A stretch of DNA of 64,000 nucleotides from Myxococcota bacterium (GCA_036788295.1 DAIQNR010000006.1:51523-115522), one strand, 5' to 3'; shown: positions 1 to 64,000, counted from the first letter of the stretch. A program made the numbers and translations. Notes: generated by a model from the letters alone, not told the origin.

Positions 1-331
1 TGCAGCGCGCAGCCTCCATCATGGCTCGAGCGCGACGATAATAGCCGAGCCCCGACCACGCGGCCCGGACCGCGGCCGGGTCGGCCGAAGCGAGAGCCTC
101 CACGGTGGGGAAGAGGCCCAAGAACCGCTCGAAATAGGGGATCGCGGTGGCGACCCTGGTCTGCTGCAGCATGACCTCGGAGACCCAGATCGCGTAAGGA
201 TCGCGGGTTCGTCGCCACGGCAGGTCGCGACGGTGGGCCCGATACCAGGTGAGCAGCGCCTCTCGGAGGGCGGCGACGTCGGCGGGTGGGGGGCGAGGCG
301 CGAGCGGCTGCGGTTCGAGGTCCTCGTCCAC
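1..331 (-). CDS. mutY: A/G-specific adenine DNA glycosylase MutY. Partial: N-terminal ~110 aa, gene runs off the 5' edge of the window. Putative GTG start at 331.
   Basis: Minus-strand translation gives ...[84 protein letters not shown], closely matching the MutY N-terminus ([23 protein letters not shown]...GLGYYARAR). It is not in the ORF track because no in-window stop is present. Confidence 0.7.
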   Translation of the reverse strand, partial: [110 protein letters not shown]

Positions 332-597
332 CCGGCGAAGCTTTCGGGCGAGCCGGGCAAAATCAAGGCCGGTGACGCCAGACGCCGCGTTCGGGCTCGG
401 CGCGGGCCACGTTTTCGGCCGGAGGCGGAAGGGCCGACCCTCTCCGAGGTCTGGACACTTCTGCGACGGCGGCCCGGGCTGGTTCAGCCGTCATTCGAAC
501 GAGGGTCAGCCAGGGGTGTGACGCGGCGGAGGAGCGAGGCGAGGTCCAGGCCGGATCCTCGCCCCCGAGCGCCGAACCCCGTGGTACTCTGCCGCCC

Positions 598-1071
598 ATG
601 GCGGTGCAGCTGGTGATGTATGCAGAGGAGCACAGGCAGCTCCTCGCGGTCTCGGAGCGTCTGTGCCGGGAGGCCAACGCCCGGGTGGTGTTCATCATCG
701 ACAAGAACGGTCAGCTGCTCGCCTCGGGCGGGGACGTGAGCCGAATGGACAGCACCTCGCTCGCGTCCCTGGTCGCCGGGGAGATCGCCGCGACCGGTGG
801 GCTCGCCCAGCTCATGGGGGAGCGAGAGTTTTCGACCTTGTTTCACGAGGGGGTCAAGGAGCACCTCCACATCTCCATCATCGCGAGCCGGGTGATCCTC
901 GTCGTGATCTTCGACAGTCGGTCGAGCCTCGGGCTCGTTCGGCTGCGGGTCCGAAAGCAGTCCGAGGCGCTCGGACACATCGTCGAGGCGCTCGCTCGGC
1001 GCAGCGCCGAGCGGCCCACCGCGCTCGGCGAGATCACCGACGAAGACATCGACAACCTATTCTCGCTGTGA
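598..1071 (+). CDS. mglB: MglB, roadblock/LC7-domain GTPase-activating protein of MglA
   Basis: 157 aa. QLVMYAEE...VVFIIDKNGQLLASGG...HISIIASRVILVVIFDSRSSLGLVRLR...DIDNLFSL matches M. xanthus MglB almost colinearly. Lies immediately upstream of mglA. Confidence 0.9.
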   Translation: MAVQLVMYAEEHRQLLAVSERLCREANARVVFIIDKNGQLLASGGDVSRMDSTSLASLVAGEIAATGGLAQLMGEREFSTLFHEGVKEHLHISIIASRVILVVIFDSRSSLGLVRLRVRKQSEALGHIVEALARRSAERPTALGEITDEDIDNLFSL

Positions 1072-1078
1072 GGCTCCA

Positions 1079-1666
1079 GTGGCGTTCATCCATTACTCGA
1101 ACCGCGAGATCAACTGCAAAATCGTCTACTACGGCCCCGGCCTCGGAGGAAAGACGACGAACGTCGAGCACATCTACGAGATCACGCCCGAGCAGATCCG
1201 GGGCCGGATGATCCGGCTCGCGACCCAGACCGAGCGAACCCTGTACTTCGACTTTCTGCCGCTCCCGCTCGGGGAGATCCGTGGGTTCAAGGCCCGATTC
1301 TATCTATACACCGTACCAGGGCAGGTGTTCTACCACGCGAGCCGGAAGCTCATCCTCCGGGATGTAGACGGCGTGGTGTTCGTCGCCGACAGCCAGGCCG
1401 ATCGCATGGAGAACAACCAGACGTCGATGGACAGCTTGAAGTCCGATCTCGCCGAATACGGCCTCGACCCGGCCAAGGTCCCGCTGGTCATTCAGTACAA
1501 CAAACGCGATCTGCCCGACGTCGCGCCGGTCGCGGACATGTCTCGGCTCCTCAACACGACCAAGTGCCCCGAGTTCGAGGCGGTGGCGACCACCGGCCAC
1601 GGCGTGCTCGACACCCTGAAGGCGATCGCCCGGCTCGTTTTCCAGGAGCTTCAGCGGGGCCGCTGA
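1079..1666 (+). CDS. mglA: MglA, Ras-like small GTPase (mutual gliding motility protein A)
   Basis: 195 aa. REINCKIVYYGPGLGGKTTN P-loop, LYFDFLPLPLGEIRGFKARFYLYTVPGQVFY, VIQYNKRDLP. About 65% identical to M. xanthus MglA by eye. 8 nt after the mglB stop. Confidence 0.95.
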   Translation: MAFIHYSNREINCKIVYYGPGLGGKTTNVEHIYEITPEQIRGRMIRLATQTERTLYFDFLPLPLGEIRGFKARFYLYTVPGQVFYHASRKLILRDVDGVVFVADSQADRMENNQTSMDSLKSDLAEYGLDPAKVPLVIQYNKRDLPDVAPVADMSRLLNTTKCPEFEAVATTGHGVLDTLKAIARLVFQELQRGR

Positions 1667-1711
1667 CCACCGGTCGATTGACAAGAGCGGCCTAGACCCT
1701 ACTTTCGCCCC

Positions 1712-3154
1712 ATGCAGCGGTCGTTTCCGGCGCTGGTCGCGGCTGCGATGGCGGCCGGGTGCTCGAGCGAAGAGCCAACGCCGAACAACCTGGCCCTGGT
1801 GGTGCCCTCCAGCCCGGTTGGATTCTTGGCCGGCGTGGTGCAGGACGCGGTCTCCGACCAGCCCATCGAGGGGACGAGGGTCGATGTGTTCGGCGGTGGG
1901 GTGGCGGCCGAGGCGCTGACGGGCGCCGACGGCCGGTTCAGCGTCGGCCCGGTGGCGGCGGGGGCAGCGCTGCTCGTGTCCTTGTCCCGCGATGGGTACA
2001 CCCCGCTCCAGCGAACGGCGACCATTCCCTCTTCCTCGGGGGACTTTCCTACGGACAACGGCGCGGTGCTCCTTCAGGCGAAGCTGGTCCCGGCGACGGG
2101 AATTCTCGACGTGGACGTCGCCGACTCCGCCGGCCGCCCGGTGCCGGCAGCCGTGGTCCAGGTCAGCGTGACCGGCGAGGCCGGCGTCTACAGCGCCACC
2201 ACCGATGGGTCGGGCCGCGCCTCGCTGTCGGCGCTCCCGGATGTGTGGCGGGTCGCGCCCCGAGCCTGGGTGGAGCTGTGGGTGACGGTCAGCCCGCCGA
2301 CCCCCGAGTACGGAACGTGGAGCCAGGCCCTCCGCCCGTCCGATCTGGCGGCCGGGGTCCGCCGGCTCACAGCGGTCCTGCCCCGTTCGGACCCGCCTAC
2401 GCCGCTGTCGCTGCTGGCGACGAACGCCGCGGACTCCGGTCTGACCATCGTGGATGCAGAGGAGGGCCTCGTGTTCCTGTTCGACCGGCCGGTGTCGGTG
2501 AACGCGTTTTCGGCGGAGCTGTTCGACGACGCCGCGCAGAGGGTCGGGGTCGAACTCTCGCTCGGGGAGCTTCCGGGCCGGGTAGCGGCGCGCCCGAGCG
2601 AAGCGCGCCCCGGACTTGGCTATTTTCTTCGGCTCCGCAGTCTGGACGGGGCTTGGCGGTGGGAGCGGCCGTTTTTCTTGGCCGATCCGGGCGACCAGCC
2701 GGTGGCGGTGTCCGGTCGCTGGGTCGATGGGACCGGGCAGGGCCAATGGGGCAGCCGCGCCGACCGCCTGATCCTCGAGACCAACCTCCCGATGGGGCGC
2801 AAGGATAGCCCCGGGTTTCGCGCTCGCGTGTGGCTCGAGCTCGATCTCGATGGCTCCGGCCGGGTGGGCGATGGCCCGGGCGAGCGCCCCGGCTCCGGCG
2901 CGCCCGACGCCTACCCACCGGGGCTGCCGCTCGACGGCGAGGCGGTGGTCCCCTCGGGCTTCGTCCCCTCCGGGTTCGGGCGGACCATGGCGGGCCCTGG
3001 GCCTTCGGTCGCAGAACCGCTCACCGATCCCGCGTCGAGGGTCGGGTTCGAAGTTCGTTTCCCCACTTCGGAAAATGGCGGCGAGGCGCTCCGGACGCCG
3101 CCGGGGCGTCCGGTGCCCGCCGCTCTCACCGGCGTCCTGTCCCTGTCCCGCTGA
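1712..3154 (+). CDS. Lipoprotein with carboxypeptidase-regulatory-like (CarbopepD_reg) beta-sandwich domain
   Basis: 480 aa. N-terminal signal with lipobox MAAGC. Segment GVVQDAVSDQPIEGTRVDVFGG...LTGADGRFSVGPVAAGAALLVSLSRDGYTP is typical of CarbopepD_reg_2 domains. Stop overlaps the next start (TGATG). Confidence 0.6.
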   Translation: MQRSFPALVAAAMAAGCSSEEPTPNNLALVVPSSPVGFLAGVVQDAVSDQPIEGTRVDVFGGGVAAEALTGADGRFSVGPVAAGAALLVSLSRDGYTPLQRTATIPSSSGDFPTDNGAVLLQAKLVPATGILDVDVADSAGRPVPAAVVQVSVTGEAGVYSATTDGSGRASLSALPDVWRVAPRAWVELWVTVSPPTPEYGTWSQALRPSDLAAGVRRLTAVLPRSDPPTPLSLLATNAADSGLTIVDAEEGLVFLFDRPVSVNAFSAELFDDAAQRVGVELSLGELPGRVAARPSEARPGLGYFLRLRSLDGAWRWERPFFLADPGDQPVAVSGRWVDGTGQGQWGSRADRLILETNLPMGRKDSPGFRARVWLELDLDGSGRVGDGPGERPGSGAPDAYPPGLPLDGEAVVPSGFVPSGFGRTMAGPGPSVAEPLTDPASRVGFEVRFPTSENGGEALRTPPGRPVPAALTGVLSLSR

Positions 3155-3501
3155 TGGAGTCGGCGGTCGGGCGGTGGCTCGAGGGCCACATCTTTCCCAC
3201 GCAGCGGCTGCTGAGGACACTCATCGACCTGGGGTCGGGCGCGGCGCCCTCCGCTCGGGCTGAGCTGGAGGGTCGCGAGCTGGTGTTCCGGTGCTCCGAC
3301 CGGGGCCGAGGGTTTCTGCGGGTCATCCCCCAGGTGAGCGGCGCCCTGCTCGCCTTTCCGCGCGGAGGCGAGCTCTTCGACCCGAAAGGGCAGCTGCGGG
3401 GGCCGGCCGGACTGCAGCGGATGGTCGCGGTCAAAGACCAGTCCGACCTCGATCCCTACCTTCGCCGCCTGATCGACGAGGCGGCTCGGCTCGATCGATG
3501 A
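3154..3501 (+). CDS. Hypothetical protein, translationally coupled to the upstream lipoprotein gene
   Basis: 115 aa. Starts MESAVGRWLEG at the ATG overlapping the upstream TGA. Mixed, protein-like composition. No recognisable motif. Confidence 0.45.
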   Translation: MESAVGRWLEGHIFPTQRLLRTLIDLGSGAAPSARAELEGRELVFRCSDRGRGFLRVIPQVSGALLAFPRGGELFDPKGQLRGPAGLQRMVAVKDQSDLDPYLRRLIDEAARLDR

Positions 3502-3504
3502 CGC

Positions 3505-3945
3505 TCACCCGGGGGAGCGAACGAGGCGGAAGTCGTCCACGTGCAGCTTCGGCGGATTGGACCGGGAGAGCAGCCCCTCGATGACATAGGTCGCTCCCGG
3601 CTCGAACGGGTGGCACTTCACCTGGTTGAGCTTGCCCCGGCACTGGATCGCTTGTCCTTCCCACACCCCGGCGAGCACCACCGGCCAGCCCTCGACCCCG
3701 GGCACGTCGAGCACGAAGGGCCCTTTGCAGACCTGGCAGTCCCGGCAGTAGGTCATGAACCGACCGTCTTCGGTGTCGAGCCGGCACCGGATCCCGGTGC
3801 GCAGCTTGGCCTTGACGGTCACCTTCTTGCCGAGGTGCGAGTCGAGCTCGGAGACGAGCTTTGCCGCGTCGAGGGGGCCCTCCGCGCACCCCAGCGCGCC
3901 GATGCCCAGAGCAGTCAAGGAGACCAGGATCAGAGTGGTTTTCAT
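3505..3945 (-). CDS. Small Cys-rich lipoprotein (146 aa)
   Basis: MKTTLILVSLTALGIGALGCAEG signal/lipobox, 8 further Cys (YCRDCQVCKG, QCRGKLNQVKC). GGAGG RBS 5 nt upstream. Real start lies inside the 331-aa track ORF. Start ATG overlaps the upstream gene stop (ATGA). Confidence 0.6.
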   Translation of the reverse strand: MKTTLILVSLTALGIGALGCAEGPLDAAKLVSELDSHLGKKVTVKAKLRTGIRCRLDTEDGRFMTYCRDCQVCKGPFVLDVPGVEGWPVVLAGVWEGQAIQCRGKLNQVKCHPFEPGATYVIEGLLSRSNPPKLHVDDFRLVRSPG

Positions 3946-4532
3946 CGGTCCTCCAGCCGCGCGGTCATCAGGCCGGTGCCCCATTCGGGGTTCGTGGTTG
4001 GCCCTTCGACCTCGCATTCGAGAAAAAGGTGTCGGTCTTCGAAGAACAGGTGCGGCCCGACCCGATGCGACCCCGGCGCGGCGAGCGAGGGCGGCAGCCC
4101 GGCGGTGGGCAGGGCAGCCGGGTCGGCCTCCAGCGGTCGGCCATAAAGCGCGAGCACGGTCCGGTCGCTGGCAAAGAACAGGTCGAGCATGGTCGCGTCC
4201 CCGGGGTCGTCGCCTTGGAGCGCCGCTCGCGCCGCCACCTTCGCCGCGAGCAGCCCCTCCGAGGGATGGTGGTGCCCGGATGACGACCCGACCGCCAGCG
4301 CCCAGGCGCTCTTGCGCTCGGCTTGGCGGCCGAGCGCATAGTCGCCGGGCGGCAGCCCCGCCCACCATGGGGCGCGGCCCTGGGCGACCGCGGAGTCGAT
4401 CGGCGGTTGGGGAGGATCCGGCGGCCGCGCCGCGGGGACCGAGCTCGTCGGCGGGGCCGGTCGGGCGCGACTCGAGGGGCCGGCCGCCATCGGCGCGCAT
4501 CCGAGCACGGCGATGAGGACGAAGGCTCTCAC
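3942..4532 (-). CDS. Hypothetical lipoprotein (about 197 aa)
   Basis: GTG start at 4532..4530 overlaps the TGA of the upstream gene (GTGA). Product begins VRAFVLIAVLGCAP (lipobox). Longer in-frame extension rejected because it would overlap the upstream gene by 200 nt. Confidence 0.5.
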   Translation of the reverse strand: MRAFVLIAVLGCAPMAAGPSSRARPAPPTSSVPAARPPDPPQPPIDSAVAQGRAPWWAGLPPGDYALGRQAERKSAWALAVGSSSGHHHPSEGLLAAKVAARAALQGDDPGDATMLDLFFASDRTVLALYGRPLEADPAALPTAGLPPSLAAPGSHRVGPHLFFEDRHLFLECEVEGPTTNPEWGTGLMTARLEDR

Positions 4533-5755
4533 GGCGAGAACCTCATCCGGCCGAACCGGTCCACGGCATGGAAATCCCCCACCCGGGGCGGGGACCAGGC
4601 CGAGTACTCCATCCGCTCTTCGCCGTCGTCGCGAAACGACTCCACCCGAAACGCGTTCATCCGCCACTCGGCCCCCGGCGCCGGGGGCCCGGTCACGCCG
4701 CGAATCCCCGTCCACGGGACCTTCCATTCGCTGGTCCAGCCCCGGTCCGGGCGGCCGTCGTTCAGGGTGCCGTCGACTTTCGTGCCCACGGTCTGGCCAG
4801 CGTCGTACGACCGGTTCATGCCCTGTCTGGGGCCATCGAAGCTCGCGTCGAAGATGACTCCGGTTGGGCTCGCCTGAAGCTCGACGTAGGGCCCCGTGTC
4901 GGGGGCGGCGACCCCGGGCATCAAGAACAGCTCGACCGCCTCGAACTCGTAGATCGGGGCGTCCCGCATCGTGTGCTTCTCCCGCACGTCGCGATCTTCG
5001 GCCTCGAAAGCGACGTAGAGATAATCGTCGTCGTACAACAATCGGAGCCGGGTCGGAAACTGGATGGGGCGGGGCCGCCCGAGCGTGTCCGACATCTCGA
5101 GCACCGGTGCCCGCCCCCAGTCTGGTTCATCGAGGACGCCATCCGGCTCGATCCGGCCCCGGGCCCTGGGGACGAGCACCTCGGGGAGGCCGGGCGGCGG
5201 CAGGCCGGCGACCGGCAACTGTACGGCGAGGACCCGGTCACGGCCGTCCGACGAGCCGGGCCCGGCCTCGACCGTCATGCGGTTTGGCCCATCGAACAAC
5301 CCAACCCACACCGAGTAGAGCCCCCTCGGTGCGTCCGGGGGAATCGAGATCCGGTGCACGTCGAGCCAGCGCTCTTTGGCCTTCATCGCGGAGAACGGAA
5401 CCCTGCCCTCGACCGGGCGGTGGTCCGCCACCGCGTACCGGGTCCCCGCGGCCTCGAGGTGAACGAACACCGATGGGTCGGTCGAAAACGGTCGCTCGAC
5501 CTCGAAGACGTGGGACAGCTCGAGCGCGTCGCCCGCCGACGGACTCGCCGGCACGACGGAGAGCCCCAGGTACCGAATTCGCCCCGGCCCCCCACGCTCC
5601 ACGAAGACGGCCTCGGACCGGTGGCCCGGTTCGGCGGCGGGGGCGAGGAACGCCCGCACGAGCGCAGCCGGTCGAGGCTCCTCTCGACAGCCGCCGAGCG
5701 CGAGCAGCGGGGCCCAAGCCAAGACCACCAGACACCGACCGTTCACACTCTCCAT
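4529..5755 (-). CDS. Lipoprotein with CBM9/DOMON-like carbohydrate-binding domain
   Basis: 408 aa. Signal plus lipobox LALGGC. C-terminal half has the YDDDYLYVAFEAED...ELFLMPG... pattern typical of CBM9-like / DOMON-like domains. Confidence 0.6.
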   Translation of the reverse strand: MESVNGRCLVVLAWAPLLALGGCREEPRPAALVRAFLAPAAEPGHRSEAVFVERGGPGRIRYLGLSVVPASPSAGDALELSHVFEVERPFSTDPSVFVHLEAAGTRYAVADHRPVEGRVPFSAMKAKERWLDVHRISIPPDAPRGLYSVWVGLFDGPNRMTVEAGPGSSDGRDRVLAVQLPVAGLPPPGLPEVLVPRARGRIEPDGVLDEPDWGRAPVLEMSDTLGRPRPIQFPTRLRLLYDDDYLYVAFEAEDRDVREKHTMRDAPIYEFEAVELFLMPGVAAPDTGPYVELQASPTGVIFDASFDGPRQGMNRSYDAGQTVGTKVDGTLNDGRPDRGWTSEWKVPWTGIRGVTGPPAPGAEWRMNAFRVESFRDDGEERMEYSAWSPPRVGDFHAVDRFGRMRFSP

Positions 5756-5861
5756 TCAGCGGCAGGCGCGCCCCCGAGTCCACCCTCACCGCCCTGTCAC
5801 GAAGTTAACGGGCCCGTGCGCCCAGGCACGCTGCGAGACCAGAAACCACCGCAGAGGCGAA

Positions 5862-5877
5862 CGGCACCGCTTTCGCA
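5862..5877 (+). promoter_or_regulatory. Candidate sigma-54 (-24/-12) promoter element cGGCAC-N5-TCGCA upstream of the metzincin gene
   Basis: Sequence cggcaccgctttcgca fits TGGCAC-N5-TTGCA at 9 of the 11 consensus positions. Plus orientation, about 290 bp upstream of the 6165 start, in a 410-bp divergent intergenic region. Confidence 0.25.
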
Positions 5878-6164
5878 GAGGAAGCGATTCACGGCGCTGC
5901 CCGGGATGAAAACCCGGTTTGGCCCCCTGGAAACCCGGACGAGGATCGACCCATCGGACGAACGGCGAAACACAGCGGTCACACTGGACTTCCCGGCCTG
6001 AAACTTGGAAGGTCCCGGCCCGTGCCTAGGTGCGGATCGGCGACAGTCCGAGAGGCTGCTCCGGGGACCCCAGAGCCGAGCGGCTGGGCAAGAACGTGCG
6101 AGCGCGAGGGGCGGTCCCGGGCGGTTTGGGCTGCGAAGAGCGCAAGGAGATACGAGGTCATCGA

Positions 6165-9100
6165 ATGAACGAAGGACGCGGAGTGACGGTGAGGATGAAA
6201 GCGGCCCGGGTGCTGGCCCTGCTAGGCGCCTCGGCGACGGTGACCGCTGGGGTCGCGTCGTGCGTGCCGAGAAACCAGGACATCAACCGGGTCCAACCGG
6301 GGTTTGTCCGAAAGGCCATCTTCCAGACCGACCACGAGTGGTACTACCGCCGGACGGTCGCGCGGTCGGAGACGACCAACCAGTACATCATCGAAGGTCA
6401 CGGCGACATCGCGCTCGACCGCGTGAAATTCGATGTGCAGGAAAACCTGCTCCTGGCCTACCAGCCGTACGAGAACCTCCCCGGGACCACGCTCGCGACC
6501 CTGCCTGGCAACACGAGCTACAAGGGGCCCGTGCTCGCGGCATGGCCGATCACGTCGCACTTCGACATCATTCGAAACTACGATCCCCTCACCGGGAACC
6601 TGACGAACCTCATCGTCGAGAACACGGTCGATAGGCCGTGGCACGAGCGAGAGTTCATCAGGGTCGATTGGCACCACAACCTCGTCGAAGGGTCCATCTT
6701 CGCCGACTACTCCGGCTACTGGTTCCCGGTGAACTACGTCAGCGCCGACACCGGCTTCTGGCGAAACCTCGAGGAGAGCCCAACCGACCCGTTCGCGTCG
6801 CGGTTCAGCGACGACTACGTCGAGGTCAACGAGACCGTCGCCCTCGGCATGGACATCTTCATGTGCGCGTCGATGACCGGCTTCTCGTGGGCCGGCTTCT
6901 CGAACTGCGGATTCGGTGAGGCCCAGCTCCGCCACTCGTTCAAGCGCATCGACGAGCCCTCCGACTACATCCCCCGCGAGTTCCCGGATTCGATCGTGCG
7001 CAAGGGGGCGGACGGGCAGCCGATGTTCGACCCCGAGACCGGCGAGGTGGTCCGCGAACACATCTACAACCGGTTTGGAATCTTCCGGATCACGACCCCG
7101 ACCTACGACCCCGGGTACGGGCTGACCGAATCGGGGCGCCTCTTCCGCGCCATGCTGTTCGACATCTGGGAGCGCCACACCGACGCCCAGGGGACGCCCC
7201 TCCCGTTCGCGGCACGGACAGAGAAGCCGATCGTCTACTACCTGAACCACGACTACCCAAACCGCTACCGCCAGGTCGCTCGCGAAGTCGCCGACGAGTA
7301 CAACCGAGTCTTCACCTCCATGGTCGCCGACCTCAAGGGCGTGGAGTACGACCCGGAGACCAACAACTGCGGCGAGGGGTGGCCGGTGCAGTGCATGTTC
7401 GAGATCCGGGACAACGACTGCAGCGAGCCCAACGTCATCCGCTACGTGAACGACAACCCGGATCTGCTGTTTGCGGTGGAGCGAGCGGTGTGCCGCGACG
7501 GCGAGTCCTGCGGTGTGACGCTCGCGGACCTCTCGAGCGCGATCGGCGTCGGCAACCTCGACCAGGTCTGCACCTCTCTCGAGGCCGCGACCGTCGATCC
7601 CCAGACCGGAAAGTCGGACTTCGATTGGCAGCGCGTCGGTGACCCGCGCTACAACATGCTGGTCTACCTGAACAACCCGCAGCGCTCCCCATGGGGCGGC
7701 TACGGCCCCATGCACGCCGATTCGCGGACCGGACGCACCGTGTCGGCGACGTCCTTCATCCGCGGCCACTACTACGAGATCGGCGCCGCAAACGTGGTGG
7801 ATTACATCGAGCTCATCAACGACGAGAAGAGCATCGACGACATCATCTACGGGCAGGACATCCGGCGTCACGTCCGCGACACGCTGCAGAGGGGCGGATT
7901 CCTCGCCAACATGCAGGCTTCGCCCGGCTTCCTCGACCGGCTCGGGGAGCGGATCAGCGACCGCGGGGTGACGAGGGACGAGCTCCTGCCCCGGGTCGAG
8001 AACACCCGCCACCAGATGAGCCGCCTCGACCGAATCAAGGGGACGAAGTTCGAAGACACCCTCATCACCGAAGCCGACCTCCTGATGGCCTCCAACGGCC
8101 AGTGGGACCCGAGACTCGGACCGGCTCCCGACGACCTGAAGGAGCACGCGTCCCCGCTTGGGCGGCTGACGTTCGGGAACCCCGCCTCGCCGCAGCGCCG
8201 CGCCGCGCAGGCAGCGCTCGGGGAGGCCGGCTACTGCTTTCTCGCCGCCGACTTCGACCCCCACTGGGCCGGAATGGCGCTCGCGCTTCGCGACGCCGAC
8301 CGAGAGGAGCGCTTCCGCGTCGCCTCCGAGCGACTCATCAAGCACGTGATCCTGCACGAGCTCGGCCACAACGTCGGCCTCGCCCACAACTTCGAGGGCA
8401 GCTACGACGCCATGAACTACGAGCCCGAGTTCTGGGACCTCGAGGGACGCACCGCTCAGGAGAAGCTGGAGGGTCGCCAAGATGAGCTCAAGCAAACGAC
8501 CGTGATGGAGTACATGCCGAGCGGCAAGGGCGCTTTCGGCGACTACCTCGGAAAGTACGACGAGGCCGCGCTGCGGTTCGCCTACGGCAACCAGGTCGAA
8601 GTGTTCGACGGCCCCGACGTGGACCCGAACCTTCGCGGCGGGGAGGCGCTCCGGGCGTGGCGGTACCTGAACGACTACCGCTCCATCCCCGACCACCTCT
8701 GCGGCTCGAACGGATGCTCCACGCCGGCCCAGCGGGCCGCCGTGGTGACTCAGCGGAGGTGGGTCGATTTCGATCCCCAGAACCCGCCCCAAAACGAGGT
8801 GCCGTACCTCTTCTGCGACAACTACTTCAACCGCATGACGCCGTTCTGCGCGACGTTCGACTTCGGCGCCAACCTGCGGGAGGTGTTCTCGAACTACTAC
8901 GTGATGTGGTCGCAGTACTTCTTCTTCAACAACTTCGCTCGCGACCGCATCTCGCCGATCTCTTGGAACATCAACTCCGCGCTGACCCCTGCGTTCTTGG
9001 CGATGAACTTCGTCGATACCGTGGCGCAGTACTTCTACTTCCTGAACGTCACGCAGGGAGCGGAGTTCCGGAGGACGGCGCTGCACGAGGACATGGCGAC

Positions 9101-10121
9101 GACGCTGGCCAACGGGCTGAACATGGCGGCCGAGATCATCTCGACTCCGGACCCGATCCGGATGTGCCGCTGGCCCGGGGTGAACCCGCCGACCTTCATC
9201 ACCGCCGACGCGCTGCGCTCGTGCGACAAGTACGCCGAGCTGGGCTCGCCGTACGCGCTTCGCAGCGAGATGATCGAGATCCCGCTCGGTCACGGTCGCC
9301 CGGCGTCGATCGGCCTGACCGAGGACTACGAGACCTGGCAGCTCAGCTTCGTCGGGTCCTACTTCGACAAGACGAACGTGATCTTCCTGCTCGGGATGTC
9401 GAACCCGAGGCTGTTCCGATTCAACTACGATCTCGATCTGAGGAACTACTTCATCAGCCTCTACCGGATCTTCGAGCCCGAGCTGCGCGAGTTCTACCAG
9501 TCGCTGTCGAACCTCGACGTCTGGCTGGGCCTGTTCCGGCAGTCGGTGGCCCAGGACTTCGGGTCGTATTGGTGCCGCGACCCGGCGGTCCCGAACCGGC
9601 CCGACCTCGGGTACTTCGAGCCGAGGCGGATGATCGACCCGGTGCTCAACACGTCGATGCCGGGCCCGACGCAAAACTGCTTGGAGCCGGCACTCATCTA
9701 CCCCCGTTTGCTGGCCAACACCCCGTTCAACGCGATGTTGAGCGCCCACGCGCTCTTCTCCTCCGACTTCGACTCCCAGCTCGACCTGGGGAAGGACATG
9801 AAGATCTTCATGCGGGGTACCGATGACGACTTCACGTCCTGGGCGAACTTCCCGAACTGCGAGGAGGCCGGTGCCAACGAGGACTGCTTCTGCTCGCTCG
9901 TCGATGAGCTGACCGGGGTGGAGTTCCGCTCCATCCAGATCGCGTCCTCCCCGACGCTCGACGGCACCGTCCGGACGAGCCCCGGCTGCAGGCTCATCGA
10001 GCAGGCCCAGCTGGCGCAGAACAACTGGCGGACAGGACCATTCGAAAAAGACAACTGGCGACAGTGGATCGAGCGTCTCGAGTACGCGCGCGACCTCTAC
10101 CGCCTCTTCCAGGACCGCTGA
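6165..10121 (+). CDS. Giant zinc metalloprotease lipoprotein, DUF4953-type metzincin (HELGHNVGLAHNF)
   Basis: 1318 aa from ATG 6165 (AAGGAGA RBS). Alternative ATG at 6195 gives MKAARVLALLGASATVTAGVASC, a lipoprotein signal. HExxHxxGxxHNF zinc-binding motif at VILHELGHNVGLAHNFEGSYD. Track ORF start 6030 is upstream of the RBS. Confidence 0.8.
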   Translation: MNEGRGVTVRMKAARVLALLGASATVTAGVASCVPRNQDINRVQPGFVRKAIFQTDHEWYYRRTVARSETTNQYIIEGHGDIALDRVKFDVQENLLLAYQPYENLPGTTLATLPGNTSYKGPVLAAWPITSHFDIIRNYDPLTGNLTNLIVENTVDRPWHEREFIRVDWHHNLVEGSIFADYSGYWFPVNYVSADTGFWRNLEESPTDPFASRFSDDYVEVNETVALGMDIFMCASMTGFSWAGFSNCGFGEAQLRHSFKRIDEPSDYIPREFPDSIVRKGADGQPMFDPETGEVVREHIYNRFGIFRITTPTYDPGYGLTESGRLFRAMLFDIWERHTDAQGTPLPFAARTEKPIVYYLNHDYPNRYRQVAREVADEYNRVFTSMVADLKGVEYDPETNNCGEGWPVQCMFEIRDNDCSEPNVIRYVNDNPDLLFAVERAVCRDGESCGVTLADLSSAIGVGNLDQVCTSLEAATVDPQTGKSDFDWQRVGDPRYNMLVYLNNPQRSPWGGYGPMHADSRTGRTVSATSFIRGHYYEIGAANVVDYIELINDEKSIDDIIYGQDIRRHVRDTLQRGGFLANMQASPGFLDRLGERISDRGVTRDELLPRVENTRHQMSRLDRIKGTKFEDTLITEADLLMASNGQWDPRLGPAPDDLKEHASPLGRLTFGNPASPQRRAAQAALGEAGYCFLAADFDPHWAGMALALRDADREERFRVASERLIKHVILHELGHNVGLAHNFEGSYDAMNYEPEFWDLEGRTAQEKLEGRQDELKQTTVMEYMPSGKGAFGDYLGKYDEAALRFAYGNQVEVFDGPDVDPNLRGGEALRAWRYLNDYRSIPDHLCGSNGCSTPAQRAAVVTQRRWVDFDPQNPPQNEVPYLFCDNYFNRMTPFCATFDFGANLREVFSNYYVMWSQYFFFNNFARDRISPISWNINSALTPAFLAMNFVDTVAQYFYFLNVTQGAEFRRTALHEDMATTLANGLNMAAEIISTPDPIRMCRWPGVNPPTFITADALRSCDKYAELGSPYALRSEMIEIPLGHGRPASIGLTEDYETWQLSFVGSYFDKTNVIFLLGMSNPRLFRFNYDLDLRNYFISLYRIFEPELREFYQSLSNLDVWLGLFRQSVAQDFGSYWCRDPAVPNRPDLGYFEPRRMIDPVLNTSMPGPTQNCLEPALIYPRLLANTPFNAMLSAHALFSSDFDSQLDLGKDMKIFMRGTDDDFTSWANFPNCEEAGANEDCFCSLVDELTGVEFRSIQIASSPTLDGTVRTSPGCRLIEQAQLAQNNWRTGPFEKDNWRQWIERLEYARDLYRLFQDR

Positions 10122-10144
10122 GAATGGGGAGGAGAGGACGAGAG

Positions 10145-13100
10145 ATGGATATCATGAAGAACATGAAGCTGGCCGCGGTCCTGGCCACCGCCGCTGCGGC
10201 CGTGGGCTGCATCGGGGAGCCGCGGACCATCGACCGAACGCAGCCCAACGCGCTCGACAAGTCGATGTTCGAGGGCATCTGGTACTACCGCGCCGCGGTG
10301 GTGGAGTCCGACCCGGAAGCGGGCGTCATCGAGGGCATCACCTCGAACATGGACAAGCTGCGGTGGCGCATCGAGCGCGACCGGCTGGTGGGGTACCGAA
10401 GCTACGAGTTCGTCCCCTACGCCGAGGGATTGAGCGACGAGGGCGGGGACTTCTTCGGCTCGCCCTCGGTCGCGTACCGGATCACGAGCCACTTCGACAT
10501 CCAGCGTGACTACAACACGACGACCGGGGTCGAGACGAACGTCATCGTCGAGAACACGACCGACCGGCCCTGGTACCAGCGCCAGTACATGAGGGTGGAC
10601 TGGTCGCAGAACCTAGTCGGGCGGCCGACGCGGATCGGGTGGGCGAACTACCCGGACGCCTTCTTCTCTGCGTCGGCGATCACCGGCTATTTCGAGCAAG
10701 GGCACGTCGATACCGACGTCAACCGGCCGTTCATCACCCAGGACTACTTCGACGTCACCAACAACTTCAACGTCGCGCCGAACCCGTTCTACTGCAACAT
10801 GATGTTGCTCTTCAACTCCGTGCCCCGCTGCGGCGCGGCGAACGTGAAGGTCCGGCTCTCCTTCCGCAAGGTGGACACCGACGCGAAGTACGACGCTCTC
10901 TACTACCCCGACAACCTCGAGCTCAGGGACGACGAGGGCAACGCCATCGTCCTCAACAACGACGGACGGACCTGCGGACCGAACTGGAACCCATCGCAGT
11001 GCACGGTCCAGACCGTGGGGATGGACTCCCGGTTCGGCAACTTCCGGATCATGCGGGTCGCGTTCGACAAGGAGCGCAACTTCACCCGAACCGGGCGCAT
11101 CTTCCTCGCCGGCCGGTTCAACATCTGGGAGGACGCGTTCGACGAGAACGGCTCCCTCATCCCGTACGAAGCGCGGGTGCCGCGTCCCATCATCTACTAC
11201 AACAACGTGAAGCATCCGGAGGATCTGTTGGACGCGGCGCAGGAGATGGCGTCGTCTTGGACCGAGCCGTTCGACGAGACGGTGGCCTGGCTCAAGGGGT
11301 ACCGCACGGCCGATGGCCGGCCCGACGTGGAGGCGCTGAGGCAGCGGGACCTCGCCGACAACGGGGGCGCGATGTTCCAGGTCCGCCGAAACGCGTGCAA
11401 CCCGGAGGCGATCGTCGCCTATGCCAACGAAAACGGCCTGGGCTCGGTGGTGCAGCGCGTCGCCGGCTCCCCGGAGCTGGTCACGGTCGGGAACGTCGAG
11501 CAGGTCTGCGCGGCGGTTCAATTCGAAGAGATCCGGCAGGGCAAGACGGTCGATCCCAAGGTGGCGGCACGGGGGCAACAGGCGCTGGCGTTCACCTGGC
11601 AGCGCAAGGGCGACCTTCGGTACAACATCAACAACTACATCAACCAGCTGCAGAACGGCCCCTGGGGCGTGGCCCAGTTCGGACAGGATCCCGAGACCGG
11701 GGAGTTCGTCGCCAACATCGCGAACTACTTCGGCGACGCCGGTGACCGGATCTCGCAGCGGGGCGTGGACCAGTTGCAGTGGCTGAACGGGGATCTCTCG
11801 CAGGAGGAGCTGTTCCGCGGCGACTTCACCCGCAACGAGGTCGTGTCGCGCCGCTCGCTCGAGAACTCGAACATCCGGCTCGGGACCCTGCAGCGGTGGA
11901 TGACTCGCGAAGGGGAGATCCTCGACTCCCTCGGAGGAAACATCGCCCGGGAGTCGACCAGCGGCTCCGACGATGACCGCTTCGCTCGGATGTGGCGCGG
12001 GACCTCGATCGAGCGGGACTTCCTGGTGACCGACGACATCCTGCGCGGGTTTGCCGGTCCCACGCTGTACCAGCCGTTCGACAGCGGCGGCGGGGCTCGT
12101 GGCTCCGTTTCGTCTGGGGTGAGCGGCGTCTCGCCGGGCATGATGAGCGAGGAGGCGCTCGCCGCCGCCTCGCCGGTGAACTGGGGGATGACGCCAGAGA
12201 CCAACCCCTACAACCAGGCCGCCTTCGAGCTCGGCAGCCGTGGATGGGACATGGCCGACTTCTTCGACCCGAACATGGCTGGCTTGGCCCGGTTCGTTCA
12301 GGGCTGGGAGCGGGATCGCATTTGGCAGCACATGCGGCGCGGGCTCTACATCGCCGTCCAGGCCCACGAGGTGGGCCACACCGTGGGTCTTCGCCACAAC
12401 TTCCAGGGCTCGGTGGACGGGCTCAACTTCCGCCCAGAGTTCTGGGAGTCGACCGTGGAGATGGGTGAGGATGGCCAGGAGCGACAGATCGGCTTCTGGA
12501 ACAACCCACCGTCCAAGGACAACCCAAACCGCGGACCCGAGTACAAGTACTCCTCCATCATGGACTACGGCTTCGATCTGTCCCAGCAGGGCTGGCACGG
12601 GCTCGGGTCCTACGACAAGGCGGCGATTCGCTTCCAGTACGGGCAGTTGCTCGAGTTCTGGGACCCATCCAAGATCTCGATTCCCAACCCCCGCAAGTAC
12701 GGGAGCTTCGCGCGCCGCTGTGGCCAGGACAACGACTTCTACGGCTTCCGCGGGCTGATGTTCTGGAACCTGCCCGACCAGATCCCGAGCATCCTGTCGA
12801 GCACCCCGGTGGATCAGACCTCTTGCCTTGGGAACTACGACACGAACCAGTCGTGCGACTCGGAGATGGACGCACTGTTCCGGGAGTTGGTGGTGCGGAT
12901 GGAAGCCAACGCGGTTTCGGTCAACGACCCGTCGCGGTGCACCTTGTTCATCACCGACGTGAATGAGCTCCTCGATTCCGTTCAGGAGCAGGCGCCGGAC
13001 GCGTCGAGGGTCTACGGCGCGCGAATGCTCGGGTCGTTCTCGGATTACCTCGAGCAGCAGGTGGAGGTCCTGACGAACTTCCCGGACTACACCAACCGGG

Positions 13101-14689
13101 CGATCGGGGTGTCGACCCCGGAGCGAGCCGGATCGAAGGGCGGGATCTTCCGGGACAAGCCTCTGCTGGACGCGAACGGGCAGGTGGTGCGGGATGAGCT
13201 CGGCAACGCGCGGTGCGAAGTGCAGGTTCAGCGCGACGCGAACGGCAACCCCGAGCTCGACGGCAACGGCAACCCGATCGAGGTAAGGGACGCGTCCGGC
13301 AACCCGGTCTGCGCCCGCATCACGACCTGGGAGGGTGTGCTCCACCCGGTGCCGTACGAGTACTGCTCGGACCTGTACGCGAACTTCTCGAACCCGTTCT
13401 GCCAGCGGTGGGACACCGGTTGGACGTTCACGGAGGCGGTTCAGAGCCACGCCGACAAGTTCGACCGCGACTACGTGTTCAACAACTTCCGGCGGGATTC
13501 GATGTCTCCCTGGGGCAACGCTGGCGCCTACATGCAGCGGCTCATGGCCCGGACGATGTTCCACATGACGAACGTCTACCGGTACTATCTGTTCACTCGG
13601 GGCTCGGCCTTCCAGGCTCCGAGGTACCTCGACTGGGCGGAGGCGTCGTACCGCGGCCTGAACTTCCTGGAGCGGGTCATTCAGACTCCGGAGCCAGGGA
13701 CGCACTGCCTGGGGGCGGACAACGTATACCGGCTTCAGCTCGACCCGAACCAGACCTGCGAGTCGCCGTACACCGTGGGCCTAGGGCCGGCGGCCGGTCG
13801 CTTCCTCGACAGCTCCTGGACACAGGAGTACCACTACAAGGCCAACCGAATCGGTGACTTCTACACGAAGGTGGCGGCGGTCGCGCAGCTCACGTCGTCG
13901 TCCGGGCGCTTCGTCCGGGACTTCGCCGACGTGTTCGACCGACGGGCGTTCTCGCTCGGGTACCTCCGGGTGTTCCAGGATCCGCTCCTGCAGCGGTTCT
14001 CGGCCCTGATCTCCGGGGATCACACGGGGTACCGGAGCCGGGTGGTGGAGGACGAGACCGGCAGCGGTCGCTACGTTCGGTACACGCCGTTCTTCGACGA
14101 GGCCTTCGACGATGGCCGCTCGGTGCGCCAGTGGCTCGAGCGGGACGCGGATCGGGACGGGGTCGCCGACTTCCCGGAGATCGAGCCGGCGTGGTCGTGG
14201 AGCCTTCAGTACTTCTCCATGGCCTACGCTCTGGCGAACTGGAGCTCGATCAACGACAGCGCCCCCGAGTACTTCCGGATGGCGATGATCGCCATCGAAG
14301 GGACCCCATGGGACCCGATCTACCCCGAAGGAATGACGATTCAGACGTTCACCGACCCGGAGACGCAGATCACCTACCGGGCTCCGGTGATCAGGCCGAT
14401 CTCGGAGGGCAGCATTCTCGATCGGGAGTTCCGGGACTACTACGGGGACGCGACGATGCTGACCGAGGGTCGGTTCCGGTTCTGGGGGCCTGGGGCGGAG
14501 ATTCTGGCCGAGGCGGACAACTTCGTTCGGCTCGAGTACGAGCCGGCGCGGCAGGCATGCGAGAGCACGGGCGACGCCGCTTCGTGCGCTCGGTTCCGGC
14601 GAGCCCGAGCCGGGCTGAACGAGCGGACCGGGTTCATCGACCGGGTTCGAAAGTTCGTCCAGCGGGCGCAGATGACCGTCGAGCTGTGA
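10145..14689 (+). CDS. Giant zinc metalloprotease lipoprotein, paralog of the preceding gene (HEVGHTVGLRHNF)
   Basis: 1514 aa from ATG 10145 (GGGAGGAGAGG RBS). MDIMKNMKLAAVLATAAAAVGC signal/lipobox. Motif AVQAHEVGHTVGLRHNFQGS matches the DUF4953 Met-zincin signature. Colinear similarity to the upstream paralog (WYYR..., HFDIQRDYN..., NVIVENTTDRPW...). Confidence 0.8.
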   Translation: MDIMKNMKLAAVLATAAAAVGCIGEPRTIDRTQPNALDKSMFEGIWYYRAAVVESDPEAGVIEGITSNMDKLRWRIERDRLVGYRSYEFVPYAEGLSDEGGDFFGSPSVAYRITSHFDIQRDYNTTTGVETNVIVENTTDRPWYQRQYMRVDWSQNLVGRPTRIGWANYPDAFFSASAITGYFEQGHVDTDVNRPFITQDYFDVTNNFNVAPNPFYCNMMLLFNSVPRCGAANVKVRLSFRKVDTDAKYDALYYPDNLELRDDEGNAIVLNNDGRTCGPNWNPSQCTVQTVGMDSRFGNFRIMRVAFDKERNFTRTGRIFLAGRFNIWEDAFDENGSLIPYEARVPRPIIYYNNVKHPEDLLDAAQEMASSWTEPFDETVAWLKGYRTADGRPDVEALRQRDLADNGGAMFQVRRNACNPEAIVAYANENGLGSVVQRVAGSPELVTVGNVEQVCAAVQFEEIRQGKTVDPKVAARGQQALAFTWQRKGDLRYNINNYINQLQNGPWGVAQFGQDPETGEFVANIANYFGDAGDRISQRGVDQLQWLNGDLSQEELFRGDFTRNEVVSRRSLENSNIRLGTLQRWMTREGEILDSLGGNIARESTSGSDDDRFARMWRGTSIERDFLVTDDILRGFAGPTLYQPFDSGGGARGSVSSGVSGVSPGMMSEEALAAASPVNWGMTPETNPYNQAAFELGSRGWDMADFFDPNMAGLARFVQGWERDRIWQHMRRGLYIAVQAHEVGHTVGLRHNFQGSVDGLNFRPEFWESTVEMGEDGQERQIGFWNNPPSKDNPNRGPEYKYSSIMDYGFDLSQQGWHGLGSYDKAAIRFQYGQLLEFWDPSKISIPNPRKYGSFARRCGQDNDFYGFRGLMFWNLPDQIPSILSSTPVDQTSCLGNYDTNQSCDSEMDALFRELVVRMEANAVSVNDPSRCTLFITDVNELLDSVQEQAPDASRVYGARMLGSFSDYLEQQVEVLTNFPDYTNRAIGVSTPERAGSKGGIFRDKPLLDANGQVVRDELGNARCEVQVQRDANGNPELDGNGNPIEVRDASGNPVCARITTWEGVLHPVPYEYCSDLYANFSNPFCQRWDTGWTFTEAVQSHADKFDRDYVFNNFRRDSMSPWGNAGAYMQRLMARTMFHMTNVYRYYLFTRGSAFQAPRYLDWAEASYRGLNFLERVIQTPEPGTHCLGADNVYRLQLDPNQTCESPYTVGLGPAAGRFLDSSWTQEYHYKANRIGDFYTKVAAVAQLTSSSGRFVRDFADVFDRRAFSLGYLRVFQDPLLQRFSALISGDHTGYRSRVVEDETGSGRYVRYTPFFDEAFDDGRSVRQWLERDADRDGVADFPEIEPAWSWSLQYFSMAYALANWSSINDSAPEYFRMAMIAIEGTPWDPIYPEGMTIQTFTDPETQITYRAPVIRPISEGSILDREFRDYYGDATMLTEGRFRFWGPGAEILAEADNFVRLEYEPARQACESTGDAASCARFRRARAGLNERTGFIDRVRKFVQRAQMTVEL

Positions 14690-14696
14690 TGTAGGT

Positions 14697-14717
14697 CCCC
14701 GGGCTTCGGTCCCGGGG
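14697..14717 (+). terminator. GC-rich hairpin (CCCCGGG-cttcggt-CCCGGGG) 8 nt after the metzincin stop
   Basis: Perfect 7-bp stem with 7-nt loop starting 8 nt after TGA 14687-14689. No U-tract, which is common in high-GC genomes. Confidence 0.4.
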
Positions 14718-14741
14718 GCCCAATACCTTCTACAGAGGGGG

Positions 14742-14844
14742 GTGCTCTGAACGCCGAACCCGGCGGTCGGGGCGCCCCCGGTCCGTTTTCAGGGCGTGCT
14801 CTGAACGCCGGACTCGGCGGAACGCCCCTTCGCCGTTTTCAGGG
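14742..14844. repeat. Two tandem about 50-bp imperfect direct repeats, each an imperfect palindrome (gtgctctgaacgccg...cgttttcaggg)
   Basis: Unit 1 at 14742-14794, unit 2 at 14796-14844. Each begins CTCTGAACGCCG and ends CGTTTTCAGGG, which are inverted complements of each other. Sits between convergent genes; unit 2 overlaps the last 2 codons of the methyltransferase gene. Confidence 0.6.
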
Positions 14845-15834
14845 TTCGGCGCGCCAGCGAAGAATCAGGGTGTCGAGATAGTCGCCCCGGTCCAGTTGGT
14901 TGGGTCGATTGGCGACCGGGTGGTCCCAGCTCGGTAGGCCGAGTCGCTCCAAAACCTCGATTCGACCTCCCGTTTGCGCCGCGCCCCGTTCCGCGGCGAC
15001 GAGCAGCCGGTCCGCGTCGACCTCCAGATGGTGGCTCGACACGACCAGCACCCCGGTGCGGTCGAGCTGGTCGATCGCCCCCCGGAGCATCTCGTCGAGG
15101 TCGCGGTCGAGGGAGAAGGGGCGTCGTCCGTGGCCGAACGCGGGGGGATCCAGGACGACGAGGCCGTAGCTTCGTCGAGGACGCTTGAGGTGGTCGAGGG
15201 CGTCGTCCGGGAACCACCGGTGTTGGTTCGGGTCGAGGCCGCTGTGGGCCATGTTCCTGCGCCCCCAGTCGAGCGCTCGCTGGGAGATGTCGACGCTCGT
15301 GACCCGGGTCGCGCCAGCGAGGGCGGCCTGCACCGAGAAGCTGCCGGTGTAGCAGAACAGGTTGAGGACCTCGACGCCTCGGGCGTGCACGCGGGCTCGC
15401 CACCGGGTCTGGCGATGGTCGAGGAACAAGCCGGTCTGGACGCCGTCGTCGAGGCGGCATTCGAAGGCCGCGTCTCCTTCCCGGACCATCACGAGCGGCG
15501 GCCTTCGCTCGCCGAGGACCTCGGATCGGGATTGCCGGGGGTCTTCGGCGAGCACCTTCAGCACCACGCCGTCGGGGTCGAGGGCCTCTTTGGCCGCTTC
15601 GGCCCAGCTCCTCGCCACCTCGGATGGCACCGTCGTCCTTGCGGCCAGGACCAGCCACCGCCCGTAGCGATCGAGGGTGAGACCGGGTGGGGCCCCGTCG
15701 CCGGGGCCGTTGAGGATTCGGTACGCGTTGGTCCGCGGCTCGCAAAGGGCTTGGTCACGACGATCCTGCGCAGCCAAAATCAGGTTCGGTGACGGATCCG
15801 GTCCCCTCCCGGTCGCTGGCGGCATGTTTTCCAT
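14839..15834 (-). CDS. rlmI: Class I SAM-dependent rRNA (cytosine-C5) methyltransferase, RlmI/RlmK (YccW) family
   Basis: 331 aa. VLNLFCYTGSFSVQAALAGATRVTSVDIS... and LVVLDPPAFG motifs of the RlmI-type 23S rRNA m5C methyltransferase. N-terminal PUA-like region. Confidence 0.7.
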   Translation of the reverse strand: MENMPPATGRGPDPSPNLILAAQDRRDQALCEPRTNAYRILNGPGDGAPPGLTLDRYGRWLVLAARTTVPSEVARSWAEAAKEALDPDGVVLKVLAEDPRQSRSEVLGERRPPLVMVREGDAAFECRLDDGVQTGLFLDHRQTRWRARVHARGVEVLNLFCYTGSFSVQAALAGATRVTSVDISQRALDWGRRNMAHSGLDPNQHRWFPDDALDHLKRPRRSYGLVVLDPPAFGHGRRPFSLDRDLDEMLRGAIDQLDRTGVLVVSSHHLEVDADRLLVAAERGAAQTGGRIEVLERLGLPSWDHPVANRPNQLDRGDYLDTLILRWRAEP

Positions 15835-15938
15835 TTCCCCCCGGTTCCCTTCGAGCTTAGCCGAGGATTACGCTCATCGCAGCCTTGGCTCGGTCGAATG
15901 CGACGGATCGGGGCCGGGGGCCCCAGGGAGGTAGCCCG

Positions 15939-16634
15939 ATGGTGCGAATGGTCCAGTGGGTGGCCCTGGCCGGGTTGGCAGCGAGCTGTGGAGGCGAAGC
16001 GGGCGACTTCGGGGGCACCGTGGAGCCGGTGCAGGTCTGGGCGGAGCCGTCTGGACGTCGCTTCGACGAGGGGCTCGAGGTGAAGCTGCGGTCCGCGGGA
16101 GCGGTCGAGATCTACTTCACCCGAGACGGCAGCTCTCCCACTCGTGAGGACGCCTCCGAGTACACCGGACCGATCTGGCTCGAGCAGAGCTCGCTGTTGA
16201 CCTTTGTCGCCGTGGGGCCGGACGGCCGCACCAGCGCGCTGTCCACCGAGCTCTACCAGCGAAACCCGGTCCGTACCCCATATCGGCCCCCAGCTCGGGG
16301 CCTCGAGGTGTCCACCGACGTGCTGTTCTTTCTCGCCGACCCGGAAGAGACGGAGCTCGAGCAGACCATTCATGTGCGATCGGTGGGGCTCGACCCGGTG
16401 GGGATTCACGGGATCACGATCGTGCCCCGCGGCGCCTACTTCGAGCCGGGGGTCTTCACCGTTTCGCCAGCGGAGCCGACCCGGCTTGCTCCCGGTGATC
16501 GGCTCGAGCTCGTCGTGCGGTATCGGACGACCCCGATGCTGCGAACGGCGGCGCTCGTACTCGACAGCGACGACGAGCGGGCGCTCGACGGCCGCTGGGA
16601 GATCAGCTTGGGGGGCCGCATCGGGTTCTGGTGA
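15939..16634 (+). CDS. Lipoprotein with chitobiase/beta-hexosaminidase C-terminal-like (CHB_HEX_C) domain
   Basis: ATG 15939, GGGAGG RBS 7 nt upstream. MVRMVQWVALAGLAASCGG lipobox. Signature EIYFTRDGSSPTREDASEYTGPIWL of the CHB_HEX_C_1 fold. Confidence 0.6.
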   Translation: MVRMVQWVALAGLAASCGGEAGDFGGTVEPVQVWAEPSGRRFDEGLEVKLRSAGAVEIYFTRDGSSPTREDASEYTGPIWLEQSSLLTFVAVGPDGRTSALSTELYQRNPVRTPYRPPARGLEVSTDVLFFLADPEETELEQTIHVRSVGLDPVGIHGITIVPRGAYFEPGVFTVSPAEPTRLAPGDRLELVVRYRTTPMLRTAALVLDSDDERALDGRWEISLGGRIGFW

Positions 16635-16681
16635 GCTTGCCGCTTGTCCCGGGGCGGCTCGGCGGATACTGACCCACCTCC

Positions 16682-17290
16682 GTGGTGCAGCAGGCGGCCC
16701 TGGAGCGGCAAGCGCTCGAGCAGCTTCGTCGCGGCGATCTGCGCGCGGCCCACGGGACGCTCCGTCTGTTGTCGAAGCTCCGGCCCGGGGATCCTCGGGT
16801 CGCGCGGCGGCTCGAGCAGATCGAAGCGCTGCTCGAGCGCCGGGAAGAGGCGCGCGAGCGGATGCGCAAAGAGCCGCTGCGTTACGCGCATGCCTACATC
16901 AAAGCGGGGCGACTGACCGAGGGGCTGAGGCTGCTTAGGGCCGCGCTCGCCCAGGATCCGGACAACCGAAGGCTGAGGGAGCTGGCGCTGCAGGTCGCTC
17001 GTCGGCTCTCCGATGTGCCGTCGCCCGCTCCCCACGGGCCGGCCGACGCTCCCGTCTCGGCGGTCGCGCCGCCGCCCGAGCCGGCCGAAGTCGATGACGG
17101 TCCGATCGAGCACGAGCCGGGCGGACAGCTCCGGGCTTCCGCAGGAGTGCCGTCTCCGTCGCCCGACCCCTCGGTGCCCAGCGAGGCCGAGGCTCGGGTT
17201 CTCACCCTTCGGGACTGGCTCGCGAGGGTGCAGGCCCATCGCCGGCGTCCATCTCGGTGGTGGTCACAAGCGCAAACGGAAAGGGGGTGA
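16682..17290 (+). CDS. Hypothetical protein, TPR-like N-terminus plus Pro-rich linker (GTG start)
   Basis: 202 aa. Helical repeat-like N-terminal 110 aa, then a P/S/A-rich segment. Its stop overlaps the RBS of the following small ORF. Confidence 0.4.
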   Translation: MVQQAALERQALEQLRRGDLRAAHGTLRLLSKLRPGDPRVARRLEQIEALLERREEARERMRKEPLRYAHAYIKAGRLTEGLRLLRAALAQDPDNRRLRELALQVARRLSDVPSPAPHGPADAPVSAVAPPPEPAEVDDGPIEHEPGGQLRASAGVPSPSPDPSVPSEAEARVLTLRDWLARVQAHRRRPSRWWSQAQTERG

Positions 17291-17295
17291 AAGTC

Positions 17296-17403
17296 ATGGC
17301 ATCAAAGAGCAAGCACAAGCGCATGAAGATGAAGCGGGCCATCCAGTACCGCAAGCGAATGAAGGCGAAGCGCAAGGCCCGCAGCGAGGCGCGCGCCTCC
17401 TGA
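17296..17403 (+). CDS. Candidate small, highly basic protein (35 aa, MASKSKHKRMKMKRAIQYRKRMKAKRKARSEARAS)
   Basis: Not in the ORF track (<60 aa). ATG at 17296 is preceded by AAGGGGGTGA, a strong RBS with 5-nt spacing. 20 of 35 residues are K/R. Followed by a hairpin. Confidence 0.45.
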   Translation: MASKSKHKRMKMKRAIQYRKRMKAKRKARSEARAS

Positions 17404-17415
17404 ACCCGGCACCCC

Positions 17416-17446
17416 CGGCTCGGACGGCCTCGGAGGAGCCGAGCCG
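17416..17446 (+). terminator. Hairpin cggctcgg-N15-ccgagccg after the small ORF, between convergent genes
   Basis: 8-bp perfect stem beginning 13 nt after TGA 17401-17403. Convergent with pcnB (ends 17492). Confidence 0.35.
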
Positions 17447-17491
17447 TCCTCCACCGGGTCGACCGTTGGCTGAGCGGCGTGACCTCGTGGT

Positions 17492-19102
17492 TCAGCTGCC
17501 GGGTCGACGTCTTCGTCCACTCCGTCGCCGACGGGGGCTCGCCGGTCGCGAAGCGGACCCGTCGAGCACCACGCCCTCCTCCTTCGCCCGAACCTCCCAA
17601 TCGCGGACGTCCTCGAGGCCGATGCCGCGGGCTCGGGCGTGGATCTCGTAGAGCCGCAGCGCGGCTGGGAACACGGGCCGTCGGGCCATCGCCGTGGGGG
17701 AGATTCGGCGGCGGCGGCGACCGTCGGAGCCGATCTGCCGCTGAATCGCGAAGCACTGGCGGAGATTCTCCGAGAGGCGACGAGTGAACTGCAGCTCCCG
17801 GCCCACGGAGGTCAGCAGATCGGCGAGGCGCTTGGCCCGGTCCCGGCCCTCGGCGTCGGCGTGGGCCATCACCGCTTCGGCGAGCGGGTAGAGCAAAGCC
17901 CCGAGGACCACGTCATCAGCGACCGGGCCCCGGGCGACCACTTGATCCAGCCCATCGAGGTGGCTGCGCAGATCGCGGAGGCGGTCCTCGGCGGTCCCTT
18001 CGATCTCGGCGCCCGCGAGCAGAGCGAGCGAGCCGTCCACATACGCCTCGATGTCGGGCACCAGGATCTCTAGGACCCCGTGCTCGCGCATCAGGTCGAA
18101 CGACGCACGGGCGTGGCCCATGCGGAGGAGCTTCAGGGTCTCTTCGAGCAGCCGCGCGGGCGCGCACTTTCGAAGCTCCCCGCCGTGGCGGCGCAGCGCC
18201 GCTTCAAGCTCGGGCTCCCACATGAGCCCGGCTTTGGCCCGAAATCGGATGGCCCGCACGATCCGGACCGGATCCTCTCGGAGTCGGATGTCCGGGTCGC
18301 CGATCATCCGGACCAGTCGGGCGTCGATGTCGGGCATTCCTCCGACGTGGTCGATGATGCGCTCGGTCTCGGGATCGTAGAACAGCGCGTTGATGGTGAA
18401 GTCGCGCCGCTGCGCGTCCTCCCGCTCGGTGCCGAAGACGTTGTCTCGCCTGATGAGCAGGTCCGTGTCCGCTTCGGATTCTTCCTCCGCGACCGGGGCT
18501 GCCGCCCGGAAGGTGGCCACCTCGAGGACCTTCCCTCCCCGGAAGTACAGGTGAACCAATCGGAACCGCCGACCAATGATCCGAGCGTTTCGGAACATCG
18601 CCTTGACCTCTTCTGGGCGGGCGTCGGTGGCGATGTCGAAGTCCTTCGGCTCGAGGTCGAGCAGGAGGTCGCGAACGCAGCCGCCTACCAGGTAGGCCTT
18701 GTAGCCGAACCGACGGAGGTGGCGGATGGCCGACACCGCCTGCGGGTCGAGCGCATCGGCTCGGATGCGGTCATCGGCGATGGATTCGCCCTGCTCCTCG
18801 GGGTCTTCGACCGGTACCGGAGCGCGCCGGGGCGAAGCGCTCGCGGGCGGGAAACGGGTTTCGGGGGAGCGGGAAGGCCCGAGCAGACGCTCCCGCGGGC
18901 CGACCGACTCGAGGTCGATCCCTTGCTCGCGGACATAGGCTTCGAGCTCGCGGGTGGCCGACTCGAGCGCTTGGCGAGTCGCCGCGGCCCCCGCGTCGCG
19001 CCGCGGCCGGGTGACCGACCAGTCCCGCACCTCGCGGACGACACGGAGGGAGTCGAGAAGCCAGTCCATCGCAACAGCGTCCGTCATGACCTCGCTCGAC
19101 AC
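17492..19102 (-). CDS. pcnB: Poly(A) polymerase I / tRNA nucleotidyltransferase-family protein (PcnB-like) with N-terminal extension and Arg-rich C-tail
   Basis: YLVGGCVRDLLLDLEPKDFDIATDARPEEVKAMF...IIGRRFRLVHL...RRDFTINALFYD head domain. C-terminal SPRRRRSGRRRRPGS tail typical of PcnB. Confidence 0.8.
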   Translation of the reverse strand: MSSEVMTDAVAMDWLLDSLRVVREVRDWSVTRPRRDAGAAATRQALESATRELEAYVREQGIDLESVGPRERLLGPSRSPETRFPPASASPRRAPVPVEDPEEQGESIADDRIRADALDPQAVSAIRHLRRFGYKAYLVGGCVRDLLLDLEPKDFDIATDARPEEVKAMFRNARIIGRRFRLVHLYFRGGKVLEVATFRAAAPVAEEESEADTDLLIRRDNVFGTEREDAQRRDFTINALFYDPETERIIDHVGGMPDIDARLVRMIGDPDIRLREDPVRIVRAIRFRAKAGLMWEPELEAALRRHGGELRKCAPARLLEETLKLLRMGHARASFDLMREHGVLEILVPDIEAYVDGSLALLAGAEIEGTAEDRLRDLRSHLDGLDQVVARGPVADDVVLGALLYPLAEAVMAHADAEGRDRAKRLADLLTSVGRELQFTRRLSENLRQCFAIQRQIGSDGRRRRRISPTAMARRPVFPAALRLYEIHARARGIGLEDVRDWEVRAKEEGVVLDGSASRPASPRRRRSGRRRRPGS

Positions 19103-19181
19103 CTGCGGCGCGGACAGCCTCGTTGGCCCCGGGAGCGACCCCGCGCGGCTATAGCAGGGGCCGGTCCGAGGGCCAAACCGA

Positions 19182-21194
19182 TTATTTGCCGGCGACCTCC
19201 GCCGCGTTTTTCGTTGGGGCCTGGACTCGCGACGCCGCCGGGGACTCTCGGGAGGAAGCGAGCGAGTGAAACAGGGCCGCCGCGTCCGCGCGGCTGTCGA
19301 GGTAGGTGTAGCCCGCGAGGCCGCCTTCGTAGTGCCGTACCAGCGCCGCGCTCTGCTCGAACGTGATCTTCCCGTCCGCGAGCGCGCGCTCGATGGCCCG
19401 GCGCAGCCGCTCCATGAGGCTCCGCTGGTCGTAGCTGACGTAGCTGAGCACGTCGCGGACGGTGTCGCCCTCGACGACGTGCCGAACCGAGTAGCCGTTT
19501 TGCTCGTCGTGCTCGATGTGCACCGCGTTCACGTCGCCGAATAGGTTGTGAAGGTCGCCCAAGATCTCCTGGTAGGCCCCCACGAGGAACACGGCGAGGA
19601 AGTAGGGCTCGCCCGTCGTGTAGGGGTGAAGCTCGAGCGTCTCCTTCACGTCGTGCAGGCCGATGAACTGATCGATCTTCCCGTCGCTGTCGCAGGTGAG
19701 GTCGGCGAGCACCCCGCGGCGGGTGGGCTGCTCGTTCAGCCGGTGGATCGGCATGACCGGAAACAGAGCTTTCACCGCCCAGGAGTCGGGCACCGACTGA
19801 AACAAGCTGAAGTTGCAATAGTACGTGTCGGAGACCAGCTTCTCGAGCGGCTCGAGGTCCTCGGGAACATAATCGAGCTCCCGCACGATCTTCCAGATCC
19901 TCCGGCAGGTCTCCCCGTACAAGCGCTCCGCCATCGCTCGGTCGCGCAAAGAGAGGATGCCGTGGCGGTACAGCGACAGCGCGTCCTCCTTCAGCTGAAG
20001 CGCGTCGTGGTAAGCCTCCGAATAGTTCTTCTTCGAGACGGTGGTCGCGGTCTCCCGAAGATCCTCGAGGACCTGGTGATCCTCCTCGCCGGCCGGGGGC
20101 AGGGGCCGGGTGTCTTCGGAGGCGTTCGTCCCGAGCACGTTGAAGACCAGGATCGAATGGTGGGCGACCAGGGCCCGGCCCGACTCGGAGAGGATGATCG
20201 GGTGGGGGATGTCCACCTCGTCGAGCGTGGTCGCGGTCTGCCAGACGACGTCGGAGGCGTACTCGTCGAGGCTATAGTTCTTCGAGGCGTGAAAGTTCGT
20301 CTTCGAGCCGTCGTAGTCGACGGCGAGGCCCCCGCCGATGTCGAGGTACGTCAGCGGGGCTCCGAGCTGGTAGAGGTCCGCGAACATCCGAGTGACCTCG
20401 GACATCGCGTCCTTCACCGCTCGGATGGCCGTGATCTGCGAGCCGATGTGAAAGTGCAGGCAGACGAGGCGATCGAGCAGGCCGCGCTCTTCGAGCAGCT
20501 CGCACGCGAGCACCAGCTCTTCGGCCGACAGTCCGAACTTCGACCGCTCGCCCCCGGACTCGGCCCAGCGCCCGCTCCCCTTGGTGGACAGCTTCGCCCT
20601 GAGCCCGATGTTCGGGGCGAGCCCGATGTGCTCCGAGGCGTCGAGGATCGACGGCAGCTCCGCGAATCGGTCCACGATGATGAGCGACGTCACCCCGACC
20701 CGCTGCGCGAGCAGCGCGGTCTGGACGTAGGCTTCGTCCTTGTAGCCGTTGCACACGACGAGCCCGTCCTTGCGTCCGCCCATGAGAGCGAGCGCCACCA
20801 GCAGCTCGGGCTTCGAGCCGGCCTCGAGCCCGAGCCCGAGCGGCTCGCCGACGTCGAGCAGTTCCTCGACCACGTGGCGCTGCTGGTTGACCTTGATCGG
20901 CATCACCGGGCGATAGGAGCCCTTGTAGCCGTACTCGACGATCTTCCGGTCGAACGCGCCCCGCAGCTCCTCCACCCGGCGGCGCAGGATGTCCGAACAC
21001 CGGATGAGCAGCGGCAGGGGAAGCCCGCGCCGGACGAGGTCGTCCACCACCATCTTCAGGTCGATCGGGTTGGCGCCGGTCGCGGCCGACGTGATCTCCA
21101 CGTGGCCGTCGGCGTTGATCCCAAAATACCCGTTGCCCCAGCCCTTGATGCCGTAGAGTTCTTCGGAATCGCGCGATGTCCAGCCGCCAGCCAT
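19182..21194 (-). CDS. speA: Biosynthetic arginine decarboxylase
   Basis: 670 aa from ATG 21194: MAGGWTSRDSEELYGIKGWGNGYFGINADGHVEI, the canonical SpeA N-terminus, plus PLP fold. The track ORF extends 243 codons further upstream (to 21923) through an Arg/Pro-rich low-complexity stretch, judged spurious. Confidence 0.85.
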   Translation of the reverse strand: MAGGWTSRDSEELYGIKGWGNGYFGINADGHVEITSAATGANPIDLKMVVDDLVRRGLPLPLLIRCSDILRRRVEELRGAFDRKIVEYGYKGSYRPVMPIKVNQQRHVVEELLDVGEPLGLGLEAGSKPELLVALALMGGRKDGLVVCNGYKDEAYVQTALLAQRVGVTSLIIVDRFAELPSILDASEHIGLAPNIGLRAKLSTKGSGRWAESGGERSKFGLSAEELVLACELLEERGLLDRLVCLHFHIGSQITAIRAVKDAMSEVTRMFADLYQLGAPLTYLDIGGGLAVDYDGSKTNFHASKNYSLDEYASDVVWQTATTLDEVDIPHPIILSESGRALVAHHSILVFNVLGTNASEDTRPLPPAGEEDHQVLEDLRETATTVSKKNYSEAYHDALQLKEDALSLYRHGILSLRDRAMAERLYGETCRRIWKIVRELDYVPEDLEPLEKLVSDTYYCNFSLFQSVPDSWAVKALFPVMPIHRLNEQPTRRGVLADLTCDSDGKIDQFIGLHDVKETLELHPYTTGEPYFLAVFLVGAYQEILGDLHNLFGDVNAVHIEHDEQNGYSVRHVVEGDTVRDVLSYVSYDQRSLMERLRRAIERALADGKITFEQSAALVRHYEGGLAGYTYLDSRADAAALFHSLASSRESPAASRVQAPTKNAAEVAGK

Positions 21195-21404
21195 GGGCGC
21201 CCGGTTACACGGCGGACCGGGCTTTTTCCACCAAAGACCGAAGGCCGCCCCTTCGATGACCCGGTCCCAGCTTTCCCCGCGGTTGATGGTGCCCGCTCGC
21301 TCGGGCACGCTGCCGGCCGTGAGGGCTCTCACCGTGGCGCTCGGCCCCCGGTTGGCGGCTTGCCCGAGAATCGGCCGGTCTAGGCTCGGTCGGAGGGACG
21401 AGGC

Positions 21405-21863
21405 GTGAACCACGTCGAGGTCCTGAGGCGGCGCCGACCCGGCGCCCGGGGGGGCAACGCGAGGCAGGTCAAGCAGGCGGCGCAGGCCACGCTCGCCCAC
21501 GAGGGGGTCACCGGCCGAGAGGTGTCGGTGCTGCTGACCGACGATCAGGAAATTTGGGCTCTGAACCGGGATTTTCGGGGGGTGGACAAACCCACCGACG
21601 TGCTCGCGTTTGCGTTCGACGAGGCCGAGGAGGGGATGATGGGCCCGAGCCTCGGGGATGTCGCGATCAGCGTGGAGCGGGCGGCGCTGCAGGCAACGAG
21701 CCGGCGTGTCACGCTCGACGCCGAGCTGGAGCTGCTCGTGGTGCACGGCTGCCTTCACCTTCTCGGGTACGACCATGAGGAGCCGGACGAGGCCCGCGCC
21801 ATGCGCAACCGGACCCGGGCGGTGCGCCGGACCCTGCGCGCCTCGCGGGCCGGAGCCCGATGA
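21405..21863 (+). CDS. ybeY: Endoribonuclease YbeY (rRNA maturation factor)
   Basis: 152 aa. HGCLHLLGYDHEEPDEA zinc-binding motif. GGAGGG RBS 7 nt upstream of the start codon at 21405. Confidence 0.85.
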   Translation: MNHVEVLRRRRPGARGGNARQVKQAAQATLAHEGVTGREVSVLLTDDQEIWALNRDFRGVDKPTDVLAFAFDEAEEGMMGPSLGDVAISVERAALQATSRRVTLDAELELLVVHGCLHLLGYDHEEPDEARAMRNRTRAVRRTLRASRAGAR

Positions 21864-21921
21864 CCGGGGCTCGTCTCGGGCCCTTGTCGCCCGGGCGGTG
21901 GCGTCGTACCACCGGCAGCCC

Positions 21922-22506
21922 ATGCGAAGAGTTCGTCGGGTCTGCGTGTTCTGTGGCTCGCAGCCGGGAAAGGACCCGAAGTACGCCGCGGTGGCGGACG
22001 CGGTCGGCCGCGCGATCGCCGAGCGCGGTTTTGGCCTCGTCTACGGGGGCGCGCGGGTTGGCACCATGGGCATGGTCGCCGACGCCGCGCTCGCGGCTGG
22101 CGCGCCGGTGTACGGGGTCATCCCCGAGCGCCTGTCCCGGCGGGAGCTCGCCCATGAAGGGCTCGACGAGCTGTTCGTCGTGGACAGCATGCACGCCCGA
22201 AAGACGATGATGGCCCACCTCTCGGACGCGTTCTGCGTGCTCCCCGGCGGCTTCGGGACGCTCGAGGAGGCGTTCGAGATCCTCACCTGGAGCCAGCTCG
22301 GCTACCACCGAAAGCCGCTTGGGCTGGTGAACCCGGATCGCTTCTTCGACCACCTGGTGGCCTACCTCGACGGGGCGGTGCAGGCTGGCTTTCTTCTCCC
22401 CGAGCACCGCGCGCTGTTGTTCTCGGATCCGGACCCCCAAGCGGTGCTCGACCACCTCGCCACCGCCGAGCCGCCGGAGCTGCCCCGCTGGATCGACAAG
22501 CCGTGA
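21922..22506 (+). CDS. LOG-family cytokinin riboside 5'-monophosphate phosphoribohydrolase (TIGR00730 Rossmann-fold protein)
   Basis: 194 aa from ATG 21922: VCVFCGSQPGKDPKYAAVADAVGRAIAERGFGLVYGGARVGTMG...GGFGTLEE... LOG signature. Confidence 0.8.
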   Translation: MRRVRRVCVFCGSQPGKDPKYAAVADAVGRAIAERGFGLVYGGARVGTMGMVADAALAAGAPVYGVIPERLSRRELAHEGLDELFVVDSMHARKTMMAHLSDAFCVLPGGFGTLEEAFEILTWSQLGYHRKPLGLVNPDRFFDHLVAYLDGAVQAGFLLPEHRALLFSDPDPQAVLDHLATAEPPELPRWIDKP

Positions 22507-23414
22507 CGCCCGACCGCCGCTTCACCCACCGGGTCCGCGGGCTCGAGCTGGTTTGGCACGGGTTTGGGGACCGCGACGGGCCGGCGGTGGTGTGCGTGCA
22601 CGGGTTCCTCGACCACGGCCGGTCCTTCTCCGCGGTCGCAGCTGCGCTCGGGGCCGATCTGTGTCTGTGGTCGCCGGACCTCAGAGGCCACGGCGAGTCG
22701 GGCTGGGTCGGAGCTGGTGGGTACTACCACTTCTACGACTATTTCGACGACGTCCGCCGCGGGCTCGACGCGGCTGGGCTCGACCGGTTCTTGCTCGTCG
22801 GGCATTCGATGGGGGGGAGCATCGCGACCGGGATCGCCGCGCTCATGGGTTCGAGGGTGCGGGGGCTCGTGCTGCTCGAGGGCATGGGGCCTCCCTACAC
22901 CCGTCTCGAGGACACGAAGAACCGGCTGGCCCGGTGGATGGTTTCGGCGGCGCAGCCGGCGGTGGACGGCGACGTCGCCCACCGGCGGGCCCACCGGCCC
23001 AAGATGGCCACCCTCGACGAGGCGGCGGCGAAGCTCTGCCGCTTCAACCCTCGGCTCGACGAGGCCCGGGCGTTTTCGCTCGCCGCGAGCTTCGCCGAGC
23101 CGGTGGAGGGCGGGTACGCCTGGCGGTACGACCCCCTGCACCGGACCCCGGCGCCGAAGCCCTTCCTCGAAGGGGAAGCCCGAGCCCTCTGGGCGACGAT
23201 CGAGGCCCCCACGCTGTCGCTGTACGGGGAGCACGGCATGAAGCCGCCCCTGGTCGCCGAGCGCCACCTCCACCTCCGCGGGGCCAAGAGCGGGGTCGTC
23301 CCCAAAGCCGGCCACAACCTCCACCACGAGCGGCCGGAGCTGGTGGCGGCCGCGATCCGGTCGATGCACGAGACCGGCCGGGCCGTGCTCCCGGATGGGG
23401 TTCACCCCGGCTGA
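22503..23414 (+). CDS. Alpha/beta-fold hydrolase
   Basis: 303 aa. GTG start overlaps the LOG stop (GTGA). HGFLDHG...LVGHSMGG nucleophile elbow (GHSMGG). Confidence 0.7.
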   Translation: MTPDRRFTHRVRGLELVWHGFGDRDGPAVVCVHGFLDHGRSFSAVAAALGADLCLWSPDLRGHGESGWVGAGGYYHFYDYFDDVRRGLDAAGLDRFLLVGHSMGGSIATGIAALMGSRVRGLVLLEGMGPPYTRLEDTKNRLARWMVSAAQPAVDGDVAHRRAHRPKMATLDEAAAKLCRFNPRLDEARAFSLAASFAEPVEGGYAWRYDPLHRTPAPKPFLEGEARALWATIEAPTLSLYGEHGMKPPLVAERHLHLRGAKSGVVPKAGHNLHHERPELVAAAIRSMHETGRAVLPDGVHPG

Positions 23415-24268
23415 GCCGGATGGCGGTCGAGAAAGGCGCGAACCGAGCCGGCGAGGTCCGCTTTGCCGTCGAGCACGGCTCCGAGGTGCTGGTCGAACCA
23501 CGGCCGAACCACCGGCTGGGCGAGCCGCCACTCTCGGTGGATGAGCCAGGCCACCGGCCCGGCCTCGTCGAGGAAGCCGGAGCGACGAAAGTCGGCGTCG
23601 GTGGCCTCCACGTCGTAGGGGACCCGGCCCCGGTCCACCCTCCAGCCGTCGCTCGTGGCCTCGAGCGCGACCCACCCAGCGAGGTGGACGCCATCGGAGG
23701 GCGAGCCGACCGAGCCTGCGTTTACGACCCGGGCGTCGCCGACGCCAAAATCGAGCGCTTCGTGCAGGTGGCCGACCACGAACACGCCGTCCGCGGGGGC
23801 CAGGTCGCGCCGGTTCTTCGTGGCTGGCGACAGGCCCACGTCGTCGCCGCCGAGCGAGGCGTGCACGACGCGCAGCGGGGGCAATCCGGGCACATCGACC
23901 GATACGCCGTCCGGCTGGCCGAACAGGGCTCGTACCCGGGCCCCGAGCTGCCGATGGGTGAAGGCGGAGGTCGCGTGGACGTCCGCGAGCCGGCCGGTGG
24001 GAGCCTCCCCGGTGGCGTGGCGGCGCACGTAGCGCTCGTGGTTTCCGCTCGTGAAGACGAAGCGGGCATCGGCGAGCTGGTGGAGCCGGTCGAAGACCGC
24101 GTCGGAGCGGGGGCCTCGGTTCACCACGTCCCCATGCACCACCACCAGGTCGGCGTGCTGGGGTTGGGCGTCGGCCAGGACCGCTTCGAGCGCGGCTCGG
24201 TTGCCGTGCACGTCGGACAGGCACAGCACCCGGGCCCCGCGGGTCAGCGCTCGATGGACCCACTGCAC
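23402..24268 (-). CDS. Calcineurin-like metallophosphoesterase (PPP-type Ser/Thr phosphatase-like); start uncertain
   Basis: LCLSDVHGN, VHGDVVNRG, GNHE, GHLH motifs. The only in-frame start downstream of the kinase stop is GTG 24268 (VQWVHRALTRGARVLCLSDVHG). The 388-aa track ORF would overlap the kinase gene by 217 nt. Confidence 0.6.
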   Translation of the reverse strand: MQWVHRALTRGARVLCLSDVHGNRAALEAVLADAQPQHADLVVVHGDVVNRGPRSDAVFDRLHQLADARFVFTSGNHERYVRRHATGEAPTGRLADVHATSAFTHRQLGARVRALFGQPDGVSVDVPGLPPLRVVHASLGGDDVGLSPATKNRRDLAPADGVFVVGHLHEALDFGVGDARVVNAGSVGSPSDGVHLAGWVALEATSDGWRVDRGRVPYDVEATDADFRRSGFLDEAGPVAWLIHREWRLAQPVVRPWFDQHLGAVLDGKADLAGSVRAFLDRHPAQPG

Positions 24269-24350
24269 CTCCCAGAGCTTGGGGGAGCGGACCCGCCCGG
24301 TAAAGCGGCCGTGGACCGAGGCTCCGACGCCGGTCCATTCGGCCTCGAGG

Positions 24351-25364
24351 CTAGCCCCGGCCGCCGGGACGCACGAGCCGGCGCCACCACGGCGTGGCCC
24401 CCGGTGAAGGGCGAGGGACGGCGACGGTCGGCTCGGGCCGGGCCCTGCGTAGGCGGCTGGTCTCCTCCGCGATCCGGCCCACCGCCGCTTCCCATGCGTA
24501 CCCCGAGGTCTTCGGCCCGACCGGGCCGAGCGCCCGGCGCAACACCCGCAGCGCAGAGCGCAACTCATCGGCGGTCGCGAACCGGGCGCCGATGTCCGGG
24601 TCGAGCGCCTTCGCGAGGGTTCGGTCCGCTTCTCCGGGGAGCGTCGGGTCGATCTGGCTTGGAGCCGGGATGCCGCGCAGCATCTCCACCGCGACCGCCA
24701 TCGCGCTTCGCGCGGTGAACGGGAGGCGGCCGGTGAGGCCCCGGTACACTACGACCGCGACCGACCACAGGTCGGCTCTGCCGTCCACCGGGGAGCCGGC
24801 GAGCGCCTCGGGGCTCATGAAGCTCGGGGTCCCGATGAGCGCGCCGGCCTCGGTCAGCGGCGTGTGCTCCATCCCGACCGGCCGAACGATGCCGAAGTCG
24901 AGCAGCTTCACCCGCCCCGGGGTCAGGAAGATGTTTGCGGGCTTCACGTCCCGGTGCACGAACCCCCGGGCGTGGGCGGCGCCGAGTGCGTCGAGCACCT
25001 CGATCGCGACCTCGAGCACCCGCTCCCTCGGCATGCTCCCGCCGCTGAACGCTTGGGCCAAGTCTTCGCCTTCGAGCCGCTCGAACACCACGAACGGTTG
25101 GCCATCGGCGTCGAGCCCGGCGTCGAGCACGTCCACGATGCCCGGGTGCCCGAGCGCCCCGACGGCCTGGGCCTCACGAAGAAAGCGGCGCCGGATCGCG
25201 TCCACCGAGGCGAACTGGGGGTGCAGGCGCTTGAGCGCAACCCGTCTTCCGGTCACTCGGTGCACCGCCCCGTACACCGCCCCCATGCCGCCGCTCCCGA
25301 GCAGCTCTACGAGCAGGTACCGGCCGCCGACCTCCTGCCCGAGCTTCGACATCAACTCCGTCAT
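24351..25364 (-). CDS. Ser/Thr protein kinase (Hanks-type), 337 aa
   Basis: Start MTELMSKLGQEVGGRYLLVELLGSGGMGAVYGA...VALKRL...HRDVKPANIFL...DFGI...GTPSFMSPE. ATG 25364 overlaps the TGA of the upstream HD gene (ATGA). The track ORF N-terminal 224 aa is an Arg-rich spurious extension overlapping the HD gene. Confidence 0.85.
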   Translation of the reverse strand: MTELMSKLGQEVGGRYLLVELLGSGGMGAVYGAVHRVTGRRVALKRLHPQFASVDAIRRRFLREAQAVGALGHPGIVDVLDAGLDADGQPFVVFERLEGEDLAQAFSGGSMPRERVLEVAIEVLDALGAAHARGFVHRDVKPANIFLTPGRVKLLDFGIVRPVGMEHTPLTEAGALIGTPSFMSPEALAGSPVDGRADLWSVAVVVYRGLTGRLPFTARSAMAVAVEMLRGIPAPSQIDPTLPGEADRTLAKALDPDIGARFATADELRSALRVLRRALGPVGPKTSGYAWEAAVGRIAEETSRLRRARPEPTVAVPRPSPGATPWWRRLVRPGGRG

Positions 25365-26677
25365 CCCAGCTCCTCGAGCGCCTCGGTTGCGATGGTGGCC
25401 ATGACCGGAGGCAGCGGCAAGCGCAAGCTGGGCAGGCCAGGGCGATCGGAGAGCTCGGATAGGTCGAGCTCGAGGCCTTCTCGGAGCCTTCCTCGGCCCT
25501 GATCTTCCACCACCACGACCGGGTGAAAGGCGAGCTCCGGGTGGGGCTCGATCACACGAACCCGCTCGCCGGTGCTCAGCTCGGCCTCGGTGTCGGCGGG
25601 GACCGCATCCACCAGCCGAGCCAGCCGCTCGAGCAGGTAGGGGTTCAATCCGACCGCCCGCCGCTGAAGCCACGCGATCGAGGCGCCGGCGCTGGATCGA
25701 TGGTGCAGAGCCAAGGTCCGAAGTCCATCGAACTGATCGGCGAGCTTGGTCAGCTCGACCGCGAGCAGGCCCGGAGCGCCGTCCTGCAGCGGCGTGTGGT
25801 GACCGAAGGCGACGACGGCGCCGAGCCGAGCGCCGGCTTCGAGCAGGAGGCGACCCCCTTCGAGCGTGTGGCGGTCGAGCCAGGCCCGCTCCGACGGGGT
25901 GAGCGGGGCCTGCTTGTCGAGAATCGCCGGCGGGATCCGGGTCTTTCCGAGGTCGTGGGTCAACCCGGCGGTCACGAGGCTCTGCACATCGTCTTCGTCG
26001 AGCCCGAGCGTCCGCGCCTGTGCGCCGACCAAGCAAGCGACATTGACCGAGTGGACGAGCTGCCGGTCGTCCCGATCCTTGAGCGCAGCGAGCGCACAGA
26101 GCGGCAACTCAGGTTTCAGCAAGTTGTCCATCAGCGCCTGCGCGAGCCGGGAGAACGCAATCTCGCTGGGGGGCTTGCCGGCGCCGCTCGCCGCGAAGAG
26201 GCTCCCGAGCTCCCGGGTCGCCTGCCGGTAGACCGAACGAAAGTCCTGTGCGGTGGCCCGCTCGTCGAGCTGCAGGTGCCGAAGCTGGATGCGCTCGACA
26301 CCTCTGCGCCCGAGCCACTGCGAAGATGACTCTCCGGCCAGCTCCGCCTCCGTCGCCGACAGGAGGTCGAGCAGCACCTCGACCTCGGAACGCTCGACCC
26401 CGGGAGCGAACGCGACCACTTCGAGCCCGAGCGCGAGCAGCCGCTCGGCGAGCCGGCGGGCGGCCACCGGAGGCTTCGGCAGCAGCACCCCGTCCACCGC
26501 GAGATGGTCGGCCAGCACCCCGATCGTCAACTGCGGTCTGCCGTCGAGGCATCGCCGGATGGCGGCGTGCACGGAGGCCGCGGCCCGGCGGGCGGCCTCG
26601 GCGCCCGGGGCATAGATGCGACGGCTGCGCCACGCCCCAGCGAGCAGGAGGCCGGCGTCGCGGTGGGTCTCATCCAT
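25361..26677 (-). CDS. HD-domain protein related to HD-GYP phosphodiesterases, with degenerate GYP motif
   Basis: 438 aa. HSVNVACL...LTHDLGK (HD), LTPSERAWLDRHTLEGGRLL, FGHHTPLQDGAPG (HHExxDGxGYP degraded to HHTPLQDGAPG). Long N-terminal helical region. Start overlaps the upstream gene end by 8 nt. Confidence 0.7.
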   Translation of the reverse strand: MDETHRDAGLLLAGAWRSRRIYAPGAEAARRAAASVHAAIRRCLDGRPQLTIGVLADHLAVDGVLLPKPPVAARRLAERLLALGLEVVAFAPGVERSEVEVLLDLLSATEAELAGESSSQWLGRRGVERIQLRHLQLDERATAQDFRSVYRQATRELGSLFAASGAGKPPSEIAFSRLAQALMDNLLKPELPLCALAALKDRDDRQLVHSVNVACLVGAQARTLGLDEDDVQSLVTAGLTHDLGKTRIPPAILDKQAPLTPSERAWLDRHTLEGGRLLLEAGARLGAVVAFGHHTPLQDGAPGLLAVELTKLADQFDGLRTLALHHRSSAGASIAWLQRRAVGLNPYLLERLARLVDAVPADTEAELSTGERVRVIEPHPELAFHPVVVVEDQGRGRLREGLELDLSELSDRPGLPSLRLPLPPVMATIATEALEELG

Positions 26678-28718
26678 GTCCGATGGCCTCGAGCGCTCGG
26701 CGGGCGGCGCGGTGGCGGCGGGCCCGCTCGATCAGGACCTTGGCGCTCGGGGAAGGATGATGGACGAGCGCGCGAGCGGCGGCGAGGCGGACCGCCTCGA
26801 CCGGCCCCGACGAGAGGAGGGGGGCCGGCCGGACCAGGAGGTGGCCGAGGTAGGCGAGGGCGAGGCCTCCGTCGGAGTGACCGAGCGCCTCGACCGCGAG
26901 CAGGGCGACCCGATCGCTGAGCCCGTCCTCTTCCGGCCCCGCTCGGAGCAGCCGGCGAATGGGCCCAGGGCCCTTCAGGCCGGCGATGAGACCGACGAGC
27001 TTGAGGCCTGACCCACGGGGCGCCCGGACCAGCGCGTCGATCACGAGTCCGATGTCTTCCCTACGCACGGTGGCGAGTGCGCGCCGCGCGACCTCGAGGC
27101 CCTCCGGGCTGCCGGTAGCGAGCGTGGCTTCGAGCGCGGCCGCGAGCCGGTGGGGACCGAGCGGGCCAAACCCTCCGGCGATGAGCTCGGCGAACGACTC
27201 CGGGGGCAGGCGACGCATGGTGGATCGCAAGTGCAATTGCTGCTGGGGCCCGAATCGGTGGAGTGCGCCGAGCAGGAGCGCGGCTCGCACCGAGTTCGGG
27301 GTCCGAGGGTCCCGGACGAGGCGGGGGAGGCGAGCGAGCCCGCTGGGGCGGTCGACCGCGACCCGTAGCAGCGGCCGCAGCTCCCTGGAATCTCCAGCCC
27401 GGCGGGCGATCTCCAGCTGCACCGGGAGCCCCGCATCCCGGATGCCTTCGTCCTCGAGCGCCTGGGCGAGTCCGAGCGCGTCCTCGGCGAGCTCGGCGCT
27501 GACGGGGCCGTCGGCGGCGAGCAGCGCGCCGTACACCGCGAGCAGCGGCTCTCGGACCAACCTCTTGTCCAGGGTGTGAAGGACGTCTTGCCCAAGAACC
27601 GGGCGGCTCTCCCACCGCCTCCGCAGTTCAGCTTGCCGAATGAGCCCAGGGTAGGAGCCCGGGTCGGTCAGCTCGGCGATCCCGTGCCGCTCGTCGCCGA
27701 GGGTTCGCGCCTCGAGCGACTGCCACAACAGCCCGTCGATGGGGCGCCCCCGGGCGCTCGACGCGCGGTCCACTTGCGCGAGCAGACGCCGCCGGGCGCC
27801 GAGCACCGGCCTCAGCCGGCCGAGGAGACGGCCGACCGCCTTCGCGACCGCCTCGCTGCTGTCTTCGAGCAGCGCGCTGGCGATGGCGTCCACCACCGTG
27901 CCGTCGTCGATGGACGGCCCCAGCGCGGACAGGAGGTCCGAGCCTTCCACTTCGGAGAGGCGCCGCAAGAGCTCGAAGCGGGCTTCGGGGGCGAGGCGGG
28001 CGAGCGCATCGGCGAGCCGGGCCGCGCCCTCTCCGAGGTCGGCCCTGGCCCCAGCATGCAGGCGAAACGCCTCCGCGCCCGCGTCCGCGATCTCGTCCCT
28101 TCCGGCGCGCCCGTCCTCGGCCCGCTCGATGAGGTCCTCGAGAAACTTCCCGAGGCCGTCCGGGTCCCGGACCGACTCGAAGCGGACCGGGATCGGTTCA
28201 CCGCCCCGGCCGAAGCGGATCACGGTGCGGAGCCCCCGCTCGAGCACCGGATCCTCCCTGGCCGCCGGAGGCAAGCGGGCCACGGCGCCGTCGAAGAGCC
28301 CGGCGAAGTCCACGGAGATGAGCTCGAGGCCGGGGCTCTCCAGCTGGTCGAGCCGGGCCGATTCATTCGGCTCGGGAGGCGCGGAGAGGGCGTCGATCAC
28401 GGCGAGGAAGCGGTCTGGGTCGACCCGTCGGTCGAGGCGGATCCCGAGCAGCCCGCGGCGGAGCATGGTCCGGGCGAGCGCGGCGGCCGCGCCCTCCGCT
28501 CGAGCCGGTCCGTCTCGGTCGACGAACAGGCTGCTGCCTCCGGTGGCGAGCGAGAGCCGCCCGGGGTCGGCCCGAAACCGCTCCTCGAGCGCGGTCCGGA
28601 CCTCCTGCCGGGCCTCGACGCACACCGGATGGCTGGGCGCGTAGTAGGCGAGCGCCTGCGCCGCTCGGCCGAGCGCGGACAGAAGCCTCTCGCTCACGAA
28701 AGACCCTCCACCACCCAC
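26670..28718 (-). CDS. Large uncharacterised protein with C-terminal HEAT/PBS-lyase-like repeats (682 aa)
   Basis: Protein-like, diverse composition. C-terminal LLAVEALGHSDGGLALAYLGHLL...AVRLAAARALVHH repeats. Start may be downstream of 28718, which overlaps the preceding gene by 25 nt. Confidence 0.55.
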   Translation of the reverse strand: MGGGGSFVSERLLSALGRAAQALAYYAPSHPVCVEARQEVRTALEERFRADPGRLSLATGGSSLFVDRDGPARAEGAAAALARTMLRRGLLGIRLDRRVDPDRFLAVIDALSAPPEPNESARLDQLESPGLELISVDFAGLFDGAVARLPPAAREDPVLERGLRTVIRFGRGGEPIPVRFESVRDPDGLGKFLEDLIERAEDGRAGRDEIADAGAEAFRLHAGARADLGEGAARLADALARLAPEARFELLRRLSEVEGSDLLSALGPSIDDGTVVDAIASALLEDSSEAVAKAVGRLLGRLRPVLGARRRLLAQVDRASSARGRPIDGLLWQSLEARTLGDERHGIAELTDPGSYPGLIRQAELRRRWESRPVLGQDVLHTLDKRLVREPLLAVYGALLAADGPVSAELAEDALGLAQALEDEGIRDAGLPVQLEIARRAGDSRELRPLLRVAVDRPSGLARLPRLVRDPRTPNSVRAALLLGALHRFGPQQQLHLRSTMRRLPPESFAELIAGGFGPLGPHRLAAALEATLATGSPEGLEVARRALATVRREDIGLVIDALVRAPRGSGLKLVGLIAGLKGPGPIRRLLRAGPEEDGLSDRVALLAVEALGHSDGGLALAYLGHLLVRPAPLLSSGPVEAVRLAAARALVHHPSPSAKVLIERARRHRAARRALEAIGHG

Positions 28719-30577
28719 GTCGCCGGCCCGGCCGGCGCCAGGCGCACCGGCTTCGCGTCGAGCCCGGCGAGCATCGGGGCCTGCGCATCACCGAGCGCAT
28801 CGACCCCCGGGCATCGGCGGAGCGCGGACAAGACGTCCTCCCCGAGCACCAGACCGGGCGCTTCGGTCAGCAGGACGAGGCGGGGCGGGACGGACAAGAG
28901 CCCGGTTCGCCGCCGCTCCCGCCCGAGCTGCGCCCACCGCTGAGCGTGCTCGGCCCTCGCCGATGCCCGCAGCCATGGGAGCGAGAGGCCACGGTCCGCG
29001 GGGCCCGAGGCGAGGCCGATCCCCACCGCGAGCAGCAGTCCTGGAGGGCTCGACGCCTCGACGAGGGCGTCCACGCCTCGCTCCGGATCTTCGGCTGCCG
29101 CTTCGAGCAGGTCGGGGAGGTCTTCGGACCCGATCGGCGGGGGGAGCGCCCGATGAAGAGCCGCTTCTGCCTCGCGCCTCAGCCGCTGCCAGCCGAATGC
29201 GAGCACCGCGAGCGCATCCACCGGACCGGTAGCGGCGACTCGGTCCGGGCCAGCCGGGACCGTCTCGACTCCGGGCTGCTGCTTCGCCAGGTCGCGCGCT
29301 GGTGCGAGCAATACCGCCTGCATGGTCTCTAGCACGACCGAAGCCGAGGGTCCCATGAGGTCCGCTCCGTGCATGGTGAGGAGCAAGACACCTTGCTCGG
29401 TAGGCCGGGCCCGGCTGAGCAGCGGGCGACCGATCTCGAGTTCGAGCGCGGGACGGCGCCGGTCCGCTACAGCTCGCAGGCGGGCGGCCAGCCGCTCGTC
29501 GAGCCGGAGGACCAGGGCCCCGAGCGCGGCGAGCACGGCTCGACGCTCCCGCTGCTCCTCGGACGGAGGGGGGGCCTCGAGCTGCTGCAGGAGGGCCTGG
29601 GCGAGCGGATGGGGGAGACCGCGGAGCGCCTCGAGGAGCCGGGCTCGCCTGGGGGTCTCGGCGACGGCCGCGAGCAGGGCCCGAGGATCCCTCAAGACAT
29701 CGGCCACCGGCGCCGACGCTCGCGGACGGGGGCTCGACCGCTCCGCCTCCCTTCCCGCTCCGCTCCCTGGATGAAGCGAATCCTGCACCGCCGACACCGC
29801 GATCGCTGCGTCTCGCACCCGCTCGGCGGTGACCGCGCGGTCGAGGTGGTCCCGCTCCCGGTCTTCGACGAGCAGGCGCTCGGCCAGGGCGTCGGCGGCG
29901 TCCTTCAGTCGCACCGGCTCATCGCTCGCCCCGTCGATCACCCGGCGGGCGAGGGCGAGCGCCGCCGGGGTGGTGCGATAGTTGTTCACCAGGCGCCCCG
30001 CGATCCGGTCCGGGTCGGCGCCGAGCGACACCGGTGACGGGACGAGCGCGAGGGCCCGGGCCAGGCGGCCGCTGCCTTCGACCGGCTCCCGGTCGAGCCA
30101 CGCGGCGGTGTCGGCCCGGAGCATCAGGTCGAACAGGACCCGGCGCTCGATGCCGGCGGCCCGGAGCCGGTCGGCGAGCCCGGTCACAAAACCGCTCCAT
30201 CCGAGCAGGGCCGCTTCTGTCCCCCGGTGCCCGGACTTCTCCGCTTCGAGGACGCGGAGCAGCACCTCGGGGAGCACCTGGCCGAGCTTCGACCCCGGGC
30301 CGCCGAGAAAAGCGAGCGCGTCCGCCGGGTGCACTCCGGCGTCGGCCTGGGCGAGCCGCATCGCGCGGCGCATCGCGCCCGGTTCGGGCGTCGATCCCAA
30401 GTCCCGGCCGAAGTCGGCGGCGAGCCGGTCGAGCTCGGCTCCGAGCCGAGGGCCAAGTTCGACCGAGCCGGGGAAGCGAACCGAGTCGGGGAGGAGCAGG
30501 TCGAGCCCGCCGCGGTGAAGCGTCGACTCGAAACCTCGCGCCCGGGCCCCGACCCACGCCTCGCAGGTGGGTAGCAC
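28694..30577 (-). CDS. Large uncharacterised helical protein (627 aa), first gene of the operon
   Basis: Long ORF with no recognisable catalytic motif. Contiguous and co-oriented with the next four genes. Divergent intergenic region upstream of the 30577 start (30578-30713). Confidence 0.5.
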   Translation of the reverse strand: MLPTCEAWVGARARGFESTLHRGGLDLLLPDSVRFPGSVELGPRLGAELDRLAADFGRDLGSTPEPGAMRRAMRLAQADAGVHPADALAFLGGPGSKLGQVLPEVLLRVLEAEKSGHRGTEAALLGWSGFVTGLADRLRAAGIERRVLFDLMLRADTAAWLDREPVEGSGRLARALALVPSPVSLGADPDRIAGRLVNNYRTTPAALALARRVIDGASDEPVRLKDAADALAERLLVEDRERDHLDRAVTAERVRDAAIAVSAVQDSLHPGSGAGREAERSSPRPRASAPVADVLRDPRALLAAVAETPRRARLLEALRGLPHPLAQALLQQLEAPPPSEEQRERRAVLAALGALVLRLDERLAARLRAVADRRRPALELEIGRPLLSRARPTEQGVLLLTMHGADLMGPSASVVLETMQAVLLAPARDLAKQQPGVETVPAGPDRVAATGPVDALAVLAFGWQRLRREAEAALHRALPPPIGSEDLPDLLEAAAEDPERGVDALVEASSPPGLLLAVGIGLASGPADRGLSLPWLRASARAEHAQRWAQLGRERRRTGLLSVPPRLVLLTEAPGLVLGEDVLSALRRCPGVDALGDAQAPMLAGLDAKPVRLAPAGPATWVVEGLS

Positions 30578-30713
30578 CCCGCTACCCTACGTCCGGACGC
30601 CAAGGTCCGGAAGTCGGGTCCGCGCCGCCCGGTGCGCAAGCGCCGAGACCCCCGGTCCGGGGGGACAGGTTGGGGGAAAGAGCGAGGATGCCGGCGCGGA
30701 AGCCCCTCCTTTT

Positions 30714-31343
30714 TTGATCTTGAATTTCAGTCGCAATAGCGAAACCGTCCCGGCGCTCGTGCTGGTCGCCGGTGCCATCTTCGTTCTCCTCGGGCAGGCG
30801 GGCCTCTACGCCCTCTGGCCGTCGCCGGACCTGCGGCCGCTTCGGCGATTTCGGCCCGGCGCCGCGGCCGGCAGCGTGGGGCTCGTCGTCGCTGGGGGCG
30901 CGACCGCCGCGCTGGCGGGTGGAGTCACCGGGCTCCTCCTCGTCCTTGCTGCAGCGATGGTCGGCGGGCCGGTCCTCGTGCTCGCCGCGCCGCTCCTCCT
31001 GCGCCTACCAACCGCCCCCGAAGGCGCAGCCCGCCGGGGACGGCTCCGCCACCGGTGGACGACTGGGGAAGGCTGGGTGAAGGCGGTGGCCTCCCTGGTG
31101 GGTGGGTTTGCCGTCTTCGTTCTCACCTGCCTCTGGTTTCCGCTCGTTCTCCCCGAGCTCGGGCTGTCGATGGAGGCGGCGCTCGCTCTGGCTACGCTGC
31201 TCGCGCTCCCGGGTTGGGTGGGTTTGACCTTTGCCTGCCTCTGCGCACGCCGCCCGCTCGGAGCCGTGGCATGGGTTTTGGTGTCCACGCTCGTGCTCGG
31301 GGTTTCTGCCCTCCTCCCCGCGCTCTCGAGGGGCCCGACGTGA
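30714..31343 (+). CDS. Polytopic membrane protein (about 5 TM helices); start uncertain (TTG 30714 or GTG 30762)
   Basis: Hydrophobic segments VPALVLVAGAIFVLLGQAGLYALW, GLLLVLAAAMVGGPVLVLAAPLLL, FAVFVLTCLWFPLVL, LATLLALPGWVGLTFACL, VAWVLVSTLVLGVSALL. Stop overlaps the GTG start of the PepSY gene (GTGA). Confidence 0.5.
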   Translation: MILNFSRNSETVPALVLVAGAIFVLLGQAGLYALWPSPDLRPLRRFRPGAAAGSVGLVVAGGATAALAGGVTGLLLVLAAAMVGGPVLVLAAPLLLRLPTAPEGAARRGRLRHRWTTGEGWVKAVASLVGGFAVFVLTCLWFPLVLPELGLSMEAALALATLLALPGWVGLTFACLCARRPLGAVAWVLVSTLVLGVSALLPALSRGPT

Positions 31344-32862
31344 AGGTCCTCGGCGCCCGGCTCACCCGAATCTTCTGGGATGCGCACGCCGTCATCGGTG
31401 TCTCGTGCAGTCTCGCCCTCTTCGTGATGTTCTACGCTGGGGCCTACACCCTGTACCGGGGCGAGCTCGGGGCTTGGATCGACCCGTCGCTTCGAAGCCA
31501 CGGCAGTTCCGCAAGTCTCGCCGGCGTGGCCGCGCTGCTCGAGCGGCACCCGCCGGACCGGGGGAGCCACGTGCCCTCGTCCATCCATTCGGTGACCGGG
31601 CCTACTACTTCGTCCGGTACGACCACGAGGGCGAAAAGCTCGAGCGCCGCGTGGGCGCATTCGATGGCGCCGCACATCCCCGGGACGGAAGAAGCGCGCT
31701 CCCCGAGCTGCTCCATGACCTCCACTACTTTCGGCAACTGGGCGAGCCGGGGCGGGTCGCGTCTGGGATCGTCGCGCTGTTCGGGGTCGTCGTCCTCCTG
31801 TCCGGGCTGCTCCTTCACTGGGACAAGCTCCCGCGGAGGCTCCATGGCTTTCGGACCCACCGAGGCTGGCGCTGGTGGGTCACCGACGCCCACACGACGT
31901 TGGGGGTCTTGGGCATCCCGTACACGTTGATGTATTGTCTGACCGGCGCCTTCTTCGGGCTTCTCGTCGTGATCCTCGGGCCGACCGCCTTGGTCGTCTT
32001 TGGCGGGGATACCGAGGCGGTCGAGCAGCATCTCACCGGTGTGCGGACGCCCGAACCGGCCCCTCTTGGCGCCGAAGGGCCTTTGCCTGACCTCGGTGAG
32101 GTCGTACGCTGGGTCGAGCAGCGCTGGGGTTCGGACATCGTGCTCTTTCGGACCGATGTCATCGACTGGGGGGACCGTTCCGCAAAATGGGTGGTGGAAG
32201 GGGCACACGCCAAAACTCTCGCCACGTCGGGCAAGGTGGTGGCGAGCGTCGCCACCATGGAGGTCCTGGACGAGCAGCGACCAGAGGAGGCGAACATTCT
32301 GGGCCGCACCATCTCGGTGATCACGAACCTTCATTTCTCACGACTCGGGCACCCGGCCTTCGACGCGCTGTTCTTCCTCTTGGCGCTTCTATCCTGCGCG
32401 GTGATCCTGACCGGCAACGTGCTGTGGCTGTCCGGCCGCTCCCCGTTTCGGCTCGACGCCGGGCGGTGGCTCGACCGCGGGCTCGGCCGAGCCACGATCG
32501 GCGTCGCCCTGGGCCTCGTGGTCGCGGTGCCGGCGGCGCTCACCCTCACCCGGCTCATCCCGCTCGACAGCGCCGGGCGAGCGGCCATCGAGAGCGCGTT
32601 CTTCTTCTCCACATGGCTCGGCATCTCTCTTTTCGCTCTCTCCGTGAGGGATCCACTTCGATTGGGGAAGACGCTGCTCGGCCTCGCCGCCTTCTTTCAC
32701 TTCGCTGCTCCGGCCCTGAACGCCGCGATGACGGCTCGGCCCTTCTCCGACTTCGCGACCCTCAGCGTCGATGTTGGCCTCGTCTCGGGTGGGGCCCTGT
32801 GCTTCGCCCTGCGCCGCATCGTCGCGACGAGCCCGGACCACCCAAGGAGTTCGATCCCATGA
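31340..32862 (+). pseudogene. PepSY-associated TM helix protein (PiuB/XusC-like), disrupted by a -1 frameshift near 31560
   Basis: N-terminus VKVLGARLTRIFWDAHAVIGVSCSLALFVMFYAGAYTLYRGELGAW (PepSY_TM TM1) is in the 31055 track frame. The continuation ...EPRALVHPFGDRAYYFVRYDHEGEKLERRVGAFDGA...LHDLHYFRQLGEPGRVASGIVALFGVVVLLSGLLLHW (TM2) and the rest are in the 31231 frame. Adding one G to the G5 run at about 31561-31565 restores a single ORF. Confidence 0.7.
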
Positions 32863-34112
32863 AAAAAACCTCCATCCAGTGCGCATTGCTCGCCGGCTTC
32901 GTTTTCGCCGCCTGCGGGGACGACAGCATCGGGGACCAGGCCGACGCGGCCATATCCGGCGCCGACGCCGGCGCTCGAGACGGAGGTGCCCCCGACGGCG
33001 GCAGCGCCGATCTGGGGGTCGAAGTCGCACGGCGGTACGCGCTGATGATTCGAATCCGTCAGCCCGACGGGACCACCAACGCGACCTACCTCGAGACCCG
33101 GCAAAACCTCGATCCCTCGGAGCTCATCACCACCCGGAACGCGCGGGAGTTTGCCGCGCAGCTGCGCTTCGCGCGGTTCGAAGACGCGATCTTTCTCGAG
33201 GACGTCCGACAACCCACGCTCGCCCGCCTCGACTACGAAAGATCAACCGGGACCTTCACCGAAGGTCCGGTCCTGTCGTTTCAGCCTCGCGGGCTGACCT
33301 CGGTCCGGGCCCACTTCCTCTCCGCGACCAAGGGGTACGCCATCGATGGAGCCGGGTCGACCATCGCGAACTTCGACCCCGCCGCCATGGAGCTGCGCCC
33401 GGGCACCATCGACATCTCGGCTCAAAGACCCCAGGGCTCGGAGATCGACCTGCTGCTCGTGGTCACCCGCGGCAACCGGACGTTCGTCTCCCTCGCCTAC
33501 ACCAACCTCGACAACCCCGTCATGCCCACCATCGAGCCCGCGATCATCGTCGCGGTCATCGACAACCAGACCGATGCGCTCATCGCCTACCGCCGGGACG
33601 AGCGGTGCGGTCACGCGAGCGGCATGGTGCTGACCCCCACCGGAGACATCTATATTCACGGCGACAACGGCTTCAACGTGATCGACATGAGCCGCAGGGC
33701 GCGCATCGTCCGCATCCCGGCCGGGCAGGAGACATTCGATGACTACTTCTGGCAGCCCGCCGAGGCCCTGGGCGGACGGGAGAGCTCCCGCCTCACCCAC
33801 GCCGGTGGCGCCCGCGCGGTGACGTTTGCGTTGTATCCAGAGCGGCTCAACTTGCAAAACCCTCTCTCCGTCGTATTGGACCCGGTCCGCCGCCCATGGC
33901 TTGTAGACCTCGAGGCCCAGACCGCGACCGAGCTCTCCGATGTGCCCTTCACGAAGACGGGGATCCCATACTTGGTGGACGGGAGCCTCTGGCTCGGTTT
34001 GTCGCAGAGCTTCGACGCCACGGACATCTACAGCGTCGATCCTGTCACCGCCGCAGCGACGCTCGAGGCGCAGAGCGAAGGCCAGGTGTTCTCCGTGACC
34101 CGGCTACCGTGA
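32859..34112 (+). CDS. Surface lipoprotein, candidate siderophore-binding beta-propeller (XusB/DUF4374-like)
   Basis: 417 aa from ATG 32859 (AAGGAG RBS 8 nt upstream; ATGA overlap with the PepSY stop). MKKTSIQCALLAGFVFAACGDD lipobox. Sits between a PepSY-TM gene and a TonB-dependent receptor. Family assignment is by context and size only. Confidence 0.5.
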   Translation: MKKTSIQCALLAGFVFAACGDDSIGDQADAAISGADAGARDGGAPDGGSADLGVEVARRYALMIRIRQPDGTTNATYLETRQNLDPSELITTRNAREFAAQLRFARFEDAIFLEDVRQPTLARLDYERSTGTFTEGPVLSFQPRGLTSVRAHFLSATKGYAIDGAGSTIANFDPAAMELRPGTIDISAQRPQGSEIDLLLVVTRGNRTFVSLAYTNLDNPVMPTIEPAIIVAVIDNQTDALIAYRRDERCGHASGMVLTPTGDIYIHGDNGFNVIDMSRRARIVRIPAGQETFDDYFWQPAEALGGRESSRLTHAGGARAVTFALYPERLNLQNPLSVVLDPVRRPWLVDLEAQTATELSDVPFTKTGIPYLVDGSLWLGLSQSFDATDIYSVDPVTAAATLEAQSEGQVFSVTRLP

Positions 34113-34131
34113 CGAAGGGCGACGCTGTCGG

Positions 34132-36270
34132 ATGCGCGCTCTCTCCTTGGCGATGGCCCCTCTTGCTGTCGCCGTCGCCCAATCCGCCTCCGCCGCCGGG
34201 ACCTCGACCACGACGGTGGATGTAGTCCGGGTCACAGGTAAGCGGTTGTCGGAAGAGCAGAAGGCGATCGAGCGCGCCGCCGCGCTCGATGTGGTCGATC
34301 TATCCGGGGAAGCGATGCGCTCGGTGGACATGGGCACCATTCTGCGGCGCACCCGAGGGGTTGTCCTGCGGCAGACTGGGGGCCTTGGGTCGGCGACCAC
34401 CCTCAGCCTGAACGGGCTGTCCGGTCGGCAAGTCCCCATCTTTCTCGACGGATTGCCGATCGAGCTGTCCGGCTTCTCCACGAATCTCTCCGCGGTGCCC
34501 GTGGGTTTGGTGAGCAAGCTCGAGATCCACAAGGGCGTCGTCCCGGTCGAGCTGGCGAGCGACGCGCTCGGCGGCGCCATCGACCTTCGAACCAGGGAGG
34601 GGCGCCGCCCCCGTGCCTTCGTCAGCTATGAGAATGCCTCCTTCGCTACCCATCGGGCCCTGTTCGACGTCCATACGGGCACCGATTCCATCTATGGGTC
34701 GATTCAGGGCTGGTACGACCGGTCGGCCAACGACTATCGGATCACGGTCGACGCGGTCGACGCCGATACCGGGCGTCTCGTCCGCGATGGACTCGTCGTA
34801 GCGAAGAACAACGCTGATTTCGAGAGCTTCGGCGTCAGCGCGGAGGCCGGTCTCGAGAGGCTCCTCTTCGCCGACCGGCTCGCTGTCCGCGGCTTCGTTG
34901 GGGCCTCGACCCAAGGTCTTCCTCACGACGTCACCCAGGAGACCGCCTACGGGGAAGTTCAGACCGGGCTCGATGCCGCTGGCGGATGGCTCCGCTACGA
35001 GAAGTATGGGATCTTGGAGCGGCTCGACATCGATTTGGCCGTGGGTTTGGTCAGGCGGGCGAATCGACTGTCGGACCTCGCCGAGAGCCGCTACGACTTC
35101 GAAGGCAATCGTACCGCGCCCATCCGAGGCGAGCTGGTGTCCGGGGGCATAGACCAGACCCTCGACGAGTGGCTGGTCTCGGGCCGGCTCAACCTCAGCT
35201 ATCGCCTCACCGACGAGCATGGCCTCGTCCTCACCGCCGCCCCCCAGTGGGAACGACGGAGCGGCGCGCGGCGGGCGCCCGATGAGGACGCAAGCGAAGC
35301 GCGGCCGATCCCACAAGATGACATCCGGTCCCTGGTGGGTGGGCTCGCTCATCGGTGGCGGCCCTTCGACCTTCCCATGGAGAACGACCTGTTCTTCAAG
35401 GTCTACGCGTACGAAGCCCGTGGCGAGGAGGTTCTGCTGGGGTTCAGCGCGGGGCGGTTCTCGAGCGACACCCTCGACGTCGGCGTGGGGGACGCATGGG
35501 TCTTTCGGGCCGGCGACGCGGTGATCGTTCGAGCTTCGGGGGAGTGGGCGACTCGGCTGCCGGACTTCACGGAGATCATGGGGGACGCGGTCCTCGAGAG
35601 CGGCAACCCGGAGCTTCGCCCGGAGCGGAGCCTCAACCTGAATCTCTCCGTCTCAGCGTTGGAGGTCCCCACCGCGGTCGGTACCTTTGGCGGCACGCTC
35701 TGGGGATTTTCGAGGCTCGCCGAGGATCTCATCCAGGTCGAGACCGGGGGCGGAAGGTCTCGGTACGTCAACGTAGACAGCGCGATCATCTATGGTCTCG
35801 AGACCGACGCGCAGTGGTCGAGCCCCGGGGATTGGGTCCGCGTGAGCGGGACCTTCACGTGGGAGGAGACGAGGAATACATCGCTCGAGGGAGCCTACGA
35901 GCGGTTTCGGGACGATCGCCTCCCGAACCGGCCCTACCTCTACGGTTCGGCCGCCGTCAGCGTCGGGGGGCGCAGCCTCCTGTTTGGCGGCGACGAGGCC
36001 CGCCTGAGCGGCCACGGCCTGTGGGTGCACGAGTTCTTCCGCCTGTGGCCGAGCGCGGGGGCGCTCGAGACGAAGGCGGTGATCCCCGAGCAAATCCGGG
36101 TCGACGTAGACCTCTTGTACACCTTTTTGGCCCCTTTCGACCGTCGGACACGGGTGGGGGTGAGCTTCGAGTGCCGAAACCTGCTCGACGACCGCCTGTT
36201 CGACCGTCTCCGAGCCGAGCTCCCCGGCCGGTCGCTCCATTTCAAGGTGTCGGGGTCGTTCGAAGACTGA
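34132..36270 (+). CDS. TonB-dependent outer-membrane receptor
   Basis: 712 aa. Signal peptide MRALSLAMAPLAVAVAQSASA. Plug domain ATTLSLNGLSGRQVPIFLDGLPIE. Long beta-barrel with a C-terminal aromatic-rich end. Confidence 0.8.
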   Translation: MRALSLAMAPLAVAVAQSASAAGTSTTTVDVVRVTGKRLSEEQKAIERAAALDVVDLSGEAMRSVDMGTILRRTRGVVLRQTGGLGSATTLSLNGLSGRQVPIFLDGLPIELSGFSTNLSAVPVGLVSKLEIHKGVVPVELASDALGGAIDLRTREGRRPRAFVSYENASFATHRALFDVHTGTDSIYGSIQGWYDRSANDYRITVDAVDADTGRLVRDGLVVAKNNADFESFGVSAEAGLERLLFADRLAVRGFVGASTQGLPHDVTQETAYGEVQTGLDAAGGWLRYEKYGILERLDIDLAVGLVRRANRLSDLAESRYDFEGNRTAPIRGELVSGGIDQTLDEWLVSGRLNLSYRLTDEHGLVLTAAPQWERRSGARRAPDEDASEARPIPQDDIRSLVGGLAHRWRPFDLPMENDLFFKVYAYEARGEEVLLGFSAGRFSSDTLDVGVGDAWVFRAGDAVIVRASGEWATRLPDFTEIMGDAVLESGNPELRPERSLNLNLSVSALEVPTAVGTFGGTLWGFSRLAEDLIQVETGGGRSRYVNVDSAIIYGLETDAQWSSPGDWVRVSGTFTWEETRNTSLEGAYERFRDDRLPNRPYLYGSAAVSVGGRSLLFGGDEARLSGHGLWVHEFFRLWPSAGALETKAVIPEQIRVDVDLLYTFLAPFDRRTRVGVSFECRNLLDDRLFDRLRAELPGRSLHFKVSGSFED

Positions 36271-36285
36271 GCGGACCTTCGTCGT

Positions 36286-37296
36286 TCACCAGCCCGACCG
36301 CCAGACGTGCTGGGTGAGGGCTGCCATGTATTGAGCGCGCTCGAACGCGGAGGGGTCGGGGCTGTTGACTTGGCTGAGCGAGCCCTTCATCTGCTCGACC
36401 GATTCGTACTCCCGCTCGGTGAGCCAGGCCGAGAGGTCGCTCGAGACCTTGGCTGCGTGGCCGGGGCCGTGGCGGAGCAAGGCCGAAGTCATCATGGTGA
36501 CATCGGCGCCGGCGAGCAGGAGCTTCACCACGTCGCTGGCTTGGTGCACCCCGCTCGTGGCCGCGAGGTCCACCGAGACCCGCCCCTTGAGCAGCGCGAT
36601 CCACCGCAGCGGCAGCCGCATCTCCTCCGCCGAGGACAGGGTGAGCCGCGGCTCGACCGCGAGGTGGTCGAGGTCGATGTCGGGCTGGAGGAACCGGTTG
36701 AACAGGACGAGACCGCTGGCCCCGTTCTCCGCGAGCTGAAGCGCGAAGTGCCCCGGGCTGCTGTAGAACGGCGAGAGCTTCACGGCGAGCGGCAGCTGGG
36801 TCTGGGCCCGGACCTGCCGCACGAGCGCGACGACGTCCCGCTCGACCTCTATGCCCGGCCGAGTGACATCGGCGGGAACGGTGTAGACGTTGAGCTCGAG
36901 CGCGTCGGCACCCGCTTCTTCCACCTTGCGGGCGTGAAGCACCCACCCGCCTTGGGTATGTCCGTTGAGGCTCGCGATGACCGGGATGGACAGGGCCGCT
37001 TTCGCCGCCGCGATCAGCTCGAGCTGCTCGTCGCTGCGGCGCTTCATCTGGTGCATGTCGGGGAAGTAGCCGCCGGCCGCCTCCCCGAAGGTCTCGGCGC
37101 CGATGCGCTGAGCCCGAAACAGCTCCGCCTCCTCATGCTCGATCTGTTCTTCGAAGATCGAAGGCAGCACCACCGCCGATAGGCCGGCGTCTTCGAGCCG
37201 ACGCAGGGTGTCCACGTTTCCGGTGAGCGGGCCGCAGCTCGCCACCAAGGGGCTTTTCAGGGGCAAGCCCAGCCACCGGGTCGATAGATCCATCAT
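36286..37296 (-). CDS. Dihydroorotate dehydrogenase-like (DHOD family, class 1-type) protein coupled to PFOR
   Basis: 337 aa from ATG 37296 (ATGA overlap with the PFOR stop). LKSPLVASCGPLTGNVDTL...ELNVYTVP...LAVKLSPF... TIM-barrel DHOD/DHPD family features. Confidence 0.7.
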   Translation of the reverse strand: MMDLSTRWLGLPLKSPLVASCGPLTGNVDTLRRLEDAGLSAVVLPSIFEEQIEHEEAELFRAQRIGAETFGEAAGGYFPDMHQMKRRSDEQLELIAAAKAALSIPVIASLNGHTQGGWVLHARKVEEAGADALELNVYTVPADVTRPGIEVERDVVALVRQVRAQTQLPLAVKLSPFYSSPGHFALQLAENGASGLVLFNRFLQPDIDLDHLAVEPRLTLSSAEEMRLPLRWIALLKGRVSVDLAATSGVHQASDVVKLLLAGADVTMMTSALLRHGPGHAAKVSSDLSAWLTEREYESVEQMKGSLSQVNSPDPSAFERAQYMAALTQHVWRSGW

Positions 37297-40200
37297 CCTT
37301 GTTCCTCGGTCACGGTGTGGCGCTCGAGCCCGGCGAGCTGCTCGTAGTAGCTCCACCGCTCGTCGATGTCCTTTTGGGCGAGCACGGCGAGCCTCGAGGC
37401 GCGCTCGGGGTCGGCGCGCTGAAGCATCGCGTACCGAGCCTCCTTTTCGGCGTAGGTCTTGAACGGCCGGCTCGGCTTTTTGCTGTCGAGCTGAAAGGGG
37501 TGGGCGTCGGTGTCCGAGTGCCGGGGGTCGAACCGGTACAGCGGCCAGTGCCCGACCGCCTCGGCCTCCTTCATGTGCGACATCGACGTGCTCATGTCGA
37601 TGCCGTGCGCGATGCAGGTGGCGTAGGCGATGACGAGCGAGACGCCGGGGTAGGATGCGGCCTCGCGCATGGCCTGAAGGGTCTGCTTCATGTTTGCGCC
37701 GAGCGCGATCTGGGCCACGTATACGTTGCCGTACCCCATCGCGATCATGCCGAGGTCCTTCTTGCCGATCGGCTTGCCGGCGGCGGCGAACTTGGCGACC
37801 GCGCCCCGGGGCGTGGCCTTCGAGGCCTGGCCGCCGGTGTTCGAATAGACCTCGGTGTCGAGCACCAGGATGTTCAGATCCTCCCCGGAGGTGAGCACGT
37901 GGTCGAGGCCGCCGAAGCCGATGTCATAGGCCCAGCCGTCGCCGCCCACGATCCAGACGCTCTTTGGGACCAGGTGATCGGCGAGCCCGCTCAGCCGCCT
38001 CGCCTCCGCCGATGGGTTCGTGCTGAGTTGGCGCTTCAGCTCGGCGACCGCCTCGCGGCGGCCGGCGATCGCCGGCTCGTCGAGGATCGGGGCCGGGGCA
38101 CGGAGCGCGGCCACGAGCGCGCCCGGGATGGCCAAAGACGGATCGGTGAGCAGGGCCTCCGCGTGCAGGCTCTGCTGCTTCAGCGCGAGCCGCATCCCGA
38201 GCCCGAATTCGGCGTTGTCCTCGAACAGGGAGTTCGACCACGCCGGGCCCCGGCCGGCGCTGTCCTGCGACCACGGGGTGGTGGGGAGGTTGCCGCCGAA
38301 GATCGACGAGCACCCGGTGGCGTTCGCGACGACGGCCCGATCCCCGAGGAGCTGGGTCATGAGCTTCAGGTACGGGGTCTCTCCGCAGCCGGCGCACGCC
38401 CCAGAGTACTCGAACAGGGGCTCGGCGAGCTGGCTGCCCTTGACCGTCTCGAGCCGGACTTTTGTCCGGTCGGCGGCGGGCTGGGCGAGGAAAGCCTCGA
38501 ACCGGGGACGCTCCCGCTCGATGTGCTCGTCCTTGGGAGACATGTCGATCGCCTTGTGCTTGGCCACCGACTTGCTCTTTGCCGGGCAGACGTCCACGCA
38601 AACCCCGCAGCCGGTGCAGTCGTCAGGGGCGACCTGAACCATGAACTTCAGGTCGGGGCCGATGAGTTCTTTGCCCCGGTAGGGCACGGCGCCGAGCGCG
38701 GTGACCTCGTCCGAGTTCGGGAAAGCTTTGGTCCGGATGGCGGCGTGGGGGCAAACGAGCGCGCAGAACCCACACTGGATGCAGATGTCCGAATCCCAGA
38801 TCGGGATCTCGAGCGCGATGCTCCGCTTCTCGTACTGGGCCGTCCCGGTAGGAAAGGCCCCGTCCACGGGCAGGGCGGACACCGGCAGCTTGTCACCGTC
38901 GCCGCGAATGATGGCGCCGGTGACCCGGGTCACGAAGTCCGGAGCGGACGGGGGCACCGCCGGGCGCAGGCGGATCTCGGAGGTGATCGAGAGCGGGACC
39001 TTCACCTCGTGGAGGTGGGCGAGCGCGGCGTCCACTGCGGTGACGTTGGCATCGAGCACCCTCTGGCCCGACTTCTTGTACGTCTTCTCGATCGACCTCT
39101 TGATGGCGGCGATCGCCTCGTCTCTCGGCAAAGCCCCAAAGAGGGCGAAGAAGCAGGTCTGCATCACCGTGTTGATCCGGCCGGCGAGCCCCGCCTCCTC
39201 GGCGACCGCGACCGCGTCGATGACGAACAGCCGCAGCTTCTTCTCGAGGATGGCCCGCTGCACTTCTTCGGGCAGCTTGTCCCAAACGATTTCGGCGCCG
39301 TGCGGGGAGTTCAACAGGAACGTGGCTCCTTCGGCGGCCAAAGACAGCACGTCCCGCTGCTCGAGAAAGTTGAACTGGTGGCAGGCCACGAACTGCGCCG
39401 ACTGCACGAGGTAGGTGGACTCGATGGGGCGGGGAGAGAAGCGCAGGTGGGATACCGTCACCGCGCCCGACTTCTTCGAGTCGTAGACGAAGTATCCCTG
39501 GGCGTGGAGGTCCGTCTCTTCGCCGATGATCTTCACCGAGTTCTTGTTCGCGCCCACCGTTCCGTCGGCCCCGAGTCCGTAGAAGACCGCGCGGACGACA
39601 TCCGAGGGCTCGATCTCGGGCGCCTTGTCGTAGTTGATGCTCAAGTGGGTGACGTCATCGACGATGCCCACCGTGAACCCATTCCGGGGCATGGTCTGGC
39701 GCAGCTCCGAGAACACGCCGGTCGCCATTCGCGGCGTGAACTCTTTCGAGGAGAGGCCGTAGCGGCCGCCCACGACCTCGGGCACCGTCTGCCGCAAACC
39801 CTGCCGACGGGCTTCGCTCAGCGCAGCCAGAACGTCGAGGTAGAGCGGCTCGCCGGGGGCGCCGGGCTCCTTCGTGCGGTCGAGCACCGCCACCTTGCGA
39901 ACCGATGGGGGCAGGGCGTCGAGCAGCCCCTTCATCGAGAACGGCCGAAACAGGCGCACGCCCACCACGCCGACCCGCTCGCCAACCTCCACCATGCGCC
40001 GGACCGCCTCGCGGGCGGCGCCGAGGCCCGAACCCATCATGACGATGACCTGATCCGGCTCGGGGTGTCCGTCGTAGTCGAACAGCCGCATGCTCCGGCC
40101 GGTCTGCTCCGACAGGCGCTTCATGGCCGACTCGATGATGCCCGGGGTTTGGAGGTAGTAGGGGTTGCACGCTTCCCTCGCCTGGAAGAACACGTCCGGG

Positions 40201-40862
40201 TTTTGGGCGGTGCCGCGCAGGCTCGGGTGGTCGGGGCTGAGCGACCGCGCTCGGTGCCGCTCGATGGCGGCCTCGTCGAGCATCGAGCGAATCACCGCGT
40301 CGGGGATGACCTCGACCCCGTTGACCTCGTGGGACGTCCGAAACCCATCGAAGATGTGGAGGAACGGCACCCGCGCGTGCAGGGTGGCGGCGTGGGCGAC
40401 CAGGGCCTGGTCGTGCGCTTCCTGCACCGACGACGAGAACAGCATCCCGAAGCCCGAGGCGCGGGTCGCCATGACGTCGGCGTGATCGCCGAAGATCGAC
40501 AGCGCGTGGGTCGCGAGCGCCCGGGCGGCCACATGGATGACCGCCGGGGTGAGCTCCCCGGCGATCTTGTACATGTTCGGGATCATGAGCAGGAGGCCCT
40601 GCGAGGACGTGAACGTCGTGGTCAGCGCCCCCGCGGACAGCGCGCCGTGCACCGTGCCCGCGGCCCCGCCTTCGCTCTGCATCTCCACCACCCGGGGAAC
40701 CTGGCCGAACACGTTCTTTCGTCGGGCCGAGGCCCAGTCGTCGGACAGCTCACCCATGGGAGAGGCGGGGGTGATGGGATAGATGGCCACGACCTCGCTC
40801 GCCGCGTAGGCGATGCGGGCCGCGGCCTCGTTGCCGTCCATGAGAACGTGCGTCTTTGGCAT
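37293..40862 (-). CDS. nifJ: Pyruvate:ferredoxin (flavodoxin) oxidoreductase, single-chain PFOR
   Basis: 1189 aa from ATG 40862: MPKTHVLMDGNEAAARIAYAASEVVAIYPITPASPMGE. Two 4Fe-4S ferredoxin motifs (CIQCGFCALVCPHAAI, CTGCGVCVDVCP). TPP-binding GGDGWAYDIG. Confidence 0.9.
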   Translation of the reverse strand: MPKTHVLMDGNEAAARIAYAASEVVAIYPITPASPMGELSDDWASARRKNVFGQVPRVVEMQSEGGAAGTVHGALSAGALTTTFTSSQGLLLMIPNMYKIAGELTPAVIHVAARALATHALSIFGDHADVMATRASGFGMLFSSSVQEAHDQALVAHAATLHARVPFLHIFDGFRTSHEVNGVEVIPDAVIRSMLDEAAIERHRARSLSPDHPSLRGTAQNPDVFFQAREACNPYYLQTPGIIESAMKRLSEQTGRSMRLFDYDGHPEPDQVIVMMGSGLGAAREAVRRMVEVGERVGVVGVRLFRPFSMKGLLDALPPSVRKVAVLDRTKEPGAPGEPLYLDVLAALSEARRQGLRQTVPEVVGGRYGLSSKEFTPRMATGVFSELRQTMPRNGFTVGIVDDVTHLSINYDKAPEIEPSDVVRAVFYGLGADGTVGANKNSVKIIGEETDLHAQGYFVYDSKKSGAVTVSHLRFSPRPIESTYLVQSAQFVACHQFNFLEQRDVLSLAAEGATFLLNSPHGAEIVWDKLPEEVQRAILEKKLRLFVIDAVAVAEEAGLAGRINTVMQTCFFALFGALPRDEAIAAIKRSIEKTYKKSGQRVLDANVTAVDAALAHLHEVKVPLSITSEIRLRPAVPPSAPDFVTRVTGAIIRGDGDKLPVSALPVDGAFPTGTAQYEKRSIALEIPIWDSDICIQCGFCALVCPHAAIRTKAFPNSDEVTALGAVPYRGKELIGPDLKFMVQVAPDDCTGCGVCVDVCPAKSKSVAKHKAIDMSPKDEHIERERPRFEAFLAQPAADRTKVRLETVKGSQLAEPLFEYSGACAGCGETPYLKLMTQLLGDRAVVANATGCSSIFGGNLPTTPWSQDSAGRGPAWSNSLFEDNAEFGLGMRLALKQQSLHAEALLTDPSLAIPGALVAALRAPAPILDEPAIAGRREAVAELKRQLSTNPSAEARRLSGLADHLVPKSVWIVGGDGWAYDIGFGGLDHVLTSGEDLNILVLDTEVYSNTGGQASKATPRGAVAKFAAAGKPIGKKDLGMIAMGYGNVYVAQIALGANMKQTLQAMREAASYPGVSLVIAYATCIAHGIDMSTSMSHMKEAEAVGHWPLYRFDPRHSDTDAHPFQLDSKKPSRPFKTYAEKEARYAMLQRADPERASRLAVLAQKDIDERWSYYEQLAGLERHTVTEEQG

Positions 40863-40992
40863 TGTCCGCCGACTGTGCAAACGGTGGTCCAATGCGATTT
40901 CACCGTTCTCGAGGCCCGAGGGCGCACCGAACGGTAACTCTTTGCGGGGTGACAACCGAGCGAGGGGACGAAGATGCGTAGATACCCTTATA

Positions 40993-41913
40993 TCAACGGG
41001 TGAAGGCTCGGTAGGGTCCGGTCCGCCAGGTCATGTCGGCCAGAGCCCGCTGGCCCGCGGCGGAGGGGTGAAAGCAGTCGAAGGGGGAGACCTCGTTCGC
41101 GGCGAAGCGGTACTGCTCGACCGCGTCGGAATACTGGTAGTAGTGGTTTGGGTCGCTCTGCTGGTATTCGGCCGCGAGCCGCTCGAGGATTCGGTTGAAG
41201 GCGAGGTTTCGGCTCCGGGTGAACTGCCGGTCGGCCTCGGAGTTGGTCGGGCTCAGCATCGTTCCGCAGGGATAGATGTTGAGCAGGGTGGTCGCCCAGA
41301 CGGCCCGGCAGTCGAGGAATCCAAACGCGCTGAGGTCGGCGCCGAGCTCGTAGAGCCGGTAGATGTCCACGAGACCGAGCAGGTAGACGGTGGCCCCGGC
41401 CGGCAGGCCCCGTCGAAGCTCGTCGAGCGCCGCCCGCACGTTCGCCTCGAACTCGGCGTCCGATGGGATCTGGGCGAAGTCGTTCTTGCAGACGTCGTTG
41501 TGCCCCATCAGGACCGGGACATAGCTCGCCTGCCGCGCCACCGCTCCCCGCGCCTGAGCGAGCAGGTTCGGGGAGCTCGCCCCGCTCACCCCCTGCATGT
41601 CGTTGACCCGGCCCCGGGAGCCGAAGTTGCGGGTGATGCGCTGGTTGTGGCTGTTGACGTCGGTGCGGCCGAGCAGCCACTCCCAAAAGCCCCGGTAGCC
41701 GTTCGTGTAGCTGGCCCAGGGGTTCGGGTTCGCGATCCGCAGCACGTTGAATTCTTCGGCGTTGACCGCGGCGGTGATGCTGTCGCCGATCGAGGACAGC
41801 CGCGTGGGCGCGAGCTGCGGGGGTTTGCTTTGCGCCATCGCGTCGGGGACGAAGAGCGATGCGGTGAGGGCGGCGCTCAGCGACGCCGCCCGAAGTCGGA
41901 CAATGTAGGCCAT
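40993..41913 (-). CDS. Secreted SGNH/GDSL-family hydrolase
   Basis: 306 aa from ATG 41913 (GGGAGG RBS). Signal peptide MAYIVRLRAASLSAALTASLFVPDAMAQ. GDSIT motif near the N-terminus. DxxH-like C-terminal CFHPSAAG. Confidence 0.7.
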   Translation of the reverse strand: MAYIVRLRAASLSAALTASLFVPDAMAQSKPPQLAPTRLSSIGDSITAAVNAEEFNVLRIANPNPWASYTNGYRGFWEWLLGRTDVNSHNQRITRNFGSRGRVNDMQGVSGASSPNLLAQARGAVARQASYVPVLMGHNDVCKNDFAQIPSDAEFEANVRAALDELRRGLPAGATVYLLGLVDIYRLYELGADLSAFGFLDCRAVWATTLLNIYPCGTMLSPTNSEADRQFTRSRNLAFNRILERLAAEYQQSDPNHYYQYSDAVEQYRFAANEVSPFDCFHPSAAGQRALADMTWRTGPYRAFTR

Positions 41914-42020
41914 GGGTTCCTCCCTTCCTGCGGCCCCGGGCCATCGGGGCTGCCGGCGGACCGTAGCGCCGCGCGGCCTTTTGTCCCAGGGGGCCCCCGC
42001 CACTTTGTCGCGACTCGAGG

Positions 42021-42908
42021 TCACGCTCGCCGCGCCGCGCGCCACGCTCCGGGGGTGACGCCGTGGGTGCTCCGGAAGTGGCTCACGAGGTGCGAAGCGG
42101 AGCTGAGCCCCACTTCGGCCGCGATCGCGTCGAGGTCGAGGTCGGTTCCGCCGAGCAGGTGCTCGATCCGAAGCGAGAGGTGCCGGTCGCGCTCGGCCCG
42201 CAGGGAAGTCTGCGCGACCTCGAGACGGCGCTGCAGCGTGCGCAAAGACAGCCCGAGCGCCTTCGCGACCTCGGCCGTCCCATACACGCCCTGCTTTCGG
42301 AACACCTCCCGGACGCGACGGACGATCTCGGGCGTCTCCATCGCCGACGCCCGAAGAGCTTCGATCGGGGCGAACAGATCCGGCACCTCGCACCACGCGA
42401 ACGCGGGCGCTGCGTCGTCCTGAAAGCACTGAAAAGCGTAGGGAGGCCGAACGACATGCATCGCGCCGGCGACGATCACGCCGACGAACCCGCTGGGATG
42501 GAGGATGGCTTGCTTGAGGATGTTCGCACCCCACGCGTGGCGGCGCGCGACGAGATACGACAGCAGCCGTCCGAACGCGAGCACGTCGGCGGCCTCGAGG
42601 CCCCGGCCGTCTACGAAGGAGACGTGGCCGGCGAACCGTGGGTCGGCCCCGATCTCGAGGAACGGCATCATCTCGGTGATGTCCGCCTCGAGGGGCCGGC
42701 CCCACATGATCACCCCGAGCGCGCGGGTACCGTCCTGAAAGTACAAGAAGGTGCGTCCCACGAAGAAGCGCCGAGCCGGCGGCCCGAGGAAATCCCCCGA
42801 TGCGAAGGCCGGCTCGAACGGACCGAACGGACCCTCTCCACCCACCCGGGCGAGTCGCCTAACACGCCGACGTTCATGGCGCCAACCGGTAGCAAGACCG
42901 CGCCACAC
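42021..42908 (-). CDS. AraC/XylS-family transcriptional regulator
   Basis: C-terminal HTH: VYGTAEVAKALGLSLRTLQRRLEVAQTSLRAERDRHLSLRIEHLL...EVGLSSASHLVSHFRSTHGVTPGAWR. Confidence 0.75.
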   Translation of the reverse strand: MWRGLATGWRHERRRVRRLARVGGEGPFGPFEPAFASGDFLGPPARRFFVGRTFLYFQDGTRALGVIMWGRPLEADITEMMPFLEIGADPRFAGHVSFVDGRGLEAADVLAFGRLLSYLVARRHAWGANILKQAILHPSGFVGVIVAGAMHVVRPPYAFQCFQDDAAPAFAWCEVPDLFAPIEALRASAMETPEIVRRVREVFRKQGVYGTAEVAKALGLSLRTLQRRLEVAQTSLRAERDRHLSLRIEHLLGGTDLDLDAIAAEVGLSSASHLVSHFRSTHGVTPGAWRAARRA

Positions 42909-42934
42909 CCTCGACGACCGAGCGCCCAGCCGTC

Positions 42935-44407
42935 ATGGGTACACCGATGACATCGAGAGCGGGCGAGCGTGCGACGCCAGAGGCCGTGCTGCCCGGACGG
43001 GCTCCGAGCAACCTTCGGCTCAGCTGGGGTCTTTTGTGCGTGTTCTGGGTCGCGCCCGCCGCTTGCTCGAACGGCGGTGGCGATGCCGAGGACGGCGGTG
43101 GCAGGGAGCCGACAGAGACCGCTTTCCCCCAGTGCGTGGACAGCACGGAGGGCCTGTCGCGGGCGGCGCTGTTCCAGGCAACACTGCGGCCGCTCACCGA
43201 GGATGGGGTATTCGAGATCCCCCTATCTGCGACCGGCCGCGTTCGGCTGGTCCAGACGGTGGAGGGCGGGAAGCTGACTCGGCTGTCGGTGCGCAAGGCC
43301 TGGGGCTTTCTGATCTCGGACGGGTCGAGGTCGGTGGAGGCGGAGTCCGAGTTCAGCGACGAGAGGTTCACGGACACTTCGATGCGGGGGGAATACTTCC
43401 GTGACCTCGGCTTCTACTTTCCCGAGGTGGTGGCCCCGAGGAGCCAGCGGCTCCTGGAGACGCTGGAGGTGGAATTGGACGGCTCCGGGCGCATGCTTCG
43501 CCAGGTGGTCCGCGAGTTCTCCGAGGGACGGCTCAGCTTGGAGGTGGAGCAGACGGCGGTAGGCACCGACCAGATCCGCTCGGTGGCGCGCGCCGGCCGA
43601 AATGGGGCAACGGAGTTGATTTGGGATACCACTGGTTCTGCGAAGATGTTCAGTCCGGTCTGCGGTCCCCTCAGGAGTGGTACGCCGGATAGTCAGGTTC
43701 GCGACTGCACGGCGACCGAGTTGGCGCAGATTCAAGAGGAGCTGCTCGGGGGTTTGGAGCAGGGAAAGGCGTGTATCGAGAGGGTGGAAGAAGGCTCCAC
43801 CCCTGACCTCGGCGCCATCGACGGGCTCGTCGAACGGGTGAAGAAGAAGGAAGGCGCGATCAAGTGCTACACGGGAGGAGAGAGCGCTGGGTACATCAGC
43901 CGCAACTCCTCTGGTCCCGGCAGCGCTCTTGGGGCCACTCTCAACGTGAACGTGGGTATGCTCAGCCTATGCGACTCGAGCTTCCGGCGGTCCACTCTCT
44001 TTCATGAGATGTTGCACTTGGTACGGGGGCCTCACGACGAGGCGGACGAGCAAGTCTTCGAGCTTCCCGCGGGAGCCATCGGTCCGCTGACCGCTGCGCT
44101 CACCGATCCCATCCGCGCCTGCGAGGAGCTGTGCTTCGGAGATCCCGCCCGGGTCACCCGGTGCATGTGCGCCAAGTGCTTGGGTACCAAGGCCTGCGAT
44201 GACCGGTGCAGAGGTCTTCCCTCGTGCGTCGTGAGAAACGCAGCCGGAGTAGCGGTCAGCTCCGAGGCGGTCGGGTCGATGTGTTACGACCCTTCGGGAG
44301 TCAACTCGCCGAGCTGGCACGGTACCCATATGGCCTGCACCAGCGTTTGCTCCGGCGGCCGGACGTGCAAGAGCTACTCGGTGTCGTGCGACGACAACTG
44401 CAAGTAG
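42935..44407 (+). CDS. Secreted Cys-rich putative zinc metallopeptidase-like (lipo)protein (HEMLH)
   Basis: Signal LRLSWGLLCVFWVAPAACSNGG. Likely real start is GTG 42989 or ATG 42947 rather than 42935. Single HExxH at RRSTLFHEMLHLVRGPHDE. C-terminal about 110 aa contain about 18 Cys (CEELCFGD...CMCAKCLGTKACDDRCRGLPSC...CTSVCSGGRTCKSYSVSCDDNCK). Divergent from the AraC gene. Confidence 0.55.
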   Translation: MGTPMTSRAGERATPEAVLPGRAPSNLRLSWGLLCVFWVAPAACSNGGGDAEDGGGREPTETAFPQCVDSTEGLSRAALFQATLRPLTEDGVFEIPLSATGRVRLVQTVEGGKLTRLSVRKAWGFLISDGSRSVEAESEFSDERFTDTSMRGEYFRDLGFYFPEVVAPRSQRLLETLEVELDGSGRMLRQVVREFSEGRLSLEVEQTAVGTDQIRSVARAGRNGATELIWDTTGSAKMFSPVCGPLRSGTPDSQVRDCTATELAQIQEELLGGLEQGKACIERVEEGSTPDLGAIDGLVERVKKKEGAIKCYTGGESAGYISRNSSGPGSALGATLNVNVGMLSLCDSSFRRSTLFHEMLHLVRGPHDEADEQVFELPAGAIGPLTAALTDPIRACEELCFGDPARVTRCMCAKCLGTKACDDRCRGLPSCVVRNAAGVAVSSEAVGSMCYDPSGVNSPSWHGTHMACTSVCSGGRTCKSYSVSCDDNCK

Positions 44408-44409
44408 AT

Positions 44410-45984
44410 TCAGTCCATGCAGGCGGCCCGCCACTCGATCACCCGGGGCCACACCCCAACATGGCGGTTCAGCCAAGCGAGGTGGGGCCGAGCTTCGGCG
44501 CAGCGGGCCTCGAGGACATAGGACTCGGCTAGGGCCAGCCGTGCCTCGATGTCATCGGGGGACAGACGAAGCGCGCGCTCTTGGTCGGCCCACGTCGCGT
44601 TCGCATGGTGCGCCACCAAGAATGCCGCCATCCTCAGCCCGCTGAGGCCGACGGCGATGCACAGAACTGCAGCGACCGCGAGGCGAAGGGCCGCGGGGAA
44701 CGGTGGCCCGCCGCTCGAGCGCCCCGAAGCCACCCCCAGCGCCACCGCCGCCGCCGCGAGCCCGCTGGGCAGGCCCAGCACCGCGTCGAAGAGGGAGAGC
44801 GCGAGGAGGACGGCGAGGACAGCGAGCGCGGCGTGCTCCTTTCGTCGCCACAGAGTTCGCGCGAGCTGCCCGACCAGCGCAAGCGCCGCCGCCGTGCCGA
44901 CGAGCCCCTGCTCGACCAGCACCGCGAGGGCGTCGCTGGTCACGAGGCGATTGACCGGCATCAGCGACGAGCGGGATACGGTCGGGACGCCAGGGGGAGA
45001 AACCCGCAGGTAGACCGACGCCCAGGCTCCCGGACCGCTGCCGACCAGCGGTCGCTCTGTCAGGAGCGCCACGGACGCACGGGCCTGCACCACGCGCCCG
45101 GCACCGCTTCCATTCCGTCCGTCGAAGAGCGACCTCGCCGTGTCGGCGTAGGGCGTGGGGCTCCGCCACGACAGGCGGGTGGGCACGACCAGGGCGAGCG
45201 CAGCGAAGGCCCCCGCCAGCGCGAGCGGACGAAGCGTCCGGCCGCAAAGAGACAAGACCGCCACCCCCACGCCCGTCGCGAGCCATGCGGCGCGGCATCG
45301 GGTCACCACCACCGCCGCGACCATGACCGCGCCGAGCATCACGCCCGTGGCTCGCCGCCGGCGGTTCGGCCCGGTCGCCCACCCGAGGGCCACCGGTAGG
45401 CCGAGCGCGCAAACGTGGCCCACCGTGTTGCGCTGACCGAGCGTCGCACCGGGCGCCCGCCCATGCTTGGACCAGCTCGGGAAGGCTCCTTGCGCTTCGA
45501 GCAAGGCCAACACCGCGACGGCGCCGATGGCGACGAGGAGCGCTGCCTCCACGGCGGCCCGGCCGTCGTCGTCGGCCCATCTTCGGGCGCCGAGGAGCAG
45601 CGAAACGCCCACCCACACCAGCGCGGCCTGGCGCAGCACGAGGACTCCGGCCTCGCTCGTCAGCGAGGAAAGGGTCGCGGCGGCAGCGACGGCGAAGGCG
45701 GCCTGGCAAACCCCATCGAGCCGGGGCGGCGAGGGGCTGGCGAGCCACAGAACGGCGGCCATCGTAGCCAACCACAGCTCCTTTGGGAGGTGAAACCCCC
45801 CAAAGCCCGGATCGGACGACGAGAGCCACGGCAAGAGGCCGCCCACGGGAACGAGCATCCAGGCCAAGAGCGGCAACGAGGCAGCGCCTTGAAAACCCGG
45901 CCGAGCCATGAAGCGAAGCGCATAGGTCCATCGGCCCTGGTCCGCGACCACGGCGCGCGCCAACCGGTGGCAGAACCGCGCCAC
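44410..45984 (-). CDS. O-antigen ligase / Wzy_C-family polytopic membrane protein with C-terminal TPR-like tail
   Basis: 524 aa. About 10-12 hydrophobic helices and a large loop. C-terminal ...WADQERALRLSPDDIEARLALAESYVLEARCAEARPHLAWL. Located within a polysaccharide gene cluster. Confidence 0.55.
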   Translation of the reverse strand: MARFCHRLARAVVADQGRWTYALRFMARPGFQGAASLPLLAWMLVPVGGLLPWLSSSDPGFGGFHLPKELWLATMAAVLWLASPSPPRLDGVCQAAFAVAAAATLSSLTSEAGVLVLRQAALVWVGVSLLLGARRWADDDGRAAVEAALLVAIGAVAVLALLEAQGAFPSWSKHGRAPGATLGQRNTVGHVCALGLPVALGWATGPNRRRRATGVMLGAVMVAAVVVTRCRAAWLATGVGVAVLSLCGRTLRPLALAGAFAALALVVPTRLSWRSPTPYADTARSLFDGRNGSGAGRVVQARASVALLTERPLVGSGPGAWASVYLRVSPPGVPTVSRSSLMPVNRLVTSDALAVLVEQGLVGTAAALALVGQLARTLWRRKEHAALAVLAVLLALSLFDAVLGLPSGLAAAAVALGVASGRSSGGPPFPAALRLAVAAVLCIAVGLSGLRMAAFLVAHHANATWADQERALRLSPDDIEARLALAESYVLEARCAEARPHLAWLNRHVGVWPRVIEWRAACMD

Positions 45985-46195
45985 GGCCTCGACGCGCCGG
46001 CGCCGGATTGTCGTCGGAGGGTCTATGGGTTCGCCTCGTTCAGCGTCCAGTTCCCAGTCGATAGTGACACGATAAACGCGCGGGTCTCCATCTACGAATA
46101 CGGGACGAGCAGGACGCTCGGGAGCAATGCGAGCGCTCGAGCGTCGTGACGCTCGAACTCTCTACCGGGACTCGGGAGTCTCAGCCAGGAACCTT

Positions 46196-47209
46196 CTACC
46201 TACGAGTCGAGCTTGCTCGACCAGCGACGCGGGCCTCGAGCGCGGCGGGTCCGGCGCTGCCGTCCACCGCGTCGCCGTTCACGAAGGCCGTGGGCGATTC
46301 GGCGGCGCCGAGCCGGCGGGCGGCCTCGACCCGGCGGGCCACTTCGCCGAGCGGCGCGATTTGAGTGAGGCCCAGTTGGTTCGCGATTCGGTCCACTTCG
46401 CTCGGATCGGCGACCGGAGCGTCGAGCAGAGCGGTCAGCAACTTCGGTTTCAGTCCCTTTCCTTCGGCGGCGACCGCCCACTGCGCGATGCGAAGACCAA
46501 CCTCGTCCCCGTGGCGGGGGATGGGCCGAACCGTCCACCGAACCTTCGGCTGGGCTCGGGCCCAATCGGCGAGGGCGCGGGTCTGGGGCTCGGCGAGCGA
46601 GCCATAGATGACGACGACAGGGCCGTTCTCCGGCCCGGCCGCCTCGCCGGCGGTGAGCGGGATCGCGACCCGAGGGCGCGCTGGCGGAGGGTGGTCGATC
46701 CGAATGTCGGCCTGCTCCCGAAGGCTCCGGATGAAAGACAGCTCCGCTTCGAGGCGGGCCCGCTCCGAGAGGTACATCTCGACCCGAGCTCGGTCCTCTT
46801 CGCCAAGCCCTCGGTCCGCGAGGTAGGCTTCGACCTCGGCCCGGTCCGCCCGCCTCGGCGGCGCCTTTCTTCCCAGCAGCGCCTCGGCCGTGGTCCCGGT
46901 CTCGGCGGCGGCGCGGCGAAGGAGGCGCTCGTCGATTCGCCGCTCGAGCTCCTGCCGCTCGAGGATGTGCAGGTCCACCTGCCGCCGGAAGACCTCCATC
47001 GCGATCTCGGCGTGGACCTCGGACCGAAGGATCGGCGCTCCGTCCACCACGGCGAGCGCTGGATCTTCCACAGCCTTCCCGCACCCGAAGGAGAACACGA
47101 GCACCGCAGGCGACCAGGCGAGAGCCGGACCCATCGAGCAGAGCCGGGAGACGAGGCGAAGCACCGCCCGGACTGTTGCGGCCTTTGCGGGCCGCGGTCG
47201 ACCGGTCAT
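46196..47209 (-). CDS. DsbA-like thioredoxin-fold lipoprotein lacking the CxxC active site
   Basis: 337 aa from ATG 47209 (MTGRPRPAK...VLVFSFGCG lipobox). N-terminal coiled-coil/SurA-like region, then a DsbA-like fold in which the expected C-P-x-C position reads VVVIYGSLAEPQ, with no cysteines. Confidence 0.5.
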   Translation of the reverse strand: MTGRPRPAKAATVRAVLRLVSRLCSMGPALAWSPAVLVFSFGCGKAVEDPALAVVDGAPILRSEVHAEIAMEVFRRQVDLHILERQELERRIDERLLRRAAAETGTTAEALLGRKAPPRRADRAEVEAYLADRGLGEEDRARVEMYLSERARLEAELSFIRSLREQADIRIDHPPPARPRVAIPLTAGEAAGPENGPVVVIYGSLAEPQTRALADWARAQPKVRWTVRPIPRHGDEVGLRIAQWAVAAEGKGLKPKLLTALLDAPVADPSEVDRIANQLGLTQIAPLGEVARRVEAARRLGAAESPTAFVNGDAVDGSAGPAALEARVAGRASSTRR

Positions 47210-47222
47210 GAGGCGGCCGCGC

Positions 47223-48845
47223 CTACGAGGTCGTCTCGATCGGCCGCGGTGCGCACGTTCGGGCGCCGTGGGCCTCGAGGAGCGCCGCCGCTTCGTGGTG
47301 CCCATGCCGCTCGGCGTCGTCTCGCGGCGTGCCGCCCCAGCGATCGACGGGGTCCACCTCGACCCCGCGCTCGAGCAAGAACTCGATGACTTCGAGGTGC
47401 CCCTCCGCAGCGGCGAGATGCATGGCGGTTCGGCGGTCGTAGTCGGCGAGATGCAGGCAGTTGGCGCGGGCGCTGAGCCGCTTCAGCGCGGATACATCCC
47501 CCTTGCTCGCGGCCCACAGCACGGGACCCACCCGGTCCGCGCGCTCCTCTCCAAATGCGATCCGCGGGTCGTCCTTCTCCGTGAGTCCGGTGAGGTTGTC
47601 GTAGTTGTGGAAGTTGTACCGGCTGACGAGGCCCCGAGCCATCGCGAGGCCTCGAACCGAGTTCCCGAAGCTGTCGAGGCGGGGGGACCAAGTGACCATG
47701 CCCATCACGTTCGGCACGACGACCATGATCGCCCCGGCTACGCCCGACTTCGCCGGGAGCCCGACGGTGAACGCGAACTCCCCCGAGAAATCGTACATCC
47801 CGCAGCTGTACATCAGGGACATGCAGTTGCGGACGGTCTGCGGCGAAAACACCGTCTCCCCGGTGAGCGGGTTGACCCCTCCGTTGGCCAAGGTGGCGGC
47901 GAGCACCGCCATCTTCTTGGTCGTGACGTCGATCGAGCAGCACATGAAGTAGAACTCGAGGGTCTGGTGCAGATCGGTGCCCGGAGGGAACGCCTTGTTC
48001 TCCTGCATGAAATAGCCGAGCGCGAAGTTGCGGTCAGCGGTCTGGCGCTCGGACAGGTACACTGAATTGTTGAATCCGACCTTCGCGCCACACGCTCGGC
48101 GCCACTGCGCGAGCACGTAGTCGAACCGGTCGGACATGTCTTCGCCCGGGCGAAGCAGCGAGCAGCACATGATGGCGCCGGCGTTGATCATCGGGTTGTG
48201 CGGTTTGCCGTCGGCGTTCAACGCGAGCTCGTTGAAGCCGCGACCGCTCGGCTCGCGCCCGACGTGCTCATGCACCTTGGCCTCTCCGTGCTCCTCGAGC
48301 GCCAGGCAGTAGTTGATCGGCTTGCAGGTGGACTGGACGCAGAAGTCCAGGTCGTGGTCGCCGAGGTCGATGCGCTGGCCGTCGATCGTGCACACCGAGG
48401 CCGCCCAGTGCTCCGGATCGACCCGAGACAGCTGGGGAATGTAGTTGGCGACTGCGCCCCCGTCTTCGTCCCGGCACTGCTCGAACAGGCCGGTGATGCT
48501 CGCGCGAAAGCGCCCGAACTCGGGGATGACCATTTCTCCTGAGATTGCACGCTCGACCGTGCTGATGCCAGGCTGAATGACCTGGCAGAACGCGTTGTAG
48601 TCCATGCCCGCTTCGGTGTGGTCGCGGAGGCGAGCGAGGACTGGGCGCAGCCGGGGGTCGGTCGCGACGTCGAGCCCCGACGCCTCGAGCGCTTCGGTGA
48701 GCTCGGCGCGGCTCACGAGTTTCTGCGAGCCGGCAAGCGAGGCAAACAACCGGCGCTCCCGGAGGACCGCCGGCTGGGCCAGCTCCTCCGGGGCCAGGCT
48801 GACCGGCGACGCATCCGCGGTCGCCGTCGAGTGGTCTCGATGCAT
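47223..48845 (-). CDS. glsA: Kidney-type (GLS-like) glutaminase with N-terminal EF-hand-like domain and C-terminal ankyrin repeats
   Basis: 540 aa from ATG 48845 (AAGGGGAG RBS). VANYIPQLSRVDPEHWAASVCTIDGQRIDLGD...CVQSTCKPINYCLALEEHG...HEHVGREPSG..FNEL.LN.DGKPHNPMINAGAI and C-terminal DVSALKRLSARANCLHLADYDRRTAMHLAAAEGHLEVIEFLLERGVEVDPVDRWGGTPRDDAERHGHHEA are colinear with human GLS/KGA including its ankyrin tail. Confidence 0.85.
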   Translation of the reverse strand: MHRDHSTATADASPVSLAPEELAQPAVLRERRLFASLAGSQKLVSRAELTEALEASGLDVATDPRLRPVLARLRDHTEAGMDYNAFCQVIQPGISTVERAISGEMVIPEFGRFRASITGLFEQCRDEDGGAVANYIPQLSRVDPEHWAASVCTIDGQRIDLGDHDLDFCVQSTCKPINYCLALEEHGEAKVHEHVGREPSGRGFNELALNADGKPHNPMINAGAIMCCSLLRPGEDMSDRFDYVLAQWRRACGAKVGFNNSVYLSERQTADRNFALGYFMQENKAFPPGTDLHQTLEFYFMCCSIDVTTKKMAVLAATLANGGVNPLTGETVFSPQTVRNCMSLMYSCGMYDFSGEFAFTVGLPAKSGVAGAIMVVVPNVMGMVTWSPRLDSFGNSVRGLAMARGLVSRYNFHNYDNLTGLTEKDDPRIAFGEERADRVGPVLWAASKGDVSALKRLSARANCLHLADYDRRTAMHLAAAEGHLEVIEFLLERGVEVDPVDRWGGTPRDDAERHGHHEAAALLEAHGARTCAPRPIETTS

Positions 48846-49025
48846 GAGTTCTCCCCTTGGAGGCTCGGATGAAAGGGGGACGGCCTCCAACCCGACAGAA
48901 TCGCCAAGCGGGCCCGCTGCGCAAGCCGCATTCCGCGACAATTGACCACGGAGCGCTGATCTTCGCACTCACGCCGCCCGACCGCCGCCGGCGGGCGCGG
49001 GTTTCTGCTCGGTCACCACTACGTG

Positions 49026-49218
49026 GGTCAGCGGGAGGCGGTCTCTTCGAGGCGGCTCCAGAAACGAGCCGTGAGTCGCGACCACGCGTGGGCCTCGGCC
49101 ACCTCCCGCCCCGAGGCCGCCTGGCTATCGGGCGTGTCGCCACGGAGGCCCTCGAGGAGCCGAGCGGCGAAGCACGCGTCGGTCTCGGCCCGCCGGTAGT
49201 GAACGCCGTCCTCGAGCG
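49026..49218. repeat. 193-bp direct repeat, copy 1 (duplicate of the 3' end of the GT4 gene); second copy at 50891-51083
   Basis: Copies are identical except for 2 substitutions, both synonymous in the GT4 reading frame. Copy 1 encodes an orphan fragment (track ORF 49028..49243) identical to the last 60 aa of the GT4 protein (...LEDGVHYRRAETDACFAARLLEGLRGDTPDSQAASGREVAEAHAWSRLTARFWSRLEETASR). Confidence 0.9.
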
Positions 49219-49243
49219 CGCCAGCGTCTTCTGAAATCGGCAC
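49028..49243 (-). pseudogene. Orphan C-terminal fragment of the GT4 glycosyltransferase (duplicated 3' end)
   Basis: 71-aa ORF whose last 60 aa equal the GT4 C-terminus. No glycosyltransferase N-terminal domain is attached. Confidence 0.7.
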
Positions 49244-49400
49244 CCCGACCTCGCTGAAGGCCTAACTCGAGTGATTCCCCGAGGGCTCTCAGGCCGCCGA
49301 GGCGAGCCGCGCTCTGGAAGAGCGCTCGACTTGAAGAAGCTTTGAAGTTCGTCCGGGCTCGCGTCATTCACCGGCGACTTTCAAGAAAGGTCACTCCATC

Positions 49401-50783
49401 ATGAACCAAACACGACATTCCCTCATGATCTAACTCGCCGGATCCCTGACCCTCGCGGCCTGCGGCGGCGACGCGGTGGAGCTCGGCTCGAGCTACCTTG
49501 CCTCCGCCGACATCCTCGCGAGCGCGGGCGGAGGCTTCGTGGTCAGCGAGTCCGAATCCCCCGAGTACGCCGGCGTGGGCATCGACGTCCCGGCCGGGGC
49601 CCTGGCTCAGGACGTGACCCTCACCGTCGCGCCGACCGCCGACCTCGCGACCGTCGAGGACGTCGAATGGGTGGGACCGGCGATGGACTTCGGTCCGGAC
49701 GGCCTCACCTTCTCGATGCCGGCGACGATCACCCTGTTGGTGAACCGATCGCTCGGCGACGATTCCCCGGTGGTCCGCGCCGTGAGCGCCGACGGCAGCT
49801 CGGAGTGGATTGAGACCGATGACATCCAGGTCAACCAGAATGGCACGTGGTCCTTTCCCGCGTCCCACTTCACCATCTTTCAGCCCGGGCGAAGGCCGCG
49901 TCGCCAGACGGCCGGGGAGAGCTTCTCGGATCTCGACTGCCAACCGGGCTTCATCTGCGCCGCGATCGGCCGCTGCATCGACGGCTCGGGCGACGACCTC
50001 TACGAGGTGGCCCAGGCGGCGGGGAACTTCAGCACCCTGTTGACGACGGTGGACAGCCTCCGGCTCGCGGGGCTCATCTCCGTACCCGGACCCTTCACCC
50101 TGTTCGCCCCGACCGACGCTGCCTTCGCGTCGCTGCCCGTCAACCTGAGCGTCGTGGACTCGGCGATCGTCGAGAACATCATCTTCAACCACATCGCGTT
50201 CGACGAATTCGACGCCGCTGCCCTCACCGCAGCCGCGGAGGTGACGACCATCGCAAAGGTCACCCACGCTTTCGGCGGCGGGACGGTGCGCAGCGCCCGG
50301 ATCGCGACCGCCGATGTCGCCGCCTCGAACGGGATCATCCACGTCCTCGACGACGTCATCGTCCCGCCAACCATTCTCGAGACGGTGGCCGCGCGCCGGT
50401 TCACCCAGCTCTCCGCCGCCCTCGCCGCCGCGTCGCCGGCCACCCGCCAGGCGCTCGACCCGGATACCCTCGGGGGCGCGGCGCCGGTCACCCTGTTCGC
50501 GCCGCTCGACTCCGCCTTCGAGGCCGCGAATCTCGCTGGAGAGAACCTGGACGCGGTCCTCGCGACCCACGTGGTGGCCGGGCAGATCACTTCCGGCGAT
50601 CTCACTCCGGGTCGGGTCTTCACGACCCTGTCGGGGAGCCGTCTCACGGTGGGGACCGAAGGCCGGCCTGCGTCGCTGACCGACGAGCGCGGGAACACCT
50701 TCAGTGTGATCTTCTCGGATACGCGGACCCTGACCGGCGTCCTTCACGTCATCGACGGGGTGCTCCTCCCCGCGCGACCCTGA
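49401..50783 (+). pseudogene. Fasciclin (2x FAS1 domain) lipoprotein gene with an in-frame TAA at codon 11 inside the signal peptide
   Basis: ATG 49401 gives MNQTRHSLMI-TAA(49431)-LAGSLTLAACGGDAVELGSS... in the same frame as the 435-aa FAS1 ORF. The only start downstream of the stop is GTG 49476, which lacks a signal peptide. FAS1 signatures FTLFAPTDAAFASLP and NGIIHVLDDVIVP, VTLFAPLDSAF and GVLHVIDGVLLP. Confidence 0.6.
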
Positions 50784-50890
50784 GCGCGGCGTCGGGCTGG
50801 TCGTCGCCCCTGCGCAGGCCATCCCGAGGACCGGGTTCGTCCCTCGCTTTCTCGGTAGGCTCGTCCTCGGCGAGATTCGACGCGCCGGGC

Positions 50891-51083
50891 GGTCAGCGGG
50901 AGGCGGTCTCTTCGAGCCGGCTCCAGAAACGAGCCGTGAGTCGCGACCACGCGTGGGCCTCGGCCACCTCTCGCCCCGAGGCCGCCTGGCTATCGGGCGT
51001 GTCGCCACGGAGGCCCTCGAGGAGCCGAGCGGCGAAGCACGCGTCGGTCTCGGCCCGCCGGTAGTGAACGCCGTCCTCGAGCG
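50891..51083. repeat. 193-bp direct repeat, copy 2 (the native 3' end of the GT4 gene)
   Basis: See copy 1. Offset is 1865 bp. The two copies flank the FAS1 gene. Confidence 0.9.
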
Positions 51084-52068
51084 GAAACCCACGCACGCCC
51101 ACGGCCGTGGACACGAGCGGGATCCCGGCAGCGAGGGCCTCGACGACCTTCAAGGACGAGCCCGCGCCGTGGCTCAAGGGGTTTGCGAAGACGCGCGCCC
51201 GGCGAAGGTATGGCTCCACCGACGGTATGGTTCCCGTGACTTCGACGCGAGGTCCCCGGAGCGCCGCGACCCGAGCAGGTGGGTTTGCCCCACAGAGGAC
51301 GAGCGTGGCCTGGGGCGCTCGTGCCCACACTTGGGGCATGATCCGTTCAACGAGACGATGGGCCGCCGCCTGGTTCGGAGAATGGTCCATTCGGCCCACG
51401 AACAGGACCTCCGCGCCCCGTCGCGCCGACGGCAGCACGAGCGGGACGCGCTCGATCGCGACGCCATTTGGGATCACGTCTGGGCGCTCGGGTGAAAACG
51501 CCGCGATGTGGTCCGCGTCGGCCTCCGTCACGCAGACGATCCGGCTCGCCGCCCGCCACGCCTTCTGCTCGAAGGCGCGCATGGTCGCCACCGCCCATCG
51601 TCCCAGGGCGCCCACCGGTCCGCGAGCCTCGATCGACCCCGCCAGGAAGTCGCTCTCGACGTTGTGCTCATCGAGGAGCCAGGGGAGATCGGCTCCGAGA
51701 GCGGCCCGCGCGCCGTAGACATGCTCGACCCACACGAGGTCGAAACGGCGAGCACGGTGGGCCTCGGCGAAGGCGCGGAGGTTCGAGCGGGGGGTCCCCC
51801 GCGCCGCTCGGGTCGGCAGCCCCGGTTCGGGCAGGAAAAGATGGGGGTAGGGTGCCACCCGGTGCCAAGCGTACGTGGCAAGCAGCGGGTCGATTTCTGG
51901 GTTTCGCCGCTCCTTCCCGGAGGCCATCGTGAAAAGATGTAGCTCGGCCCGCTCGGCCACCCGCCGCGACAGTTCGAACATCCTCATCCTACCCCCGCTC
52001 GTCGGTGGGACCGGGAGGTAGGGGCAGAACAGCGCGATCCGGAGCACGGAAGCCTGGTCCCACGCCAT
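50893..52068 (-). CDS. GT4-family glycosyltransferase (GT-B fold)
   Basis: 391 aa from ATG 52068: MAWDQASVLRIALFCPYLPVPPTSGGRMRMFELSRRV... and C-terminal EX7E-type region. The 635-aa track ORF has a low-complexity upstream extension, judged spurious. Confidence 0.75.
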   Translation of the reverse strand: MAWDQASVLRIALFCPYLPVPPTSGGRMRMFELSRRVAERAELHLFTMASGKERRNPEIDPLLATYAWHRVAPYPHLFLPEPGLPTRAARGTPRSNLRAFAEAHRARRFDLVWVEHVYGARAALGADLPWLLDEHNVESDFLAGSIEARGPVGALGRWAVATMRAFEQKAWRAASRIVCVTEADADHIAAFSPERPDVIPNGVAIERVPLVLPSARRGAEVLFVGRMDHSPNQAAAHRLVERIMPQVWARAPQATLVLCGANPPARVAALRGPRVEVTGTIPSVEPYLRRARVFANPLSHGAGSSLKVVEALAAGIPLVSTAVGVRGFPLEDGVHYRRAETDACFAARLLEGLRGDTPDSQAASGREVAEAHAWSRLTARFWSRLEETASR

Positions 52069-52152
52069 GCGCGTCGGGTCACGTCGCTTCTCGGCCGCCG
52101 TCGAGACGCGAATCGCCCCGTCGGGTCGGCGCCGTGCTAGACGGTCGGGCCC

Positions 52153-53064
52153 GTGATCCCCCTCGTCGGGCATTTCGTTTGGATCGGGCCCCGGCTCGGC
52201 TTCGAGCACGTCCTCGCCGTCCGGTCGGCGGCTGCCCGGGGGGGGCTGGACCGGCTGGTGCTGCACCACGCCGACGCGCTCGACGCCGGGCCCGAGCTCG
52301 AGGCCATCCTCGCCGTCGAGACGCTCGAGCTTCGACGATTCGACCCCGAGACCCTCTTGCGAAAGCCCCTGATTGGGCTCTACCTCCGACTCGAGTCGGC
52401 TGCGGCTCGCGCCGACCTGGTCCGCGTCGCGATCTTGGCCGAGGAGGGCGGGGTGTACCTCGACGCGGACACGCTGACCGTGGCGAGTCTCGCCCCTCTG
52501 TGCGCCGGCGGCGGCGCGTTTGCGGGAGAGGAGCACATCATCTTTCCGGCCTCCGTCCGGGACAGCCGAAGCCCCGTCCGCTGGTCCCGAGCAATCGCGC
52601 AGGTTGGGCTGCGGACCGCGTGCCGCCTCGCGCCGGGGGGCTGGCGGGCGTTCCGGAGGGTCGAAGGCTGGTATCCTCGCGCGATGAACAACGCGGTCCT
52701 TGCTGGGGAGCCGGGACATCCCGTCCTCGACGCGCTGCTCGAGGCGATGGCCGGCCGGGCGGAGAAGTCGCGGCTGTCTCCCTACGCGCTCGGGCCGCAC
52801 CTCCTACAGTCTGGCGCCGCGCGCCTCGAGTCGATGGGGCTCGTCGTTCATCCTCCGCCTGTGTTCTATCCACTGGGCCCCCGGGTCGCGGAGCACTGGT
52901 TTCGGCCGGGCACGGCGCGCCACGTCGACCGGATGCTGGCCCCCGAGACCAGGGTGATTCATTGGTATGCGTCCAACCGGCTCACGGGGCCCATGAGCGC
53001 CGCGTGGGTTCGGGAGCGGGCCGAAGACCTCGCGTTCTGTCGGCTCGCGCGGCCTTTCGTCTGA
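52153..53064 (+). CDS. GT32-like glycosyltransferase (Gly_transf_sug, DXD motif)
   Basis: GTG start. VGHFVWIGPRLGF N-terminal motif and GGVYLDADT DXD motif, characteristic of Och1/capsular-polysaccharide-type GT32 enzymes. Confidence 0.6.
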   Translation: MIPLVGHFVWIGPRLGFEHVLAVRSAAARGGLDRLVLHHADALDAGPELEAILAVETLELRRFDPETLLRKPLIGLYLRLESAAARADLVRVAILAEEGGVYLDADTLTVASLAPLCAGGGAFAGEEHIIFPASVRDSRSPVRWSRAIAQVGLRTACRLAPGGWRAFRRVEGWYPRAMNNAVLAGEPGHPVLDALLEAMAGRAEKSRLSPYALGPHLLQSGAARLESMGLVVHPPPVFYPLGPRVAEHWFRPGTARHVDRMLAPETRVIHWYASNRLTGPMSAAWVRERAEDLAFCRLARPFV

Positions 53065-53118
53065 GAGCGCAGGTCGGCACCCCCCGGAAAGATCGTGCTA
53101 CGAGGAGCGCCAAAAAGC

Positions 53119-54177
53119 ATGTCCATCACCCTCGACGTCCTATCCCGGCCCGCGTTCAAGAACCGGCCGCTCAACCCCTACAACGCCCGCATCAACGAGC
53201 AGCTCGGAGGCTTTGGCGTGCGGGTCTTCGAGTATCGACCCCACCGGCCCCTCATCGAGCACTACGACGTGCTCCACGTGCATTGGCCCGAGACGACGTT
53301 CAACCACGACGTGCTCTCGGCGGCGGCGACGACAGAGTCGCTTCTCCTCGCGATGCGGGTGGCCCGGGCGAAGGGGACGAAGACCGTCTGGACGGCGCAC
53401 AATCTCTATGCTCAGGAGCACCGCTACCCGAAGTGGGAGGCCCACTTCTGGCGGCGATACATTCCCCAGGTCGATGGGGTCATCGCACTGACCGAGGACG
53501 GTCTCGAGCGCACACGAGAGACCTTCCCCGGCCTCGACACGCGGCCCGGGTGGGTGCTGCCTCACCCTCACTACCGCGGCGCCTACCCAGACACGATCTC
53601 CGACGAGGAGGCGCGGGCTCGCCTCTCGCTGCCTCCGAACGCCGAGGTCCTCGTCTTCTTCGGGCAGATCCTCGACTACAAGAACGTTCCCGCGCTCGTT
53701 CGCGCGTTTCGAACGATGTCCGGGGGCCCAAAGCCCCGCCACCTCGTGGTGGCAGGACGCCCACGGAGCCGCGAGCTCGAGCTCGCCGTCCGTCACGCCG
53801 CTCGGGGTGCGGATCGTGTGCATCTGCACCTGCGCTACGTCCCGGATTCGGACGTGCAGATGTTCCTGCGCGCCGCGGACCTCGTGGTGCTCCCGTACAA
53901 GGAGATCCTCAACTCGGGGAGCGCCGTGCTGGGGCTGTCGTTCGACAGGAGGGTCTGCATGCCCTGCACCGGGGCGGCCCCTTCGCTTCGCTCCGTGGTG
54001 GGAGAGCGCTGGATGCATCTGTACGACGAGCTGGGCCCCGAGTCCTTGGCTGCGGCGCTCGAGGGCGTAGGCGATCTGCCGCGGCGCACCGATGGGGCGC
54101 ATCTCGGCGGCATCTCGCCGATGGCGATAGCCGAGAGCACCGCCGCGATCTACCGGGAGCTGCTCGGCTCGAGATGA
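53119..54177 (+). CDS. GT1/GT4-like glycosyltransferase (GT-B C-terminal domain)
   Basis: 353 aa from ATG 53119 (AGGAG upstream). LVVAGRPRS...LRYVPDSDVQMFLRAADLVVLPYKEILNSGSAVLGLSF sugar-donor binding region. Confidence 0.6.
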   Translation: MSITLDVLSRPAFKNRPLNPYNARINEQLGGFGVRVFEYRPHRPLIEHYDVLHVHWPETTFNHDVLSAAATTESLLLAMRVARAKGTKTVWTAHNLYAQEHRYPKWEAHFWRRYIPQVDGVIALTEDGLERTRETFPGLDTRPGWVLPHPHYRGAYPDTISDEEARARLSLPPNAEVLVFFGQILDYKNVPALVRAFRTMSGGPKPRHLVVAGRPRSRELELAVRHAARGADRVHLHLRYVPDSDVQMFLRAADLVVLPYKEILNSGSAVLGLSFDRRVCMPCTGAAPSLRSVVGERWMHLYDELGPESLAAALEGVGDLPRRTDGAHLGGISPMAIAESTAAIYRELLGSR

Positions 54178-54306
54178 CCGGCGTTTCGACGAGGCAGGCC
54201 AGGCGATGGCCGCCATCCGCCTGCGCAGTCCACCGTTCGCCAAGACGCACCTCGGCATGCGCGGACCCGCTCGACAACCTCGCCCGAGCGTGCCATCCCC
54301 GGCCCC

Positions 54307-54933
54307 GTGCTCGGGTGGCTGAAACGCATCTGGCGCACGGCCCCGCCAGAACGGCACCTCGAGTTCCCGGAGTCGGCGATCGCGCACCGTCTCCTCGACG
54401 GGAAGAAGGGGATCGAGATCGGCGCGTCGGCGCACAACCCGTTTGGAATCCCAGGGACGATCTACGTAGACTTCACCGACTCCACCGAGACTTCGTTCAA
54501 GAAGTCGGAACTCGAGCTCGTCCAGCGGACGCAGCGGGTGGACGTGGTAGCCCTCGCTTGGTCGCTCCCTTTCGAGTCCGAGAGCCTCGATTTCGTGCTG
54601 AGCTCGCACGTCATCGAGCACTGCTTCGACATCATCGGCACGGTCGAGGAGTGGTTCCGGGTGCTCCGGCCCGGCGGGCTGGTGTTCATGGTCGTCCCCC
54701 ACATGGACCGAACCTTCGACAAGGACGAGGCTCCCACCCCCGTGAGCGAGCTCGTCGAACGGCACCAGGGACTGCGCGAGCCGACTCGGCCCCCGACCGA
54801 GCACCACTCGTTCTTCCGGACCGAAGACTTCCTCGCGCTGTGCGAGGACCAGCGATGGTCGATCGTCGAGCACCACGACGTGGACGACAAAGTGGGCAAT
54901 GGGTTCATCGTGGTCCTCCGACGAGAGGGATGA
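54307..54933 (+). CDS. Class I SAM-dependent methyltransferase (Methyltransf_11-like)
   Basis: LDGKKGIEIGASAHNPFG...ESLDFVLSSHVIEHCFD...LRPGGLVFMVVP. Confidence 0.65.
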   Translation: MLGWLKRIWRTAPPERHLEFPESAIAHRLLDGKKGIEIGASAHNPFGIPGTIYVDFTDSTETSFKKSELELVQRTQRVDVVALAWSLPFESESLDFVLSSHVIEHCFDIIGTVEEWFRVLRPGGLVFMVVPHMDRTFDKDEAPTPVSELVERHQGLREPTRPPTEHHSFFRTEDFLALCEDQRWSIVEHHDVDDKVGNGFIVVLRREG

Positions 54934-54936
54934 AGG

Positions 54937-56448
54937 TTGCCGGACGAGGCAGACGATGTACGCCGGCGCGGGCGCACGGGGATGGTCATTCTCGGGGCGC
55001 GCTCGGTCCTCAAGGAGGTCGCCGTCGCCGCTGGGAGCCTCGCGCTCGCTCGGCTGCTGGCCCCTGCAGACTTCGGGGTCTTCGCGATCGTCACCTTCGT
55101 CCTCACCCTGTTCCGGAGCGTCGGCGAGGTGGGTTTTGGCGCGGTGTTCATCCAGCGAGCCGAGCCCCCTACCCGGCGTGAGCTGAGCACTGTCTTCTGG
55201 TTTCAGCTCGGGCTGTCGCTGCTGCTGTTTGCGCTCGTCGTGCTCCTCTCCGAAGTCGTCTTCGAGGTCTGGCCGGAGCTTCCGCCGGACGCCCCCAGCC
55301 TCCTCCGAACGCTCGCGGTGTCGCTCGTCCTGGTGGTCCTCGGCGCCATTCCGGGGACACTGCTCGAGCGTGAGCTCCGCTACTTCCCCATCAGCGTCGT
55401 CGAGTTGGTCGGCTCGGTGACTTTCTATGGGACGGCGGTCGGGCTCGCGGCGGCCGGGCTCGGGACCCGCGCCTTCGTCCTTGCCGCGCTCGCTCAGAGC
55501 GTGACCTCGCTCATCGCGCTGTTCATGGCCCGGCCCTGGCTTCCGAGCTTCGTGTTCGATGTCGCAGCGCTGCGGAGGGTGCTTCCGTTCGGCCTGGTCT
55601 TTCAGGGAAAGCACTTCGTCGCCGTGCTCAACGACGCGGTCACCCCGGGTCTTGCCGGGGGCGTGCTCGGGCAGGCGGCGCTCGGCCTCAACAACTTCGC
55701 CCGGGGGACGGCGCTCATGCCGCTTCACGTCGTGGCGGTCATGGGCCGGGTGTCGTTCCCGTTGTTCAGCCGCCTCGCGAGCGACCGCCGGGCCCTCGCC
55801 GAAGAGCTCGACTTCATCTTCCGGCTCTGCGGCACCGCGAGCGTCGGGTTTTCGGTCTTGCTCGTTGGGCTCGGGCCGGAGCTGGTGAGCATCGTCTACC
55901 ACCCGAAGTGGCTTCCCGCGATGCCCGCCCTGTACATCTATTCGCTCGCCTTGAACCTCGGCTTCATGGCCCCGATCATGGCCGGCGCGTTCGAGGGCCT
56001 CGGACGACCGCAGGTCGTACTGCGCCTCGCCACCGCATGGACGGGTCTGAACTGGTTGATCTTGGTCGCTACGCTGTCTTTCGTCCCGACCCTCGAGGCC
56101 TTCGCGCTCGGCTACGTGGCCCACATGGTCATCGGGAACCTCGTGATGTCGCACCTTCTGAAGCGCGAGGTACCAGGCATCCACCCCATCGGGACCTGGC
56201 TGCGCGCCGCCGCGGTGGGGGTCGCCGTGGTCGTGGCGACCCGCGTGGGGGTCTCGCCCTTCGTCGATGGGTTTTGGTCGCTGGCCCTGGCGACCACGCT
56301 GGTCCTTGGCGGGTGGCTCGGGATCTCGGCGCTCGTCGATCCGGCGCTAAGCCGGTCGCTTCGCAGCTTCATCGAGCGGATCCGGCGGAGGCGCGCGCCC
56401 GTTCAGCGACGTGAATCAGCGGCCGACGTGAATCAGCGGCCGACGTGA
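54937..56448 (+). CDS. wzx: Polysaccharide/O-antigen flippase Wzx (MOP/MATE-like); start TTG 54937 or ATG 54982
   Basis: About 12-14 TM helices. N-terminal LALARLLAPADFGVFAIVTF motif typical of Wzx-family flippases. Confidence 0.7.
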   Translation: MPDEADDVRRRGRTGMVILGARSVLKEVAVAAGSLALARLLAPADFGVFAIVTFVLTLFRSVGEVGFGAVFIQRAEPPTRRELSTVFWFQLGLSLLLFALVVLLSEVVFEVWPELPPDAPSLLRTLAVSLVLVVLGAIPGTLLERELRYFPISVVELVGSVTFYGTAVGLAAAGLGTRAFVLAALAQSVTSLIALFMARPWLPSFVFDVAALRRVLPFGLVFQGKHFVAVLNDAVTPGLAGGVLGQAALGLNNFARGTALMPLHVVAVMGRVSFPLFSRLASDRRALAEELDFIFRLCGTASVGFSVLLVGLGPELVSIVYHPKWLPAMPALYIYSLALNLGFMAPIMAGAFEGLGRPQVVLRLATAWTGLNWLILVATLSFVPTLEAFALGYVAHMVIGNLVMSHLLKREVPGIHPIGTWLRAAAVGVAVVVATRVGVSPFVDGFWSLALATTLVLGGWLGISALVDPALSRSLRSFIERIRRRRAPVQRRESAADVNQRPT

Positions 56449-56452
56449 ATCA
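56410..56452. repeat. 17-bp tandem repeat (cgtgaatcagcggccga x 2.5) spanning the overlapping 3' ends of wzx and the RgpF-like gene
   Basis: Copies at 56410-56426 and 56427-56443, partial at 56444-56452. The unit length is not a multiple of 3, and it encodes the last residues of both convergent genes. Confidence 0.7.
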
Positions 56453-57179
56453 ACTCGACTGGGTAACCTCGGGCTTTCATCGCCGAAGCGACCCGGGAGC
56501 GGCTCACCCGTGCCGGGTTGTCTCGAAAGACCTCCACCTTGACCAGAGGCATCCCGAGCTCGAGCAGCACCAGCGGATGGAAGAGCGTGGGGTTGTTGAG
56601 GGTCCGCCGAAAAATCCGGGTCAGGGTTCTGGGCCGGAACAACAGGCGCTCTCGGTCGATGAAGGTGGCCGGGCGCAAGCCGTTTTCCTCGAGGAACGTG
56701 GTGAACCCGAGCTCGTAGCTCCGGATGAGCTGCCACTTGTTGCGGTACGGGAGCACGCTCGCGAAGAACGCTCGAAACGCCGGGTGGTCGAGCGCCGTCC
56801 GCCGGAGCACCAGAAAGTAGCTCTGGATGTGAAAGGCGTGCTCCCGGCTGGCCGTCATCCCCCAGAAGTCCGCCTCCCGCTCATCCATCGCCCGGAACGT
56901 GTCCGCGAGCGAGCCGACGGGCCCGTAAACGCTGGAGTTGGTGAGAATCAGCTCTTCTACGCCGTCGAGGTCGATCCGTTCGAGGGCGTGCTTCCACATC
57001 CCGAAGTCGTACCCCCGATTCTCGAGCAGGATCGGCGGGTCGCAGAGTCTCTCGAGCGGCGCGGGGTCGAGGTCAGGGGCGGTCGAGAGGAAGACGACCC
57101 GGTCCGCGATGGTCCGAAGGCCCTCGACGTAGTGCCGGATGTATGGCTTGACCTCGCCGTCGGCATCATAGTGAGCCAT
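56433..57179 (-). CDS. Rhamnan-synthesis protein F (RgpF)-like glycosyltransferase
   Basis: 248 aa from ATG 57179: MAHYDADGEVKPYIRHYVEGLRTIADRVVFLSTAP...ILLENRGYDFGMWKHAL... matches the Rhamnan_synth family. Overlaps the wzx 3' end by 16 nt. Confidence 0.65.
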   Translation of the reverse strand: MAHYDADGEVKPYIRHYVEGLRTIADRVVFLSTAPDLDPAPLERLCDPPILLENRGYDFGMWKHALERIDLDGVEELILTNSSVYGPVGSLADTFRAMDEREADFWGMTASREHAFHIQSYFLVLRRTALDHPAFRAFFASVLPYRNKWQLIRSYELGFTTFLEENGLRPATFIDRERLLFRPRTLTRIFRRTLNNPTLFHPLVLLELGMPLVKVEVFRDNPARVSRSRVASAMKARGYPVELIHVGR

Positions 57180-57262
57180 CAGCGCCAACCGAGACGTCAC
57201 GGCGCGGGTGGTACGAGCTTGGGCGCGCGCCGACAACCGTCCGGTTCGAAAAGAGCGCCTCG

Positions 57263-58657
57263 ATGAGCATAGACGTCTCGGACATCCTCCAGGAGCTCGC
57301 GGATCGCCCCCTGTCTGCCCTGTTGTGCCTGCCGCCGAGGCTGCTTCGCCTAGCGCGCGGGCCTCGGGCGCCCCGCGTTCCGCCCCTCCCCGACCCGCTG
57401 TCCGAGTTCTCGCTCGCGCTCCCCACCCCTCCGGAGACTCCGGACGTCAGCGTGGTCATACCCGTCTACGGGCAGGCGGCGGTGACCCTGCACTGCCTGC
57501 GGTCCATCGCGAAGGCGCGCGTGGGGCGGTCGCTCGAGGTCATCGTGGTGGACGACCGCTCACCCGACGTCACCCCGCAGCTGCTCGAGCGCGTCTCGGG
57601 GATAAGGGTCGCGCGCCCGGAAGAAAACGGAGGCTTCATTCGGGCCTGCCGACGTGGCGGGGACGCGGCTCGGGGCCGGTTCCTCGTCTTCTTGAACAAC
57701 GACACCGTCGTGACCGATGGCTGGCTCGATGCGCTCATCTGGACAATCGAGACCTTGCCCGGCGCGGGCATCGTCGGGGCCCGGCTCCTGTATCCGAACG
57801 GACAGGTCCAAGAGGTCGGCGGGATCGTGTTTCGAGACGGCAGCGGGGCCCACTTCCATCGGCGCTCCTTTCCCTCGGAAGCCTCCGACTTCGCCCGGGA
57901 GGTCGATTACGTGAGCGGGGCCTGCCTCGCCCTGCGGACGGAGGACTGGCGAGCCCTGGGGGGCTTCGACGAGCGGTACCTCCCCGCGTACTACGAGGAC
58001 ACCGACCTCTGCTTTCGGATGCGCGCGCTCGGAAAGAGCGTCTGGGTTCAGCCGGCGGCCGAGATCTTTCATCTGGAAGGGGCCACGCATGGCCGGGACC
58101 TGAACGTGGGGATCAAGCGCCACCAGGTGGACAACCACGAGCGGTTCTTCGAGCGGTGGCAAGAGACCTTGAAGGACCATCCCGTCCCCGGTCGAACCCA
58201 GCGAGAGAGCCCGTTTGCCGGCTCCCGCCGGCGCGGTGAGGAGTGCCTGGTCTTGGGCCTCGGCGGGGATGCGGACCTCGCACAGAGTGGCCGACGACCG
58301 GTCGAGGTCGCGCTCGCCATCGCCGCCGCCGGCTTTCACCCCGTGTTCTACGCCCCGAGGATGCCGCCTCGGCACCGCGCCGACCTCCAGCGGCTCGGGG
58401 TCGAGGTCCTCGGCCGCGCGAGCTTCGGGACGCTGCGGGCGCTGCTGCGGGCCCCCCGGTCGGGGCGTCTTCGCGCCGCGCTGCTCGCGGAGCCTCGGGT
58501 CGCGCTCATCGAGCTTGCGAGGCGGCGTCTCCCGCAGGCATCGCTCGTGGGGCTCGAGCCGGTTTCGAGCGAGGTCCGTCCCCTCCTCGACGCGATCTGC
58601 CCCGAGCCCCCGCGCGATCTCGGCCCCATGCTCCGCCGCGGACCTCGGACTTCATGA
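57263..58657 (+). CDS. GT2-family glycosyltransferase (GT-A fold)
   Basis: VSVVIPVYGQAAVTLHCLRSI...VIVVDDRSPD...FLNNDTVVTDGWLDAL...(DxD) and YYEDTDLCFRMRALG. Confidence 0.75.
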   Translation: MSIDVSDILQELADRPLSALLCLPPRLLRLARGPRAPRVPPLPDPLSEFSLALPTPPETPDVSVVIPVYGQAAVTLHCLRSIAKARVGRSLEVIVVDDRSPDVTPQLLERVSGIRVARPEENGGFIRACRRGGDAARGRFLVFLNNDTVVTDGWLDALIWTIETLPGAGIVGARLLYPNGQVQEVGGIVFRDGSGAHFHRRSFPSEASDFAREVDYVSGACLALRTEDWRALGGFDERYLPAYYEDTDLCFRMRALGKSVWVQPAAEIFHLEGATHGRDLNVGIKRHQVDNHERFFERWQETLKDHPVPGRTQRESPFAGSRRRGEECLVLGLGGDADLAQSGRRPVEVALAIAAAGFHPVFYAPRMPPRHRADLQRLGVEVLGRASFGTLRALLRAPRSGRLRAALLAEPRVALIELARRRLPQASLVGLEPVSSEVRPLLDAICPEPPRDLGPMLRRGPRTS

Positions 58658-58679
58658 AGGCCGCTCGCGCATCGGGGTA

Positions 58680-59570
58680 GAGTGCCTGGGTGGGCACACG
58701 AGGGATCGGGCTCGCGGCGTCGGTTTGGCGCTCGCGCTCGTCGTTTCACCGAGCGACCAGAAGGCGTCGATGACCTCCGGCTCGCCGGACGCGGTCGCGG
58801 CGTGAGGTACCCATGGCCTCGAAAGTTATGAGCTTCCGGTGCTGAGGGCGTTGGAGTGCTCGAAGGCCACAGCGGCCCCTTCCGCGAGATGGGCGAGGTG
58901 GGGACCGTACCGGCAGGGTGTTGGACACGAAGAAGACGACCGGGTAACCCGGGAGACCCTCACGCCTCCTCGAATGAAGTCCCGCCGAGCCGAGCGCCGG
59001 TGGCCAGACTCCGAGCGCGATGCGTCTGCGGGCGCAGGCATCGCGTGCCCCCGTGTCGGCCCAGAACAGCGCCCGCATCGAGAGGCCCGGCAAGGGGAAC
59101 CGAAGCGAGGGCTGACGGGCGTGAGGGAGTCGGAGGGCCGCATACGAGCGATGACGTCGGGGAACGGGGGCGCCCGGACCCGTCCGAGCGAAGGCGGCCC
59201 GTGTTGATGTGAGCTTCAGGAGGGAACCAGGACCAAGGCCTCGAGCTTGGCTGTAATGTCACCGAAACTGCTGAAGGTAGTGGAAAGAGCGGGAACCGAA
59301 CCCAAAGGGAGGTTCCATACGCTCGCGCATCTCATCGATGTGCCAGCCCTCGAGCGCGCCTACCGGCGAGCCGGAAAGGATGCCGCGTTGGGCGTCGATG
59401 GCGTGACGAAGGATGCATACAGGGAGATGGCGAATTGGCTCGCCCGTAGAGAGCAGAGGCTCCTCCCGCCGGTTCAATCGGCGGCCGGCGGCGCGTACAC
59501 GAGCACCGCCCCGCGCCCCCGGCAGCTGGCGTCGACGTTGGTCCCGCACCGCTGCGGAGCCCCCACGTAG
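58680..59570 (+). mobile_element. 3'-truncated group II intron remnant: about 560 nt of structured 5' RNA plus the N-terminal 100 codons of an intron-encoded reverse transcriptase/maturase
   Basis: ORF from ATG 59256 (GGAGGGAACC RBS): MSPKLLKVVERAGTEPKGRFHTLAHLIDVPALERAYRRAGKDAALGVDGVTKDAYREMANWL..., i.e. the ...KG-GVDG-T...Y.E.L...L...L signature of group II intron RT domain 0. It terminates at 59570 with no RT fingers/palm, and its 3' end overlaps the FG-GAP gene. The 5' boundary was not identified. Confidence 0.45.
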
Positions 59571-60775
59571 AGGCGCCCGTCGACGTCGAAGGCGACGGAG
59601 GTCCCGAACTGCAGGCCCGGGACGAACCAGTCGGAGACGAGGACCAGATCCTCTTGGGTCGGGTCGAGCGGCGCCACCAGGTGGACCGTCCCGTTCCCGT
59701 AGCGCGTGTCGAGGCCGGGGTCGCTCCGGCTCCCCGCCGCCACCCAGCCCCCGCCGGCGTCGATCGCCTCCCCCCGTTTGCGTCCCTGAAGATCGGAGGG
59801 AGGGAGCAGGCTCTTCCAGCCCGAGGCCCCGGGCGCCCGCACGTAAACCTGCCCGTTGTACGGGCAGACCACCTCGTTGGGCGCACATGGGGCCCCGGTC
59901 ATCGCTGCCCTCGTGCCCCGGCACGTGCTCCCCTCCGGTAGACAAGCGTGGGCGAGGGGGGCGGAGACCACCGGCCGGTCGTCGAGCCAGGCGACCGCAG
60001 CTCCGAAGGCCTGGGCGTCGGGCCCGGGCGGGGCGAGCTCGCTGTCCAGGGCCCAGGCTTCTACCCGGTACCCGTAGAGGTAGGCGGCTCCGAGGCAGGA
60101 GGCGCGATCGCAAGGTCGAGCGCCGGCAAGGACCCCGTTCGAAGGGGCACCCACGAGCAGGCGCCCTCCGTTCAGCGCCACCGACCAGCCGAAACGGGCG
60201 CCAGCCCCCAGGCCAGGAGGGATCAGCTCCACCGGCGCCGAGGCGGCCCCGGTCCGATACAAGAGCACCCGCCCTCGGCGGGCGTCGTGGCCCGGGTCGC
60301 CGACCGCGAGCCAGCCGTCGTCCGCGTCCATCGAAAAACCGAGCTCCTCCCCCGCCTCCGGCGCTTCGAGGAAGCTGAGCCCCTCGAGCGTCGGGCTCAG
60401 GCGGGCGATGCGGCCCCCGAGCCCCAACCACACATCGGCCTCGGTCGCCGCCACGGACGCGATGCGGGGAGCGTAGGGGGAGGCGTCGAAGCTGGCGCGG
60501 AAGGTCCAGGCGGCGTCTCGATCGAACGCGAACAGCCGGGGGTCCGAGTCGTCGCCCTGCGCCACGTAGATCGAGCTCGGGGTGGTGGCGATCGCCTCGG
60601 CGAAGCGGCTCGTGTCCCCCGCCGACAGCTTGCCGGCTTCGGTCCAGGCGGTCACGCTGCCGGTGCGGCGGGTGTAGGGAGGTGCTGGCGCCGGCGGCGC
60701 GACGGTCAGCGGGTCGGGCTCACCGCAGGCGAGCGCACCGCCGAGCGCGATGAGCGCGGCCCGGGTGCTCGTCAT
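59474..60775 (-). CDS. FG-GAP repeat (integrin-alpha-type beta-propeller) lipoprotein, third of three tandem paralogs
   Basis: 433 aa from ATG 60775: MTSTRAALIALGGALACGEPDP lipobox. Repeats FGWSVALNGGRLLVGAP, FGAAVAWLDDRPVVSAP, FGTSVAFDVDGRLYVGAP...GAVLVY. ATGA overlap with the upstream paralog's stop. Confidence 0.75.
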   Translation of the reverse strand: MTSTRAALIALGGALACGEPDPLTVAPPAPAPPYTRRTGSVTAWTEAGKLSAGDTSRFAEAIATTPSSIYVAQGDDSDPRLFAFDRDAAWTFRASFDASPYAPRIASVAATEADVWLGLGGRIARLSPTLEGLSFLEAPEAGEELGFSMDADDGWLAVGDPGHDARRGRVLLYRTGAASAPVELIPPGLGAGARFGWSVALNGGRLLVGAPSNGVLAGARPCDRASCLGAAYLYGYRVEAWALDSELAPPGPDAQAFGAAVAWLDDRPVVSAPLAHACLPEGSTCRGTRAAMTGAPCAPNEVVCPYNGQVYVRAPGASGWKSLLPPSDLQGRKRGEAIDAGGGWVAAGSRSDPGLDTRYGNGTVHLVAPLDPTQEDLVLVSDWFVPGLQFGTSVAFDVDGRLYVGAPQRCGTNVDASCRGRGAVLVYAPPAAD

Positions 60776-62109
60776 CGAATCGCCCTCTCGTAGACGTAGA
60801 TCGCGCCGGAGCCGACGGCGCTCGTCCAGGCCGGTTGCGGGGGCACGATGAGCTCGCCGACCCCGACCCCGAGCGAGCCGTCCCCCGGAGCCCCGACCAC
60901 CAGCCCGTCGGGGGCCAGCGCGACCGCGTGGCCGAAGCTCGCCTTCGCCTGGGCGAGGACCCCCTTGAACACGACCGGCTCCGCGCCCGGTCGGGTGAGG
61001 TCGAAGGCGAAGACCGCGCCCGGGCCGCGCTCCTGGTTTCCGTTGCATGACGTGTCGATCCCCGCCAGCTCGGGTGCGCCGGGGTCGTCCCGGACGGTGC
61101 AGCTGCGCTCGTAGGGCGCTCCGACGATGAGGGCCTCGTCGTCGACGGCCACGCTGTAGCCGAACCGAGCGATGGCGCCCTCGAGGACCGAGTAGCGATC
61201 GAGCCGGGCGAGCGTCCCGAGGTCGTGGACCATGACCTCACCGCCGAGCGGGGCCCCGACGTAGAGGCGAGGGCCCCGGATCGCCACGCTGGTCCCGAAG
61301 CCCGTGCAGGGCGCTTCGGCGTCGAGCGGGTCCGCGGGTCGCCAGCCGTCCTGCTCGAGCCGGAAGACCTGCACGAGGCCCCGGGCGTCGGCGCAGTCTC
61401 GTTCGTCCTCCGGGTCCCCGACCACCAGAGTCGAGCCGTCCAGGTCCACCCGTCGCGAGCCCGACTGCAGCCGGCGAGAGGGCAGCGGCAGGGTCTGGGC
61501 GAGCGTGAAGCCGCCGGCCCCGTGTCGGTAGAGATGGACCGCGTCCTCGTCGACCGCGGCGAGCCAGGGGTCGTCCACGTCGAGGGCGAAGCCGAAGCTG
61601 CGGGCAGAGCTCGGGGACTCGAGGACCTGGACCACCCGGGCCTCCGGCTCGGTCTCGAAGACCACGACCTCACCTCGAAGGCCGCGGACCCGCGACCCAG
61701 CGAGCCATCGCCCGTCGCTCGCCAACGCGTGGCCGAGCTGGTCGGCGTCCGCGGTGTCCTCGGGTTGGAGGGGGATGAGCGCGGGGTCGGTAGGGACGGT
61801 CGGGTAGCGCGCGATCAGGCCGCGTCGGTCGCAATCCAACTGGACCGCCTCCGCGGGGCTGCACTGGTGCGAACGATGGGCGGCGACGAAGATCGCGCCC
61901 CCCGCACGCGCGAGGCTCCGGCCGAAGCCGGACTCCGGCTGCCGATCCCGCGGCTTGACGTAGTGCGCTAGGCGAAAGCCGGACTGCGTGGAGCCTGGGT
62001 CGCCCTGGCCGAGGGAGACCTCCTCGGGGCCGCAGCCCAGGAGCGCCCCGGCGAGAGCGCCGCCCAAGAGCGGCGCGCCGATCCGTCTTCGCACAGAAGC
62101 GCTCCTCAT
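60772..62109 (-). CDS. FG-GAP repeat lipoprotein, second of three tandem paralogs
   Basis: 445 aa from ATG 62109: MRSASVRRRIGAPLLGGALAGALLGCGPEE lipobox. FGFALDVDDPWLAAVDEDAVHLY, FGTSVAIRGPRLYVGAP, FGYSVAVDDEALIVGAP, FGHAVALAPDGLVVGAP. ATGA overlaps at both ends. Confidence 0.75.
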   Translation of the reverse strand: MRSASVRRRIGAPLLGGALAGALLGCGPEEVSLGQGDPGSTQSGFRLAHYVKPRDRQPESGFGRSLARAGGAIFVAAHRSHQCSPAEAVQLDCDRRGLIARYPTVPTDPALIPLQPEDTADADQLGHALASDGRWLAGSRVRGLRGEVVVFETEPEARVVQVLESPSSARSFGFALDVDDPWLAAVDEDAVHLYRHGAGGFTLAQTLPLPSRRLQSGSRRVDLDGSTLVVGDPEDERDCADARGLVQVFRLEQDGWRPADPLDAEAPCTGFGTSVAIRGPRLYVGAPLGGEVMVHDLGTLARLDRYSVLEGAIARFGYSVAVDDEALIVGAPYERSCTVRDDPGAPELAGIDTSCNGNQERGPGAVFAFDLTRPGAEPVVFKGVLAQAKASFGHAVALAPDGLVVGAPGDGSLGVGVGELIVPPQPAWTSAVGSGAIYVYERAIR

Positions 62110-63317
62110 GGGGCCCGCCCTCGAGTGTACTTCACGAACCCTCCCTCGGCGCCGGTCACGACTTGATCTTGGTCGGCCCCCAGGACCGCGCCGAAGCCGC
62201 TCCCGAGGCCCTCTTCTGGGCGGGCTCCGATCACGAGGTCGAGCTGCCAGACCCCATCGGCGTCCGGCGTGAACCGATACAGCGCGCCCCGGGCCTGAGC
62301 GTCGCAGACCTCCGCCCCGCTCCGGCCCCGCGCCGCCCCCGGGGTGCACGCGGCCGCGTCGGGGGCGCCCACCCAGATCTGGGCCCCGAAGAGCGCGACC
62401 GCCTGCCCGAAGCCGTCCTGCCGGGCGCCGCGTAAGACGAGCGGCGGCCGCTCCTCCCAGCGCTCGTCCGACCGACGAAACAGGCGGACCTGGCCGAGGG
62501 CGGTCCCGACCGCGAGCCAGCGGCGGTCGAGGGCCAGCGCCTGCGCGAAGCGGGTCCCTCCGATCCGCGCGTCGGGCAGCTCCCGCTCGAGCACCCAGCG
62601 CTGCTCCCGGAGGACGTACAGCTCGACCCGTCCGCTGTCGGGTCGGTCCACGCTGCCGGGACCGGGGGCCGGGGCGTCGCTCAGGGGGAGCCCCACCGCG
62701 AGCCGGGCTCCGCTCATCGCGAGCCGGATGGCGTCGAGCGAGCTCGCGCGATGACGGCTGAGGGTCTCCAGGGTCTCGGTGTGGGCCCACCCATCGCCCA
62801 CTTGGCGGTAGACGGCGACCGCCCCGCGACGGTCTCCGACCAAGCGCGCCGGGATCCCGACCGCGAGCCAACCTTGGTCCATGGCGAGCGCGGCGCCGAA
62901 GCCCTCGACATCGCCGTTGCGGAGGGACACGTGGGTCTGCCCTCCGTCGTGGGTCCGGTAGAGGTCGACCCGGTCGGCACCGGGCGAACCGACCGCAATC
63001 CACCCGTCCGCGATGGCGAGGCTGTCCCCGAAGGTGTCGGCCGCGCTCGAGGTCTCGAGGAGGATGTCCGGCCCGTCGGAGCGGCTCCGGAAGACGACCT
63101 GACGGGGGCAGGGCGCGGCCGGGCAGGCCGCGGCCCGGGTCCAAGCGAGGCTGTCCTCGTCGACCGCCAGCGCGACCGTGCGGGCCGGCGCGACCGGCAG
63201 CTCCCGGGCCGCCGGGATCCACGTCCCGGTCTCGTGGAAGCCTGGGGGGAGGGCCTGCTCGACGATGCAGCCGACGAGCAGGCCGGCCACGCCGACGTCA
63301 ACGTGGACCCGTCGCAT
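62106..63317 (-). CDS. FG-GAP repeat lipoprotein, first of three tandem paralogs
   Basis: 403 aa from ATG 63317: MRRVHVDVGVAGLLVGCIV lipobox. FGDSLAIADGWIAVGSPGADRVDLY, FGAALAMDQGWLAVGIP, FAQALALDRRWLAVGTA, FGQAVALFGAQIWVGAP. Confidence 0.75.
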   Translation of the reverse strand: MRRVHVDVGVAGLLVGCIVEQALPPGFHETGTWIPAARELPVAPARTVALAVDEDSLAWTRAAACPAAPCPRQVVFRSRSDGPDILLETSSAADTFGDSLAIADGWIAVGSPGADRVDLYRTHDGGQTHVSLRNGDVEGFGAALAMDQGWLAVGIPARLVGDRRGAVAVYRQVGDGWAHTETLETLSRHRASSLDAIRLAMSGARLAVGLPLSDAPAPGPGSVDRPDSGRVELYVLREQRWVLERELPDARIGGTRFAQALALDRRWLAVGTALGQVRLFRRSDERWEERPPLVLRGARQDGFGQAVALFGAQIWVGAPDAAACTPGAARGRSGAEVCDAQARGALYRFTPDADGVWQLDLVIGARPEEGLGSGFGAVLGADQDQVVTGAEGGFVKYTRGRAP

Positions 63318-63996
63318 GCCGCTCGGAGAGGGCCTCCACCTCACGGCGGAGGGCGCTCGTGGGGTGTCGGCGGACAAAGCGCGCTGCCGCGCTGCGAAGA
63401 TCCCGGTCCGCGCCCTCGGCCGCCAAAACGAGCAGGAGCACGTAGGCCCTCATGTCCGCGAGCTGACCGGCAGGAAAGCGCGCCGCGTGCTCCAAAGCGA
63501 GCCTGCGCGCCTCGCTCGGGTCCGCAGGCAGGGCGTCGCGCGCCCGGTGGAGGAGCTCGAGCTCGGCTGAGAAGGTCGTGCGCGGCGCGGCCGGACGGAC
63601 CGTCGCCGGGCGCCGCGGCTCAGCCTGCATCCAGCGCGGGCTCGGCCGCGGCGGGGAGGCGCCGAGCTCCGGCTCTGGTGGTGGGGCCGTCCGCTCGGGC
63701 TCAGGGCCGGTCGGCGCGGGTGAGACCGTCGGGGCGTCGGAGGGGGCGGTCGGGGGAGCGACCGTCCGCTCGGGCGACGCGGGAGAGGTCGCCTCGCCCG
63801 CGCCCGGTTCTGCGGGGCTCTGCGACGGAGACAGCGACGCCGCGAGCATGCCAAGCAGGAGGATCCCGCTCACCCCCGCGCTTGCGGTCCCGAGCAGGGA
63901 CAGCCGCGGCGGCGGCGGTCGAGCCGACAGCACCGCGACCTGCGCCCCCACTCTCGCCGCGACCTCGGGGGGGAGCCCTCGCGTGGGTTCGGCCAA
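63298..63996 (-). CDS. Single-pass membrane protein with Pro-rich periplasmic linker, probably partial (continues beyond the 3' window edge); anti-sigma-factor-like topology
   Basis: Frame is open to the window end. The track start is only a TTG. TM segment LSLLGTASAGVSGILLLGMLAASL, then a P/A/T-rich linker and a helical C-terminal domain. Overlaps the first FG-GAP gene start by 20 nt. Confidence 0.45.
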   Translation of the reverse strand: MAEPTRGLPPEVAARVGAQVAVLSARPPPPRLSLLGTASAGVSGILLLGMLAASLSPSQSPAEPGAGEATSPASPERTVAPPTAPSDAPTVSPAPTGPEPERTAPPPEPELGASPPRPSPRWMQAEPRRPATVRPAAPRTTFSAELELLHRARDALPADPSEARRLALEHAARFPAGQLADMRAYVLLLVLAAEGADRDLRSAAARFVRRHPTSALRREVEALSERHATGPR

Positions 63997-64000
63997 GTCG

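Follow-up and report, generated by a model that had tools for sequence, protein, structure and literature searches.

Towards one end of a 64,000-nucleotide stretch of DNA (hereafter the window) from an uncultured, probably Polyangia-type myxobacterium, three tandem FG-GAP β-propeller genes follow a gene for a proline-rich single-pass membrane protein. The locus raises the question of whether these propellers belong to an envelope-signalling system and, if so, in what role. A sequence-only reading had suggested a cell-surface signalling or adhesion module and proposed searching beyond base 64000 for an ECF sigma factor. We read the genes beyond this base from a second assembly of identical DNA, a 13.7-kb contig, and a gene for a 192-aa ECF sigma factor (L001:8305-8883) was indeed found just outside the window, directly upstream of the membrane-protein gene and overlapping it by 4 nt. 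The sigma factor contains only a sigma-2 and a sigma-4 domain (Sigma70_r2, 2.8e-9; Sigma70_r4_2, 1.8e-14), and its length lies in the range of ~170-220 aa that defines the ECF (group 4) sigma-70 factors. The gene before it encodes a predicted secreted, cysteine-bearing protein of ~350 aa, which had no match in Pfam or the PDB, belongs to an uncharacterised family and is present in about one-fifth of the sampled loci with the sigma and membrane-protein genes. The locus is probably a tightly coupled six-gene operon with its 3' two-thirds in the window, encoding in order the secreted protein, the sigma factor, the anti-sigma-like membrane protein and propellers A, B and C. Strand reading and the ORF list placed the three propeller genes, the tail of the operon, on the minus strand.

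All three propeller genes matched Pfam FG-GAP_2 (PF14312) above the gathering cut-off of 23 bits, which confirmed the tandem read from the DNA: A (62106..63317, minus strand, 403 aa) with 33.1 bits and an E-value of 6.6e-8, B (60772..62109, minus strand, 445 aa) with 66.1 bits and 3.1e-18, and C (59474..60775, minus strand, 433 aa) with 52.2 bits and 6.8e-14. They are old paralogues, with pairwise identities of 25-32%. Among the three, B was chosen for structure modelling, and its AlphaFold model was all-beta with ~27 strands (pLDDT of 79.9, pTM of 0.82). The best Foldseek hits in the PDB were integrin α propellers (E of ~1e-10, TM of ~0.55, identity of ~15%), and BamB chains also appeared in the list. 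Regular expressions and reading by eye together located seven blade motifs in B, and blade motifs were found likewise in A and C. B is thus a seven-bladed β-propeller closest to integrin α, with which it shares the FG-GAP-type fold and the FG-GAP_2 match. However, the DxDxDG calcium-binding loops were absent from all nine propellers of the four lineages compared, the propellers here are predicted to stand alone on a lipid anchor, and an equivalent of the integrin β subunit is missing.

The lipid anchor had been proposed for all three propellers, and it is clearest in B (...GALAGALLGC, lipobox LLGC) and C (...LGGALAC, lipobox ALAC). Across the four lineages, seven of nine propellers, namely B, C and five of their six orthologues, fitted the PROSITE PS51257-type lipobox pattern, and A and 137_F2 fitted it only loosely. 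The N-terminus of A is MRRVHVDVGVAGLLVGC, with LLVGC as the lipobox region; the fit is loose because an Asp lies within the short hydrophobic region, and the product is a probable lipoprotein. Furthermore, the mature propellers contain several closely spaced Cys residues, compatible with disulfides and hence with an extracytoplasmic location.

The membrane-protein gene precedes the propellers as described before, with its stop at 63298, but the TTG at 63996 does not mark its start. The gene runs past the window end to an ATG 50 nt beyond base 64000, so that the window (63298..64000, minus strand) holds the 3'-terminal 234 of its 250 codons, and the complete protein has 250 aa. Before the membrane segment, the model showed two helices only (residues 11-19 and 28-43, pLDDT of ~90), which are conserved. 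The transmembrane segment, LSLLGTASAGVSGILLLGMLAASL, was predicted by sequence reading at residues ~51-74 (63829..63900, minus strand); it was modelled at low confidence, and in the relatives a hydrophobic stretch spans residues 46-73. A proline-rich linker, presumably periplasmic, follows at residues ~75-155 (63586..63828, minus strand); it was disordered or of low pLDDT in the model, and the proline-rich region is kept across the family alignments. The C-terminal domain (residues 159-246; 63313..63576, minus strand) was modelled with a pLDDT of 96-98 as a five-helix TPR domain of the YbgF/BamD type. Its top Foldseek hits were the YbgF TPR domain (2xev) and BamD (3tgo and 5waq) at weak E-values of 0.03-0.3, and it could be superimposed on BamD and YbgF at 2.1-3.6 Å over 85-92 aligned columns. 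The protein itself had no Pfam match; among its relatives, YfiO was matched in 7 of 25 and TPR_6 in 6 of 25, and the family profile matched BamD in the PDB with an E-value of 0.011.

The N-terminal helices, the linker and the TPR domain agree with the anti-sigma-like topology claimed earlier, the model being confident outside the poorly modelled membrane segment. The earlier interpretation as a whole is supported in part, as no recognised anti-sigma domain was found with Pfam or NCBIfam in the protein or its relatives. In particular, a class I anti-sigma domain of the zf-HC2/RskA/RseA_N type was rejected, as there was no profile match and two helices stand in place of a four-helix domain of ~80-90 aa. 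The protein is nevertheless a putative anti-sigma factor.

The junctions of the operon are tight. The ATGA coupling noted earlier holds for A/B (62106..62109, minus strand) and B/C (60772..60775, minus strand), whereas the membrane-protein gene and gene A overlap by 20 nt (63298..63317, minus strand). An overlap between the membrane-protein gene and the first propeller gene is kept in every lineage, with 20 nt in L143, 4 nt in L137, 11 nt in L139 and 4 nt in the ERR4592245 contig. DNA-level comparisons covered four loci (this locus, L137, L139 and L143), and across them no gap at any junction exceeded 34 nt, while the overlapping junctions shared 1-20 nt. Overlaps of 4 nt also recur at junctions of related loci and in unrelated contexts, and ATGA overlaps are an ordinary feature of operons. 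Our search for an ECF-type promoter identified none; the gene spacing would be consistent with co-transcription and autoregulation.

Gene neighbourhoods were examined for four of the closest homologues of the membrane protein (P0050, P0051, P0052 and P0066; 36-43% identity by phmmer), and in all four the gene order was upstream protein, sigma factor, membrane protein and two or three FG-GAP_2 genes. The arrangement of sigma, membrane-protein and FG-GAP genes thus occurs in at least five lineages, this locus and four others, all from uncultured myxobacteria. In the four loci with DNA, the sigma factors are 57-70% identical, the upstream proteins 32-40%, the membrane proteins 31-36% and the propellers 28-35%. 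Orthologues of B (class F1) in L137, L139 and L143 aligned over the full length at 28-30% identity, and orthologues of C (class F2) did so at 29-35%; the two classes agreed across the lineages in a bit-score matrix. These comparisons show that the lineages share two distinct propellers, F1 (B) and F2 (C), as the conserved unit. The sequence-only reading would have been refuted by the lack of a nearby ECF sigma factor or by propeller genes that are not kept together in relatives, and it survived both checks, although what is kept is a pair. A third propeller was found in only two of five lineages, here and, to judge from the number and sizes of the genes, in one other; in this lineage it is F1-like, and the best cross-lineage match of A was 139_F1, so that A appears to be an extra, divergent F1-like copy. 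In other contexts, FG-GAP_2 genes in tandem are not unusual.

The subfamily that carries F1 and F2 directly after the membrane-protein gene is small and has its own TPR signature, GQL[AVT]D[LM]R.[YF] (GQLADMRAY in the window protein), as opposed to G.L..ERE in the wider family. This wider family is large, with about 980 cluster representatives at E<=1e-3. Of 129 loci around relatives of the sigma factor, 93 have an ORF on the strand of the sigma gene that matches the family profile, and in most of 49 genome loci a partner of ~240-270 aa starts with a 4-nt overlap with the sigma gene. The two genes are adjacent, co-oriented and conserved, as is characteristic of an ECF sigma/anti-sigma pair. 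A profile search found no FG-GAP gene in any of the 129 loci around the more distant sigma relatives; as a control, the same profile picked up distant FG-GAP_2 genes in control loci. The core of sigma factor and membrane protein is thus widespread in Polyangia without propellers.

Taken as a whole, we read the locus as an ECF sigma/anti-sigma operon with propeller lipoproteins as its output or partner, and give this reading about an even chance of being correct. The N-terminal helices of the membrane protein would keep the sigma factor tethered to the inner membrane, and the TPR domain would read an envelope cue through protein-protein contacts, upon which the sigma factor would be freed. The freed sigma factor would transcribe its own operon, so that the propellers would be produced at a constant ratio to the sigma and anti-sigma proteins. 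Anchored by lipid in the envelope, they may form a heteromeric F1/F2 binding platform, here with A as well. Since the core occurs without propellers in more than 100 related loci, the propellers are more likely a subfamily-specific output or pathway partner than the primary sensor.

A different role for the propellers, which we consider possible but rather unlikely, is that of ligand-binding receptors that dock on the TPR domain and control the stability or conformation of the anti-sigma-like protein, as RseB does on RseA or CnrX on CnrY; the operon would then be an integrin-like device for outside-in signalling. In every lineage the membrane-protein gene overlaps F1, which suggests production in a fixed ratio and would suit a stoichiometric complex of this kind no less than an output. 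In addition, the membrane protein exposes to the periplasm just a small TPR domain for protein-protein interaction, in which no ligand site is evident, the FG-GAP-linked subfamily has a TPR signature of its own, and the propellers and the TPR protein evolve at about equal rates. However, where the core family lacks propellers a sensor partner must already exist, and similar FG-GAP_2 propellers were found in contexts without any sigma factor.

The propellers could also be lineage-specific secreted proteins whose genes landed behind the sigma/anti-sigma pair with no functional tie to it, for instance adhesins or matrix- or polysaccharide-binding proteins tied to the Wzx/Wzy polysaccharide biosynthesis cluster that adjoins the operon at 44.4-58.7 kb. 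In the broader sigma family the genes that follow downstream vary greatly, tandem paralogues abound in myxobacterial genomes, and a truncated group II intron at the 3' boundary of the block hints at rearrangement. Nevertheless, the gene order and the overlapping or abutting junctions (<=4 nt apart) are kept in five lineages, even though, where DNA can be compared, the propellers share only ~30% identity and the outer flanks are different. Moreover, the polysaccharide cluster is not found beside the module in L137, L139 or L143, and we regard such chance adjacency as improbable. Equally little weight can be given to the membrane protein being a periplasmic YbgF/BamD-like TPR scaffold for envelope assembly with the secreted protein and the propellers, its expression and theirs merely driven by an ECF sigma factor that is regulated elsewhere: the missing anti-sigma domain, the envelope-assembly TPR proteins as closest structural matches and the precedent of BamB as a propeller lipoprotein in an assembly machine favour it, but the 4-nt sigma overlap, the short conserved cytoplasmic N-terminus and the single hydrophobic segment, which together are the classical ECF/anti-sigma signature, recur across most related loci, and the N-terminal helices are both conserved and confidently modelled.

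Comparison with known systems places the preferred reading, a sigma/anti-sigma operon with propellers as output or partner, among envelope-signalling modules. In rpoE-rseA-rseB-rseC of E. coli, an ECF sigma gene is likewise followed by a single-pass anti-sigma gene and extracytoplasmic accessory genes, and the state of the envelope is read out, as is proposed here. However, RseA has a class I anti-sigma domain as opposed to a short two-helix N-terminus and a YbgF/BamD-type TPR domain, and its accessory protein RseB, of LolA-like fold, lacks a lipid anchor, as opposed to the FG-GAP_2 propeller lipoproteins here; no Pfam match to RseA or RseB was found at the locus. CnrYXH of Cupriavidus metallidurans resembles the operon in a very short cytoplasmic sigma-binding segment, predicted here, and in the possibility that sensing is left to a periplasmic partner with its own gene in the same operon. 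CnrX, however, is a small metal sensor of helical fold, neither the gene order nor the families agree, and no sequence relationship between the two systems is known. As in FecI-FecR-FecA, a single-pass anti-sigma protein may connect an outer-membrane or secreted protein with an ECF sigma factor. Cell-surface signalling of the FecIR/TonB type was rejected, as neither a FecR domain nor, among the called genes of the 13.7-kb contig, a TonB-dependent transducer was found; a TonB-dependent receptor was not found in L137, L139 or L143 either.

The individual parts also have counterparts in the envelope. BamB and BamD of the BAM complex and YbgF (CpoB) of the Tol-Pal system provide an envelope propeller lipoprotein or a small TPR domain, but BamB is an eight-bladed PQQ-type propeller, unlike those here, and neither BamD nor YbgF is fused to a transmembrane or sigma-binding segment as in the membrane protein. 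Bap1 and RbmC of Vibrio cholerae are extracellular FG-GAP/VCBS propellers that bind polysaccharide or surfaces. They share the FG-GAP-type propeller, and a polysaccharide gene cluster is adjacent here; however, they are secreted, eight-bladed, multidomain non-lipoproteins with no link to an ECF sigma factor. The operon would be a variant of a familiar envelope-signalling module.

All genes of the operon lie on the minus strand, as read from the reverse complement and the list of open reading frames (ORFs). The 3' 234 codons of the membrane protein gene, which ends at 63298, are followed by the propeller genes A (62106-63317, 403 amino acids), B (60772-62109, 445 amino acids) and C (59474-60775, 433 amino acids). 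A sequence-only reading had described the propeller genes as coupled by ATGA overlaps; this was true of the A/B and B/C junctions. The membrane protein gene and gene A overlap by 20 nt. The same reading had raised the possibility of an ECF sigma factor gene beyond base 64000. The region past the window end was read from a 13.7-kb Logan contig that represents the same DNA (L001, run SRR3311151) and was found by exact-protein look-up, and an ECF sigma factor gene was indeed present directly before the membrane protein gene. The membrane protein gene starts 50 nt past base 64000 and encodes 250 amino acids in full length. The sigma factor has 192 amino acids with the Sigma70_r2 and Sigma70_r4_2 domains, and its gene overlaps the membrane protein gene by 4 nt; the stop codon of the gene for a 356-amino-acid secreted protein (the upstream protein) lies 14 nt before the sigma gene. 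Since L001 shows the upstream protein and sigma factor genes ahead of the membrane protein gene, the unit consists of six genes: upstream protein, sigma factor, membrane protein, A, B and C. The G+C content of the propeller operon region is 74-77%, compared to 66-70% for the adjoining genes. No convincing shared ECF-type -35/-10 motif emerged from a sigma-70 consensus scan, from a search for enriched dyads in front of the first gene at 15 loci, or from visual inspection of the upstream regions of four orthologous loci.

The description of A, B and C as three tandem FG-GAP propeller genes was supported by Pfam, in which all three proteins scored above the FG-GAP_2 cut-off (E-values of 6.6e-8, 3.1e-18 and 6.8e-14, respectively); NCBIfam gave no matches for any of them. 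They are old paralogues with pairwise identities of only 25-32%. Motif inspection revealed blade motifs compatible with seven blades and several cysteines close together. The AlphaFold model of B (39-sequence alignment, pLDDT 79.9, pTM 0.82) was all-beta, and the top hits of a Foldseek search against the PDB were integrin alpha-subunit propellers (E ~1e-10, TM ~0.55). The propellers thus belong to the Pfam family FG-GAP_2 and have the fold of integrin alpha, but a motif check found the DxDxDG calcium loops of integrins in none of them. The PROSITE-type lipobox pattern fitted B and C, and only loosely A, so that the proposed lipoprotein nature is supported for two of the three proteins and is less clear for A.

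With the membrane protein as query, an exhaustive HMMER search yielded 980 cluster representatives (E<=1e-3), which mostly have 200-280 amino acids and align across nearly the full length. From the N- to the C-terminus, the alignments showed a short conserved cytoplasmic N-terminus, a hydrophobic segment (~46-73), a Pro-rich spacer and a conserved C-terminal domain of ~85 residues. In the AlphaFold model (120-sequence alignment, pLDDT 77), two N-terminal helices (11-19 and 28-43, pLDDT ~90) precede a disordered linker, and five helices form the C-terminal domain (residues 159-246, pLDDT 96-98); the hydrophobic segment itself was modelled with low confidence. The top structural matches of the C-terminal domain were the TPR domain of YbgF and BamD, in agreement with the Pfam matches to YfiO and TPR_6 in relatives and with the match to BamD when the family profile was run against the PDB. 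No recognised anti-sigma domain was detected in the membrane protein or its relatives with Pfam or NCBIfam, and the putative anti-sigma function is thus inferred from the topology and the conserved coupling to the sigma gene and not from a domain match. The TPR motif GQL[AVT]D[LM]R.[YF] is particular to the FG-GAP-linked subfamily, as opposed to G.L..ERE in the broad family; it or a near variant was present in ~8 of the best 150 of the 980 representatives.

Word-indexed searches with B, the membrane protein and an A/B/C profile returned only self-hits and distant FG-GAP_2 proteins. The resulting view of the operon as an orphan was rejected as a false negative of the word prefilter, as the exhaustive HMMER search recovered true relatives. 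All four close homologues of the membrane protein with examined gene context (36-43% identity), each from a separate sequencing run, were found in the same operon. Three propeller genes (387, 458 and 438 amino acids, all with 4-nt overlaps) follow the membrane protein gene of P0050 (ERR4592245), and two follow those of P0051 (locus L137), P0052 (L139-L142) and P0066 (L143). In the four loci with DNA, the identity was 57-70% for the sigma factor, 32-40% for the upstream protein, 31-36% for the membrane protein and 28-35% for the propellers. A bit-score matrix separated the propellers into a class F1, with B of the window, 137_F1, 139_F1 and 143_F1, and a class F2, with C of the window, 137_F2, 139_F2 and 143_F2; A of the window was an extra, divergent F1-like copy. 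The three-propeller state is apparently shared by the ERR4592245 locus, to judge from the sizes and order of its genes. The idea of a conserved triplet therefore needs revision: the operon recurs in four further lineages, but the triplet is found only here and apparently in ERR4592245, the others having two propeller genes. These comparisons show a conserved operon whose core is the ECF sigma factor and the coupled single-pass TPR protein, together with the upstream protein in many relatives, and to which a pair of distinct propeller lipoproteins was added in one subfamily, with three in the window lineage.

Tandem FG-GAP_2 genes were also found in unrelated contexts, namely a pair with a 4-nt overlap on an SRR8554898 contig and a cluster of three at L055:7161-12245. 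These clusters lack any sigma factor, and a clear lipobox is absent from all three proteins of L055. Multiplicity alone is therefore not unusual, contrary to the initial impression that triplicated FG-GAP propellers are uncommon, and tandem multiplication is a recurrent habit of the FG-GAP_2 family.

The upstream protein (L001:7220-8290, past the window end, directly upstream of the sigma gene) belongs to a family of ~320-356 amino acids with homologues in L137, L139, L143 and ~25 other loci, and its gene adjoins the sigma gene in all five FG-GAP-linked lineages. The N-terminal domain contains four conserved cysteines with the motif RLDW...CP.G...LGC and is followed by a Pro-rich linker, and the C-terminal domain is Gly/Ala-rich and ends in GLGVRF. 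This end looks like an outer-membrane beta-signal, and the domain gives the impression, though only that, of being barrel-like. Neither Pfam nor a profile search of the PDB gave a match for this protein. In L001, two trypsin-like lipoprotein genes precede the six-gene unit in divergent orientation. Among the four loci with DNA, such pairs (PF00089/PF13365) flank the module at L001:4749-7100 and L139:5006-7252, and three of these four proteins begin with a lipobox-like N-terminus; L137, L143 and the 129 broader-family loci described below gave no match. We rejected the pair as a core component, considering the identity of only ~27% and the lack of a match in L137 and L143. A role of these proteins as a site-1 protease would be speculative.

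The broader sigma family was surveyed by sigma-seeded scans, which located 49 loci in genomes and 80 in metagenomes, with sigma identities of 28-54%, mostly 38-50%; flanks of 7-8 kb were scanned where the contig allowed, and the source genome was absent from the species representatives. Judged by title, nearly all of the 49 genome loci came from Polyangiaceae, Nannocystaceae, Sorangium, Labilithrix and similar taxa. The membrane-protein family was encoded on the sigma strand in 93 of the 129 loci and an upstream-protein homologue in 25 (about a fifth), and varied genes lay downstream of the sigma/membrane-protein core, the next one often on the opposite strand. A profile search found no FG-GAP gene within the scanned flanks of any of the 129 loci; the same profile was positive on distant FG-GAP_2 genes in control loci. 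The propeller-free loci delimit the subfamily and do not refute the conservation of the operon. Another cargo pair recurs in two loci of the broader family (L007:10231-13352 and L008:9581-12810), where the membrane-protein gene is followed after ~0.3-0.9 kb by genes for a DUF1592/DUF1588/DUF1595/DUF1585 protein and then a DUF1552 (HXXSHH) protein.

Several features were observed in the neighbouring DNA of the window. A truncated group II intron (58816-59465, plus strand) is convergent with gene C. At gathering thresholds, Rfam gave no RNA family in the whole window; the group-II-D1D4-6 match at 58816-58919 was sub-threshold but significant (32.6 bits, E 2.8e-7). An ORF fragment starts at 59247, with its first ~70 amino acids 43% identical to the N-terminus of an LtrA-type reverse transcriptase/maturase, and its frame continues into gene C from the 3' side. 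The remainder of the intron, reverse transcriptase included, is missing and domain V/VI was unmatched, and the remnant suggests a rearrangement scar at the 3' boundary of the operon. A Wzx/Wzy-type polysaccharide cluster (44410-58657, G+C of 66-70% against 74-77% for the propeller operon) encodes a Wzy_C protein, GT4/GT1 glycosyltransferases, a methyltransferase, a Wzx-like flippase, an RgpF-like protein and a GT2 enzyme; its position next to the module is not conserved in other lineages. Near it lies a gene (49434-50783, plus strand) for a protein in which fasciclin (FAS1), a domain type of cell adhesion, occurs twice. A glutaminase (47223-48968, minus strand; PF04960, E 7e-111) has an N-terminal EF-hand_14 and C-terminal ankyrin repeats, which we take to be the architecture of the animal kidney-type enzyme and unusual for a bacterium. 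Furthermore, a frame analysis showed ORFs of 1363 and 1593 codons (stop-to-stop, third-position G+C ~0.9), both very long, at 6030-14689 on the plus strand.

In the mechanism we propose, the N-terminal helices of the membrane protein would sequester the sigma factor, the TPR domain would take in an envelope cue via protein contacts, and the freed sigma factor would transcribe the operon, so that propeller output would be proportional to the signalling pair. We give about an even chance to a module of this kind in which the propellers are a co-expressed output or partner, and such an accessory role is favoured because the broad family works without propellers. The propellers could instead be co-sensors of the pathway, consistent with the conserved overlap of the membrane protein and F1 genes and with the TPR signature that the FG-GAP-linked subfamily has of its own; their dispensability in the broad family, however, makes this the less probable role. 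It is unlikely that the F1/F2 lipoproteins, perhaps with A, form a heteromeric integrin-like envelope ligand receptor whose occupancy a minimal anti-sigma factor with two helices would relay, through its TPR domain, to the ECF sigma factor; this would be an undescribed TonB-independent class of outside-in signalling. That the propellers are merely adjacent to the sigma pair, or that the membrane protein is a scaffold and not an anti-sigma factor, we consider very unlikely in either case.

The logic of the locus is similar to that of rpoE-rseABC, CnrYXH and FecIRA. However, it has neither the class I anti-sigma domain nor an RseB-like protein as in rpoE-rseABC, and neither the FecR domain nor, among the genes called on the 13.7-kb contig, the TonB-dependent transducer of FecIRA. 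A full-text literature search returned nothing joining FG-GAP proteins to ECF sigma factors and no function for PF14312, and the main text of the 2021 ECF reclassification does not mention a propeller or lipoprotein context (Casas-Pastor 2021). The module is thus undescribed in the literature found, although this kind of system (ECF sigma/anti-sigma) is already known. Bacteria rely heavily on ECF sigma/anti-sigma pairs for signalling, and the input and output of most ECF groups are unknown. Three elements come together in the module described here: minimal anti-sigma-like proteins with a BamD/YbgF-type periplasmic TPR domain, which form a large family in Polyangia; an uncharacterised upstream protein; and two distinct FG-GAP propeller lipoproteins, conserved as a pair in one subfamily. 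As receptors, the propellers would make the module a bacterial counterpart of integrin-type outside-in signalling; as outputs, they would provide the first regulatory context for FG-GAP_2 (PF14312), a widespread bacterial family.
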